Positions 1 through 64,000 of a DNA stretch of 64,000 bases are shown here, one piece after another. This DNA is from Okamejei kenojei (taxonomy: Eukaryota). The notes under the pieces were generated by a model that had not been told where the DNA came from, made no database searches, and saw nothing but the letters and a program-made list of their open reading frames with translations. The stretch spans positions 86,056,001 to 86,120,000 of the forward strand of contig CM069131.1 in NCBI GenBank assembly GCA_035221665.1, read 5' to 3'. The first letter of the stretch is position 1; every line of letters starts with the position of its first letter. The translations under genes and the position numbers were made by a program.

Positions 1-550
1 AAGCGCTGGTCAGACAGCATTTGGAGTATTTTGAGCAGTTTTGGGACTCGTATCCGAGGAGGGATGTGCTGGTGTTGGAAAGGGTTCAGAGAAGGTTTAT
101 GAGAATGACAATTATTGGATGAATGTTTGAGAGCTCTGCACCTCTACTCACCGGAGTTTAGAAGGATGAGGGGGACTTCATTGAAACTTACCAAATAATT
201 AAAGGTCTAGATAGAGTGAATGTGGAGAGATGTTTCCGCTAGTGGGGGAGTCTAGGACCAGAAGCCATAGCCTCAGAATAAAAGGACATACCTTCAGAAA
301 GGAGATGAAGAGGAATTTCTTTAATCAGAGGGTGGCAAATCTGTGGAATTCATTGCCGTGGATGGTTGTGGAGGCCATCATTGGATATTTTTAAAGTGGT
401 GCTTGATAGGTTCTTTATTAGTAAGGTTGTCAAAGGTTACAGGGAGAAGGAAGGATAATGTGGTTGAGAGAGAAAGAAACATCAGCCATGATTGAATGGT
501 GGTGTAGACTCGATGGATTGAATGGCCTAATTCTGCTCCCATCACTTATG
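1..550 (+). mobile_element. CR1-clade (HER1-like) LINE 3' fragment
   Basis: Degenerate ALVRxHLEY...ERVQRRF RT C-terminus plus the characteristic tail cagccatgattgaatgg...gaatggcctaattctgctcc. Confidence 0.8.
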
Positions 551-1209
551 AACAACCTATCATGGCAGTATTTACCCTAACTACTACTGCACAAAAATAT
601 TTTCCTCTTGTCACTTCTTGTTCTTTTGTCAAGTACCTTTATTCTATCACCTCTGTTTTGTGACCCTTCCACCAATGCAGATAGATTATCTCTATGTATT
701 TTGTCTAACACCCTGATGTCCCCAACATTTTTTAATGTTTCCTTTTAACTTTGTCTGGTCCAAGGGGATCAATTCCAGTCTATTTGTAGAATCAAAGCCC
801 TTCTCTTCTGGAATCATCCAAATAAGATCTTCTATACCCTCTACAAAGCATTTTCATCTTTTCTAAAAGTATGGCACCACAAATTTGATACTCCATTTGT
901 ATCTGAATTTTATAAAGATGACCTTCGCACTCGTTACGTTCAATACAGGTTTTAACTATTTTCTCAATCAGTGTTCCACATTCAAAGAACTATGCATAAT
1001 ACCACCAGATCTCTCAGAATTGTGCCCCCTAATTTATATGCCTCTTCTCATTCTCCATACTGATGTATAACATGTGACATTAATTGACATGATGTTTCAT
1101 TTGCACTAATCTAACTATTCCATCTGTCTTTCTATATCTTCTGCAGATTTACTGCTGTATGTCCAAGTGTTTCACCATCCACAAAGTTGAAAATTGTTCC
1201 CAATATTGG

Positions 1210-3250
1210 TTTATTATTATCACATGTACTGAGATATGGCGATTTTTTTTTTTTTATGCGCTGTCCAGTCAAATCATACTATACAATACATGAGTACAAT
1301 CAAGCAATACACATATAGTCCAAAGAGAAAAAAAATGCCAAAGTGCAGAACATGGCATTACAGTTACAGAGAAAGTGCAGATAAAAATGTGTAAGGCCTG
1401 CCATGAGGTAGGTTGGGAGATCGGGATGCATCCTATCTTATGGGAAGAATATTCAGTAGTATAATAACAGCAGGGAAGAAACTATTCCTAAATCTTGTGT
1501 TACGTGCTTTCAAAATGTTGTGCCTTCTGCCCGACAGGAGAGGGGAAAAGAGGGAATGACTGGAGTGAAATGGTCCTTGATTATGTTAGCTTTCCCTAGG
1601 CAGAGTGAAATATAGATGGAGTTGGGTTGGTTGGTATGATGGGCTGGGCTACATCTACATCACTGAATTTTCCTGCGGTCTTGGGCTGAACTGTTCCCAA
1701 ACGGAAATGTGATGCATCCCATTAAGATGATTTTTAAGGTGCACTGTAGAAATTGGTAAGAGTCGTTGGAGACATGCCAAACCTCCTTTGTCTCTGTGGA
1801 AGTTATGGCAATCCCCTTCACCTGTATCCATCTATCGCTAGCCTGTATTTATCCTGTCTCTACCTATCCTCAAGCTTTCTCCCCACTATTACAATCAGTC
1901 CGAAGGGTCCCGATCCAAAACTCCACCTATTCATTTCCTCCAGATATACTGCCTGACCCACTGAGTTACTCCAACACTTTATATATTGTTTGGTAAACCA
2001 GCCTCTGCAATCTATTTGTTTCTACACTACTGTGCTTTCTTGACTATAGCTTTACTTGAATAGGTCCATAACAAATAGTTGATGATATTTACAGCTGCAA
2101 GTTGAAGTTCTTGACCATCTCCACTTTCATCACCATTGATGCTGACTAGGGTATGTGCACCATCTTGTTTCCTGAAGTTAATAATTAGCTAATTTGGCTT
2201 GCTAACATTGAGGGAGAGGTTTTTATCTGGACACCATTTTGCTAAGCTCTCTGTCTCCTTCCTGTACTCCGTCTTATCATTGTTCAAATTCAAGAATTTG
2301 GAAATGAATTTAGATGGGATTATGGAGGTGAAGGCAAAGTCAGAGTCAATAGATAAGAGTCTGACATACGTGGCCTGACACAGATGTTCCAGCAATGAGT
2401 GTAGGGTCATGTAGATGCCATTTGCAATGGACCAGTTGCAGTGGTAGGCGAATGGCAGTGGATCAATTGTGTCTGGAATGCGGGAGTAAATGTGAACCAT
2501 AAGGTCACAGTGAATAGGAGTAGAATTAGGCCATTTGACCCTTCGTGTCTATTCCACCATTCAATCATGGCTGATCTATCTCTCCCTGCTAACCCCATTC
2601 TCCTGCCCTCTCCCCATAACCCCTGACACCCTGTGCTAAGCACCATCACCAGGCTCTGGAAGCACTTCTTGATGTTGGATGTCGGAGCCACAGGACTGTA
2701 GTCATTAAGATTTTCTGTGACACTGGGATGACCGTGGTCTTCTCAAAGCAGGTGGGAACTTCGGAAAGGAATAGTGTGAGGTTACAGACACCGGTGAATA
2801 CTCCTGCCAGCTGATCCACACAGGTCTTGAGGATGCGGCCGCGGACTCCAATTGGGCCAGTTGCTTTCCACGGACTAACTCTCAGGGAAGGCAGATCTTA
2901 TATCTGCAACGTGACGGTGGGTACAGGCGCAACCGAGGCAGTTGGGGCGAATGGCGTTCGTCCACCGACCTGTTTAAAGCGTGCATAGAATGCATTAATC
3001 TCATCGGGGTTGAGCATGTTGTTGCCAACAATGCTGCCTGACTTCATGTTGTAGCCAGTTATGTAGCAGGCTTTGCCATAATGGACAGGTATCCATGTTG
3101 TTGCCTCGGGACTCTAGCCTGGTCTGGAATTTCCTCTTAGTATCCTTGATGGCTGTGCAAAGATCGTTAAAAAATCGTTTTATGATCTTTTTCGTATCGC
3201 TCAGGAGATTTGGCTGCAGCCTTAGGTTCACCGAGGAATGGATCTAGATG
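1210..3250 (-). mobile_element. Rex1/Babar-like LINE, fragmented and interrupted by a PLE end (~1820-2027) and a CR1 tail (~2500-2635)
   Basis: Minus-strand remnants YVRLLSIDSDFAFTSIIPSK and NNDKTEYRKETESLAKWCPDKNLSLNVSK (RT motifs), an LLSGRR-type C-terminal motif near 1520-1540, and a Rex1-type tail near 1210-1260. Confidence 0.75.
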
Positions 3251-4714
3251 TTTGTTTCTTTAACATAAGTGCAAGTCATTGATAATTATGAATTAAAATT
3301 ATGAATTAAAAATTCACCCTTCCACTGAGACTCTGGGAAATCCACTGTATACGTATCTCTAGTCCAACAAACAGATTTTCATATCTTAGTTGATTTTTAT
3401 ATCCATGCTGCTATAACTCACTCTACCGACTTTAATCCGGATTCAGCATTTTATCAAATAGTTTGAAAGAAAATCAGCAATTTCATTTCCCTGACTGAAC
3501 CTCTGTTATCGTCCTTGTTACCAAATTTATATTTCGCTGAGACAAGGAGGTTAGCCAGGCACAATTTTTCAGATGTTTCTGGGGATTTATTTCAATATTT
3601 TAAATAAGCGTGATGTTAAATCACTGGGACTGTCAAATTCTGAAAACGACTGCCCCGTCCATTCCAAACCCCACCCCACTGACCAGTGAATTCCTTACCA
3701 GGACACATAACGGTTCATAAATCTTTATTTTGATGAATTGAACTTTTGCAGCAATGTTCTCCAGGCATTTAAAATGACTTCACAAATCCATCACACAATT
3801 GACACCGCCTTAGCTTGGTCTGCGGACGCGTTTTAAGCCATGGTTAGTTTCTTTAAGTTCTGAAATGGAATAACTTTTCAAACTGAATTAGAATATACTT
3901 ACTGTATGAGATGCTGTTGAGCTCTTCTATTTGATACTTAAAACAGGTCTTCATTATCAACAGGGGAGAACACTGGACATTCTTGGTCAGTTTATTATTT
4001 TACAATTATATAAATTACACAGATCACTGAGTGTGAAATAAAGCTGGCAAGCCGAGGTCATGCAAGAAACGGAAGAGGGACGATACCCTTATTCAGACTG
4101 GATTGCACGCTGCTACTTTGAAGCACGTGGTCCATCCAGCAACTCAGTTCTGGCAGAAGAACATCTATCCTGTGTTAAGAAACCTAACTTTCAGGGGATT
4201 TAAATTTTGTTCAACTTCTACCTGAATTTAATCGATTTACAAAAGTTTTCGAGTTCTCCCTGCAGTCCGTTTCTTAAACACCTTTACGTTTTGCGGCTTT
4301 TTTTTTTACAGCCAAGTGCTTTAAATGCCAATTATGGCATTGTAGCAATGATAGGCATCGATATGATAAAAAGGTTAAACCTGTTTTTTTTTTGTTTGCA
4401 AACACACAGCGGTTAATTACATGACAAGACATCACCATGTCACTTACGCACAACACCGCCCTTGGAAAAGGACGAGGCAAGTTGCCTGTGGCTGCAGTTT
4501 GCAAACAAAAGAATGGGTTGTCACAATTCATTCATTTATTTGGGGAACGCATCTGAGCAGAATGAGAATCGAGCAGCGTCCCAGCGAAGCATGCAGCTAC
4601 ATCTAAGAAAGCACGAGATTGCATTGGGCTGCGAAACTATTTTGCTGATAATCTCAACTAAAAGAGTTTCAGAAACATACCAGGAATAGAGTGAACTGTC
4701 GTCCACACCTAAAA

Positions 4715-5195
4715 TAGGCACAGAATGCTGGAGCAACTCAGCGGGACAGGCAGACAAGAGAGTCAGGGGAACGAGAGACTAGAGATATGTGGACGGGTAA
4801 GGTGTGAAAACGACAGATGAAAGCATACAATGGTTAATGAAATGTAGAATGGATCATTGTTAGCTGAAGGGAAGGTGACAAGGAGACAAACAATCAGTGA
4901 AATTAATCAGGAGGACAGTGAAACTAGTCGGAGAACTAGGGTGGGAGAAGGACGGAGAGAGAGGGGAAGCAAGTTAGAGAAATCAATATTCATACCGAAT
5001 AAAGCTGGAGTAAGGGTCACTGCGGTGGGTCAGACAGCATCTCTGGAGAAAGGGAATAGGTGACATTCCTGGTGTAGACCCTTCCCCAGCCTATTCCTGC
5101 CGTTGAATAGATGCATGACGGATTAACTCAGCGGGACAGGCAGCATCTTCGTAGAGAAGGAACGGGTGACGTTTCGGGTCGAGACCCTTCTTCAG
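4715..5195 (-). mobile_element. Penelope-like (PLE) 3'-end derived elements, minus strand
   Basis: Three partial copies of the gctggagtaactcagcgggacaggcagcatctctggag...gacccttcttcagact module, with a purine-rich 3'UTR and a remnant of the endonuclease C-terminus near 4970-4996. Confidence 0.7.
5168..5195 (-). ncRNA. Minimal hammerhead ribozyme motif (intact core, GUC cleavage triplet)
   Basis: The reverse complement reads CUGAAGA-A-GGGU(CUCG)ACCC-GAAA-CGUC. Confidence 0.65.
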
Positions 5196-5393
5196 ACTGG
5201 GTTGCACGCTGGTACTTTGAAACATGTGGTCCATAGAAATTAGCAGGAGTAGGCCATTAGCCCTTCGAGTTGACCTTTTGTTAAAATACATTTATGTTTG
5301 AGAGGTACACCTGTTTTTAGCAGTTATGTAATAAGGAGAGGCATGTGAGGGGAGGAGGGAGTGAGATAGCATGGCAGAGAAGGGTAAAGGAAC

Positions 5394-5945
5394 TCCAGCG
5401 GTATGAATATTGATTTCTCCAACTTCAATTACGCCTTGCTTTCCCTCTCGCTCCATCCTTCCCAGTTCTCCGACCAGTCTGACTGTACCCTTGATTACAT
5501 TGTATCTCTGACGATGGACACAAAAAGCTGGAGTAACTCAGCGGGACAGGCAGCATCTCTGGAGAGGAATGGATGACGTTTCCTGTCGAGACCCTTCTTC
5601 AGAAGGCGTTACTCATTCCTTCGCACCAGAGATGCTGCCTGTCCCTCTGAGTTACTCCAGCGTTTTGTGTCTATCTTCGGTTTAAACCAGCATCTGCAGT
5701 TCCTTCCTACATGTTGTATATCTGTTTGCTTTCTTGTCGCCTTCTCCTAGCTAACAATGGTCTATTCTACATTTTCCTTGATCCGCATCTCTTTTGATCT
5801 CTCGCACTTCCTTATCTCCGTAACTCCCTTTCCCCTGACGCTCAGCCAGGAGAAGGGTCTCGACCCGAAACGTCCACCCATTCCTTCTCTCCAGAGATAC
5901 TGCCTGTCCCGCTGAGTTACTCCAGCATTTAGCGTCTATCTTCAG
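5394..5945 (+). mobile_element. PLE 3' end with a nested foldback copy (5511-5713)
   Basis: Begins with SSGMNIDFSNF (PLE GIY-YIG endonuclease C-terminus-like). The nested inverted-repeat copy is flanked by TTGTATCTCTG (5500-5510) and TTGTATATCTG (5714-5724). Confidence 0.75.
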
Positions 5946-5959
5946 TATAAAGGATGACC

Positions 5960-6260
5960 CAGTGGGCTCCCCCGTGGTTAAGGAGCGCTCATTCGCGGCC
6001 CCCATTCACTCCCCGGGACCTCTCTCCATTCACTCCATTGTTGCGTCTCCGCCGTATGCAGATGAGCCGGCGGGCTGGAGCCAATGGGGTGGCGAGCGGG
6101 GGGGTGGGGGCGGAGCCCGGCGGCCGGGTACATTAGCGCGGTTCCCGAGCACAGCAAGGGCTGCAACCCTGTGAGTGTGGATGGGCGGCGAGGCGAGGAG
6201 GCAGCGGCTGCAGCTCCCAGCTCTCCCTCTCTCCCTCTCTCAGCATATGACAGCACCCGG
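5960..6260 (+). promoter_or_regulatory. Candidate SLIT2 promoter: GC/CpG-rich, CCAAT box and GC box
   Basis: Abrupt GC/CpG enrichment about 0.9-1.1 kb upstream of the ATG. CCAAT at 6081-6085, GGGGCGGAG (Sp/KLF) at 6107-6115, and direct repeat CCATTCACTCC at 6002-6012 and 6026-6036. The TSS cannot be determined from sequence. Confidence 0.6.
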
Positions 6261-7116
6261 CTGCTCTGCTACTTCTAATCCTCGCTTTTAACACCCGGAG
6301 GGTCAAAGCCAAAAAAGTCAACCTACGGCCTCGACCTGATGCAACTAGGAATAGGTGCTTGACTGGGAGTGCAGCAAGCACTCACAACATTGAGCACAGC
6401 ATTGGTCTCACTGCCCACCTACGTTCAGGTGCACAGGGCAAAGCGAAGAGATTGCTAAAGAAAGCAAATCTTGTTTTCAATCAGCTTCCTGGAGAGGCAG
6501 AGAGAAAGAAACAAAAAAATAACTTGTTTGTTGTACTTGAGACCCGGACTTAAAAGAAGAATCAGAACAGGCTATCAGGACTTTAAGCATTTGGCGATAG
6601 CCAAGAATTAGTGTGCTTTAACTAGGGCGAGTGTGATCTTCTTCCCACCCAAACCCTCAGTGAATCTCATGACTGTCAGTGACAGCTTGATGGATGCTTG
6701 AAAGGAAATCAATATCTGGCGTTGTATGCGGCGCCGTCTGTTGGATCATCTCGCCTGTTGTGGTCGAACGATCCGAAGCTATTCGGTGACAAGATAATTC
6801 ATTTGGTTTGGCTGCATTCGTTCACAACCCGGAGCCTCCTACGGCGGTGATAGAAAAGGCGCTGCTGATACGTGTTATTGTCTGGGAACTGGTCTCGGTG
6901 AGTTTGCAGGCATTGTTGCAACCGCTGTTCTGCAAATCTCCGCACAACCAAAGGACTGGGGCAGAAAGAAAAAGAAAGTTGGGAGAAGAGGAGGTCATTG
7001 GCGCTCCGAAAGCGGATCTTGAAAAGAACCATTCGCATTTCATTCATCTTCGGCTTTCGTTTTTAAACGTTCCGTGTGCGTGTGTTTTATTTTAACTCGA
7101 ACTTCACCCCCTCTCG

Positions 7117-7310
7117 ATGGCAGTGATGAGTGGGTTTAGATTTTGGAGGATTTTCCTGCGGTTTCTCCTTGTGATCGGGACGAGCACTTGGGAAGAAGTT
7201 GCTGGGCAAGTTTGCCCGAATCGCTGTACCTGTGCCGGGACGGCCGTGGATTGCCACGGACTGGGGCTGCGTTCTGTTCCCAAAAGCATTCCCAGGAATA
7301 CCGAGAGGCT
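7117..7310 (+). CDS. SLIT2: SLIT2 coding exon 1 (signal peptide + LRRNT)
   Basis: ATG at 7117. Translates [64 protein letters not shown](L): a hydrophobic signal peptide followed by the Slit CPxxCxC...VDCHG...IPRNTERL motif. Donor CT|GTAAGT at 7310/7311 (phase 2). An alternative in-frame ATG lies at 7126. Confidence 0.96.
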
Positions 7311-9228
7311 GTAAGTATAACCTAGGAAGACTATTCCTAGTCTTTAATCTTGCATTTATACACGCTGTATAAGCGATGAATAACAGTCACTTCTGGATTT
7401 CGCCCCTCGTTGACCCAGTGCACAGTGCTGTGGCACTTCCCCTGCAGATTAGCTGCGGTGCACGGGTGGTATGTCTGTGCCTTTCACCGTGTGAAGCGGA
7501 CTCGACTCACTTAACGCCAGAGACTATAGGAAGCACCCCGCACGGGTCACTGTAGCCGGCGAGTTTAAACATTTGTGGATGCGTCTGGGTTTAAGCGCTT
7601 CATTTTTTTTTGATTCGCACGGGAGTATAAATATTGTCATTATACTGTTTAAGGTTTGGACACCGCAAGATGCAGCTTCGAACCTGCAAGTCTGGGAGTT
7701 TGCAACACCAGAGAGCCGGGACGATAATGAATTGTTCTGTTTGATCCACCATCCAACACCTGGGGGATGTGTGGAATAAGAGTCAATTGCAATGCCTTTG
7801 AACACAGACTTATTACTTGCTAACCGTCACGCTCGGTAGAATAAATTAGCAGCCGGGAAACATTTTGATCATTTTCCCTTTATTACACATCTGGCTGAAA
7901 TAATCACCCGAAACGGGACAGTTTTAATTGCCAAACAGGGACACATTTACAGTTCCTTGGAGACGATTAAGTCGTTTCGCGGCCATCCCAACTTGTCCAG
8001 CGATTTATTTTTTCATGTTGGATCGGAACCCCTTATCGGGGCTGGTTTCTAAAATAAAATGTATATTTGCAGCAGATTGCAGAAGGAAGAGCGCGGCCCA
8101 TGGTCGCAGTCCTCTGCACTAGCAGAGCAGCTCCATGCAGCCCATTCCCCGTACTCCCCCACCCCCCTGTTACTGCCAAGCGGGGAGTTCACTCGGATCA
8201 CACAGCGCCGGTTTTAAGCGGAATGCCCTGTGTGCTAGTCTGCGTGTCCTGTGCAAGTCCCCGAGTTGGTTTGAAAGAATTGTGCGCTTAGTTAGCGAGT
8301 GCATAAGTGGTCTCAGATGCTTGAAGGGATTACATTTCAAGGGTTTGCTGTGCTGTCAAAGATTACATTTGAACGCAGCAGACAACCGCACACTTTTCTA
8401 TGAATATTGATTTTGATTTTTAGGTTTGGTTGTTTTTGAAACCCTCGGTGACCGTATGGGTTTTCTACATTTCCTGTTTCCCATATGGCGCTTGCTTTCA
8501 ATAAAACATCAACAGTCCCCCTCCCAGCCCAATAAAGTTTCCCCTATAAAATAATTCTAATCTCATAAACGTTCAGAATGCAGCGAATGCAAACTCCCTT
8601 TGACGGCGGGAGGGCAGTTTACAGCCGAGAATATTTTCCTTTCACTTGTGAAGATTCAGGCATGTTTATATTAGCAGTGCTCGCCAGTCGATAATGATCA
8701 GATTAATAAGGACCTCCAACCGCATGTTTTTCACGTTCTGCAACTTGCGCCAAGCCATTCATCTCTGTCCGCCTTCCCAATCTTGCCCGAAACGTGCATC
8801 CTGGACCGCTGCCTGCCCTCTTGGCCCGGCTCAATGACAGCGATAGCAAAAGCCCGTGAGAAGCGCAGGTCACATTGCAGATTTTCTTCCCCGCTGTTAA
8901 TTATGTTGCAATCGTTATTTATGATCTCTTTTAAAAAATAAAATGCATGCAGAGACAAAAAGGATAAAATTACCTGCCGGGCAAATATTTTCAACACTAT
9001 TTCGGATGGGTGCGCGTTTTTGGGGGGCGTGGACAGGCACGTCCTGAATTTATCAGTGTTCTCGACAAACCGAAAAATAGCTCAAGTGTCGCCGAGTGAA
9101 ATATCAATAACCGGGCCCTGATCTGACCTTTGGTTTGCACCCTTGGTTACGCTTCAGCTCCTGTCGTGTTGTGTCGTGTTGTCTCTCCCTGTTTTATTGT
9201 CAGCCACTTTGATATTGTTTCTTTTCAG

Positions 9229-9300
9229 GGATTTGAATGGGAACAACATCACAAGAATCACCAAATCAGCCTTTTCAGGATTAAGACATATGCGAGTTCT
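9229..9300 (+). CDS. SLIT2: SLIT2 coding exon 2 (LRR)
   Basis: Acceptor ttgtttcttttcAG|G; 72 nt; encodes (L)[23 protein letters not shown](L), against recalled human SLIT2 [24 protein letters not shown]; donor CT|GTAAGT. Confidence 0.97.
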
Positions 9301-9550
9301 GTAAGTAGATCTTTCTTCTTGCACGATTTGATTACATTTCTGCTGCTTCTTGCTTCCAGCTGTTCAATTTCTGCCATCAGTGTTTCGTTTTGTTTTGTAA
9401 ATTGCAGCTTATTATTTAATACAACTTTTAACAGTCACTTATGAATGAAGTGCAGGAGCGCGGTATTGTTGGAATTAGTACAAGGGCCGAGTCAGCAAAG
9501 ACTATATCCCACAACATTGGACCCTAACATATTTACCCCTTAGTGCTGCA

Positions 9551-10434
9551 CAGTGCCCTCCATAATGTTTGGGACAAAGACCCACAATTTATTTATTTGT
9601 CTCTGTACTTCACAATTTGACATTTGTAATTAAAAAAATCACATGTGCACATTGTCGGTGTTCAATAAAGGCAATTTTTATACATTTGTTTCACCATGTA
9701 GCAATTACAGAAGTGTTTATACATAGTCCCCCTATTTCAGGGCACCATCATGTTTGGGACACAGCAATGTCATGTAAATGAAAGTAGTCATGTTTAGTGT
9801 TCTGTTGCATATCTTTGCATGTAATAACTGCTTGAAGTCTGTGATTCATGGATATCACCAGTTGCTGGGTGTCTTCTCTGCTGATGCTCTGCCAGGCCTG
9901 TATTACAAACATTACAGCTTATGCTTGTTTTGGGGGCTAGATCAATTTTCTCTTCAGCATATAAAAGGCATGGGTTCAGATTGAGTGATTGACTTGGCCA
10001 CTCAAGAATTGACTATTTTTTTTAATCTTTGAAAAACGTCCTTTGTTGCTTTAGCAGTATGTTTGGGATCATTGTCTTGCTGTAGAATGAACAGCCGGCC
10101 AATGAGTTTTGAGGCATTTGTTTGAACTTGAGCAGATAGGATGTGTCTATACACTTCAAAATTCATTATGTTGCTACCATCAGCAGTTGTATCATCAATG
10201 AAGATAAGTGAGCCAATACCTTCCAGCAGCCATACATGCCCAGGCCATAACACCCCCACCACTGTTTCACAGATGAGGTGGTATGCTTTTGATCTTGGGC
10301 TTTAATAACATCTGATAATGTGCAGTTTACCCAAATGTGATTTTTTTTTTTTCAATTGCAAATTTCAAATTGTGGAGTACAGAGGCAAATAAATAAATGA
10401 TGGGTCTTTGTCCCAAACATTATGGAGGGCACTG
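9551..10434 (-). mobile_element. Internally deleted Tc1-like DNA transposon in SLIT2 intron 2
   Basis: TIR CAGTGCCCTCCATAATGTTTGGGACAAAGACCCA at both ends; TA on the right, CA on the left; inner direct repeat at ~9745-9761. Minus-strand transposase remnant GIGSLIFIDDTTADGS...ILQQDNDPKHTAKATK at ~10030-10240. Confidence 0.92.
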
Positions 10435-11332
10435 TATGTCATGCAAAAAATCTTGCTACAGGAAAGCCTGATTCAGTTGCATGCTGTTTTGATGATTTAA
10501 TATTAATATGACAGTACACTTGGCAAGCTCAACTGGCCCACTCCGAGCCTATCTAACATGTTTTTGTTGCAGTGGTTAGTTGTAATGGATAATAGAATGC
10601 ACCAGCTTTAGAGAAGCAGGATAACAAAAATACCACTTAGCCGAGCCACAGAGACACAGCCAGTATTGTACTTCAAATGCCGGCAGTTTCAAAGATCTGA
10701 ACAATAGTCCTGCTTAAATCAGAAATGTTAATGTTCCTTTTTTTTGTTAGCGCATTCACATTTTGAACATGAGCGTGTAGGTACAACAACTTCATAATTT
10801 GAGCACTGGTCAGGTGAAATCTCTCAGAAACATCACTGTAGATGCTGTATGTAATTTCTATTAATCAAAGTATTGATGAGCTTGACATTCCAGAGCACAC
10901 TAAACACGAACGCTCCTCATGCAGCCTGTCTGCTTTCCAGCTCCTGTAACTTCAAAGTACACTTTGTGATAAATGCTTTGGTTTCATTTTTTTAACATCT
11001 TTTGGTTTGTCCTCGAACCCAAACTCCTCAGCATGTTTCTGGGGATGTTTAAAAAAATGTTTTATTGCTGAAGGGGCCTTCCCCTCCCCCCCACCACATA
11101 CTTTGTGTTCAGTTCCACACATGTAACTGGATGGGTTTCAGGTGTCAGTGGCAGGCAGAGCAAATTGGATGTGAAATCTCAAACTCCGGTACGATATGCT
11201 GTGAAAAAAGACAAGCCAGCCCACAGTCTGCTGCTAATGTTTGAAATGCACTCATTCGAGGTGTTAATGGCTGTCTGCTTGTTCGTTGCATTAAGATGCC
11301 ATGGCTTCAATTTTCTGTCATCTGCTTCACAG

Positions 11333-11404
11333 ACAGCTCATGGAAAACCAAGTAACTGCTATCGAACGGGGTGCTTTTCAGGATCTAAAGGAGCTGGAGA
11401 GACT
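11333..11404 (+). CDS. SLIT2: SLIT2 coding exon 3 (LRR)
   Basis: Acceptor tctgcttcacAG|A; 72 nt; encodes (L)[23 protein letters not shown](L); donor CT|GTAAGT. Confidence 0.97.
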
Positions 11405-13567
11405 GTAAGTATTGTCAGTACCTGAACTTTAGTGCAACTTCCCAGTGAACTAAGGACTCTAATGTAGCCATTTGTATCACCACTTCAGGAAGTGAAAACA
11501 ATATTTCGCATTTATGTTCTTCATTTCGCTTTGGTACTAGATTCTTCCAGTATCAATAATGTTGCAATATTATTAGAATTGAGCCATATTGTCATAAAGG
11601 GTAAATTAAATGTGAAATATTGTAATTTAATGTTTAAAATATTTTTCAGTAATTAGCTGTTAATAAAGTTTTAAAATAGAATTTCAAAGATGCACTGTTT
11701 GTGCTTTTATGACTGACGTTTCATCAATTTTATGCACATGCATACTGTGCAGTTTTAAACAAAATCAATATTAATTTGTATATATGCAGCACTTAGCTTG
11801 ATGGCCATACAGGTTCAATGCCCCAGCAAGTCCTTAAAAATCTACTTTCCTCTTCCATTTCATGTGCTTTGGTCATCTGCCCTGTTATTCCTAGCTCTGT
11901 TCATTTTTTAAAATCTGACGGGACACATCACAATGAGTTTTAGGAAGATTTGCTATGTTGCAATTGCTGTATAAATATGTTGTTGGCATCATGAAAAGAA
12001 CAATTAAATCTGTACAATGGTTGATACTGTGCACTTTCTCAGACTAACTCTTAAGGGAACAACTTGTCATGATATAATTTGTATGTCAAATCACATGATG
12101 GAAATATCCAGAATTAATACTACATTGCTCTTTAAATCTATGTCAAAATATTGCAGTCGATCCCATGGGATGTTACTCTTGTGGCTCAGGGAATGGATTA
12201 TTATATTTGCATTACTTATAATATTTAATTTCTTGAGGCTCTTGAGCACCGTATTTGTCAATGCATTGGACAGGGGATCAAAATGGAGCAACAAAAAGAG
12301 GCTCACGGATGAAATGCCACTACTTGAGGCCTAAGCATCGTGGATAAGGGCACCAAGCTAACCACTGCATGAATTTAAGTGAGAGCTGACTATCTAGGAC
12401 CTTTCAAGGCGGGGATTGAGGCATGAAGGGTATTTCTCGGTGTGTTTTTGCCTGCTTTAACCCAGTTTATTCCAAGTACATTATTTTGCTGTCTTATTTT
12501 TAATCGGTGTATAATTATCTCATTTGAGCATATTTTGTTTATTGCCATGTTTGCGTCTGTCTAGGTGTATTTTGCTTTTGAGCTTGATGACACTATCAAC
12601 CCAAGTCTCAGGGCATTAACTCAATTTTACTGATGTATTTCCCTCATTTAGCCCCTTTTGAGATATTTACAAAGGTTATCAGTGCACATATGTTGATAGA
12701 GATTTGCTCCAGTTCGAGTGTATTTACAAAATTTAGCCCCAGTCCAAGACTTTGATTTCCTGAGCCTAGGTCTACACATATTTACCCAATTTGGCTACAG
12801 ACTAGTTGTCATTACCCAGCTTGACATGGAATTAGGAGTATTAGCACAGTGATTCCTTGCACAGGGGGTTTTATGTTGGTAAGAATACTGGGTATGTGAA
12901 GCAGTATAAGGACGTGAATGAATGTGATACTGTCAATGAAGAAAGGTGTCATCACGGCTGCAACTGATGATCTTCCAGGGATGTGTAGACACAGGTAGAG
13001 AGGTGGAATTGTTTTATGTTTGTGACTTGGAGAATGTTTTATGTGTAAATTATGAGGTAATATTATAAATGCACAAACTGTTGTTGCAACTGGAAATAGG
13101 CTTACAATATTTCTCAGCTGTTGAATGTATGGTGAGATTCAATGGCGAACACTCGGTACAGAATAAAGACCGTCTCTAGCATTTATTGACAACTACAAGC
13201 TCACAGTATGCCTCAATGAAGTATGTTCGTAGTATGACTGATGTAAGGTGGCAGACAATTTTCTCACAGCAAGGTTCCACAAACAGCATTATTGTAATGA
13301 TTGAACATTTTCTAATTGAAATTTGCTGAGGGATAAGTCCTGGGTAGGGCAGTGTCTGAAATTCTCCACAAGGTTTGCAATGAAACATGGAGCGGATTTC
13401 TGTGGGGTCTCCTTTCATGGAAATGATGTCAATGGCTGTGCCTGTTCTGTCTGATTTTCCACTGACTATTTGATGGAAGCCTTGTAGAAGTCCAAGTATT
13501 TCTGTGTGAGGCATATGTATAACACTGGTTGGGATCAATGAAAGTGTGTGAAAAGTCGCAGTGAAAT

Positions 13568-14215
13568 GTAGACACAGGATCTGCAGATGCTGGAATCTTG
13601 AGCAAAGTACACGAAGTGCTGGAGTAACTCAGCAGTTCAAGCAACATATCTGGAGAACATGGATAAGCAATGTTTTGGGTCAGGACTGATTGTGGTGGGG
13701 GTGTGGGGTTGAAACTGGAGGAGAGATGAGGGGCGGGACAAAGCCAAACCGATGATAGGTGAATACAAATGAGTGAGTTTGATTGGCAGATGGGTGGACA
13801 AAGGCCAGAGGTGCAAACGAGAGAAGGCTGTGAGATGAGAGAGTGATGTGAATTGAGGTGAGATGAAGGGTTGCGGAGGGGAGGGGGGGAGGGATGAGTT
13901 GGATAGAATGAGAAATGTGCTGCAAATCATGCTGAGGCACAGGAGGAGGAGGATGAGTGGGGGGGGAGGGTGAAGAAAGGGGGGGGGGGGGGGGGGGGGA
14001 GTGGGAATGTTGGCCAGTTACCAAATATTAGACAATTCAATGTTATACCATTGGTTTATAAGCTACCCCAGCAGAATGTGAGGTGGATGCTCCTCCAGAT
14101 TGCATGTGGCCTTACTCTAGCAATGGAGGAGCCCAGGAACAGAGAGATTAGTGTGGGAAGGGTAGTTACACTGGTTTGCAAGCAGGTGATCCAGCAGGCC
14201 TCGGCAGACCGAGCG
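13568..14215 (-). mobile_element. PLE 3' fragment with GIY-YIG C-terminal remnant
   Basis: gatgctggaatcttgagc...gctggagtaactcagc tail, purine-rich UTR with a G-run, and a degenerate reverse-strand LEExHLxFCWGSL...NIE motif at ~14030-14130. Confidence 0.7.
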
Positions 14216-15899
14216 TAGGTGTCACAGCGAGGCCAGTTCACTGAATGGATTTTCAAAGCTTTGATTCTGCTATGTTCAACCTCATTCTTCTACTCCATTC
14301 CCAGTCTCCCAGAGCAGGTTGCTGTGCAGACATTAGCCCTATTTAGAAACTCGTCTTTCTTGTATCGAAATATAGCTGTACCAATGCAGTTTATCAGGGT
14401 GTTTCCAGCAGCAAGGTTTGTTACACAAACTGTGGAATGTGATCAAACAAAACTGAATTTTATTTTGTATAAACAATTAATATGTTGTTACTTGGGTGAT
14501 TTCCTAGTTACCACCAGTATTTCTAGTTATTAAAGAATATTAAATCAGTATGTCAAATGTGTTGAGAAAATATATGAGACGATATTAAAAAAATAACTTG
14601 TTTCATCCCTCCTGAACTGCTCAATTACAGTTCATCTAATAACATAATTTCGCTTATCCTTTTTGTAAGACTACACAGAATGAAAACTCAAAACTGAAAT
14701 GTTACTTGCTGTTCATAACCTCAGCTGAAGCTTGATTTAACCTCGTGTAGTACAGATGAGGTTTGACATATGCGTGTTCCTGTCAGAAATGGATGTGTCT
14801 TCATTCATAGCACCTCGGGAAACTCCAGCATACTAATTGTCTCCCCTGAACCAGAACCCACCATCCCATGTGAATGCACCGAATATTAGCTTAGAAATAC
14901 AATTACCTCAGTAAGAGTGGCGTTTTGTATTGGTGTTCAATGCCTAGTTTGCTTCACATTGGCTGCCTCAATGGTTGACAGTGATCTATAGCCGGCAGGG
15001 GCCGGCCATAGTGCGAGAGATCAGGCTTCACTTCAGCTGTGGAATGTGATTCAGCGCCGAGCCCCCTCTGTCGGTCACAGCTGTCAGCCCCAAAGCAAAT
15101 ATTTCATATTTGTTAGGAATAAGCTGCGGAAATTCCCATTGTTAGTGGCTGTCAAGTCAACCTGACGTGAAGACATTGTTATCTGACAAGCAATTTATCT
15201 TTAAGTGCCTGTGGAATCTGCAAGAATGTTCCCTTGAAGTTTGTATTAACCTGTAAATGAATTTCCTGTCATATTCCTTTCCATTCACTTTGAGAAAAAA
15301 ACAAATTGGAATTTGCTTTCCAGAGATGCTTTGTAAAGGCGCGCTTGGTTTGGTTCACTTAAATGCAAAGCCTGCGCAAAACATGGGCAAAATGATCCCA
15401 CCACTCCTTTACAGAGCAGATTCCCGGACCTTGACTGTGACATCAAGGGTAGGGTGCAGAGAGCAGGCTAGACTGTTCCCCACAGGAGGGAGGGAGCCTC
15501 TGCTGCCAAGTCAACTCTTACTAGCAGCCCCTGCAAAGTGGATGAAGAGAATTAGTGTTTACTTCGGAAATGAAGAATAGTATCCATCATCTGTGGTCAC
15601 TCAAAACGAGAATGACTGTCCTATCTACATAGGGTCATCTACTTGTGGGTCTGCAGATGCCGATCCTTGATCCACATACCTTGGTGCAACGTGGGCAGTG
15701 GAGACTGGCGGTGGTAGTTAGTCGTCGAGCCCTCTTCTCTCTCTCTCTCTCTCTCTCTCCCCTTACGGTGCTGTTGCTTTGTCTCTGCGACATGGCACAG
15801 ATCCATTTAGTAACATGCAGCTCCTTCCTGCATGGATTTCCTCCAGGAGTGCCTGTCCAGTGCAATGTGCTCATTACCAACAGCATCTCAGCAGTTCAT

Positions 15900-15927
15900 C
15901 TGAAGAAGGGTCTCGACCCGAAACGTT
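15900..15927 (+). ncRNA. Minimal hammerhead ribozyme motif, sense to SLIT2 pre-mRNA
   Basis: CUGAAGA-A-GGGU(CUCG)ACCC-GAAA-CGUU. Confidence 0.65.
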
Positions 15928-15991
15928 GCCTATCTCCTTCGCTCCTTAGATGCTGCTGCACCCGCTGAGTTTCTCCAGCCTTTTGTGTACC
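15902..15991 (+). mobile_element. 90-nt hammerhead-bearing PLE-derived mini-insertion with 15-bp direct repeats
   Basis: Flanked by CTCAGCAGTTCATCT at 15887-15901 and 15992-16006. Confidence 0.8.
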
Positions 15992-16679
15992 CTCAGCAGT
16001 TCATCTATCTTTTTTTAATCTGACGTAGAATATAGAATTGTGCAGCACAGGAACAGGCCCTCTGTCCATAATGTCTGTGCTGAGCATGATGCCAAGACCA
16101 CCTATATCTACCTACAGAGCAATACAAAATTAAGTCCTTCCAGCTGGATATTGTGCAGCGATCGGAATGTAGGCCTAGTTTATTCTTTGGCAATATATTT
16201 AAGTTCAATTATGGCGAAGAGAAGTAGGATCAAAATGGGAAGCTGGCAGGATGATGAGGAGGGTGGGGGAGTGGCAGTTTACTGTATGTTAATACAATAA
16301 AAGAAAGAATGCAATAAAATTATCATGGGTCTGGAATGTATCAGATCTGTAATGTCACTGGCCCATAGTCATTCTGGGCCAGAATACTATTGTTCAAGCC
16401 TGCTCTGTTTTTTACTGTGGATTGCTTCTGTGTGTATACAGTAATGAACATCCTTCTGTCATTCTCCCCTGTGCATCACCCATGTTACCACAGCAGATTA
16501 TTAAATAGGACATCAAAGGGGAAAGTCATCTGAGGCAACTTCATTTATTTACGTGACTTTTGTTTCACTTAAATATCATTCAGGGTGCACCTGGTCTTTT
16601 GAAACTTTATTTTTCTAGAAGCAGTTTTAATTGTTCTTCACCCACCCCACACCTTGTTGTTTTGGAACCATGTTTTGAG

Positions 16680-17480
16680 TGCATTTTCATAGAATTATAC
16701 AGCACTCTAAACTGTAGTGCCTATAGTCCACCAAGTTCATGCTGACCATCAGTTACCCATCAACACTAATCCCATTTACAATTGATCCATAGCCTTCGAT
16801 GATTTAGCAATTCAAGTGCTTGTCTGAATACTTATTGCATGCTGTGAGAATACCCGTCTCCACCATCTACTTGGGCTGTGTTTAAGATTCTAGCCACCCT
16901 CTAGTTGAAAAAAAAAATCATCCTCTTGAGCCCTTGGAAATATCATCCACCTTGTCCTGAATGTTTGCCTCCGAGAAGCTGACATCTCTGTTATGGGGAA
17001 CAGCTTTCTGCTGTCTGTATTCTCATAATTTTTATATCCCAATTAGGTCACCTTACCATCCTCCCCCATTCCAAGAAAAACATAGCCAGTTGGTCCTTCC
17101 TCATGAATGGAATTATCCATCCTAGACAACATTCTGGAAATTCTCCTTCATACCTTCTCTACTGCAATCATATCCTTCCTATGGTGCGTTAACCAGGGCA
17201 GTGTACAGTTCTCCAAGTGTTGCCTAAACAATGTTTTAGAAAGCTGTGTCAGTCTTTCTGCTGATGCCCTGGTCTATGCCCTGGCTAATGAAGCCTAGTA
17301 GCCCATGTTCCTTTTCCACTACCTTATCTAATTGTGCTGCCACCGTCGGGGATCATTGGATTTGTACAACAAGGTCTCTCGATTCCTGTTCTTCGGTGCT
17401 CTCTAGAGGTCCACAATTCATTATGTATGTCCTACCCTCATTAGTTCTTGCAAAGTGCATCACCTCACATTTATCAGAAT
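16680..17480 (-). mobile_element. Degenerate CR1-clade LINE fragment
   Basis: Reverse complement of CR1 RT C-terminal and tail motifs (ccaccctct...gaaaaa, tccaagtgttgcctaa, aagtgcatcacctcacattt). Confidence 0.6.
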
Positions 17481-19449
17481 GAATTACTTTGAAGCACAGA
17501 CAGAAGCTGGAATCTCGTACCACTGCTGCTTAGCTGCATGTGTGCTTCTAGCTAGTTTACCTTGATAAATGTGGTCATTCTGAATATCGGAGCCAAGCAT
17601 GAATTGTGTTGCCTAACGTTCATGCAAATGTTTAACAGCATGAACAGCAGGGATCCTAGGAAGGCATAAAAGAATTGAGAAACTAACTATAGATGCTGGA
17701 ATCTTGAGCAGAACAAAGTGCTGGAGTAACTCGGTGTATCGGGCAGCATCTGTTGAGGGAGCAGACTGGTGATGTTTCCGATCAGAACTCGTGATAGGTT
17801 GATAACTGCAGGAGAGCTAAGGAGAGGTAGTAAGAGGGGGTCTCACAGAACTCTCATTAGAAAGAGAACGTCTTCAAAGTAGTTATACATGGAAGGGATC
17901 TTGCAGTGGAGGAAATGCAGCCTGAATGCAGGTTTATTCCGAAGTGTGATCAGTGGAATGAGGTAAAGGTAAACGGGACTTCCCTTGGGTATTGGAAAAT
18001 TGCCGTTAATTTCCCCCATGTGATACAAATGCAAACAAAGGATGGCAAGAACCTGTTGTCCGTGTTCTTTCCTTATTTTCAGTTGCATAGCCTCCATGCT
18101 TCCAGTAAAGTGCTACTCCTTTATTGGAAGACTTGTCACCATTAGTTCTGTCTTCAGTGCCATCAGAGGAGTTGTTGGCAGGGATTCACGTCGCATAGCC
18201 TACCTGTAATGTGCAGTGGTTTTGAAGCAAGTTGCAGAAGATTATCTCGTGCTGGATGTGTAGTTAATAAAATAATTAAATGTACAAAATGTATAAAAAC
18301 ATAAAAATTAGACGCAAATAATAATTTAATATTTATAGTATCCATCTCTGTTTGGAGGTATTCCGGGAGGTCCATCAAATGATCTTGTGACTCCAGCTAC
18401 CTAACCCAGTCAAACAGCTTATGTCCCAACATCTCTTGTACCTCTGCAATTAACGCAGACTATTTCAAATTCTTACAGAAATAATGTGCTCATGTTTATT
18501 TTGGGCTCCCTGTGGGTTTCCTTCTTGATACATGCAGCAGGCCCTGGAAAACTGATCTTTAATTCTTGGGACAACCCATAAGATGCTTCCTTAGTTAAAG
18601 AAAGAAGCTTGGCAAGGAAATGGGGGCACAGGGACGAGGAGTAAAATGTTGACGGAGACGCAAGTAAATAAAACGGAATGCGTGTCCTGAGAAACCAGAA
18701 ATTAATTTGATCTGACATCAATTTTAAAAAGCACTCAGTTGCGTCTGTCTATTAATCTGCTGCGTGTCTACTTGTTTCTGGTTATAATGGACCTTGAATT
18801 ATTTCTTTCAGAGCTTTAATGACTTTCTTTTATGTAATTTAGAAGTGTCAGACAGTCAATAGTGACAAAATAATCCAATTTTTTCTGCAAACAAAGGTTT
18901 CAAACCATTGTCTGAAGCTGCAGCAAATGCTGATGAGATGAAGACCTTGCTCACTTCGAAGAAACTAACAGATAGTGACAAATGGGGAGCCTTTCATGCA
19001 AAGGATAGAAAGTGCTCTATTGGTTACATGGTTTGCATTTAAATGCTGGTGCTTTACATCTTTTCTTTAGGCTGTCCCACGAGATAGAAGATGATTTGCT
19101 TCCAGTCGGATTTAGTGGGTCCTGAGCTGGCAAATGAGCATCGTGGGGATTGGGGTTCCTCCGCAGATGCGGCACGCGGAGGCCAGTTGGGCAAACAGGA
19201 GGATGGTTTACGAGATGGTCCAGTTCAGTCTTGAACAAAGGGGGGAACTGGCATGTGAGGGAGGTTGCAGTGGTAGGCAGTAGATGGGACTGTTCGGTGA
19301 ACTTCCGTAATTTTGTCGTGCCAAATGTGGTGACACTTTTATGCTGCCTAGCTGAGGTCTGCTATACAATTTTACAGCTTCGTATACCAAACACAGCATT
19401 TCACTGTACCTCAGTACATGTAACAATAAAATATGGTTGAATCAATAGC

Positions 19450-20580
19450 AGAGGAATGGACACATGCATGCTTCCAATGCATGGTATGCAGGTTCTCAAT
19501 TCTCCTTCACTCAGAGTGTCCATGGCTAGAAATTTCTAAGAGTCAGTGGAGGATGTTGCTTTTCTTCAAGGTGACTTGGAGCACATCCTTGAATCTTTCC
19601 CTCTGTCTTCCCGGTAATCTCAACCCATGCTAAAGCTTGGAGTAGTGTCGGTTTTGGGAGACTGGTGTCAGGCAGGTTAATGATGTGACTGCCCAATGTG
19701 GCTGATTTGTAACAAGAAACGACTCAAAGTACTAGAGTAACTCGGTGGGTCAAGCAGCATCACTGGCGAACCTGAATAGGACGTGTTGGATTGCGGCAGG
19801 GCAAAGCCAGGCAAGTGATAGATGGATAGACACAAAATGCTGGAGTAACTCAGCTGGAAAGTCTGCATCTCTGGAGAGAAGGAATGGGTGCTGTTTCGGG
19901 TTGGGACCCTTCTTCAGACTCTACCCGAAACATCACCCATTCCTTCTCTCCAGAGATACTGCCTGTCCTGCTGTGTTACTCCAGCATTTTGTGTTTATCT
20001 TCAGTTTAAACCAGCATTTCTTCCTACGCATGTAATAGATGGATACAGGTGAGGGTTTTTTTACTGGCAGAAAGGTGGACAAAGGCCAGAGATAAGAAGA
20101 CAGAAGGCTGTGAGATAAGGAGTGAAATGTTAATCCAGAGGAAGGGATACAAGTGGAAGGTGAAAGGAGGGTGGGATAGTGGGTGAAATAGGTGCACATC
20201 CAGGTGGAGCACAGGGAAGAGGGGGGGTGGGGAAAGTGTTTGCAATTAGGGCTTTAATGCAGGGGTTGTTGGCACAGGGAAGGATGCCAATATTGCTTTG
20301 CTCATCCTTCCAGAAGACTTTCAGGATGTTGCAATGTTGGTGTTTGCTTGTTGTAGCCAGTAAAGGTTTTGGAAATGCATAGAAGGTGGGTTTCACTGTT
20401 GTCCAAGATTCTGTGATATATTTCTGCTGGGTCTGAGATCTTCATTTTCAAACACCCTTTTCCTCAACCTACTGAGAGCTGTGTTGACTGTGATGAATTG
20501 GACCATTGATTCTGTCCTCACCAAGAGATGGCTCCCAAGGTACAGGAAATGGCCCAGGCCTTCACCGTGAACCATTGTTG
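19450..20580 (-). mobile_element. RTE-clade LINE fragment interrupted by PLE elements (~19715-20240)
   Basis: Minus-strand HFLYLGSHLL and RLRKRVFENEDLR (RTE RT C-terminal motifs) and the HQHCxILKVFWKD segment. Confidence 0.65.
19829..20034. mobile_element. PLE-derived foldback element nested in another PLE copy
   Basis: Inverted arms gacacaaaatgctggagtaac / gttactccagcattttgtgtt; 11-bp direct repeat ATAGATGGATA at 19818-19828 and 20035-20045. Confidence 0.8.
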
Positions 20581-23500
20581 GAGAGCAGAGTGCTACGCTA
20601 CGGGCAAATTAGTTGGAGAACATATGTAAGCAGGTAAATAACAATATATTCAGTTTATGATTATAGGGAGAAAGGTGCTTTTTGGAAAGACAGGACTGCT
20701 ATTGAGGCATGCGGCTGCCTATATTGCTATTTAGCATTTCCCTCTTACTGGCTAAGTGGAATTAAATTTCCCTCTGGCTAAATGGTTTATTGCATTCTAG
20801 GCATCAGTTTAAGTATTCATCCCACGTGCTGAAGTTAATAAGTAGGCTAATTTTGGTAGGTCGGGAATGTTGTAGACCCAGCATTTCATGTGACTTTGAG
20901 TTTGTCAGTTGGTTTTCTGGATTTAGTAGTAAACTGTCACCAGAATAGAATTGGAGGACAGAACCAAGTACTTAAGTGCAAGTAAAAGAATTGTTTGAAT
21001 GTGGCAGAATTGCATGAATGATTAATGATCACTATCACACTGCATGTTCCTGATGGTCAGCCCTGTATACAGCATCGGTTTGACATCAGTGTTTAAATGG
21101 GAATTACCTTGTTGGAATGCATGATTGTAATCTAACGGAGATAAGGAGAATATTCTTAAAACGGGTCTGACTCTTTAAATTGTTTATGTAGGAGCGGCAC
21201 AAACAAGGGAACAGACCAAATCGCTCTTTAAAATTCCAAGGAGTTAAGTGAAATGTGGGAAGATTCTTGCTAAGATTGAAAATAAATGGCTCTGGAAGTA
21301 ATCTCGGCTCCGTCTCACTTTGAGATTAAGCATTGAGGCCAAAGAAAAATCATCCATTCTGGTGTAGGACCCACACACCTTTCCCTACCTCACACTCTGT
21401 AACAAGCTAAAAGTTTCTATCAGCAGAGATAAGCAATGTTCATCATTGAAGGCTGAAATGGCTACAAATAGAGAGGATTGGTGAAGAATAGCCTGAAACG
21501 AAATGTAACATTGTTTGCTATCAAAAAAGTATGTTGTGCACAGTGTGTATAATTATTGCCCTTTTTCTTCTGCAACATTGGTGGCTTTTGCATTAGAAAA
21601 AGGTGACAGTGTTCACTAGGATGTAACCACAATTGAATCAATGGATCTTATTTTGTACAGCTAATCCATTATTTGTCAGTCATACCTTGCGGTACAAATC
21701 GTCAGTGGGCATGTTGCTATAGAAACTCCTCAGAGGAAAGACCCTTGTAGGAAAGGAAATATTTCCTAATCTAATCAAATTCATTAAACAAATAAAGCAG
21801 CCAAACGATATTCCCAACTGCAGGAACTATCTTTGAAGTAGTGGGGAGGTCTCTGACTGCCCTACGGCTACAGATATGCATAGAGGTGAGAATAATTTCT
21901 TATCCTTTCTGGAGATGGTTGGCATTTTCTTTCATTATTGATAGCACAACATGAATTCTGAAGAATTCCAAAGAACACAGTGAGGTCAGGAAAAGTTTGC
22001 TTTATTTGTTACATAAGGCACAAAAAAATGCGTGGACTTTCTTTTTTTTTAAAAAAAAAAAAAAAAAAAACTTTTATGCCTTTAAGTTTTTGGGCCAGTT
22101 GCAGCCAGCTGGTGCTGTGAGCAGCTTGGCTCACTTTTGGATTTTCGCTTGGGTACAGTATGAATGGGAAGATGCTGGTACTGTTGATTGTCTGGTCCTC
22201 TGCTGGCACATTAATGATGCGAGACATCATTGAGCCCAGTGGTGGAGCAGAGGCTCACTATACAGGGTCCAGATTCACACCACATCAAGTCATGGAGAGA
22301 TAGTGTGGAAACAAGCCCTTTCGCCCAACCAGCCCACATGTGTCCTCAGCTTTAGACCATGGAGGGCTGACATATGGTGATCCTGTTTATGAGAACTGTT
22401 TCTCAAGCTGTGGCACAAGATAATGATGGCTTGATATTTTACTTTAATGATTTTAATATTCAATGCTATTTTTGGTTAAAATCATTGTTTCACTTTTTAA
22501 ATACCTTTGTCATTGTTTAAAACAAGGATAGTTACTGAATGTCAATAAATATCCAAGCCATTTAAAATTAGTTAAGGACCCTTTGTCAGCTGAGCTGACC
22601 TAAGTGATGAAGGCTTCCCAGGGAAGGGCTTCAGGCCATGTCTCCAGAGGATTAGTCACCACTCCAATCTCGTTTAGTCTTGGAGACCTGTGGAGTGTGA
22701 AAGGTCAGCTCATTTGGCTCTCCACATTCCTTGATTTGTTTAAGTTCTCTTTGGATGCGTTAGGCATAATAGTACTTAATATAAAACAAACTATATGCTT
22801 ACACCTTCTACCTGCAATTTATAACATTAAAGCCATCCTTGTAAAGTATTGACTATGGTTCAGTAGCCTTCCCTCTGGGTCAAAGCCAAATTGGTTGGAG
22901 CCCCTTTCCAGGATCTTGATTACAAAATCCAAAATGACAAGTCTCGGGGAATTGACCCAAAACATCACCTGTTCCTTTTCTCTTGCGATGCTGCCTGACC
23001 CGCTGAGTTACTCCAGCTTTTTGTGTCTATCTTTGGTGTATGACCAGCATCTGCAGTTCCTTCCTACACATGAAAATTCTAATGTACAATTGAGGAGATT
23101 TTTCAGCATGGGCAGCATCCATTGCCTTTAAACGGAATTGTGTTCTGGGGGTCATTTAGGATATCAGGGTTTTCCCCATGAAAGACATTGGTGAATCACA
23201 TGTGTGTTTTTTTTAATGACAATCTGGTAGCTTTTGTTATTATAGCAAGGACTAGTAGCCTTATTTCTACATTACCCTGCCTCATTGTGGGTTTCCTCTG
23301 GGTGCCCTGTGGTTTCCACCCACATACCAAACACATATGGTTTTGTAGGTTAATTGGCCTCTAAATTGCCCCTAACATGTAGGGAGTGGATGCCAAAATG
23401 GTATGACATTAGGGTGAACTTGTTAGTCAGTGTAGACTTGGTGGACAGAAAGGCCTATTTCCATGTTGTATCTTTCTGTCTGAAGAAGTGTTCCTTTTTT

Positions 23501-23639
23501 CCAGGGATGCTGCCTGATCCAGCATTTTGTGTCTATCTTCAATCAATAAATGGATTTGGATTGTACAGATGCCACGGTGGGATGTGAATTTAGATCTTGG
23601 GTTGTTCTCTGCTTTTGAAGCACTAGCCTAGTAAATTGA

Positions 23640-23942
23640 CCAATGCATCCCTGTCAGAGGTGTTGTATTGCAAATGAGCCCTCAAGTGAATGCCAGAGAT
23701 CTGATTGTAGCACAGGAGCTCTCCCCAGCTGGCCTGCTTTAGCAGTCAACAGATATTGCTAAAACAGACATGTTGATCATGATATCTTTGCTACTTGTGG
23801 CGCCTTGCCATGCACAAATAAGCCACCACATTTCCTGCATTACAACAATGCTGCACGTTAAAAATAAGGCATTGGCTTGAACGTTTTCCTCCATGTCCTG
23901 AGGTTTGTAAGACTTACGATATAAATGTAAATCTTTCTTTTC
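23640..23942 (+). mobile_element. Old DeuSINE (SacSINE1-like) copy
   Basis: Diverged match to the recalled Deu/L2-type 3' region: tgctacttgtggcgccttgccatgcacaaat...tttcctgcattacaacaatg...gtcctgagg...tataaatgtaaatctttctttt. Confidence 0.55.
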
Positions 23943-24399
23943 TCATGTAATATACAGAGTTCATGAGTACATTGGCAGAGGCATGGCAGCTTAAGGAATG
24001 CAAAGTTACATTCCTCATCAAGATAGCATTACAGCAGATGTTTGCAGTCATCTTTGAATGATCTGGGGGGGGGGGGGGGGGGGGGAACTGGTTAGAAAAC
24101 GTTGTTTATGTTACGAGAGGCTTGCACTCATTTCTCCCTGGACCCATGCAAGAGCAAGAACACGGGAATGGTGCAGGACAGCCAATGTCCTCAAACCTGT
24201 CCTGCCATCCATGGCAATAATGGTCGACCTCTCCAGGCCTTGGCTTCCAATCACCCTCAATTCATCGATCTTTCAAAAATATATCCGCCTCCATTTTAAA
24301 CACCTCCAGTGATTTAACCTCTACAGCCTTCCGGCGAGGAGATTTTGAGCCATTCACTACACTCTGTGGAAAGCAACCCAGTCTCACTTTAGTGATTAA

Positions 24400-25670
24400 T
24401 TTCACTTCTTGCGTATGGCGTGCACAGCCTAAAGTTGTAGATCAAGGGTAGGCATCCAGGCCAGGACAGCATCAGTTACTGGGTGGATGGCTTTGATGCC
24501 CCCAGGGAAAAGCCTCAGTGAACAGTCATTCACGATGTGTGGGATGCTCTGGTCTGGATGTCCACAGTTGCAAGCAGGGTTGTCTGTCATCTCCCACTTA
24601 CACAGGTGATGGGCTATTCTTGCATGGAGAGTGCGGATTCTGTTCAGGGTTAGCCATTGCTTGCGTTGGAGGTCAAAACCCGGTGGTTTCACTATGGGGT
24701 CTGTGACGACCTCTCTGTTGTTGGTGTTGGCATCTTTCTAGGCTCTGCGCCACTCTTGGAGTCAAAGGCTTCCAGAGATTTAACGGAAGACCAGAAGGGT
24801 TTGCGAGACTGCAGGCGCATGTTGGGCAGATTCGATGGTGGACCAATCTTTCAACATCCCTTCTGCATATGCTGGGAGGGGCGATATGAGAGAGGACAGG
24901 GAGCCACTGCAAAGGTGTTGACTTAAGCGCACTGTGATGACCCGCATTGCAGAGTTAAGGACAGTGTCACTCAAATTCAAGTTCAAGTTACATTTATTGT
25001 CACATGCACCAATTGGTACAGTGAGATTTGAGTTACCATACAGCCATACGAATAGAAAGAACACAATACATGATAGAGTTTAACATGAACATCCCCACAC
25101 AGCAGTATCAACGTTTGCCACTGAGGGAAGGCAATAAAGTTCAGTCATTTTCCTCATTGTTTACCCGTGGTCAGGGCCTTAAAGCCCTCCACAGTCGCCA
25201 CTACGACGGCCCGATGTTTCAGGCCCTCTCGCCGGGATGATGGAATTCTGGCGTCGGAACGGAAGAAAACTCTCAGCGGCTTGGATTTTCCGAATTGGCC
25301 GCTTCCTGCCGGAGACCGCGGTTCCTGAAGTCCACAGGCCGAACTGGATGGAGCTCCAACACTGTCGGCCCTCGGCAAAGGGAGCACCAGGACTCCGTGA
25401 TGTTACAGTCAGCACCACCCGCGGCTGGAAACTCCGCAATCACAGCTCCACGATGTTCAAGTCAGGGCTAAGCTTGCGTTACGGAGGGCGAGTGCATTGG
25501 ATCCCCAGCTGTTGCCTGCAAGTTTCCTGATGTTGCCCTTGCTTTCAGTTTATCAGCCTCCCTCTTCAGGTGTTCACGATAGGTGAGAGTGCGATACAGG
25601 GCAACTACAGGGTGGGAGATTGCATTAGTTGAAACAGGATGGACCACGTGAAGGTTGCAATCAACCCGAC
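24400..25670 (-). mobile_element. I-group (Vingi/Ingi-like) LINE fragment, split by an insertion
   Basis: Minus-strand remnants: RTLTYREHLK...RKLAGNSWGSNALALR (~25470-25590), DTVLNSAMRVIT / WLPVLSHIAPP (~24880-24970), and C-terminal PPGFDLQRKQWLTLNRIRT...PACNCGHPDQSIPHIVNDC zinc knuckle ending at stop 24429. There is no room for an RNase H domain. Confidence 0.7.
24973..25465 (-). mobile_element. Non-autonomous retroelement with Rex1-like tail and GC-rich body
   Basis: ttcaagttcaagttacatttattgtcacatg...tacagtga tail (as in the Rex1 tails elsewhere in the window) and a CpG-rich non-coding body; interrupts the Vingi-like LINE. Confidence 0.5.
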
Positions 25671-27448
25671 GTGCAGAAACAGTGAATTACACGACTTTTG
25701 CTACAGATTTATAATTTTCTGATGGCACATTGGATATGGCAGCTCTGATCCCCAGGGACAAGTTAAGCAACTTCATGGTGCATTAGCCCTGTCAGTAAAC
25801 AAACATATTAACCATTGCAAACAGTATAGTTCACAAGACTGGTTGCTACTAATATTAAATTTCGGATTTGACCTCGAAATGGACGTAGACGTTGGTGCCA
25901 CAAATGCATTGAGACGGGAGCAGACTTGGCCATTAACGCTGAGAAAATGAAATCGTACAACATCACCCTTTCTCTTTCTGGTATTCATAGCAGACGTCCC
26001 AACTGTATGTGCTTTTATTTACAGTAATTAAAAGGCAGAGTATCAGAGGGGATTAGTAAATAAATAATGACATTATTAACAAGATCTACGGTCATGTCAC
26101 ACCTTTCTATAAACTGTTTCAATGCGTATTATGCAAGTATTAGCTTAGATAAATCAATGCTTAAATGTCACACGGAAAGGCTTTGTTTTAATTCCCTGTT
26201 GCTAACACCGTTTTTCTGCCCATGAAGAAATGACTAATATTGCAGAGTTCTCAGTGTCTCTTCACTGGGCTGGGTTCTGCCTGACCTTTCTATGGCTATT
26301 GATGTTGAATTGAGGAATGGAGCCTGTTTGCACGGAGCACTGTCTTGTTAGCAATTCAGATGCTGGGCTGCTGTTTGTTTTTCCCACATCTGTTTTGCTC
26401 TGGCCCTTTGTGGGGATGTTTGCTGAATGCTGGCCCTTCTACTTTTTCTTGAAATGAGAAGTCCACTTGAACGGATGTTTCCAAGCGTTAGACACAGTAT
26501 GTTTCTACCCCTCCCATCTGACCACACTTAATATTATCAGCTTACAATACTCGGACTGTATTTCACAAAAGCAGTGGCTGTCATCTGTCTGAAGTTTAGA
26601 CAGGCGAGCCCACAGTTATCAAATGGTAGTTTGAATGGGTGTGCTTTATAAAAACGAGAACATTGTGATTTTTTTTTTTCACTCCCTAATTCCAGATTTC
26701 CCTCTGCCCCGAGCAACATTCTTGCTCCTCTCCTGAGGGTGCTGTCTCGTGTTCAGGTGCACGACATGGAGTGCCAGGAGTTCACCAGTATGTTACTTAA
26801 TTGATTCATTACCCTCGACAGTGAACCTTGTCAAGCTGCTTGGCCGAGGATGGCTTCACACCCAGACGATGTCTGGGGTTATGTGGAGAAGGCAGGAGAA
26901 TGGAGTTCGGAGGGGGAGTTAGATCAGCCATGATTGAACAACAGAGCAGACGATGTGCCGAATGGCCTAATTCTGCTACTATGACCTCATGACCCAGACT
27001 GGATTCAATTCCCGACTGGAGTGCAGCGGAGACCACTTTCCAGCAGGATTTTGTTTGGATAAAAACACGTGGCGGGCATTGTGGGTGCTTCTTCTCACCT
27101 TTTATACATTTTGGGAACACCGGAAACATTTAAAATATTCTAGCAGATATTTAATGCACATCATTGGTAATTTGTTGATATCACAGTAGGGTCAGTCAAG
27201 GTAATACCACAAAAATGTCAAAGTCACTATGAGAACATTGGGACCAACCACATGCTGAGGGATCTTGTCATGAGTGCGAGAGGTTTAATACAGCTTCGCA
27301 TTAGAAATGGTATATTTTTTCTAAAAATTGAAATTGCCATGAAACCAGATGCGTGAAAAGTCATTTGTTTAGGAGCTCTTGACAGTCTGAGTTCTGGGAG
27401 TAGCAAATCACAATTTTGCAACAAAACGATGGGTCTATAAATTCTAAT

Positions 27449-27592
27449 ATGTAGGAAGGAACTGCAGATGCTGGTTTAAACTGAAGATTGGCACAAAAAA
27501 GCTGGAATAACTCAGCGGGACAGGCAGCCATTCCTTTACTCCAGAGATACTGCCTGTCCTGCTGAATTACTTCATCTTTTTGTGTCTACTAT
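27449..27592. mobile_element. PLE-derived foldback element
   Basis: Inverted arms cacaaaaaagctggaataactcagcgggacaggcag / ctgcctgtcctgctgaattacttcatcttttttgtg; flanking repeat ata(a/g)attctaata. Confidence 0.7.
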
Positions 27593-28499
27593 CCATAGAT
27601 TCTAATAATTTAGTTAATTGAAAGTTAGCAGTGATGCGAAAGTTGATGTAATTAGAAGGGTTTTGATCAATATGTGAAAGTTATCGAGCTGGTTAAAAAC
27701 AATGAAGTTCAATTTGCCAATGGGCATGTGGAAAGAATGTTTCGGGCTTCACTTTCTCATTGACTCTGTCAGCCCCTCTCTGGATCTTGCAGATTTCTAA
27801 CTGACCTGTACACCCACAGGGTACATCTGAACATTCTGTACTGTCCAGGGTAAATGCTGTGGGCCCACCTTGTGGAATTGACAAGCTGTTATCATGCCCC
27901 AGCCAAATGAGTAACACATTTTTCATTAGAAAACCTGTCCATTAGAGTTCAGACCTTTAATAAACATACAAAGCTATCCTTTGCCAGACACCATATGAGA
28001 AATATTAAAAACAGACAGTGTGCTTATTATATAAAAATCAGACAGTGGAACTCCTGGTATGCGCACAAGTACTCCATAAGAATATTTTAAAATGCTGTAT
28101 TGCTTCTTCAATTTCAATTTACTGCTGGACTCACTATTGATCTCAAATGAAGTGCAATTAAGATTCAATATTTTGAAAAACATACAAAAATCCTTTCATG
28201 ATTTATTTGTGCTTTTGGCAACAAAGTACTTTGACATGTGTTAGGTGTATGGTTACTTTTCTAACAGAAAATCTGGCATCCCATTTCTATACAACAATCT
28301 CTCCTAAATGCTGTTGTGATAATGACTGGACAGTTTGTTTCAGTGATGTTTGTTAAAAGATAAATATTGACGCGAAATAAAGACGAGAAATGGAGCTACA
28401 ATGTTATTACCCCTTCAACTCTTCTCTGCTCCTGCAGAAGCAATGAAGTTAGCTAACTTTTGGATTTAAAATTGAAGAACAGCCATTTTGATGAGTTCA

Positions 28500-28705
28500 C
28501 AAATTATAGGAGTCGAATTAGGCCATTCAGCCCATAGAGTCTACTAAGCCATTCAATCATGGCTGATCTCTGCCTCCTCATCCCATTTTCCTGCCTTCTC
28601 CCCATAATCCTTGACACCCATTCTAATCAAAAATGTGTCTGTCTGCCTTAAAAATATCCACTGACTTGGCCTCCACAGCCCTCTGTGGCAATGAGTTCCA
28701 CAGAT
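28500..28705 (-). mobile_element. CR1/HER1 LINE 3' tail about 110 bp upstream of exon 4
   Basis: aattaggccattcagccc...cattcaatcatggctgatct...cctgccttctccccataatcc...ctctgtggcaatgagttccacag. Confidence 0.8.
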
Positions 28706-28815
28706 TAATTGGAGAGTATTATTTGTTAGAATAGGGTTTATAATTTGAAGACACAGAAGGAGTTTTTCTGTTTTTGCATATATATTGCTCACTATTACCT
28801 TTTTGACTCTCGCAG

Positions 28816-28887
28816 CCGCCTGAACAGAAACAATCTGCAGGTCTTGCCCGAGTTGCTTTTCCTGGGAACTCCGAAGCTCTACAGACT
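28816..28887 (+). CDS. SLIT2: SLIT2 coding exon 4 (LRR)
   Basis: Acceptor ccttttttgactctcgcAG|C; 72 nt; encodes (L)[23 protein letters not shown](L). The LFLGTxKLYRL motif fits SLIT2 rather than SLIT1 or SLIT3. Donor CT|GTGAGT. This exon is missed by the ORF track. Confidence 0.96.
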
Positions 28888-29000
28888 GTGAGTAGTCAAA
28901 TTTCCTTAACCTTATCAACTTTTAAATCAAGAGACACCTGGATGATTTCCGTGACATGTGGCTACTCCTGAATGAATTGCACCACATCAGCACAAGCTAA

Positions 29001-29005
29001 CCCCC

Positions 29006-29039
<34 letters not shown>
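29001..29039. repeat. Poly-C tract (C5-T-C33); other G/C runs at ~13979-13999, ~24065-24085 and ~56047-56068
   Basis: Homopolymer runs read directly from the sequence. Confidence 0.9.
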
Positions 29040-29045
<6 letters not shown>

Positions 29046-31804
29046 TTTCTGCTCAAACTAGTTTGACGCTACATATAATCACTGATATTTTGTTAATGCA
29101 ACTCTCTGAAGAGGCTGTTTACTTTGGCTTAATTGTCAGGATTTTTCTAAAGCCCTTACAGGTATAATTTTTTTTTTTTGTGAGAACTTCCAGGATAATT
29201 GAATAGTTGTAATTTGCTTCATGCTTGCTTACCAGTCGTAAATCAACGTTCAGGCTCGGTTCTGGGGTATCCTCGGGCACTTTGAAGCAGGCAGAAACAT
29301 TCTTGATGATGATTTAGAAGGAAAATTGTTCATTTTAAAGTCATTGAGAAGCACGTGCTTCAAAAAAAGTGGAGGATGAAGGTCATGTCTGGAATAGTTT
29401 TAAATTGTTGCAGTTTACTGGGAACTTTTCATGTCTAAAGGATCAATTTTCCTTTTTATTTACAGGAATGAAATCCTGAAAAAAATCTTAAATTTTGCAT
29501 CAAATTGTTGATCAATGTATGAATATTGGAAATGTAAAATAAGTCTGCTGTTGTATACTGTAATTGTTATAACATATTACATTAATTTTGATGTGAAGTA
29601 TCCTTTAATTTTAATAGGTAAGTGGATTCCTCTTTGAAGAAAGAGTGGTTGCAGATGTAACTTCACCGTCATTCCAAATGGAATTTGAAATCCTAACCAC
29701 TTTGGTGCCTTTTTGTTCATTGCAGGTGTAATTTCTTGAAAGCGAAATACAATATACAAGCATATAGTCGAGATTAACATCATATGGTCACAAACATTTG
29801 AGAAAAATTATGATTGCATTCAAAGCATAGTGCAAATCTTATGGGCAATTATAAACTAATTATATTTAACATTGGTGTAAATAACAAATGAAGATCATTT
29901 GTAGCTTTGATATTCATTACTTGACCGAAACATCATTTATGAATTACTTTCAGGTGAATTTTCATCTACAATTGATTGCAGTAAGACAGAGTTGAAATAA
30001 TAGGTTCTTATTCCTCTTTCTGTTTTCCTACAATCTTATCTCTCATTCACTCTAGAAAGAGTTAATTCCCACTGGCATATCCTACTGGCAAACAGCAATC
30101 GGATTGTAGCCGAGAGGTTTTCTGTATTCTAGGCCCTTGGTCCACAACATTGAAGCATCTCTCCTCCCAACTACTGCTGTGAGCAGAGCTCCAGATGGCT
30201 ATAGAATGAATGCAATTGGTTCTCAATTGCTTCTGTTCCTGTAAAGAACTGTTTGTGTTCATTTGTATTGAATCAAATTAAATTAGCATGATTTGATTTT
30301 GATAAATCCCCCCCCCCTTCAATATATTAGATCTGTGCTGTGACTGGGCCATACCAGTATCAATGGAGCTTTCCAGTTTACTCCCCATAATTGAGTATAC
30401 GTCAAAATAGGGCAAGTGAATATAGACTGGGTCCGTATAGCAACAGTCTGGGATTGTATTCATTGCGCTTGAAGAAAATGGCAGAGCAGTTTGTCTCCAC
30501 TCCCACTAGGCTTGCAGGGAATTCAAGTGGGAGAATCAGTACATAGTGTCATGTACCTCACATCCATCCCCTTATGTGCAGTCACTGCATTTATCCCTGT
30601 GCTTGAGGCGCGAGTATAAATGAGATGCCACATTGAAATCCACCTTCATATTTCAGTATGGTATTGTTGGTAGCATTTTTCATTTGGGTTCGTAAGTTGT
30701 GGGTTTGCGATTTGGCATTGACACAATTAACAGTTAAGTTAGTGTTGCATTGTTGGAGGAAATGGCCATCATAAGCAATGTTATGGCCTTTGGCATGTTG
30801 AGGATCCTGAGTCCCATGGCATTGTTTACATTATATTTTATTTTCCTGTGGACTGCTGCAATGTACTGTTGCTGACATTAATTATGATAGCTAAGAATCC
30901 TGTGATCCTGCTCCTCGGGTCAGTAACTCCCACACGTGGATGGAGCTCAGGTATAGTTTTATCTAAATTCAAGGTGATTCCTGAGAAAACCATGATCATT
31001 TGGGTTCAGAAAAACTGAAGAAGCTCTAAAAAAAATGCTCTTGTTTTATTATTATCTAGAGTCTGGATGGATGTTCTTCAAAGGAAATTTGCAACGGGAG
31101 GCTAAATGGGACATTGTATGCATCCTAGTTGAAAAAAAAATGGCACCCTCATTTCACTTCCAAGGAAAAAACCCCATAGCTTTGCAGGTCAAATGTGGTC
31201 AGAGTTTCTGCCTCTATCTCATTTCCAGGCACAAGTTCCAGACTTACAGGTGAACAATACCCTTGTCTCCCTTCAATCCTTCTATCAATTACTTTACATT
31301 TATGCCCTCTGCATTCTTGACTGCATCTTGCTGCACTGTGATCTGGTCCTATTTTCACTCTAAGTATAAATGAGATTCTATATTAAAATCTAATTTGATA
31401 TTTCAGTATTTTGTTGGTAGCATTTATTCTTTGAGTTCATAAGGTATCACCATGTGGCATCAGCTGTCTATTGATACTACACACTGCCTTCTGTGCTCTG
31501 GAACAGAATATATTAAGAGGTGCTGAGGGACAAATTTACTTCCAGCATATCAGATGGACCCAGTATGAAGTTCACTTGACATGGACTGAATTGCCTTTTG
31601 GTTTTCTGGGAAATAATTGTAAGTTTAACACTCTGAGTGCAATTTACTACTCTTGTTATGTATATTGCCCTACTGAAAGAGCTGGCAAATTGTTCAGCAA
31701 ATGTCTGGCAGCATTTGTTGCCATGACAAAGAAGTTGTTTTCTTGATTCTGAAGTCCAGATGTCAAATGGTGATCGTTTTGTCTGTTTTCCAAAAGTTTA
31801 CATC

Positions 31805-32300
31805 AGATATAGACAAAGTGCTAGAGTAACTCAGCAGGACAGGCAGCATCTCTGGAGGTAAGGAATGGGTGATGTTTTGAGTCAGACCTGATGAAGAAGG
31901 ATCTCAACCTGAAATGTCACCCATTCCTTGTATCAAGAGATGCTGCCGGTCCCGTAGAGTTACTCTAGCATTTTGTGTCTATCTTTGCTGTGAATCAGCA
32001 TCCATACGTATGTGATTCAGCTGCAACATGCTGATCTGGTGCAGAAAACTTCAAACAACATGGTGTTTTCCCACCCTTCTCTTAATCCCACATCAGTTGT
32101 GATAAGCTACATTAAATAGACATAAAAAGCTAGGGAGCTCAGTGGGTCAGGCAACATCTCTGGAGAAAAGGAATAGGTGATTCGAGTCAAGACCCTTCTT
32201 CAGACTAGGAGCCAGGGGAGAGAGAACCGAGAGATATGAAAAGGTACATAGAACAAATGAATGAAAGATGTGCAAAAAGACAGATCAAAACCAACTAGAT
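31805..32300. mobile_element. PLE-derived foldback (31805-32005) plus a second minus-strand copy (32117-32300)
   Basis: Inverted gatatagacaaagtgctagagtaactc / agttactctagcattttgtgtctatc arms with a degenerate hammerhead centre (gaagaaggatctcaacctgaaatgtcac). Confidence 0.7.
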
Positions 32301-33699
32301 ACCTTAGCATGGATTGAAAAGAGAACCCTTCCTGTGTGTAAGAAATGGCTTTCTGCTGACCTAGTCGGGCTGAATGGAGGATTCAGATTCTTTAGTTTTG
32401 CAAGGAAGACTCGATGTCTGTATAATGACATGGTCCGTATGGCTGCCTTCAGGCTTAAGAGGCTGTGGAATTACGGTAGGTCGGTATGTACTATGCTACC
32501 TCTGGCTTAAATCATGAATCACAAGGTTGCACCATATTTTTTCAGTGCAGTGCCAGGGCCTCACTGAATAAAAGTTTGCTTGCAGTGTAGCAAAAGCACA
32601 CATTTTTAGAGCTGATTTTAATTTAAAATACGGCAGGAAATGGATGGTACTGGATTGATTGTGAATTATATTGTCCCACCCAGCTACCTAAGGAGAGTGC
32701 CATCGAACAAATATGAGGGAGGTGGGGATAAGTCTGTTAATGTTTGCCCTTATAAGTCTATGATATCAGGGAGTTCACTGCAATGGGGGAATGAAGGAAT
32801 TTAATGTAAAACTGAGAAGGAAAATACTATCTTTTGCCTGGAGGTTGTTGCTGAATAGACCATGGTCAAGTTTATCTGTCTGTGTGCTTGGCTAATTCAG
32901 TTATTAAAAAAAGTAATGATACATGCTTTGTATCAGAGCGTTGCTAAGTCTGTGTTTCATCTTTTGTAAGCTCTGCTCTTTAACCTTGCAAAAAATGGAT
33001 TTTAATTCAGCAGCTTAAGTAGCATTGCAGATTTTAATAATGCTAATAATCAGTAACTTGAATGGCCACTGTGGTGTGAAATGTTGCTGGAAAAAAAATA
33101 ATTTGAAGAATATTTGAAATGCTTCGCAGGCTGCTAGTGCCAGTGCCAAAGAAAATTAAGATAACGCAACATGAATTGTAATGTATTTTCTTTTCAGGAA
33201 ACATGTCCATCATAGTCTGTGGTAATGTTTATACAGGTTGTATTCTGCACGCCAAGAATGATTAACATTTTATGCACTCTGTTCCAGTCTCTGAGTTATT
33301 TAATCTCGTTGTAAAAATACTCCTGAAATATAGATTTGGGTCCAGTTGACAAATGAGTCCATCTCAAATTCGCTGCAGTTACCTGAACTACTCGAACAGC
33401 AAATTATGCAAACCCACACCAAGAAGACAATGGCTTCAGCTGCATGGAAACTGCATCTTTAGGTTGTTCATCCTCAGTTGGATGCATGTTGTTGATAGTT
33501 CAGTGTCACGGGGTGAGTTTTTCCATACCAACAACATTTTAAAGGTTCCTGATGTGCAGGACTACAGATGATATGGAAGGTGACTCGCTATTGCCTCATG
33601 AGCGGCAGGATTGATGACGATGCTGGTATACCTGCACCGTATAATGTGAATCTAAAGGTTATGTGCATATGTATGAGAATGAGCTTCAGAAGTTCATAA

Positions 33700-34175
33700 G
33701 TCACAGTTGCAGATAATGGCAGAATTGGGCCAATCGGCCAATCGATTCTATTCCACCATTCAAACACAGCTGATCTATCTTCCTTTCTCAAAACCATTTT
33801 CCTGCCTTCTCCCCATAACCTCTGGCACCCGTACTCATCAAGAATCTGTCAATCTCCGCTGTAAACATACCCAATGACTTGGCTTACACAACTGTCTGTG
33901 GCAATGAATTCCACCTATTCACCACCCTCTGATTGAAGAAATTAATCCTCGTCTTTCTAAAGGTATATCCTTTTATTCTATGCCCTCTGGTCTTAGACAC
34001 TTCCACTAGTGGAAACATCCTCTCCACATCCACTCTACCTAGAACTCCAGCAAGTACAGGCCCAAAGCCATCATATGCTCATCAGACATTAACCCAATCA
34101 TCCCTGGGTTCATTCTTGTAAACTACCTCTGGACCCTCTCCAATTCCAGCACATCCTCCCCTATGATAAGGGGAG
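33700..34175 (-). mobile_element. CR1-clade LINE 3' fragment
   Basis: Reverse complement of the element at 1-550 (ttctccccataacc...gaattccac...ccactagtggaaacatcctctccacatccactcta...aaactacctctggaccctctcc). Confidence 0.8.
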
Positions 34176-35021
34176 CTTAAATGGAGTGGCCCCTTTCAAT
34201 CCATTTAATACAAGCACCCGTACATAACAGGTGGCTAGTTTCTTCTTTGTCAATGGCACTGAATAATGAGGGGGTGTAGGTGTGTGAATGACGTGAATGG
34301 TTGCAGCTGGTCATCAGTAGCAACAAAGAGAATTGTTTCCAAATGTTTTTCCAATTTTGTTGTTCCTCCATAATTTCTCTAAGGGAGCCATGCTGCTGGA
34401 AATATCACATGCTTAGGTGGAGGTATTTCCCTTGTAACAGTTATAAAGTTACAGCTGTGTTTGGAAGGTTAGCAAATCAGTGCAAATGTGATTAGCACAC
34501 TGTGGTGCTCTCCCTGTTGCTACGTGCTGTGAAGGGTACATGTGGGGCCAAAGCTCAGGCTTCCCATATTAGCTTGAGGGCAGACTGTGCAATGTGCAGC
34601 CAGCATAGAGTCTACGGTGCAATGCGGTGCAACTTCTCACAATGTAGAATGAAAGCTTGTGTTGATGCCTTGTGACGCCTAGGAATGGGCCACTTCATTA
34701 GTTTTTCTGTCATGTTTTATTTCTGTGAGACAATTGGGATTAATGCTCTGAGCCCAGGTCTGACGTTGATTCCACACGATCACTCTGCACGCACTTTGTA
34801 CAAACTGAATATTTCACGTAAATTATATAGTTCAATATTAGCGGGTGAATTTGTTAGAATGGGATCAACAAAGAGACATGCTATCTTGCACCCTTATTCC
34901 AACTCCATGTTGACATAAAGTTAACAGATGACTGCGTCTTTTTGCTAGTCACCATGGGCTGAACAGAGATTCACTCAAGAATTCCAAAGAATCTGGGGAG
35001 AATATTTTTCAGGTTATGTAT

Positions 35022-35313
35022 GCCACACAGTGATGCAGCGGTAGATTTGCTGCCTTACAATGCCAGAGACCCGGGTTTGATCCCGACTACAGGTGCTGTC
35101 TGTACGGAGTTTGCACGTTCTCCCCATGCCTGTGCAGGTTTTCTGAGTGCTTTGGTTTCCATCCGTGTTCCAAAGGTGTACAGGTGTGAAGGTTAATTGT
35201 CTTCTGTAACTTGTCCCTAGTGTGTAGAATAGACCTAGTGTACGGGTGATCACTGGTTGGTGCGGACCCAATGGGCTCAAATGCTTGTTTCCACACTGTA
35301 TTTCTAAACTAAA
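35022..35313 (+). mobile_element. tRNA-derived V-SINE (HE1-like), near full length
   Basis: A-box-like gtgatgcagcggtaga and B-box-like gggtttgatccc, central tgtacggagtttgcacgttctcccc domain, and CR1/HER1-type tail ending ctaaactaaa. Confidence 0.8.
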
Positions 35314-36174
35314 ATATGCCATGCTATTTGCCTATATTATTGAACTACAGTTTCCATGTCTATGTGGCATAACTTGCATGATTGTGAATATCCATGACTC
35401 TAATTTTAGATTTTTCTGAGATTTGAATTGACGCAGATATTGATAGTTATTGCAGAATATCATTGGGTCAAGAAACATCTCAATCAAATTCTTAATCATA
35501 CAAATCTTCCGGCCCTTCCTGCAGTCTACTTGTAACTCTTAAAATTTGGCCCATGGCATTTATTCCTACCCCACCCTCTTAAGGATGGAGCTTCTGACAA
35601 ACAGCAAACAACACCACTGGTTTACGAAGGGCTGGGACTGACTGTTTCTTCAGTATTTCCTCTGATGTTCCAGGCACCTGGTCAAAAGGACATGTGAGAA
35701 GGCTGAGTGATGCATCAGTAACAACAGTTGATGGGCTTTTTTGCACTGTCATGTACCAGTTTGCCTTCATGGTTTGGAATTACAACATAAAGAACAATAA
35801 TCTTGATATTGTTGCGGTTTTCTTATTGCATCAGATCCGGAGAATTGCCTCCAGGGAGGTTTCCAATGATAGTGAACACATAATGTGCACAGATAGTATA
35901 TATTTTAAAGCTATATATTTCACAGATTTAATTATGCTATCTGCATTGATTTGCTATTAATATTAGTTTGTTTCTTTCAACACAAAATTGTGGTCACCAT
36001 TGTGTTTTGAGATTTCTTGGAGGTTAAATGGCTCTCATTCAAAAAACCTCAATAACATGGTTAATTGAGGGGTAAACTACATTAGAATTAGTCTGAATGA
36101 TGCATCCTTATGGAAGTGCTGTGGTTATGTTGTCACCTCTCTGCAGTTACCAAACTCAGCTACTAAAAATCAAT

Positions 36175-36457
36175 AGTTGCTGGTAGAGCTGCTGCCACGG
36201 AGCACCGGAGGCCTGGTTGTGATCCTGGCTGTGCATGCTATATGTGTGGAGTTTGCACATTCTCCCTGTGACCATGTGGATTTTCTCTGGGCGCTCCAAT
36301 TTCCTCCCACATCCCCAAACCATGTGGGTTTGTAGGTTAATTGGCCTCCCAGTGTGTAGGGAATGGTTGCAGAAGTGGGATAACTTTGAACATGTGAATG
36401 GGTAATTGATGGTCAGCATGGACTAGGTTGGCCAAAGGGCCTGTTTCCACACTGTAT
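36175..36457 (+). mobile_element. V-SINE (HE1-like)
   Basis: Same head, V-domain and tail as 35022-35313. Confidence 0.75.
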
Positions 36458-36597
36458 GGGTTTTTTGAAAACGTGATACAGTGTATGTGTGTCTTAGGGA
36501 AAATCCTGTCTGTTCTTCCGCTAAGTTAAGTAAATAGGAATATTCAGCGATATCTGACAGTGCCTGAAACTCCTTGCAACCACATAAAAACATTGCA

Positions 36598-36935
36598 GGG
36601 CCTCCTCCACGGCCAGAGTGAGCAACATCGCAAATTGGAGGAACAGCACCTCATATTCCGCTTGGGGAATCTGCATCCTCTTGGCTTGAACATTGAATTT
36701 TCTCAATTCTGTTAACCCTTGCTGTCTCCTCCCCTTCCCACCTCTCCCTCAGCCCTTGGGCTCCTCCTTTTACCTTTCTTCTCCCCGCACCCCCCACCTC
36801 CCATCAGTCTGAAGAAGGGTTTCGGCCCGAAACGTTGCCTATCTCCTTTGCTCCTTAGATGCTGCTGCACCCGCTGAGTTTCTCCAGCTTTTTGTGTACC
36901 CTCGATTTTCCAGCATCTGCAGTTCCTTCTTTAAC
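36598..36935 (+). mobile_element. 5'-truncated Penelope-like retroelement: endonuclease C-terminus, 3'UTR and hammerhead
   Basis: 36599-36715 reads GLLHGQSEQHRKLEEQHLIFRLGNLHPLGLNIEFSQFC* (PLE GIY-YIG C-terminal signature LEExxxIFxLxxLxPxGLN). 8-bp direct repeat ACATTGCA at 36590-36597 and 36936-36943. Confidence 0.85.
36809..36836 (+). ncRNA. Minimal hammerhead ribozyme motif, sense to SLIT2 pre-mRNA
   Basis: CUGAAGA-A-GGGU(UUCG)GCCC-GAAA-CGUU; stem II is capped by a UUCG loop. Confidence 0.7.
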
Positions 36936-39900
36936 ACATTGCAAACCATGCCATGTTCTCATTTAAAAATAAGAAAGCCACGCATGACAATAAGTCTAAA
37001 GTCTTAAAGCAGCCATGGCAATCACTTTTATATCTCCGTAAATCTCAGAGCACTCAAGATTGTGTGGATTGGAGCAAATAATAGAATTAACTTCTTTGGA
37101 TTGAAAGCAAGATTCACTGAATTGTTTTATAAATGAAAAGCAAAAAGCTGTACATTTATTAAATGGATGTCTGTTACGTTTGGGTTTAACCTCTTGGCTG
37201 GCTAGTTGATTTGTGGGAATTGGGAATAGGTATTAATTTTCTTTATTAGCAATTAATTTGTTCAGTCTGCAGCTCTGATCCCATCGCCTTCACGCTTACA
37301 ATGTGGGGCTGTAAAGGAGAACCAGGAGGTAAATGTTTCCAATATGTGCCCAAGTGGTAATTTTTTTAATTTAATATTTCCAAATACTGGAGCCAAACCA
37401 CACAAGGCCATGGGATTAAATCTTGATTCAAGTGGAATTAGGGAGGCTCTGGGGTAAGATTATTTTTCTCTTTTGATTTTTGTTCTGAATGAAAGGTTCA
37501 TTTGTAAAGGCACACCTGAATGTGTGCTGTGCAATTGTTTAAATCTGCCTTTAGGTTGTTTGGGGTGGATGGCATTTGGTCCAGGTGGAGGAAACACATT
37601 TGAAAGAAAGTCACCCTGGGGTATTCTATTACCCCATTTCAGTGTACAATTTGAAATATTTCTTGCCTATTAAAAGTTGTGTTTTCTGCCAAATCACAAC
37701 AATTTTGTTTAGAAATTGCTTGAAAAAATGTTTAACAGCTGAAAAGATGTACAGTTTCCATTCCTTTTTGCTTTCATGTTGGTTTTCGTATTATAAAATA
37801 TATCATAGTTCGTATATGACATTTCACATTTCATTTATCTATCATTCTTACAGATGATGGGTGGGTGAACAGCTAAATTTCTGATAGCTTTGTGTGCAAT
37901 AATATGTATTTTCTTTTGGCTATTCTGAAATGCCTGGCATCTAGAGTACATTTGAATTTTTACAAATTGGTTTTGAAATTCCTTCCCTGTCAATAACTTT
38001 AAAGATGTGTTATTGTATTAAAATTTGCCTTCAAAATTCATTCCAAGCTACAGAGTACTGATGCTACAATGCACTTAGCAACTGATTATGGGGGTGAATA
38101 TTGAGACATTCTTTGCACAACATACTAGAGACTGAACAAGTAAGTTGCCACAACTTTCTTTTTATAACCTATAAATGTGGGAAGGGTTAACCCAAGTGTC
38201 CAGTGAAGACTGGAACTGTGGGCAGATTTCTCAATCACAGCATGGCTACCCTGGTCAATTCTGGTACCTCTTGGAAAGCACATTGTTCAGTCTACTGACT
38301 GCTCATCTGAATCAAATAGATTCTGACTGTTTAATTTGGTTTGTTGGCTCACAGTTCAGTAATCATTCTGTGCTGATCAGCGGCACTGGATTGCACAAGT
38401 GTTTGACCTGAAATACTGATAACTATCGGGTAGAAATCTCTCTGTAGTATGTGCTAAAGGGAATAAATAGTAGCAGCTTTGCATTGTACATTGCTTCTGA
38501 AATTTGGTTTCTTTGAAAGAAGTGGGGTGAAATGTGTATCAACCACTATCATTCATGATTAGCACAAGATACCAAGGACTTTTTTTGAGTATATAGATGT
38601 GTGGAAGAAAATAGCATAAATGAGCTAGTTGTTGGAAGGGGTGATTTCTTCATGCAATTTATCAATATTCTGTGCATTGGTGATATGTGGAAAATAAAAT
38701 CTGAGCACATTAAGCATGGATGAGAATTGGCAGGCTTTAGTGCAGAAAGAAGACAAAAAAAAACATAACTGACTCTGTTACCAGCTCTTTGCCCTTAATT
38801 CAAAACCAGAACTTCCATTTGTCCTGTGAAATTCCTTGTGGTCACAAGCAATGCCTGTCTAAATCGAGGGCACAGGACGTTCTCATGGTTTTGTAATGAA
38901 ATAGAAAGACACCAGAAGGAAATCTCACCCTGTAGTGGAATGGTGTTCTGAACCAAACATGTACAACTCATACCATGCACTGTCAGAAAAATGAGGTGCT
39001 GCTGATTAGCCCCTGCTTGGGCACAGATCTGAGCGATAATGGAACAGGATCAAGACTACCTTTCATTGTTTTAGGCTTTAAGAAGTAATGTGCCATTGGT
39101 GTTCGTGTCCGGATGGTGTCCAAATTGCAGTATGGGTAGTAGTCTGAAAAGTTCCTGTGGAGTAGTGTGCCATTTCAAATCACCATCCACAGGCCAGCAG
39201 AGAAGGAATAGATCCACAGTTTAATAGAGATAAAAGCACAAAGAATATAAATCTACTTTACATAAGCATTTATCATTGGTTTTCCTTTTACTGCTGACAG
39301 ACGCGTTACTGCAAGTGCAACAGGCGAAAGCGATTTGTAATAGGAATAACATTTTCAGTGAATTTCTAAAATACGAAATATCTCCTTTGTTGGGCCTTTT
39401 GGCAAGGTTGTCAGTTTTGTTGACGCATAAAAGCAGGAGCTGCAGAGGGAAGTGTATCGAAAATCCTTTAGGAATTAAATTCTTCCAACCATGATTAAAG
39501 TGTATGACAGACATGTTGGATGCCATATTCCTGTACTTTTTCACTATGGCCTCTCCAGCCTCTGCCCTATTGAACACAACAATGGCCGTGCAGGCTTCAC
39601 AGGTTTCTGTTGCTACGGTTACTGTCGCCTTACTAAATCATAATCATTACTCATCCCATGAGGTGTCATGACAGCTGTTGCTGGCTTCCAACAGTAGGAA
39701 GACTTGGGGGTAATCTAGGCAGAAGAGAGGGAATTTTCAGGCAATATAGGAAGGAACTGCAGATGCTGATTTAAACCGAAGTTAGGCAGTGTTCCATAAG
39801 GTGGGTTTTAACATTTTGGCTCTGCTTGCTTGAGGCAGCTGTTGATGAGCCCTTGTAAGTCGGTCTGTGTCAACCTGGACTCCTAATTGTCATGGAAACC

Positions 39901-40942
39901 TGAGAGAGAAATGGCATTGTAAACTTTGTAACATTGAAAGGTTTTTTTTTTGCTGTTCTCGCCTGGGATTATATAGCTCTGTGTATTCATTGATTTTTTT
40001 TTTTTACACACTTCTAATATTATCATAAAATCTTTGGAAGTTTTGAATCGGATTGTTTGCTGCCCAGTGGTGGTGTGTGAATAGAACAATGTGTTTGCTT
40101 TGTCGTCTAAGCTACTGCGGCTCGTGGTGTTGTCCCACCCTGCCGGGTTGGACAAACTTCAAAGGAGCAGACCGCCTTTTGTTTCGGGGTCTCCTGCAGA
40201 ATCCAGTGACATTGCACACACTCGTATAGCCTGATGTCTTATTTACAAAGTGGTCTAATCTCTGTTGAGTAAAAGGCTTGTACTGCAGCAGCTTACAATC
40301 TTAACCAATGGAGTGCTTGACTTGCATCCTGAAAGTCAAACTCTAAATTTCCATTGAAGGATCATAGTCTGTCTACTGGGTATGGAAGGGATCTTGGTCA
40401 GACCAGCATTTTCTGATGTTTACCTAAATATTTGTTGTACAAATGAATAATGCCTTTAAAGGCTTTAAATCAACTTCCCTCCTGGGATAAATAAAGTTCT
40501 CTCTTATCGTAAGTGCAGTACATTTTAAAGTATCATCCATTTGTATAGCAAATATTTAGGTAAACTTATTATCAGAATGTGATGGTCTGGCCACTACCCA
40601 GTAGACGGCACTCTCTTCAAGGGATATTTAGAGTTTGGCAACAACTATATATATTCTTGCACTACTCGCTAAATTTCTAGTTGGTGACCAGGTCTAGTCA
40701 AGAGTGTGTAATTATCATATGTACTGACAGGGTAACAATGAAATTCTTGCTTGCAGCAGCATAACAGGCCTGTATACATAATACAGAAATAAGGAACTGC
40801 TCGGAAGAAGGGTCCCAACCTGAAGCTTCACCTCAAGTCTACTCTGCCGTTCAATCACGGCTGATCTATCTCCATCTACCTAACCCCATAACCACTGACA
40901 CCTGTACTGATAAGCATTTAGTATTTGACTGCCAACTTAAGG

Positions 40943-41238
40943 TTTAGTTTAGAGATATGTCATGGAACCAGGCTCTTTGGCCCACCCAGTCCTTACCAAC
41001 CATTGATCACCCATTCACACTAGTTCAATGTGATCCCACTTTCCCATTCACTCCCTATACACTCGGCATAATATTCAGCAGCAAAATAACCTTCATGTCA
41101 TTGGGAGGATACAGAAGCACCCGGAGGAAACCCACACAGTCAGCGGGATAACGTGCAAACTCCACACAGACAACACCAGAGGTCTGCATTGAACCTGGGT
41201 ATCTGGCATTGATTAACAGCAGCTGCGCCACTACACCA
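40943..41238 (-). mobile_element. V-SINE (HE1-like)
   Basis: Reverse complement of the SINE at 35022 (tttagtttagagat...cgtgcaaactccacacagaca...gctgcgccac). Confidence 0.75.
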
Positions 41239-41304
41239 TCCACAAATGGCCAGCTTCCATTTCTGTTCAAGTGTCAGCATTGGGTGGTAGTTGGAAAATC
41301 TGCG

Positions 41305-41702
41305 TTTAGAAGAATGAGGGGGATGTCATTGAAACATATAAGACAGTTAAGGGCTTGGACACGCTAGAGGCAGAAAACAAGTTCCCGATGTTGGTGGAGT
41401 CCAGAACCAGGAGTAACAGTTTAAGAATAAGGAGTAAGCCATTTAGAACGGAGATGAGGAAACACTTTTTCTCACAGAGAGTGGTGAGTCTGTGGAATTC
41501 TCTGCCTCAGAGGGCAGTGGAGGCAGGTTCTCTGGATACTTTCAAGAGAGAGCTAGATAGGGCTCTTAAAAATAGTGCAGTCAGGGGATATGGGGAGAAG
41601 GCAGGAACGGGGTACTGATTGGGGATGATCAGCCATGATCACATTGAATGGTGGTGCTGGCTTGAAGGGCCGAATGGCCTACTCCTGCATCTATTGTCTA
41701 TA
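41305..41702 (+). mobile_element. CR1-clade LINE 3' fragment, little diverged
   Basis: Open frame ...SRTRSNSLRIRSKPFRTEMRKHFFSQRVVSLWNSLPQRAVEAGSLDTFKRELDRALK...GYGEKAGTGY* (CR1 ORF2 C-terminus) plus tail gaagggccgaatggcctactcctgc. Confidence 0.9.
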
Positions 41703-42130
41703 AATTGGCTCAGTAAATTTATTCTAAAAGTTGTGAAGTTTTAATGACTCATGAAATGACGCAAGTTACAGCCCAGGCCAGTGCAGACATAACTGTAGTA
41801 GTTGGAGATGATGCCTCTGTGTTGCTGCATAGGAACGAGAACCCTATTCAGAGTCTGCACTGCTGATGGCAGGTGCTGAAAGAAATGCACATGCTTCAAC
41901 AAACATGCTCTTTTCAGTCCAATAATGTGTAGTGCTCTGTCAAAACTCTCACACCAATTGTCACTATCTGGGCCGTGCAATTCATAGATCTACATCCTGA
42001 AAGTGGAAGAAGTACCATTGCCATCCTCACTTGGGTTTAGATTTATTATTGTCACGTGTATTAAGGTACAGGGAAAAGCATCGTTCTGCATGCTGTCCTC
42101 TCAAATCATATAATACTACACAAATACAAT

Positions 42131-42424
42131 CTAGTTTAGAGATATAGCGTGGCAAGGCCCTTCGGCCCAACGACTCTGCACCGACCTGCTATCGCCGCAC
42201 ATTAACACTATCCTACACACACTAGGGACAATTTACACTTGGACCAAGTCAATTAACCTATAAAACCTGTACGTCTTTGGATTTTGGGGGGCATCCGCAG
42301 ATCTTGGGGAAAACCCAAGTGGTCACGGGGAGAACTACGTACAAGCAGCACCCGTAGTCAGGATCGAACCCTGGCCTCTAGCGCTGTAAGGCAGCCACTC
42401 CACTGCTGCGCCACCATGCTGCCC
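42131..42424 (-). mobile_element. V-SINE (HE1-like)
   Basis: Reverse-complement copy with intact tRNA-like head (caggatcgaaccc...ctgcgccaccatgctgccc). Confidence 0.8.
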
Positions 42425-42502
42425 AAATACTTACAGCAGCACAACTGATATGAAAACACAGTACTCTGTAAACACCTTTGTAAACAACAAAGGTTCAGTA
42501 TA

Positions 42503-44117
42503 CAGTGGCTTGCAAAAGTATTCATACCCCTTGAACTTTTCCACATTTTGTCACGTTAAAACCACAAACGTAAATGTATTTTATTGGGATTTTATGTGAT
42601 AGACCAACACAAAGTGGCACATAATTGTGAAGTGGAAATGATACATTATTTTCAAATTTTTTTACAAATAAAAAACTGAAAAGTGTGGCGTGCAAAAGTA
42701 TTCAGCCCCCTTTATTCTGATACCCCTAAATAAAATCCAGTGCAACCAATTGCCTTCAGAAGTCACCTAATTAGTAAATTGAGTCCACTTGTGCGTAATC
42801 TAATCTCAGTATAAATACAGCTGTTCTGTGAAGGCCTCAGAGGTTTGTTAGAGAACATTAGTGAACAAACAATGTTCCTTGGGCATCATGAAGCCCAAGG
42901 AACACACCAGACAGGTCAGGGATAAAGTTGTGGAGAAGTTTAAAGCAGGGTTAGGTTATAAAAAAATATCCCAAGCTTTGAACATCTCATGCAGCACTGT
43001 TCAATCCATCATCCGAAAATGGAAAGAGTATGGCACAACTGCAAACCTACCAAGACATGGCCGTCCATCTAAACTGACAGGCCGGGCAAGGAGAGCATTG
43101 ATCAGAGAAGCAGCCAAGAGGCCCATGGTAACTCTGGGGAAGCTGCAGAGATCCACAGCTCAGGTGGGAGAATCTGTCCACTGGACAACTATTTGTCATG
43201 CACTCCACAAATCGGGCCTTTATGGAAGAGTGGCAAGAAGAAAGCCATTGTTGAAACAAAGCCATAAGAAGTCTCGTTTGCAGTTTGCCACAAGCCATGT
43301 GGGGGACACAGCAAACATGTGGAGGAAGGTGCTCTGGTCTGATGAGACCAAAATTGAAGTTTTTGACCTAAATGCAAAACGCTATGTGTGGCAGAAAACT
43401 AACACTGCACATCACCCTGAACACACCATCCCCACACATGGTGGTGGCAGCATCATGCTGTGGGGATGCTTTTCTTCAGCAGGGACAGGGAAGCTGGTCA
43501 GAGTTGATGGGAAGATGGATGGATCCAAATACTGGGCAATCTTGGAAGAAAACCTGTTGGTCTGCAAAAGACTTGAGACTGGGGTGGAGGTTCACCTTCC
43601 AGCAGGACAACGACCCTAAACATACAGCCAGAGCTACAATGGAATGGTTTAGATCTAAGCATATTCATGTGTTAGAATGGCCCATTCAAAGTCCAGACCT
43701 AAATCCAATTGAGAATCTCTGGCAAGACTTGAAAATTGCTGTTCACAGACGCTCTCCATCCAATTTGACTGAGCTTGAGCTATTTTGCAAAGAACAATGG
43801 GCAAAAATGTCAGTCTCTAGATGTGCAAAGCTGGTAGAGGCATACCCCAAAAGACTTGCAGCTGTAATTGCAGCGAAAGGTGGTTCTACAAAGTATTGAC
43901 TCAGGGGGGCTGAATACTTTTGCACGCCACACTTATCAGTTTTTTTATTTGCAATAAAATTTGGAAACCATGTATAATTTTCCTTCCACTTCACAATTAT
44001 GCACCACTTTGTGTTGGTATATCACATAAAATCCCAATAAAATACATTTACGTTTGTGGTTGTAACGTGACAAAATTTGGAAAAGTTCAAGTGGTATGAT
44101 TATTTTGCAAGCCACTG
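42503..44117 (+). mobile_element. Full-length Tc1 (IR/DR type, Passport-like) DNA transposon, 1615 bp
   Basis: TA-flanked (42501-42502, 44118-44119); ~210-bp TIRs starting CAGTGGCTTGCAAAA with an inner direct repeat GTGCAAAAGTATTCAGCCCCC; central DD34E transposase. Confidence 0.97.
42888..43899 (+). pseudogene. Tc1 DD34E transposase with one frameshift
   Basis: MKPKEHTRQVRDKVVEKFKAGLGYKKIS...GRPSKL...WSDETK...HGGGSIMLWGCF. Frame switch at ~43560 (ENLL|SAKDLRLG) into FQQDNDPKH...SPDLNPIENLW...KGGSTKY*. There are 34 residues between the second D and the E. TIPT-HGGG appears to lack the usual VK. Confidence 0.93.
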
Positions 44118-44199
44118 TATATATGAACAAAAAACTAACAATTAAAGTGCAAAGGCAAAAATTAGGTCCATGTTGTTTAGAACATATTTGGAGGTTGTA

Positions 44200-44660
44200 A
44201 TGTTTAAAAGCCTGATAATTGGCTGTTGATAGGAGCTGCTCCTGAACCTGGATGATAGTTTTCAGGCTCCTATTCCTTCTTCCCGATGGCAGGAGTGTGG
44301 CCAGGGTGGTGTGTGTCTCTGATGATGCTGGCTGCTTTTTTAAGGGAGTGACTCCTATAGATCCTTTTGATGATGGGGAGTTCAGTAACCATGATGGTTA
44401 TGGAATATAGTTCTCAGCATAGTTCACGTACCCAAGTGTCCAAAAAGTCCACAATAGGGTAGAAGATAATTGACCAGTGCCCAGGCATATGGAAGGACCA
44501 TTCAAAAGCCTGACAAGAGGGGAAGAAGCTGTTCCTGGGTCTGGTAGTGCATGCATTCAAGCTTCTATACCTTCTGCCCGACGAGAGTGGGAAGAAGGAG
44601 GAATGTCCGGGGTGGGACATGTCTTTGACTATGATGGCTGCTTCTGTAAGGCAGCTTGAA
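44200..44660 (-). mobile_element. Rex1/Babar LINE C-terminal fragments
   Basis: Minus-strand HPGHSSFFPLSSGRRYRSLNACTTRPRNSFFP motif, with a second degenerate copy at ~44220-44340. Confidence 0.7.
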
Positions 44661-45522
44661 ATTGGGTTAATTACAGTAAATCTTTTGAGATTTTGCATCT
44701 TGATTGCTGGAGGAGATGACCTCTTGAAGCAAAGTGTGCACTTAGATTTGACAAGTGAGGCATCTATGGAAAGATTCAAAGGAATTGGTTTCTGAACGGT
44801 GTAAATGGTAGGGAGGGCTGCTCTGCTTTCTCCTTATTTGGTGTGAATAATAACAGTCCATATCTGTGTGGTGTTCCTGTGTTGCAATGTAATTTGAAAC
44901 GGATGTATGTGGCTGAAGTCACAGCCTTTTTTTCCCTCCAGACTACTCAATGCATCCAGCATTAATGTTCAGCATCAAAGCATTGAAAATTGTTCAAATT
45001 AAAATATTGCCCTGCCTGTAACCGTGTCGCCAGCATGATGTGAATGGGATGGGAAGCATGTTAGACATTTAAAGTGGCGATAGATTGGAAACATTGCCAC
45101 GTTTAACTGAATCGCACTTTCATTAATTATAGACCACACTTGGTATATAATTACATAGTGGGTGAAGTGTTTATAAACATTAGGGAAGAGCAGACATGAC
45201 GGGTTGATTCATTGCACTTGGTTGCTGGAGGAGAGGAGTCGCTCACAGACTAATCCTTGCACAGTTTCTCATTTGTGCAACCCATCCCACAACCAGTACC
45301 AAAATACTTTCTCTATGAATGCTCCATCAGTGCAGATGAGTGAAGAGCATTTCCGTATCTGCTGCCTAATTGGGTTTACATTAACAGAACACAGGAACTG
45401 CCTCCCAAGTCCATCTGGCTCATTGAACTCATTGCTGCCCCTGGTCAGATGGACCAAGGAGATGCAAAGGGACAAAAATATTGTGGCTGTAAACCTGATT
45501 TAAGAGTTGACTATGGTCTCAA

Positions 45523-45797
45523 GGGGTGACACCGTGTTAGCGTTGCTGCTTTACTGCGCCAAATACTCTGGTTTGATCCTGACAAGGGAGTTGCCTGTAT
45601 GGAGTTTGTACATTCTCCTGCGTGGGTTTTCCCCGGTTGCTCCAGTTTCCTCCCGCATTCAAAAGACGTGCAGGTTTGTGGGTTAATTGGCTTCTGTAAA
45701 TTGTCCCAAGTCTGTAGTTTTGAACTAGTAATTGTTGGTCAGCACGGACTCGGTGGGCTGAAGGGCCTGTTTCCCGCTATATTTTTAAACTGAAACA
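45523..45797 (+). mobile_element. V-SINE (HE1-like)
   Basis: tgtatggagtttgtacattctcc domain and cacggactcggtgggctgaagggcctgtttcc tail. Confidence 0.75.
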
Positions 45798-47400
45798 AAG
45801 AGGGTCATTTAGGCTGCCTGGAGTGAAGAGGCAAGCTTACATTTCAAATACAATCATCAGTCTCAATGTTTGTTCAAAGAGTTTGATCTAAAGCAGGCAC
45901 CCAGAGAGGTCTCTGGTTTGCTTCTTAGTTTGTCCTGCCTTGTTTAATCTTACCTGGGGCAGTGAGCAAGTTTCTGTATCCCTTGACAGAGGAGTTCAAT
46001 AATCAACGCACTAATATTCAATCATTAACCTACATTGTAACTGAAACCTTAGGATAGCTAAAACATAAATTAGCTGGCTGACTGGGAAAACACACTGAAA
46101 ATCTGTTGCAGCATGAACTGTTGCAGTGTGATTTATTTTTCACAGAACAGATTACATTTATTTCATGCTCCAAACAGTTTACGTTTTTTGACCGAAGACA
46201 ATTGTATGTAATCTAATCCTGCTGTTAGCATGGCTCCCAATTAAAAGTACTGCAAACAAAATTGCTGCCTTTTGAAATTGTGCTTAATTGTATTGGTGAC
46301 TTGAGTGCAAAGTGAATGCACATGAGCACCATGGGAGGTTGGTACTGGGCTGGCTGTGATCTGTGTCCGAGTAAGTAGCAGCTTCTCAATGTACACACTC
46401 ATTGCCAAGCAGCTAATTTCGTAGTATTCAATGGTTACAAGAGCTGTATAAATGATGGTTACCCGGGTGAGGTGGTATCCAGTGGTTGAGGGTGTGGTTT
46501 TACTCGGCTGAGGAGTGCGATGAATGCCAGGACTGACTGGATTAAGATTTGTTGAGGCAGACTGAAAATTGGAGGGCTTCCCACAGCTGTGGTGGATGGG
46601 GCTTGCTGTGAGTGCGGTGTGTGGTAGGGCGTGTTGTGCCAGATTTTGTGAGAATAATGGGGGCAGGTGGGGGAGGAGAAAGGAGATAAGGGGGGGAGAG
46701 AAAATGGAGGGGATGGGGTGGTGGGGAGGGAAGAGGCTTGGGGAGAAAACAGGGGCATCTTATGGACAAAATTACCGCTGTCATAAGGGCACAAGCTGTC
46801 TCCAATGACTGCACACATTGTGTGAGGTTCTATTAAATAAGTGGGAAAGGATCAAAAAAAATATAAAGCAGGATCTGCCAGTTGGCCTTCCCTGAAATCT
46901 AGCATTTATTTTTAAAAGCTCTGCAATCCTTAACTGTTACTATGTTCAGGGGTAAATTCTAACGGCAGCTCTTCAGGCCATTCAGACAATGCACATAATG
47001 GTATATTTTCTTATGGCAAGCTTGAGGTTCACAACTTCCTCTCGCTGGGTAAACATTTCACATACCCGTAAGTGAAGAATCTGGACACATTTCCAGTCCA
47101 TCCATCCTCGATAGCCAGAGAACTTTGCAGCTTCAGCTTTATCTGAGAATAATACTTTAAGACATAAGTTGGTCAAAGGAGCAGATTTTAAGAAGCTTCA
47201 TAAAAGCAGAAAGAGATGGAGAGGGCAATGGTACCTGATGGCACAGTGTCTGTGGGTGAAAACGTTAAAATCAAGGGGTCAAAATTAAAATCAAGGGGTC
47301 AAAATTAAAAGGGGAAGAAATGAGTAAATTCAGTGGGATGTAAAAACAAGGGTTCAAATATTACAACTGAGGTATTGCTAGACTAGCGGCCAATGCCATC

Positions 47401-47680
47401 GGGTGTCACAGTGGCGCAGCGGAGAGTTACTGCCTCACAGTCCCTAGTTCGATTCGGAATATGGGTACTGTCTGAACGGAGTTTGTACATTTTCCTTGTG
47501 TGGATTTTCTCCAAGTGCTTCGGATTCCTCCCACACCCCATAGATATATGGGTTTGTAGGTTAACTAGCTTCTGTAAATTCAAAATTGTCTTTAGTGTGT
47601 AGGATAGTGCTAGTATATGGGGTGACTGCTGCCCGGCGTGGGCTGAAGGGCCTGTTTCTATGCAGTACCTCGAGTCTAAA
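47401..47680 (+). mobile_element. V-SINE (HE1-like)
   Basis: gtggcgcagcggagagttactgcctcacag head, V-domain, and gggctgaagggcctgtttc tail. Confidence 0.75.
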
Positions 47681-48059
47681 GTCTGAATACAAGTCAGTGA
47701 TAACCGAGACAAAGACTGTACAGTCAAAGTCTGATGTACAGATTCAAGACAAAAAGAGTGGTTTTAAGTAGATCTTGCATGACTTTGGTCAGGCAAAGCA
47801 TATTACCACCAATGAAGTACTTTTGAAATGTAATAGATGTAAAACAGTGGCCTATTGTGCACAGAAAACTCACAGAAATAGCACCACGAAGATATGGAAA
47901 ATGTCTTTAAACATTGTTAATTTGAGGAATAATTATCGTTGGGAGAACGAGGGACAACTTCCACAGTTTATTCATCGAAAACAGATGAGGCAAAATGTCT
48001 TTAATCGCAGTCATGAGTCTTTGAAACTCTCTTACTCACCAAGCGGTGGAGCAGAGTTA

Positions 48060-48756
48060 AGGCCCTGTCCCACTTATGCGTCCTTGGCACGTAAATTATG
48101 CGACCTCATCGTCGCGTTGAGGTGCACGGGCATCGTGTGGCCATGCGGGACCGGTCCCACTGAGAAGCACGGAGGGATATGGAGTTGTGCACGGTATCGC
48201 GCGGTGCTCCGTGATTTTGTACCGCACAAAATCTTCGCGCACCACCGGCCTGTCGCGTAACTGAAGGCCAGGGCAGTGGGACAGGCCCAAGACCCTGGCA
48301 CGATGCTACGTCACATCTCCAACAGCAGCAGAAGCAGGCAAACAATCGTCAAACGCAGCCTGGGGCCCACGGCCGTTGCGGATCCGGATCCGCCCCCACT
48401 TCAACTTCCAGAGCGGGGCCAAGAAAATTGAAGATAGACACAAAATAAAGGAGTAACTCAGCGGGACCGACAGCATCTCTGGAGGGAAGGAATGGATGAC
48501 GTTTTGGGTCAAGCCCCTTCTTTCAGACCGAAGAAGGGTCTCGACCCGAAACTTCACCCATTGCTTCTCTCCAGAGATGCTGCCAGTCCAGCTGAGTTAC
48601 TCCTGCATTTTGTGTCTATCTTCAAATGACGTCACACGCTCCAGGTGGCTGTGTGGGCGCGTGTAATCGCACGACTCTAGCGGGACCGTCGCACCTTAAT
48701 GCGACGCCGAGGTAGCTTAATTAGCGTGCCAAGGACACGTAAGTAGGACAGGGGCT
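48060..48756. mobile_element. PIF/Harbinger-like non-autonomous DNA transposon carrying a palindromic PLE insert
   Basis: Long imperfect TIRs AGGCCCTGTCCCACTTATGCGTCCTTGGCACG... / ...CGTGCCAAGGACACGTAAGTAGGACAGGGGCT; TTA/TAA flanks (TTAA on both sides); CpG-rich. Confidence 0.7.
48428..48625. mobile_element. Symmetric PLE/hammerhead foldback (~200-nt palindrome)
   Basis: TTGAAGATAGACACAAAAT...ATTTTGTGTCTATCTTCAA, with two degenerate hammerhead cores back to back around 48525-48530. Confidence 0.8.
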
Positions 48757-49674
48757 TAAGTTTATGGTGGACACGGAGAGCTTTGTGATAAGCAATGAAG
48801 GTTACTGTTGGTAGACGGGAATGCAGAGTGGTGTTTACATTCAGATCAGCCGTGATCTTATTAAATGGAGGGGCAGGCTTGAAGAGCCAGGAGCCTTACT
48901 CCTGATATAGTTTAGGCAGCAGGAGTTTGTATTTCTTTTCCTTAAAATTAGGAATATCCATCTGCCTTTAACAAGGGTAAATCACGGCAGGATTCAAAAA
49001 GAAAAATGTTACCATCTGCTGTGCCCTTCGATATTCTTTAAAACGGCTCTATTAAATTGCAGTTAGTGCCAGCAAGATACCTTTAACAGAGCATAATGTG
49101 CTGGAGGAACTCAGCAGATCAGGCAGCACCTCTGTTGGGAATGGACAGATGACCTTTAACCATTTGTAGAGTACAACAGCATTGTACAGTGATACCTCGG
49201 TGTGCACTGCAATGCTCTTCCATTATTGTAGTGCCAAACTTCTGCCTATCTACATAGTAGTGAAAATAGACTGCACTTGCTAGAAATCTGAAATAAAGAT
49301 CTGACTAAGTTTTTTCAACCTAAAACATTAGCTCCCTTTCTTTCCTCAGATGCTGCCTAGCTTCCTAAATGTATCCAGCCAATTGTTTTTATTTCCGTTG
49401 GTGCAGTGTCATGCAATGCTAAGCCAGTGCCGACCATTACTATATTCCACTTTTATACAGTATATTATTTTACCTCTTGTCACTTGAGTGAGGTATCCAT
49501 TGGCTGATTGGCCAAAATATCTCATGGTTGCCGGGGTGAGGCATCTGTGGGTTACTTGTGTCATCCCATGCTACTGAAACGACCCCAAGATTTCCTTTCA
49601 AGAGGAAGAAACTGCAGTGTCACAGAATTTAAGTGATCTACTGGAGACTGCAGGTGGGACTGGGTGGCTAACTT

Positions 49675-49950
49675 GTTTTAGTTATAGAGATATAGCATGG
49701 AAACGTGCCCTTCAGCCCACCAAGTCCTTGCCAACCATCGATCACCTATTCTCACGAGTTCTATGTTATCTCACTTTCACGTCCACTCCCTGCGCACCAA
49801 GGGCAATTTACAGAACCTGTAAGATTGCATATATGGGATATGGGAGAAAACCAGAGCACCGTGCAAACTCCACAAAGTCAGCACCCGAGGTCAGTATCAA
49901 ACCCGGGTCTCTAGTGCTTTGCGACAGCAACTCTACCAGCTGTGCCACGT
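49675..49950 (-). mobile_element. V-SINE (HE1-like)
   Basis: Reverse-complement copy (tttagttatagagatatagcatggaaac...gtgcaaactccaca...gcaactctacc). Confidence 0.75.
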
Positions 49951-50489
49951 TGACACACTGGTTGATTATTATGGAATAGAATTGAAATCTAAGTTCCAAC
50001 ATAACTTTGATATAGAAATTCCTGAAGTTCCCATGGAAACGACACATGTTAAAGAATAGCAGCCATTGATGGTGTCAGAGCATAATGAAGTTTCCTTAGG
50101 TGAAGGTTTGAATGTAGATAGTCATTTTAGTACAATGAGTAAGTTTCGTGCAACTGATAATAACATCAATTTTTAGCAGTAGATTTGCCTTGATCAGTGT
50201 CTGGGGAGCCAAGTTTACTGGGACCTAAAGGTAACCTGCATTTCTGAGCCATTTCTGTTGCAAACCTGCAAGGCCAGCAATAAATCTAGAAATCTCCCTA
50301 GTTGAGTTCAACCTGCTTCAGCAACTGACCCAAGAATGGGGTGCTCCCAGTGTGCCCATTTGACATAAAATGTGGATCAGTCGCTAATAGTGATTTTTGT
50401 ATTACCATATGACAAGGGAAGCTGCTGACATCTTTTTTCCCCCAGGCTAGTTTTATTGGATTTCTTTAGTAATCTGAATCTTTTCTAGG

Positions 50490-50622
50490 TTAGACACAAA
50501 AAGCTGGAGTAACTCAGTGGGACCGGCAGTATCTCTGGAGAGAAGGAATGGGTGAAGTTTCTCTCCAGAGATGATGCCAGTCCCGCTGAGTTACTCCAAC
50601 ATTTTGTGTCTATCTTCGGTTT
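50490..50622. mobile_element. PLE-derived foldback with deleted centre
   Basis: tagacacaaaaagctggagtaactcagtgggaccggcagtatctctggagaga / tctctccagagatgatgccagtcccgctgagttactccaacattttgtgtcta. Confidence 0.75.
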
Positions 50623-52782
50623 GAACTCATTTTTTGGAAAGAAACGGAATTTGCATTCCTATTGGGCTTTTTATGAAATTGTGATGCAACAAAAAAAAAA
50701 AATTTGAAACATGGTCACTGCTATACAGTAAGAAAATTTCAACACCATTCTCATGCTCCGGTCTCTCTCAAAGAGCAAAGTAACATGGACCAGATAACTT
50801 TGTTTTGATGGTGGCTGAGACACAATTTGATGACCAGGATACTTCCAAGAATAACCTGTTCTCATATTGTACTTTGGGATATTTTGCACCCATTTGATGG
50901 GGGTAAGACTCAAAATAAAATCATTTGTTTTGGCGGTGTTTTTGAAATATGAAGACACAGGTGTGAGGTGCTGTGTAGAAAATAGTTGGGCAGATCTACC
51001 CAGTGGGTATGAAAACCTTAGAGTTTAAAAAGAAAATAATTTGTATTTGAAATATTCAGAATGCAAAATTATATTTTGCAAAATCCATCTGAATCTGGTA
51101 CTGCCATCAAATGGAGTTTTCAAATAGAAAATAAAGATATTTATTTTGGTAAGTTTATCAAGCATGGTTGATGAACGGGTCCACCACCAATTTCCCAGCA
51201 ACTGCGCTTCCAGAGCTTTTCTGGATTAACCATTTTGCCAGACCAACGGAGGTCACAGCCTCTGAGAGGAGTTGAATGGTCTGCCTAGGTCGCTGAAGAT
51301 CTGAAATACCAGCCTGTGAAGTTGGCTCCGGCCGGGCCAGAATTACGGAGCCCTGGCTGCAGGCTGCTGATTAGCTGTCCACTAAGGGAACGGATATGCC
51401 GGCTCCAGTCAGGCCGGTGTTCCAGAACCCCGGCTGGAGGGGGACAAATTCGACACGCCAATCAGTGCCAAGTCCTGATGAGCTCGAGATCGGCCTCCTC
51501 ACCCGGACTAGGTTCAGTTTAGTTTATTGTCACGTGTACCAAGTTACAGTGAAAAGCTTTTGTTGCGTCAGCAGAAAGACAATACATGATTACAAGTGAT
51601 TCATTTACAGTGTATTGATACGTGAATACGATTCGGTGCAAGGTGCACAAAGTCCGATCAAGGATAGTCCGAGGGTCATCAAAGTGGTAGATAGTAGTTC
51701 AGCACTGCTCTCTGGTTATGGTAAGATGATTCAGTTGCCTGACAACAGCTGGGAAGAAAGTTGCACATGCAAGTAAATTGGGAAAAGAAAACTATTACAA
51801 TTTGGAGTAACAGTTGTGTGTGTTGTCTTATTGCATTTTGTAATTCCAGTGAAGAATGCGAGAGGCTAGTTTGAGTTGCGGTGAATGGATTTTAGTTTAG
51901 CGCATTGAAACTGATGCTAAATGCTGATAGCAGAAACTGGCTGAGTTTTGCACAGTGTTCCTTTGATAATGTTCTTTCTGTGAGGCCTCCTACGTTACTC
52001 TTCAGCACGTATCAGGTTGGATGTTCTCATGCGTGACATTTAAACCCGCTCTGTTGTCTCTGCAGCTTTCTCTGCCCTACTTCCTTTTCATCCTCGCCTC
52101 GTGATTTGCATTCGGACGAGAGCAGAGGACCTGTTCGGAGTGACTTGGTCGGTATTTTCTACTGGATAAACTGTCTCCATTAGTTGACTTTAGATTGCGA
52201 TCAGATGAAGCGAATCTGGTTTCAACGCAATCTGCATCATGACTTAAACTATATTTAAAAGAGATGGTATTGTTGCTACTTTGCAAATGCATTGGATTTT
52301 TTGAACTATTTCCATCTCCTTGGTGTATTAGCCTGAATTTTATTGTTTAAAGTAACCTGGATTTTGAAAATGGGGCAATCAACAATCGTTAAGATTACTC
52401 CTGCATTTAGAATGCCTATTAAAGGGCTGCTCAAAATAGCTACATAAGGAAACCTCCTTGAATCAATGGCTGCCAGACACCACAAACCCACCGGAAGAAC
52501 TCGCCATGGTTTGCTGATCATATCCAATCCCTCTTGGTGATGGTAAAAATCTGTCACTAAGGGTCAGGAGGAAGGGTGAAGTCTGATGCCTGGTTTCACT
52601 CTGTCACAGAATGAGTGGAGGCAGTTGAAGGGCTCACTATTATTTGTACCTGGTGCTTATCCATGAGCCTGCACAGCTGCAATTTTCAGCACCCTTCATC
52701 TCCATCAATATCCATCGGCAAAACTAAAGAAAACAAAATGATTGCGTGATGGGGAAAATGTAGACAAAACGTTGAAGAGTGC

Positions 52783-53087
52783 ATGGCACAGTGGTGCTGC
52801 TGGTAAAGCTGTTATGTCACAACGCTAAAGACCCAAGTTCAATCGTGACCTCAGTTGCTGTCTGTGTGGAGTTTGCACGTTCTCCCTGTGACCGCGTGGG
52901 TTTCCTCCGGGTGTTCCTGTTTCCTCCTGTGGGGCATGTGGGTCAGGAGGTTAATAGGCTGCAGTAAATTGCCCCTAATGTATAAGGAGTAGATGCAGGG
53001 ATAATGAAGAGCAAGTGTGAATGGGTGATCGATAGTTGATGTGGATTTGGTGAGCCGAAGGGCCTGTTTCAATATATCTTTCAATTA
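52783..53087 (+). mobile_element. V-SINE (HE1-like)
   Basis: Head, tgtgtggagtttgcacgttctccctgtgaccgcgtgggtttcctccggg domain, and tail. Confidence 0.75.
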
Positions 53088-53455
53088 AAAAACATGACAA
53101 CTTTTAACCTGCAAATTGTTGATATGCAGTAATATCAAACAGATAAAGGAGATGTTAAGTGGTCAGCGGAATTAAATGTGACTATGATACTTTTCATAAA
53201 ACACCTGTTTGGAATTTCTTTAGGAGCTCTCCCGTTCTGCTGAAATGTTGTACCAATGAGTTATTTGCAGGTCTTATGCCAAGCAATTGGAAAAGCTCTG
53301 AGGAAATTGCAGATGTTACTGGTTAATTCTCTGCTTAATGGTGCTCACTTGGTTGAAAAATTAGTGCCCAGAAATCGTCCAATGAAATGTGGCCCAACAG
53401 CAGACGTTCAGGAAAAAATTAAGTAAACGGTGGCCATTATCGGCCTTATCGACAA

Positions 53456-53712
53456 GTGGCACAGAGGTAGAGTTGCTGCCTTGCAGCGCCAGAGACCAGG
53501 GTTCTGTACGGAGTTTGTACATTTTCCCCGTAACCTCATCGGGTTTCCTCCCACATTCCAAAGACGTACAGGTAGGTTAATGGTTTTGGTAAAAATTGTA
53601 AATTGTCTCTAGTGTGCAGGATAGTGCTAGTGTACAGAGATCACTGTTCGGCACGGACCTGGCGGGCCAAAAGGCCTGTTTCCATGCTGTATAACTAAAC
53701 TTAATTAGACTA
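53456..53712 (+). mobile_element. V-SINE (HE1-like)
   Basis: ggtagagttgctgccttgcagcgccagagacc head and aggcctgtttccatgctgtata tail. Confidence 0.75.
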
Positions 53713-54284
53713 AAGTATAATTGGTAACAGACAAGAGCCAAAAATATATGGATATGAAGTTTTCTGCTGCAACTTGTCTAGCTTTCTTTCACCCCCACCC
53801 CTGCAATCAGTCTGAGGAAGGGTCCCGAGCTGAAACGTCAACTATCCATGCGCTCCTTGTATGCTGCCTGACTCGCTGAGCTAATCCAGCACTTTATTTC
53901 TTTCACTGAAATTACCAGTTAGCTACAGATAAAGAATACTATCTCAACTAAAGCTAAATTCTTTAGGAGGGTTATAGTGTAGGCAAACATCACAGCCAAT
54001 CTGCTCACAGCAGGATTTGACTAACACCATGAGAATAACATGTTTGAGGTGCTGGTTGAGGGATAAAGTCACAGGGATAACACTGTTAAGCTATTCTTAA
54101 GGTATTGCTATGGGATTTTTTTTTTTTAAAACAACTGAATAGTGTCTTACTTTAATCTTTTATTTAGGGTGGGACCTCCGACACAGCAACATTTCAATGG
54201 TTCAATAATTTATTGGTATGTTGTCATTTCCACTTGTACTTCACACTGGAACATCTGCCAATCAACCCATCCTTACCTGGATCC

Positions 54285-54565
54285 AAAGATAGAGACACAA
54301 AAAGCTGGAATAACTCAGTGGGTTAGACAACACCTGCGAGCAACCCGCTGAATTACTCCAGCTTTTTGTGTCTATCTTCGGTTTAAACCAGCATCTGTAG
54401 TTCCTTCCTACACTGATGGGGATCCACCTATCACTTGCAGGCTGTTGCTCCTCCTGTCTTTGTCTACCCTCTACTCCATTAATCTGAAGAAGTGTCCCAG
54501 CCTGTAAAGACACCCGTTCGCCTCCCTCCACAGATGCTGCCTGACCTCCCAGCACTTTGTTTTTA
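54285..54565. mobile_element. PLE-derived foldback plus an adjacent PLE 3' end
   Basis: agacacaaaaagctggaataactcag / gctgaattactccagctttttgtgtct arms, then a degenerate ctgaagaag...cagatgctgcctgacc module. Confidence 0.65.
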
Positions 54566-56156
54566 TTTTATCACAAAATAAATGTTGATCTCCCCACCGA
54601 CGGTGCACAATCTGTGTTGGGAATATTGTGTTTCGCAATTAAACTGTTGAATGCCTTGACCAAATTGGGTGCCAGAGTTTTGTGTAAATGAGAACTACAT
54701 CATATCCCCATTGTAGAATAGAACCTCTTTGAGCCTCGCTCCTCACCTGGTACCTGTTCCTTCCAAAGCAGTGTAATGACAGTAACAGTTCTCATGACTG
54801 GCATCTCCCCTTCTCCACTGTGCAAGAGAGGTCTTGCAAGTGACCAACTGCGTAAAAAGCAGCAGCTTAACTTGTATTACGGTATCTTCTCCAACCCCCA
54901 GCAATACAAAAGCTGGCTTGTCCTCATTGGGGCCTACTTCAAGTTTGTCATTAACTTTACTGATTGAACTTTTTTTTTTCCCTGCCCAGCTCCGGTATCC
55001 AAAGCCAGGGAGCCTCTCTCCTATCATCCTCCCACATGTTAATGCAATATGTAACCAGCCTAATCTGGCCCAGTACGATTACCTTTTCCTTTCTTCTCCT
55101 TTGGACAAATTTCCTGTTTGTAAATGAACAAACAAGATGTGAAGACAAAAAGACCATGACAGAAAGTGACTACTTTTCTGTTTAATTCCCTTCTCTGTAT
55201 TTTTGTTCCTCTTTAGGTTTTTTTACAAATTTAAAAAAAAACACAAAGAATCCAGTCACAGTGTGCTGCTTGGGGAAGGAGGGCTTGCCTTAGGAATGCA
55301 GTGCACTGTTTGCTGTTTTGTACCTTCCATTCTGCCTTTTATTTGTGTCAGACTATTACACCAGTGTGCACGAGTGTGGTTAGTCAGTGTATGTTGGGAA
55401 GCGCTGCTGGTGAAGCAAAGTTGTTTTTTTTTTTGTTTTAAAGGCTGCGTTTCATCACCGTTTCTGTCAGGTCTGAGAATTTTCCCAATGCAAAAATTAG
55501 AATATGTAAGAACGCAGGTTATTTAGCTTTTGAAATCACATTTAATAAATAAGGGATGAGGGGCTGCTGGTGTGAAGAGTGGGTGGGTTCTATGATACTT
55601 CATGGTTTTTGTTCCAAAATTGAAAAACAATTGGTATATGAGGTATCAAACACATTATTTTAATGACATTAATAGGTGTCTGATGAGGGGAGGCGGGGGG
55701 AGGAGGTGTGGTTCAAGCCTTTCAGCCCACCGAGTCCGCATCGGCCAACGATCGCTCGTACACTAGTTCTATGCCATCCCAAGTTCAGATCCTATACACT
55801 CGAGGCAATTTACAGAAGCCAATTAATCTACAAACCTGCACTACTTCGGAATGTGAAAAAAAAGAAACAACATAACAAATATGAGCTGGTGGAAGCATTA
55901 TTTTAATTATATCATTATGTCCCTGACATTTATTTTTGTTTCCCTGCTAAATGTTCTAACCTGCAAACACTCAAGCAGGCCTTTGAGGATTAGTATCATT
56001 TATAATTAGTTGCAATATTGATCTTTTGAATTGCTGATCCATTCCACCCCCCCCCCCCCCCCCCCCCCATGTGCTGAGTTTGAGGTCAGGAAAGGTTGAA
56101 TTTTTATGTCTAGATTTAAAACTAACCGCAGCAAGGATAATACTGATGTCTAATAT

Positions 56157-56400
56157 AGTTTTAGTTTACAGTCACAGCGTGGAAACAGGCCCTACGCCAC
56201 GCCGACCATCGATCACTCCGTACTCTAGTTCGATGTTGTCCCCGTTTCACATCCTGCATACTAGGGGCAATGTACAGAAGCAAATTGATCTACAAGCCTG
56301 CACGTCTTTGGAATGTGGGAACACCCGGAGGAGACCCACATGGTCGCAGGGAGAATGTACAAACTCTGCACAGACAGCACCTGTAGCCAGGATTAAACCT
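56157..56400 (-). mobile_element. V-SINE (HE1-like), 5' truncated
   Basis: Reverse-complement tail and V-domain (gggagaatgtacaaactctgcacagacagcacc). Confidence 0.7.
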
Positions 56401-56714
56401 GGCCCAAGCAAATTATGAGGTGCTGTTCTTCCAAATAGTGTGCGGCCTCTGACCCACTGAGTTATTCCAGCATTTTCTGTCTATCTTTGGAATAAAGTAG
56501 CATCTGCTGTTCCTTCCAATGCACATCACCATAAACATACGTATCTGCACTAATCTCAGCCTGGTCCAGTCTGATATCTTTCATTGCCTCAAATACAGTA
56601 AACACTCGCTCCCCTGATGACTGTATTCAGGGGTGATTGATGGTTGGCATGGACACGTTGGGCTGAATGGCCTGTTTCACTACTCTATGGCAAGTGGAAT
56701 GCTGGGCCATTTCA

Positions 56715-57050
56715 CATAGAAACAGAAAATACTGTAGGTATGTAATGGGGTAGGCTATTCGCCTCTTCGAGCCAGTACCGCCATTCAACATGATGATGAC
56801 TAATCATCTAAAATCTGTACCCCATTCCTGCTTTCTCCCCATATCCCTTGATTCCGTTAGCACTAGGAACTATATCTAACTCTCTCTTGGAAACATCCAG
56901 TGAATTGGCTTGTACTGCATTTTGTGGCAGAGAATTCCACAACTCTCTGGGTGAAAAAGTTTTTCCTCATCTCAGTCATTATTCTTAAACTGTGTCCCAT
57001 GGTTCTTAACTCCCCCAACAATGGGAACATTTTTCCTGCATCTTTCTAGC
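56715..57050 (-). mobile_element. CR1-clade LINE 3' fragment
   Basis: catagaaacagaaaat tail, tttctccccatatcccttgattcc and ggcagagaattccaca motifs. Confidence 0.75.
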
Positions 57051-58237
57051 CTGTTGCTTTGTTGAAGATTGGGGTGACGTCCCCTTGCATCAATGGCAGT
57101 TAATCAAACAATTAACCTTAAGGACTTCATAAGTGGTGATATAACATGCCCTATTTGATGCTCCTGCTTTAAGGACAGAGCTCAGTGATGTTGAAGAATG
57201 TAATGAAAAGCAAAAAGCCTTGTCAGAGGAACAACGACATTCTGTTGAGCAAAGATGCAGAGAACCATGAGGGGAACATCTGTGAGTGACAAGAAAGTTA
57301 ATTCAGTAGATTTTGAAAATGGGTGAGACCATCTTGATTAAAATTAAGAAGAAAAGAGAAATAAACAAACCCAGGATAAAGGCTAAAAGGAAATAAATCT
57401 TTGCAGGACCACACAATGAAGAAACTTTTTTTCCCTTCTCCCAGAGAAAGATTAAACCTTGAAGTAACTGAATAGCAGCGAAAAGTTGATTGCTTCCCCT
57501 CCTACAGTTCAAATTGATGAAAAAGGGCTCAATTGAAGTTGTGTTTGTTCTGTGTCTTAGACCATCTGAATTTTTTTTCAGTGGAGTGGCAGAATATACT
57601 GGTAGGAAAGGAGCCAGGGTAAGAAGTCATTGCTGGCAAACAATTGCTTCTAATCCTCACAAAATGCTGAAGAAATTCAATTTATTCTGTATTGCTCAGA
57701 ATGTTACCTAGGTCACTCAGCGATGGGAAAATTGAACTGGAAGTTGAGTTGGCCCCATCTTTGTCTCGCGCCGAGATGTTTAACCCAGGATGTAACAAAG
57801 ATTTCTGTAGAGGTTGGTGAGAACTTTGCACAATATGTTAGCGTTAGATTTTTTTTTTATTGGACGTTTTGTTTACTGGAGAGCAGCAAGGAGCTGAATG
57901 CAGAGTGCAGTGTGAGAGCACTACAATTTCAGATTGAAATGATTTTAATTAACACTTAATGACATCGATGTGTGGAATAAGTAGTTCTCATTGTTGGGCT
58001 TCCTGGGAGGTTAAACGCCCTGCTTTACTCAGCTGTACAGCTTGATTGGCATCTATTTTGTCAGAGTTGGGCTAGCCTCCTGATCATACTGCATTAAATA
58101 TACTCAGTTTAAATTATGCAAATTTAGGGATGCTTTACTTGTAGTGTGATTACTTGGATGCATTCGTCAGTAGCGATGTTACAATAAGAAGCGGCTATAA
58201 CGACTGCGGACACGACTTTTCGCGGTGAAGAAACCAG

Positions 58238-58650
58238 GAACTACAGATGATAGTTTACAAAACAAAGACACAGATGCTGGAGTAACTCAACGGGTCAGGC
58301 AGCATCCTTGGAGAAAATGGATAGGTGACATTTTGGGTCGGGACCCTTTATCAGATCTTAAGGTCCTGACCCAAAACATCACCTAATCATATGTAGGAAG
58401 GAACTGCAAAGCTGATTTATACTGAAGATGGACACAAAATGCTGGAGTAACTCAGCGGGTCAGGCAGCACCTCTGGAGAAAAACAAAAAGTAATGTCTTG
58501 GGTCAGAACCCTTCTTCGGATCCTTTTTCTCCAGGGATGCTGCCTGACCAGCTGAGTTACTCCAGCATTTTGTGTCTATCTGTCTATCACCTAATCTTGT
58601 TTTCCAGAGATGTTGTCTGACCTGCTGAGTTCCTCCAGCACTCTGCCTTT
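58238..58650. mobile_element. PLE foldback with a second foldback nested inside it
   Basis: The inner element 58389-58585 is flanked by ATCACCTAATC at 58378-58388 and 58586-58596. Confidence 0.75.
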
Positions 58651-59189
58651 ATCTTTCATAGTGACTTGGTTGGTGAAGGAATTGCTCTGTGAATACTGAA
58701 TACCTTAGATTCAATGGTACTTTATTGTTACATGCACGTAGGTGCAGTGAAATTCTGTTTTTTGCGTACAGATCAGTAAAAAAAAAATCTTACTGTACAT
58801 AGGCACAGAACATGAGTCACTTTGATAGTGGTGAGCACCAAATGTCAGTGGCAGGAAAAATGGGAGACTGTGACACAATGAATTATATCCCATTCTTGGT
58901 GGGGAGGGGATCATGTGTTGAGTGTAGTTCTGGAGCTCATTCTCTGACTGTTAGTGTGTCTTTCTTTTGTTCCGAAGTAGCCATATCATTGTATTAGCTT
59001 TGCCACCGAGTTCAACCATTTTCAGCAGCAAGTCTGAAGAAGGAGCATTATTTCAGTTCAGTGTGTTGAATCCCCTCTTTTTGAATGGAATATGTAAACA
59101 TGGGATTAGACACAGTTTTCAGGATGAAGAGTCATTGACTATGTTTCTCTCGCCATGGCTGCTACCTGACCTGCTGAATAGTTCCATTA

Positions 59190-59766
59190 CATAGAAACAT
59201 CGAAAATAGGTGCAGGAGGAGGCCATTCGTCCCTTCGAGTCAGCACCGCCATTCATTGTGATCATGGCTGATCGTCCGCTATCAATAACCCGTGCCTGCC
59301 TTCTCCCTATATCCCTATAAAATTATAAAAGGACTGGACATAGCTAGATGCAGGAAAAATGCTCCCAATGTTGGGCGAGTCCAGAACCAGGGGCCACAGT
59401 CTTAGAATAAAGGGGAGGTCATTTATGACTGAGGTGAGAAAAAAACAATTTCACCCAGAGAGTTGTGAATTTATAGAATTCCCTGCCACAGAGGGCAGTG
59501 GAGGCCAAGTCACTGGATGGATTTAAAAGAGAGTTAGATTGAGCTCTAGGGGCCAGTGGAGTCAAGGGATATAGGGAGAAGGCAGGCACGGGTTATTGAT
59601 AGCGGACGATCGGCCATGATCACAATGAATGGTGGTGCTAGCTCGAAGGGCCAAATTGCCTCCTCCTGCACCTATTTTCTATGTTTCTATGACAGTCCCG
59701 CCATCCCAGGGATCAATCTCGTGAACCTACGCTGCACTGCCGCAATCACAAGGATGTCCTTCCTCA
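59190..59766. mobile_element. Rearranged CR1 LINE forming a 127-bp-arm inverted repeat
   Basis: The minus-strand tail 59190-59316 is the reverse complement of the plus-strand tail 59565-59691. 59692-59766 is a minus-strand RKDILVIxAVQRRFTRLIPGMAGL segment. Confidence 0.85.
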
Positions 59767-61099
59767 TTACTTTTGTTTTCATAAAAAATAATTGTTTTTA
59801 CTTTTTTCTCAAGAAAGTATACATTGGATACCAAAGAAACGCTCCATGGATTCAAATGTAATGCTACTTAAAAACTGTGATTTTCCTTTTGAAAAAGTGC
59901 TATTATTTCAGTATCCAGTCTATAGTCGATGAGGCAGCTTGGTCATTGCATCCATTGCATTATGGAGTTAAGGTTGTATATAGTTTATGAGTCTGGTTGA
60001 TGAAAAGGCAGCTGCACAGTATGGAACAAATGTATGTTGGATCACAGGATAGTCTTTGAGCCTCAGTCTTTGGAGATGCACTTAGAAGCCAAATACTAAA
60101 CAATTAAGGGTTTCCTTGTTGAATTGGCAGATGCTGCTGCAAGGTATCTTATAAATGAATTGCCAGGTTGTTGAGGACACCTTGAGTGTAATGAAGAAAT
60201 GCACAGAGGAGATTACACTGAGAAAGTCAATGGTTTCAAATGCATTTGCATTCAGATTGAAAAAATCTGCACAAGCAATCAACCAAAAGCAATAGCAATT
60301 TATTGTGGCATTAAAGAAAACCACATTTGAAAATGAAAAATGATATTTATTCTGTGCAGAAGTCTAGTAATTCTTACTTTGCAAACTCTTGTCATGGGTA
60401 GGAAGCTTTTGACTTTCCAGAGGAAAGTTTAGTTTCCTTCAGTTCATCAGGGATAATTCTAGTTCAATTGCTAGTTCTGTTTACTTCCGTTTATCAGGGA
60501 TAATTCTGGTGGTGTCTTTTGGCTGCCTGATCAATTTTCCCAGTGTGAAGTGTGAAATGAAATCCAGAGGGTATTTCAAAATGGCAGCTTGTTTGCATGG
60601 TAATTCAATCCAGCACTAGCTAGAGCCAGCAAGTAACTCAGGCAGCAAGTGCTAAGCACCATGAAAGCTGTCCATTTGTACATCAGAAGTGGAAACCAGG
60701 ACAAATATTCCTATCTGTACAGCTACCGGCTTCATACTTTCAGCTAAATATGCAAAATGTTTTGTACTTGTCTCTCAGAAAATGAATAATGATATTCTTT
60801 TAACAATCCTTAAGAGTAGGAAGAGAACAGCCCAAGTTATAATTTTTTTTAAATAATTTTCATATTTTGTGACGGCTGCCAACAGTGAACAGATGTACAA
60901 ATGAGTGCTTTATGAAGAGTATCTATGTTACATGTGTCCAGTGAACTCGTGAAGTGTGATCTATTTGTCTCTAAGGCCAGGAGGATTTTCCCCGGCGCAC
61001 GGCTAGCCATCTTTAAAAACCTGGGATATTGAACGTAAAAGAGAACCTCACCAGACCTAGTAAATTGCAAATGTCAAGTACTAGTCTCACCTCGGTCGC

Positions 61100-61350
61100 T
61101 CCCTCTCCGCCCCTCTCCCATGGGCAAGAGGTACAGAGGTTTGAAAATGCGTACCTCAAGATTCAGGGTCAGTTTCTTCCCAGCTGTTCTCGAGCAACTG
61201 AACGAGTCCTCTCATCAGCTACATTGCAGCCATGAACTCTCATCTACCTCATGGAGGCCTTTGAACTATCTTTAATCGGACTTTATCTTTCACCAAATGT
61301 TGTTCCCTTTCTCCTTTATCTGTGTACTGTGGGTGGCTTGATTCTAATTA
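61100..61350 (+). mobile_element. Rex1/Babar LINE 3' end
   Basis: ctctcccatgggcaagaggtacagaggtttgaaaatgcgtacctcaagattcagggtcagtttcttccc (degenerate SGRRYR...NSFFP) and tail. Confidence 0.65.
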
Positions 61351-61354
61351 TTGT

Positions 61355-61554
61355 CAAGGGCTCCTCAGCCTACGATGGGGGTTACGTTTTGATAAATCCA
61401 TCGTAAACCAAAAATATCGCAAGTCGAAAACGCATTTAATACATTGCAATCATGTGACCGGAAGTGCAGTGCGGCTCGCTGGCATTGCCGAGGGTTTGCT
61501 GATCATAAAGTTGAAATATCGCAAGTTGAAGCATCGTAAATTGGGGAGCACCTG
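61355..61554. mobile_element. pogo/Tigger-like MITE (resembles MER47/Tigger5 ends)
   Basis: Left end gctcctcagcctacgatggggttacgt...gataaatccatcgtaa...aaatatcgcaagtcgaaaacgcatttaatac; right end catcgtaaattggggagcacctg followed by TA. Confidence 0.65.
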
Positions 61555-61850
61555 TATAGTCTTTCTGATTGGATGGCACAAACAAAAGCTCTTCATTATA
61601 TCTTGGTACACGTATGGGCGTATGGACCAAGTGCAGGCAGGTGGGACTAGTGTAGTTGGGACATGTTGGCCGGTATGGACAAGTTGGGCCGAAAGGCCTG
61701 TTTCCGCACTGTATCACTCTATGTCTCTATGAAATGACAATAAAGAACTAAATTACAACTAAATATTGAAAGGAAACGAAAGGTCCAATCCCAACCAGAA
61801 ATATGTAGCTGTCTTGACTGCATCTAAGAGAAAAGGCAGGTAAAGGCTTA

Positions 61851-62042
61851 AGGGCCTGACCCACTTGGGCGGCATTTGCGCGTCACGCGGGTGGTGCGTG
61901 AAGATTCTGAAAATCCCTAAATCCTGGGGTGCCGTGTATGACCGCGCGTCACTGCTACGTCACCGCGCACGTAATGCACGGCACGTGCATAAATGATGTC
62001 GCGTAAATGACATGCAAATGATGCCCAAGTGGGACAGCCCCT
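61851..62042. mobile_element. PIF/Harbinger-like MITE, 192 bp
   Basis: TTA-AGGGCCTGACCCACTTGGGC...GCCCAAGTGGGACAGCCCCT-TTA; 3-bp TTA duplication; termini related to 48060-48756. Confidence 0.8.
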
Positions 62043-62109
62043 TTAGTAGGGAATGTTCTGACATTGACTAAAAAATATTGAACAAAATGTGTTCCTTCGT
62101 TTTCAGGTT

Positions 62110-62840
62110 GTGCAGGTGTACATGCATGCTGCATGCTCACAGTGCAGGTGTACATGCATGCTGCATGGTCACAGTGCAGGTGTACATGCATGCTGCATGG
62201 CCACAGTGCAAGTAAGCATGCTGCATGGTCACAGTACAAGTATTCATGGATGGTCACAGTGCAAGTGTTCATGCATGCTTCATGGTCACAGTGCAGGTGT
62301 TTATGCATGCTTCATGGTCACAGTGCAAGTGTACATGCATGCTGCATGGTCACAGTGCGGGTATTCATGCATGCTGCATGGTCACAGTGCAGGTGTTCAT
62401 GCATGCTGCATGGTCACAGTGCAGGTGTTCATGCATGCTGCATGGTCACAGTGCAAGTGTACATGCATGCTGCATGGTCACAGTGCGGGTATTCATGCAT
62501 GCTGCATGGTCACAGTGCAAGTGTTCATGCATGCTGCATGGTCACAGTGCAAGTGTTCATGCATGCTGCATGGTCACAGTGCAGGTGTTCATGCATGCTG
62601 CATGGTCACAGTGCAGGTGTTCATGCATGCTGCATGGTCACAGTGCAGGTGTTCATGCATGCTGCATGGTCACAGTGCAGGTGTTCATGCATGCTGCATG
62701 GTCACAGTGCAGGTGTTTATGCATGCTGCATGGTCACAGTGCAAGTGTTCATGCATGCTTCATGGTCACAGTGCAGGTGTTCATGCATGCTGCATGGTCA
62801 CAGTGCAGGTGTTCATGCATGCTGCGTGATCGCAGTGCAG
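62110..62840 (+). repeat. 32-bp minisatellite, about 23 copies
   Basis: Unit GCATGCTGCATGGTCACAGTGCAGGTGTTCAT repeated head-to-tail with few substitutions and no spacers. Confidence 0.97.
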
Positions 62841-63937
62841 GACACTGTTGCCACTGCTATTTCAGCATTGCACCAAAAATAACTAGACCTGATACTAATA
62901 GCTGAATAGTGTACCAGCCTTTACTGAAATAGCACATTTAGACTTGTCAATATCCTTGGATTGAGAAAGTGCTAGACGGTGTTAGTAACAAGTACATTAA
63001 CTCATCTATTTAAAACATATCTGTTATTTAAAAGAAAGTGATGATTTGTTTGAAATTATTGTATTTGTAAACTCTGCACATTGAGGTATGTGTTAATGTG
63101 TTTGATATTAATATTGTGTCTTTGGTCCTTTAAAAAAAAAGGTTCCCTAATAAAGATATATTAAGAATGAGTCTGTAATTCTCTTTGTCCAGAATACATC
63201 TCTGTAGTCAGTCACTGGGAAAATCTGCCGATGGTCATTAAGGATTCTGTTGATTCTAGTTATTTGCATGCATAAAGAATTGGCTTGCACTTTCTTGCAT
63301 TGGGATTATAGTTTCATATATTTCACTTTATTTTCTTTATCCCTGTATTTGGTCCAACTCAACAACCTACTTGAATTGCCCTCTGAAGAGCCCTTGTTTC
63401 AACTGGATAATAAAATTAGACATATTCAGCGGCGTATTGAAATTCCACTGGAATTGTTATTAATACTTTAATTACCCTACTACTTTAAAAATGTTGTGTA
63501 TATGTTCAGTGAAGTCATGTCCACTTTGTGGGAGCATGCTGTCAGCAAATTGGCTGCTAATGTTTCTCTGCTGGATAATACTTTAAAAGTCTTATAATAC
63601 AGGAAACAATGACTGTAAAACACTTTGGGACATTAAGAATTCATGGCAGGAACCGGTGAAATGCAATCTCAGTCTACCTCTTCAAAAATGTGATTACATA
63701 AGACCTCAGTGTTGTATTTTCTATTGATGGGAAAACATTTCTGAAATATTAGCACATCATCCAACAACCAATTTGTTGGAAGTAATCTTTGAGATGAGTG
63801 TCAAGGCAATCATGTTCACGTGAACCATGCAAACTTAAAGAAACATCTCTGAATTTCCTATCTATATTCAAATTCATAGATACAATGGTAATGGGAAGAA
63901 AACATTGCAAATTTTAAATGCTCATCATTTTTTAATA

Positions 63938-64000
63938 GTGGTGTGGTGCAGTGGTAGAGTTGCTGCCTTACAGCGCCAGGTTTGATCCTGACCACGGGTG
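63938..64000 (+). mobile_element. V-SINE head truncated by the window end
   Basis: gtggtgcagtggtagagttgctgccttacagcgccaggtttgatcctgaccacgggtg. Confidence 0.7.

Follow-up and report, generated by a model that had tools for sequence, protein, structure and literature searches.

The insertion at positions 36598-36935 of the 64-kb window (the whole stretch of 64,000 nucleotides analysed here) joins the end of an open reading frame to a hammerhead-like motif that recurs throughout the window. It raises the question of whether such copies represent a ribozyme unit that is mobile in its own right or fragments of a larger retroelement, and whether the motif they carry acts as a ribozyme. It is very probable, in our view, that this insertion (hereafter the anchor) and the copies near it arose as 5'-truncated or fold-back insertions of a very abundant, recently active Penelope-like element (PLE) that encodes an endonuclease and whose pLTR carries a minimal type-I hammerhead motif; most of these copies are likely dead on arrival rather than working ribozymes.

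A first-pass annotation, made from the letters alone, had described the anchor as flanked by a target-site duplication, and the 8-bp sequence ACATTGCA does stand at both of its edges (Table 1). Comparison with the natural copy L037 shows that the 3' duplication shares its first two letters with the terminus of the PLE tail. The open frame (36599-36712, with the stop at 36713-36715) reads GLLHG...LEEQHLIFRLGNLHPLGLNIEFSQFC and ends in FSQFC-stop. Its peptide shares 97% amino acid identity with residues 1148-1185 of the intact ORF P0002, so that the GIY-YIG-type C-terminus suspected earlier is the end of an intact RT plus GIY-YIG ORF. A Pfam search with the 38-aa peptide alone gave no match, and the peptide was assigned to the endonuclease because longer natural copies carry the same C-terminus. 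The motif letters at 36809-36836 are CUGAAGA-A-GGGU(UUCG)GCCC-GAAA-CGUU, with the 5' strand of a 2-bp helix I taken from the CAGT terminating the UTR; this CAGT may also be read as Inr-like or splice-acceptor-like. The hammerhead said to end the 3' UTR is thus in place, but the element runs about 100 nt further to a PLE tail. The anchor is colinear with the RT-bearing L037 of the same subfamily across all 338 nt (93.6% identity). Compared with L066, it is 94.5% identical at the ORF end and 96.2% at the ribozyme and tail, and differs in its shorter UTR and its UUCG loop. No other copy in the window retains a piece of the ORF that tblastn detects at E<=1e-4. The anchor is a 5'-truncated copy of a PLE whose protein has the Neptune/Nematis type of linker.

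Table 1. Parts of the anchor and other copies of the module in the window (window positions; a dot marks head-to-head pairs).
Feature	Position	Strand	Basis or remark
Target-site duplication, 5' copy (ACATTGCA)	36590-36597	+	read directly from sequence
PLE ORF end, 5'-truncated: last 38 codons, GIY-YIG endonuclease region, plus stop	36598-36715	+	match to intact ORF
Short pyrimidine-rich 3' UTR, subfamily B, last letters CAGT	36716-36808	+	colinearity with copy L037
Minimal type-I hammerhead motif with C3-A9 core, additional A, stem II of 4 bp closed by a UUCG loop, GAAA and palindromic ACGU; cleavage predicted after 36836	36809-36836	+	matches min-HHR as described in PMC4209133
Remaining pLTR to common short 3' end (about +92 from C3)	36837-36901	+	3'-end clustering of 100 young copies
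PLE tail of ~36 nt, long 3' end (about +128)	36902-36937	+	natural copies; last two bases overlap 3' duplication
Target-site duplication, 3' copy (ACATTGCA)	36936-36943	+	read directly from sequence
Decayed single copy	1902-1984	+	profile match
Copy of older subfamily; core and stem II intact	5116-5197	-	profile match; next decayed copy 4999-5089 minus
Fold-back pair; minus arm with core intact, stem II broken	5517-5671	.	profile match
Decayed copy, altered core start	5851-5936	+	profile match
Older copy: ORF-end remnant (~70% nt identity at 14017-14134), UTR, decayed module	13576-14134	-	extent inferred from two separate matches
Young ribozyme-to-short-end copy, begins at ribozyme's 5' edge; core and stem II intact	15899-15994	+	95.8% to anchor
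Fold-back pair; core decayed at GU step	19829-19995	.	profile match
Fold-back pair, downstream parts only, without ribozyme	27493-27586	.	profile match
Fold-back pair, decayed	31810-31979	.	profile match
Fold-back pair, centre at ribozyme's 5' edge, core decayed	48437-48616	.	profile match
Fold-back pair without ribozyme 5' half	50493-50610	.	profile match
Older-subfamily copy; core intact (N7=G), stem II broken	53810-53899	+	profile match
Fold-back pair, downstream parts only	54294-54372	.	profile match
Fold-back pair, decayed	58431-58576	.	also decayed copies 58272-58355 minus, 58587-58645 plus
Further decayed singles	4719-4753 (-), 17712-17790 (-), 19722-19784 (-), 22947-23027 (+), 32119-32205 (-)		profile match
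Further decayed singles	40802-40834 (+), 49092-49157 (-), 49315-49386 (+), 54483-54556 (+)		profile match

Many longer open frames end in the anchor peptide, and querying with an RT fragment returned many further long ones, two of them of 1,197 codons; 20 long-frame loci were extracted. In two natural copies, L066 and L067, an open 1,185-codon RT plus GIY-YIG ORF lies between two pLTRs that each contain the same hammerhead, with the two ribozymes separated by 3,955 and 3,954 nt, respectively. L066, L067, L070 and L082 repeat the ORF end, UTR and ribozyme upstream of the ORF, forming partial-tandem pLTRs, while the tail of L066 follows the 5' pLTR and is absent after the 3' pLTR. P0002 (1,185 aa) gave RVT_1 (E=5e-6) and GIY-YIG (E=1.5e-4) matches, both under the Pfam cut-offs; its protein-atlas neighbours are eukaryotic RT/GIY-YIG clusters at 0.98, and a PDB sequence search with the ORF returned 0 matches. 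Reading the protein by eye revealed DKG, YIDD and a C-X4-C-X2-C linker (CNRKKCNTC). The first ~460 aa of the PLE ORF (L066:3315-4700) are long, with a proline-rich mid-part, and matched no Pfam family. A CX2-5CxxC linker between RT and EN is described as a mark of Neptune and Nematis PLEs (PMC8557442), and a choice between these two clades would rest on motifs and on the host ranges of the clades rather than on a tree. The hallmarks of an EN+ PLE were all found: an ORF with RT plus GIY-YIG at its C-terminus, partial-tandem pLTRs, inverted truncated copies, a tail at one end and duplications of variable length. Together with the intact 1,185-codon ORF and the 94-96% identity of the anchor to the ORF end and ribozyme/tail of the full-length copies, they support the suggested PLE origin and the link to an autonomous RT plus GIY-YIG element, of which several subfamilies share a 28-nt ribozyme module that hardly varies.

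A profile built from natural copies detected 35 matches in 24 clusters in the window, with 15 of the 35 reaching the ribozyme's 5' part, and gave 0 matches in reversed sequence. The earlier estimate of about 20 modules in 64 kb was hence fair and, if anything, low. All seven example sites offered with it are present, but only 5 window sites hold the whole core and only 3 of them (36809, 15900 and 5195 minus) also keep stem II. Head-to-head fold-back pairs make up 8 of the 24 clusters. In 464 kb sampled irrespective of the motif, 200 profile matches included 18 full cores, 10 of them with stem II and 5 with the 2-bp helix I as well. The window also contains a Tc1/mariner-type transposase at 42852-43899 on the plus strand, apparently frameshift-broken, in two overlapping frames (HTH_Tnp_Tc3_2, E=7e-23; HTH_SB; DDE_3, E=3.5e-10), and a minisatellite at about 62068-62905 (plus) with long repetitive open frames in three frames; a tRNA search of the window found none.

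Across the 2.76-Gb genome, an exact 30-letter pattern matched 50,281 times against 0 in the control, and the relaxed core CTGANGA-N13-GAAACGTH matched 136,427 times (~49 per Mb) against 49, counts that exclude a chance origin of the motif. The very large repertoire foreseen for this genome therefore exists at the level of motifs, most of the intact cores lying in short copies. A 29-mer upstream of the ribozyme had 15,098 matches genome-wide versus 45,589 for a downstream 29-mer, and extrapolation from 200 matches per 464 kb would give about 1 million module fragments in the genome.

The motif contains the core CUGANGA / GAAA / UH, stem II, the extra N9.1, G10.1-C11.1 and the palindromic 15.2-16.2, and its identification as a minimal type-I PLE hammerhead with an extra base after A9 and a palindromic ACGU agrees with the min-HHR described in PMC4209133. 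An Rfam scan of the window returned no hammerhead family among 14 matches at E<=1, only chance hairpin families, as expected for a motif without stem III. For conservation, 659 copies were gathered via the downstream part, with core-picked sites left out, and the 486 retaining the ribozyme region were clustered on flank columns. When the commonest letters of the clusters were compared, none of the 11 core columns differed, against 0-1 of 8 columns in stem II and 24-25 of 65 in the flanks (core versus flank, Fisher p=0.014), a contrast that clustering on the flanks itself inflates. Although cluster members have decayed by 3-26%, the clusters agree in the 11 core positions, G10.1-C11.1, the extra N9.1 and the ACGU palindrome. 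The proposed core-versus-flank difference is thus present across subfamilies, with the reservation that N7, normally a free position, and most of stem II vary no more than the core does, so part of the core conservation may come from another constraint. Within clusters, departure from the commonest letter was 0.131-0.141 for the core and 0.127-0.130 for the flank; because the core decays as fast as the flank, the inserted copies carry no sign of selection.

The stem II difference noted between copies is a one-sided U-A versus U-G (182 versus 27 copies in the youngest cluster); no compensatory change was found in stem II among the clustered copies, and the changes in helix I are one-sided too. 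Helix I consists of 2 contiguous pairs, and the third position pairs in 5-19% of copies. By predicted folding, the active dimer fold lies at about -7 kcal/mol, whereas competing dimers reach -20 to -27, and in monomers stem II forms with P<=0.03. The 5' strand of stem II can instead pair with bases 28-31; this competing helix is paired in as many copies as stem II and likewise shows no covariation. Rare clusters hold two same-strand ribozymes 44 or 212 nt apart (L053:4415-4519 and L050:5729-5965), and pairs of this kind could supply a dimer in cis or seed a retrozyme-like array.

Insertion ends were scored in 100 unique young copies from the first 5.2 Mb of one contig, selected through a 29-mer that lies 3' of the ribozyme, with end positions uncertain by 1-3 nt. 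The 3' ends gather at +92 to +94 (45 copies) and at +125 to +129 (26 copies). Relative to C3, 52 of the 5' ends fall at -7 to +4, 10 at +5 to +27, 4 at or after +28, 9 at -60 to -8, and 25 further upstream. The upstream flanks of the 29 non-inverted hotspot copies are unrelated to one another, indicating that the 5' hotspot is a true boundary; an artefact of an unknown subfamily was rejected on the same ground. Cutting in vivo, which should have left 5' ends at the cleavage site, was rejected as a reading of these ends, since only 4 of 100 copies begin at or past the predicted site, all of them inverted arms. Of 61 non-inverted young copies, 25 have flanking duplications of 7-25 nt; in the control of mismatched flank pairs the figure is 142 of 3660 (3.9%).

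An inverted partner accompanies 39 of the 100 young copies, and exact fold-back junctions number 1,173 genome-wide. Where both arms of a pair were scored, one was tailed and the other short in 14 of 15 cases, and the exact fold-backs showed this combination in 22 of 30. Fold-back loci measure 129-259 bp, carry duplications of variable length (7-15 nt) in 14 of 30 cases, and vary from copy to copy in centre and arm length. At the hotspot, a G precedes the -3 start in 36 of the 100 matches listed versus ~27 expected (counted by eye; p=0.024) and a lone extra G follows the duplication in 1 of 30 loci, a signal too weak for us to accept a cap-derived G. Passengers inside two other repeats account for 8 of the 30 hotspot loci and inflate the hotspot count. 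The ribozyme-plus-tail insertion in L260, L262, L266, L274 and L275 sits inside another repeat of at least 1.7 kb that is 94-98% identical between loci, and whose flank may be DIRS-like. The second case is the compound fold-back insertion shared by L247, L250 and L252, with common flanks of ~330-430 bp. Some ribozyme copies thus appear, from these flanks, to have been spread by a second element.

Could the short copies be mobile in their own right? The first-pass annotation took them for a retrozyme-like, mostly non-autonomous derivative. On a reading of this kind the ribozyme-plus-tail unit would itself be the mobile element: its transcript would cleave itself, might form a circle, and would go back into the genome by means of the PLE machinery. 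Some two thirds of the young copies do lack UTR and ORF, the fold-back junctions are numerous, and retrozymes are reported to derive from PLE pLTRs (bioRxiv 10.64898/2026.07.22.740005). However, none of the window's 24 clusters is a tandem array (at least 2 units, each with a complete ribozyme), and among the first 100 young matches listed, close pairs within 1 kb comprise 2 on the same strand versus 13 head-to-head (counted by eye). The 5' ends spread over ~12 nt and rarely coincide with the cleavage site, fold-back centres and arm lengths differ per copy, and the short copies carry the downstream sequence of the autonomous subfamilies. We regard an independent retrozyme-like family as improbable, and that part of the annotation is not sustained: given variable ends, individual target duplications and 94-96% identity, the short copies look like truncated products of the autonomous family and are non-autonomous only in the sense of truncation. 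Even further from the evidence is the idea that the fold-backs are MITE-like and moved by a DNA transposase, which we hold to be highly improbable and largely refuted. Long terminal inverted arms, small size and the Tc1-like transposase within the window would suit it, but the arms are unequal, one tailed and one short, their centres vary, and the duplications are of variable length. Transposases of such type are expected to leave fixed TA or 8-bp duplications. Moreover, inverted 5'-truncated copies and a one-sided tail are already described as PLE features (PMC8557442, PMC3846280).

A different doubt concerns the function of the motif only and is compatible with PLE identity. The motif may be a real hammerhead that is no longer catalytic; source elements would then keep it for promoter function (or as an Inr-downstream element) or because it binds protein and signals priming, with no role for cleavage. 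The 2-bp helix I, the hairpin competing through sequence 3' of the cleavage site, the invariant N7 and the 96 of 100 copies starting upstream of the predicted cut site all lean this way. So does the Anolis PLE, for which ribozyme mutants insert normally in vitro, so that cutting is dispensable there, and for which no RNA ends are reported to map to the cut site (PMC11167929). Against it, the core, G10.1-C11.1, N9.1 and ACGU are kept across decayed clusters, the Anolis ribozyme cleaves in the presence of the element protein (PMC11167929), and D. virilis PLEs are reported to have a helix I of 2 bp as well (PMC4209133). Loss of catalysis in the source elements is, in our judgement, unlikely although it deserves serious weight. 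Related motifs are described as cleaving weakly as dimers (PMC4209133), and by analogy ribozyme activity in the source elements is plausible.

RNA evidence came from library contigs. Contigs of X6 and X7 include the pLTR, among them one of 484 nt that crosses the ribozyme unbroken, while the 5' part of the ORF lacks cover; strand, ends and level are not readable from such contigs, and contig sets X1-X4 look like DNA. Close relatives of the PLE are present in runs X1-X8 and X19-X24, from several organisms. In the runs aligned to the element, summed contig depth rises ~1000-fold from the 5' part of the ORF to the ribozyme and tail, the same gradient of 5' truncation, although depth is not copy number. 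In D. virilis a PLE splice acceptor is described at the position corresponding to CAG|TCTGA (PMC4209133). Here, no GT..AG joint occurred among the joints listed, the one GC..AG skip came from a single contig with a poor donor, and no upstream exon is shared among the hotspot copies; splicing at CAG|TCTGA is unsupported by these poor data.

Returning to truncated insertion of an autonomous PLE, the following pathway may account for the junctions. By analogy with the Anolis PLE, for which priming at two internal sites just 3' of the ribozyme is described in vitro (PMC11167929), the element protein would nick target DNA and prime reverse transcription at two such sites, using template RNA that is mostly uncut at the ribozyme. 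Synthesis would usually end early, about half the time at the 5' edge of the ribozyme. Two explanations of this hotspot were weighed. We give roughly even chances to the RNA itself starting there, with priming on a 5' leader; the conserved YCAGT at the hotspot, which we take to be Inr-like by its consensus, would then be the start site and short copies the run-off products of the leader. PLE promoters have been located in the pLTR (PMC2377424, PMC6765202), but the weak cap-G signal, the 12-nt-wide peak and the 8 of 30 passenger loci count against an RNA start. The main alternative, to which we assign a smaller though appreciable probability, is that a hairpin, which starts at +2 in predicted folds, brings synthesis to an end. 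If both target strands are primed, one from each site, head-to-head pairs with one tailed and one short arm would result. The ribozyme would likely be kept by selection in source elements, acting only as a dimer and/or with help from protein, and the inserted copies would decay neutrally.

The class to which this element belongs is already published: PLE pLTRs are described as carrying minimal hammerheads that become dispersed along with truncated copies. The present genome stands out by scale and tractability, since the family is young, retains intact ORFs and comprises >100,000 core-intact motifs. Its junction statistics bear on questions of PLE transposition such as where the RNA starts, whether the ribozyme cuts the template and why only one end has the tail. 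The axolotl, with a genome of 28.21 Gb (bioRxiv 10.64898/2026.07.22.740005), is reported to hold 126,247 hammerhead motifs (PMC7229834), a number that the 136,427 counted here exceeds in what is a rough comparison, as motif descriptors differ. We advance, as a tentative proposal held with somewhat less than even confidence, that the density of core-intact motifs here (~49/Mb) is roughly ten times that of axolotl and represents the densest hammerhead repertoire in the literature examined, coming from one PLE lineage, and that half of the insertions are complete run-off copies of a 95-130-nt RNA leader starting exactly at the ribozyme. If this leader interpretation is true, the PLE life cycle in vivo would be documented by junctions in the tens of thousands, with RNA start at the ribozyme, an uncut template, two priming sites, and one site per target strand in fold-backs. 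The neutral decay of inserted copies and their disfavoured active fold caution against equating motif counts with ribozymes; if even a small share cleaved inside introns, host transcripts could putatively be affected.

A literature search gave no account of this PLE family or of 5' ends concentrated at the edge of the ribozyme; such motifs may be listed in Lunse et al. 2017 (RNA Biol) or in supplement file 1 of PMC4209133, which lie outside that search. Among the closest known systems is the min-HHR of metazoan PLE pLTRs, including fish Xena, Poseidon and Neptune, as described by Cervera & de la Pena 2014 (PMC4209133). Shared are the type-I core, the extra A9/G10.1 base, G10.1-C11.1 and the palindromic 15.2-16.2, as well as the motif in both pLTRs a few kb apart, the mostly dispersed single motifs tied to truncated PLEs, and opposite-strand neighbours. 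By contrast, stem II has 4 bp here versus 7-8 in Schistosoma, helix I has 2 bp here, and the motif is very uniform here whereas it is highly variable there. Counts also diverge: the 136,427 found here far exceed those published for coelacanth (about 4,000) and Xenopus (9,000), which were obtained with differing descriptors. Similar to the EN+ Neptune and Nematis PLEs as presented in PMC8557442, the element has a single ORF with RT and C-terminal GIY-YIG, DKG, the CX2-5CxxC linker, a partial-tandem pLTR, inverted 5'-truncated copies and a 30-40-nt tail at one end; it differs by its long ORF (1,185 aa) with a proline-rich N-terminal half and by a 5'-end hotspot that the papers examined do not describe. 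The Anolis Poseidon PLE (PAc, PMC11167929) resembles it in two 3' end sites parted by the tail, a ribozyme upstream of the priming sites and insertions made mostly from uncut RNA. PAc belongs to a different clade, however, and the first Met of its ORF lies inside stem II, compared with 162 nt after C3 here, where the evidence is genomic only. Finally, metazoan non-LTR retrozymes (PMC7229834; bioRxiv 10.64898/2026.07.22.740005) are likewise non-coding, PLE-derived, equipped with a type-I hammerhead and very high in copy number. They are described as tandem 150-450-bp repeats with circular RNA and typically canonical ribozymes, whereas the copies in this genome are dispersed or fold-back, carry the minimal motif and match an autonomous family.
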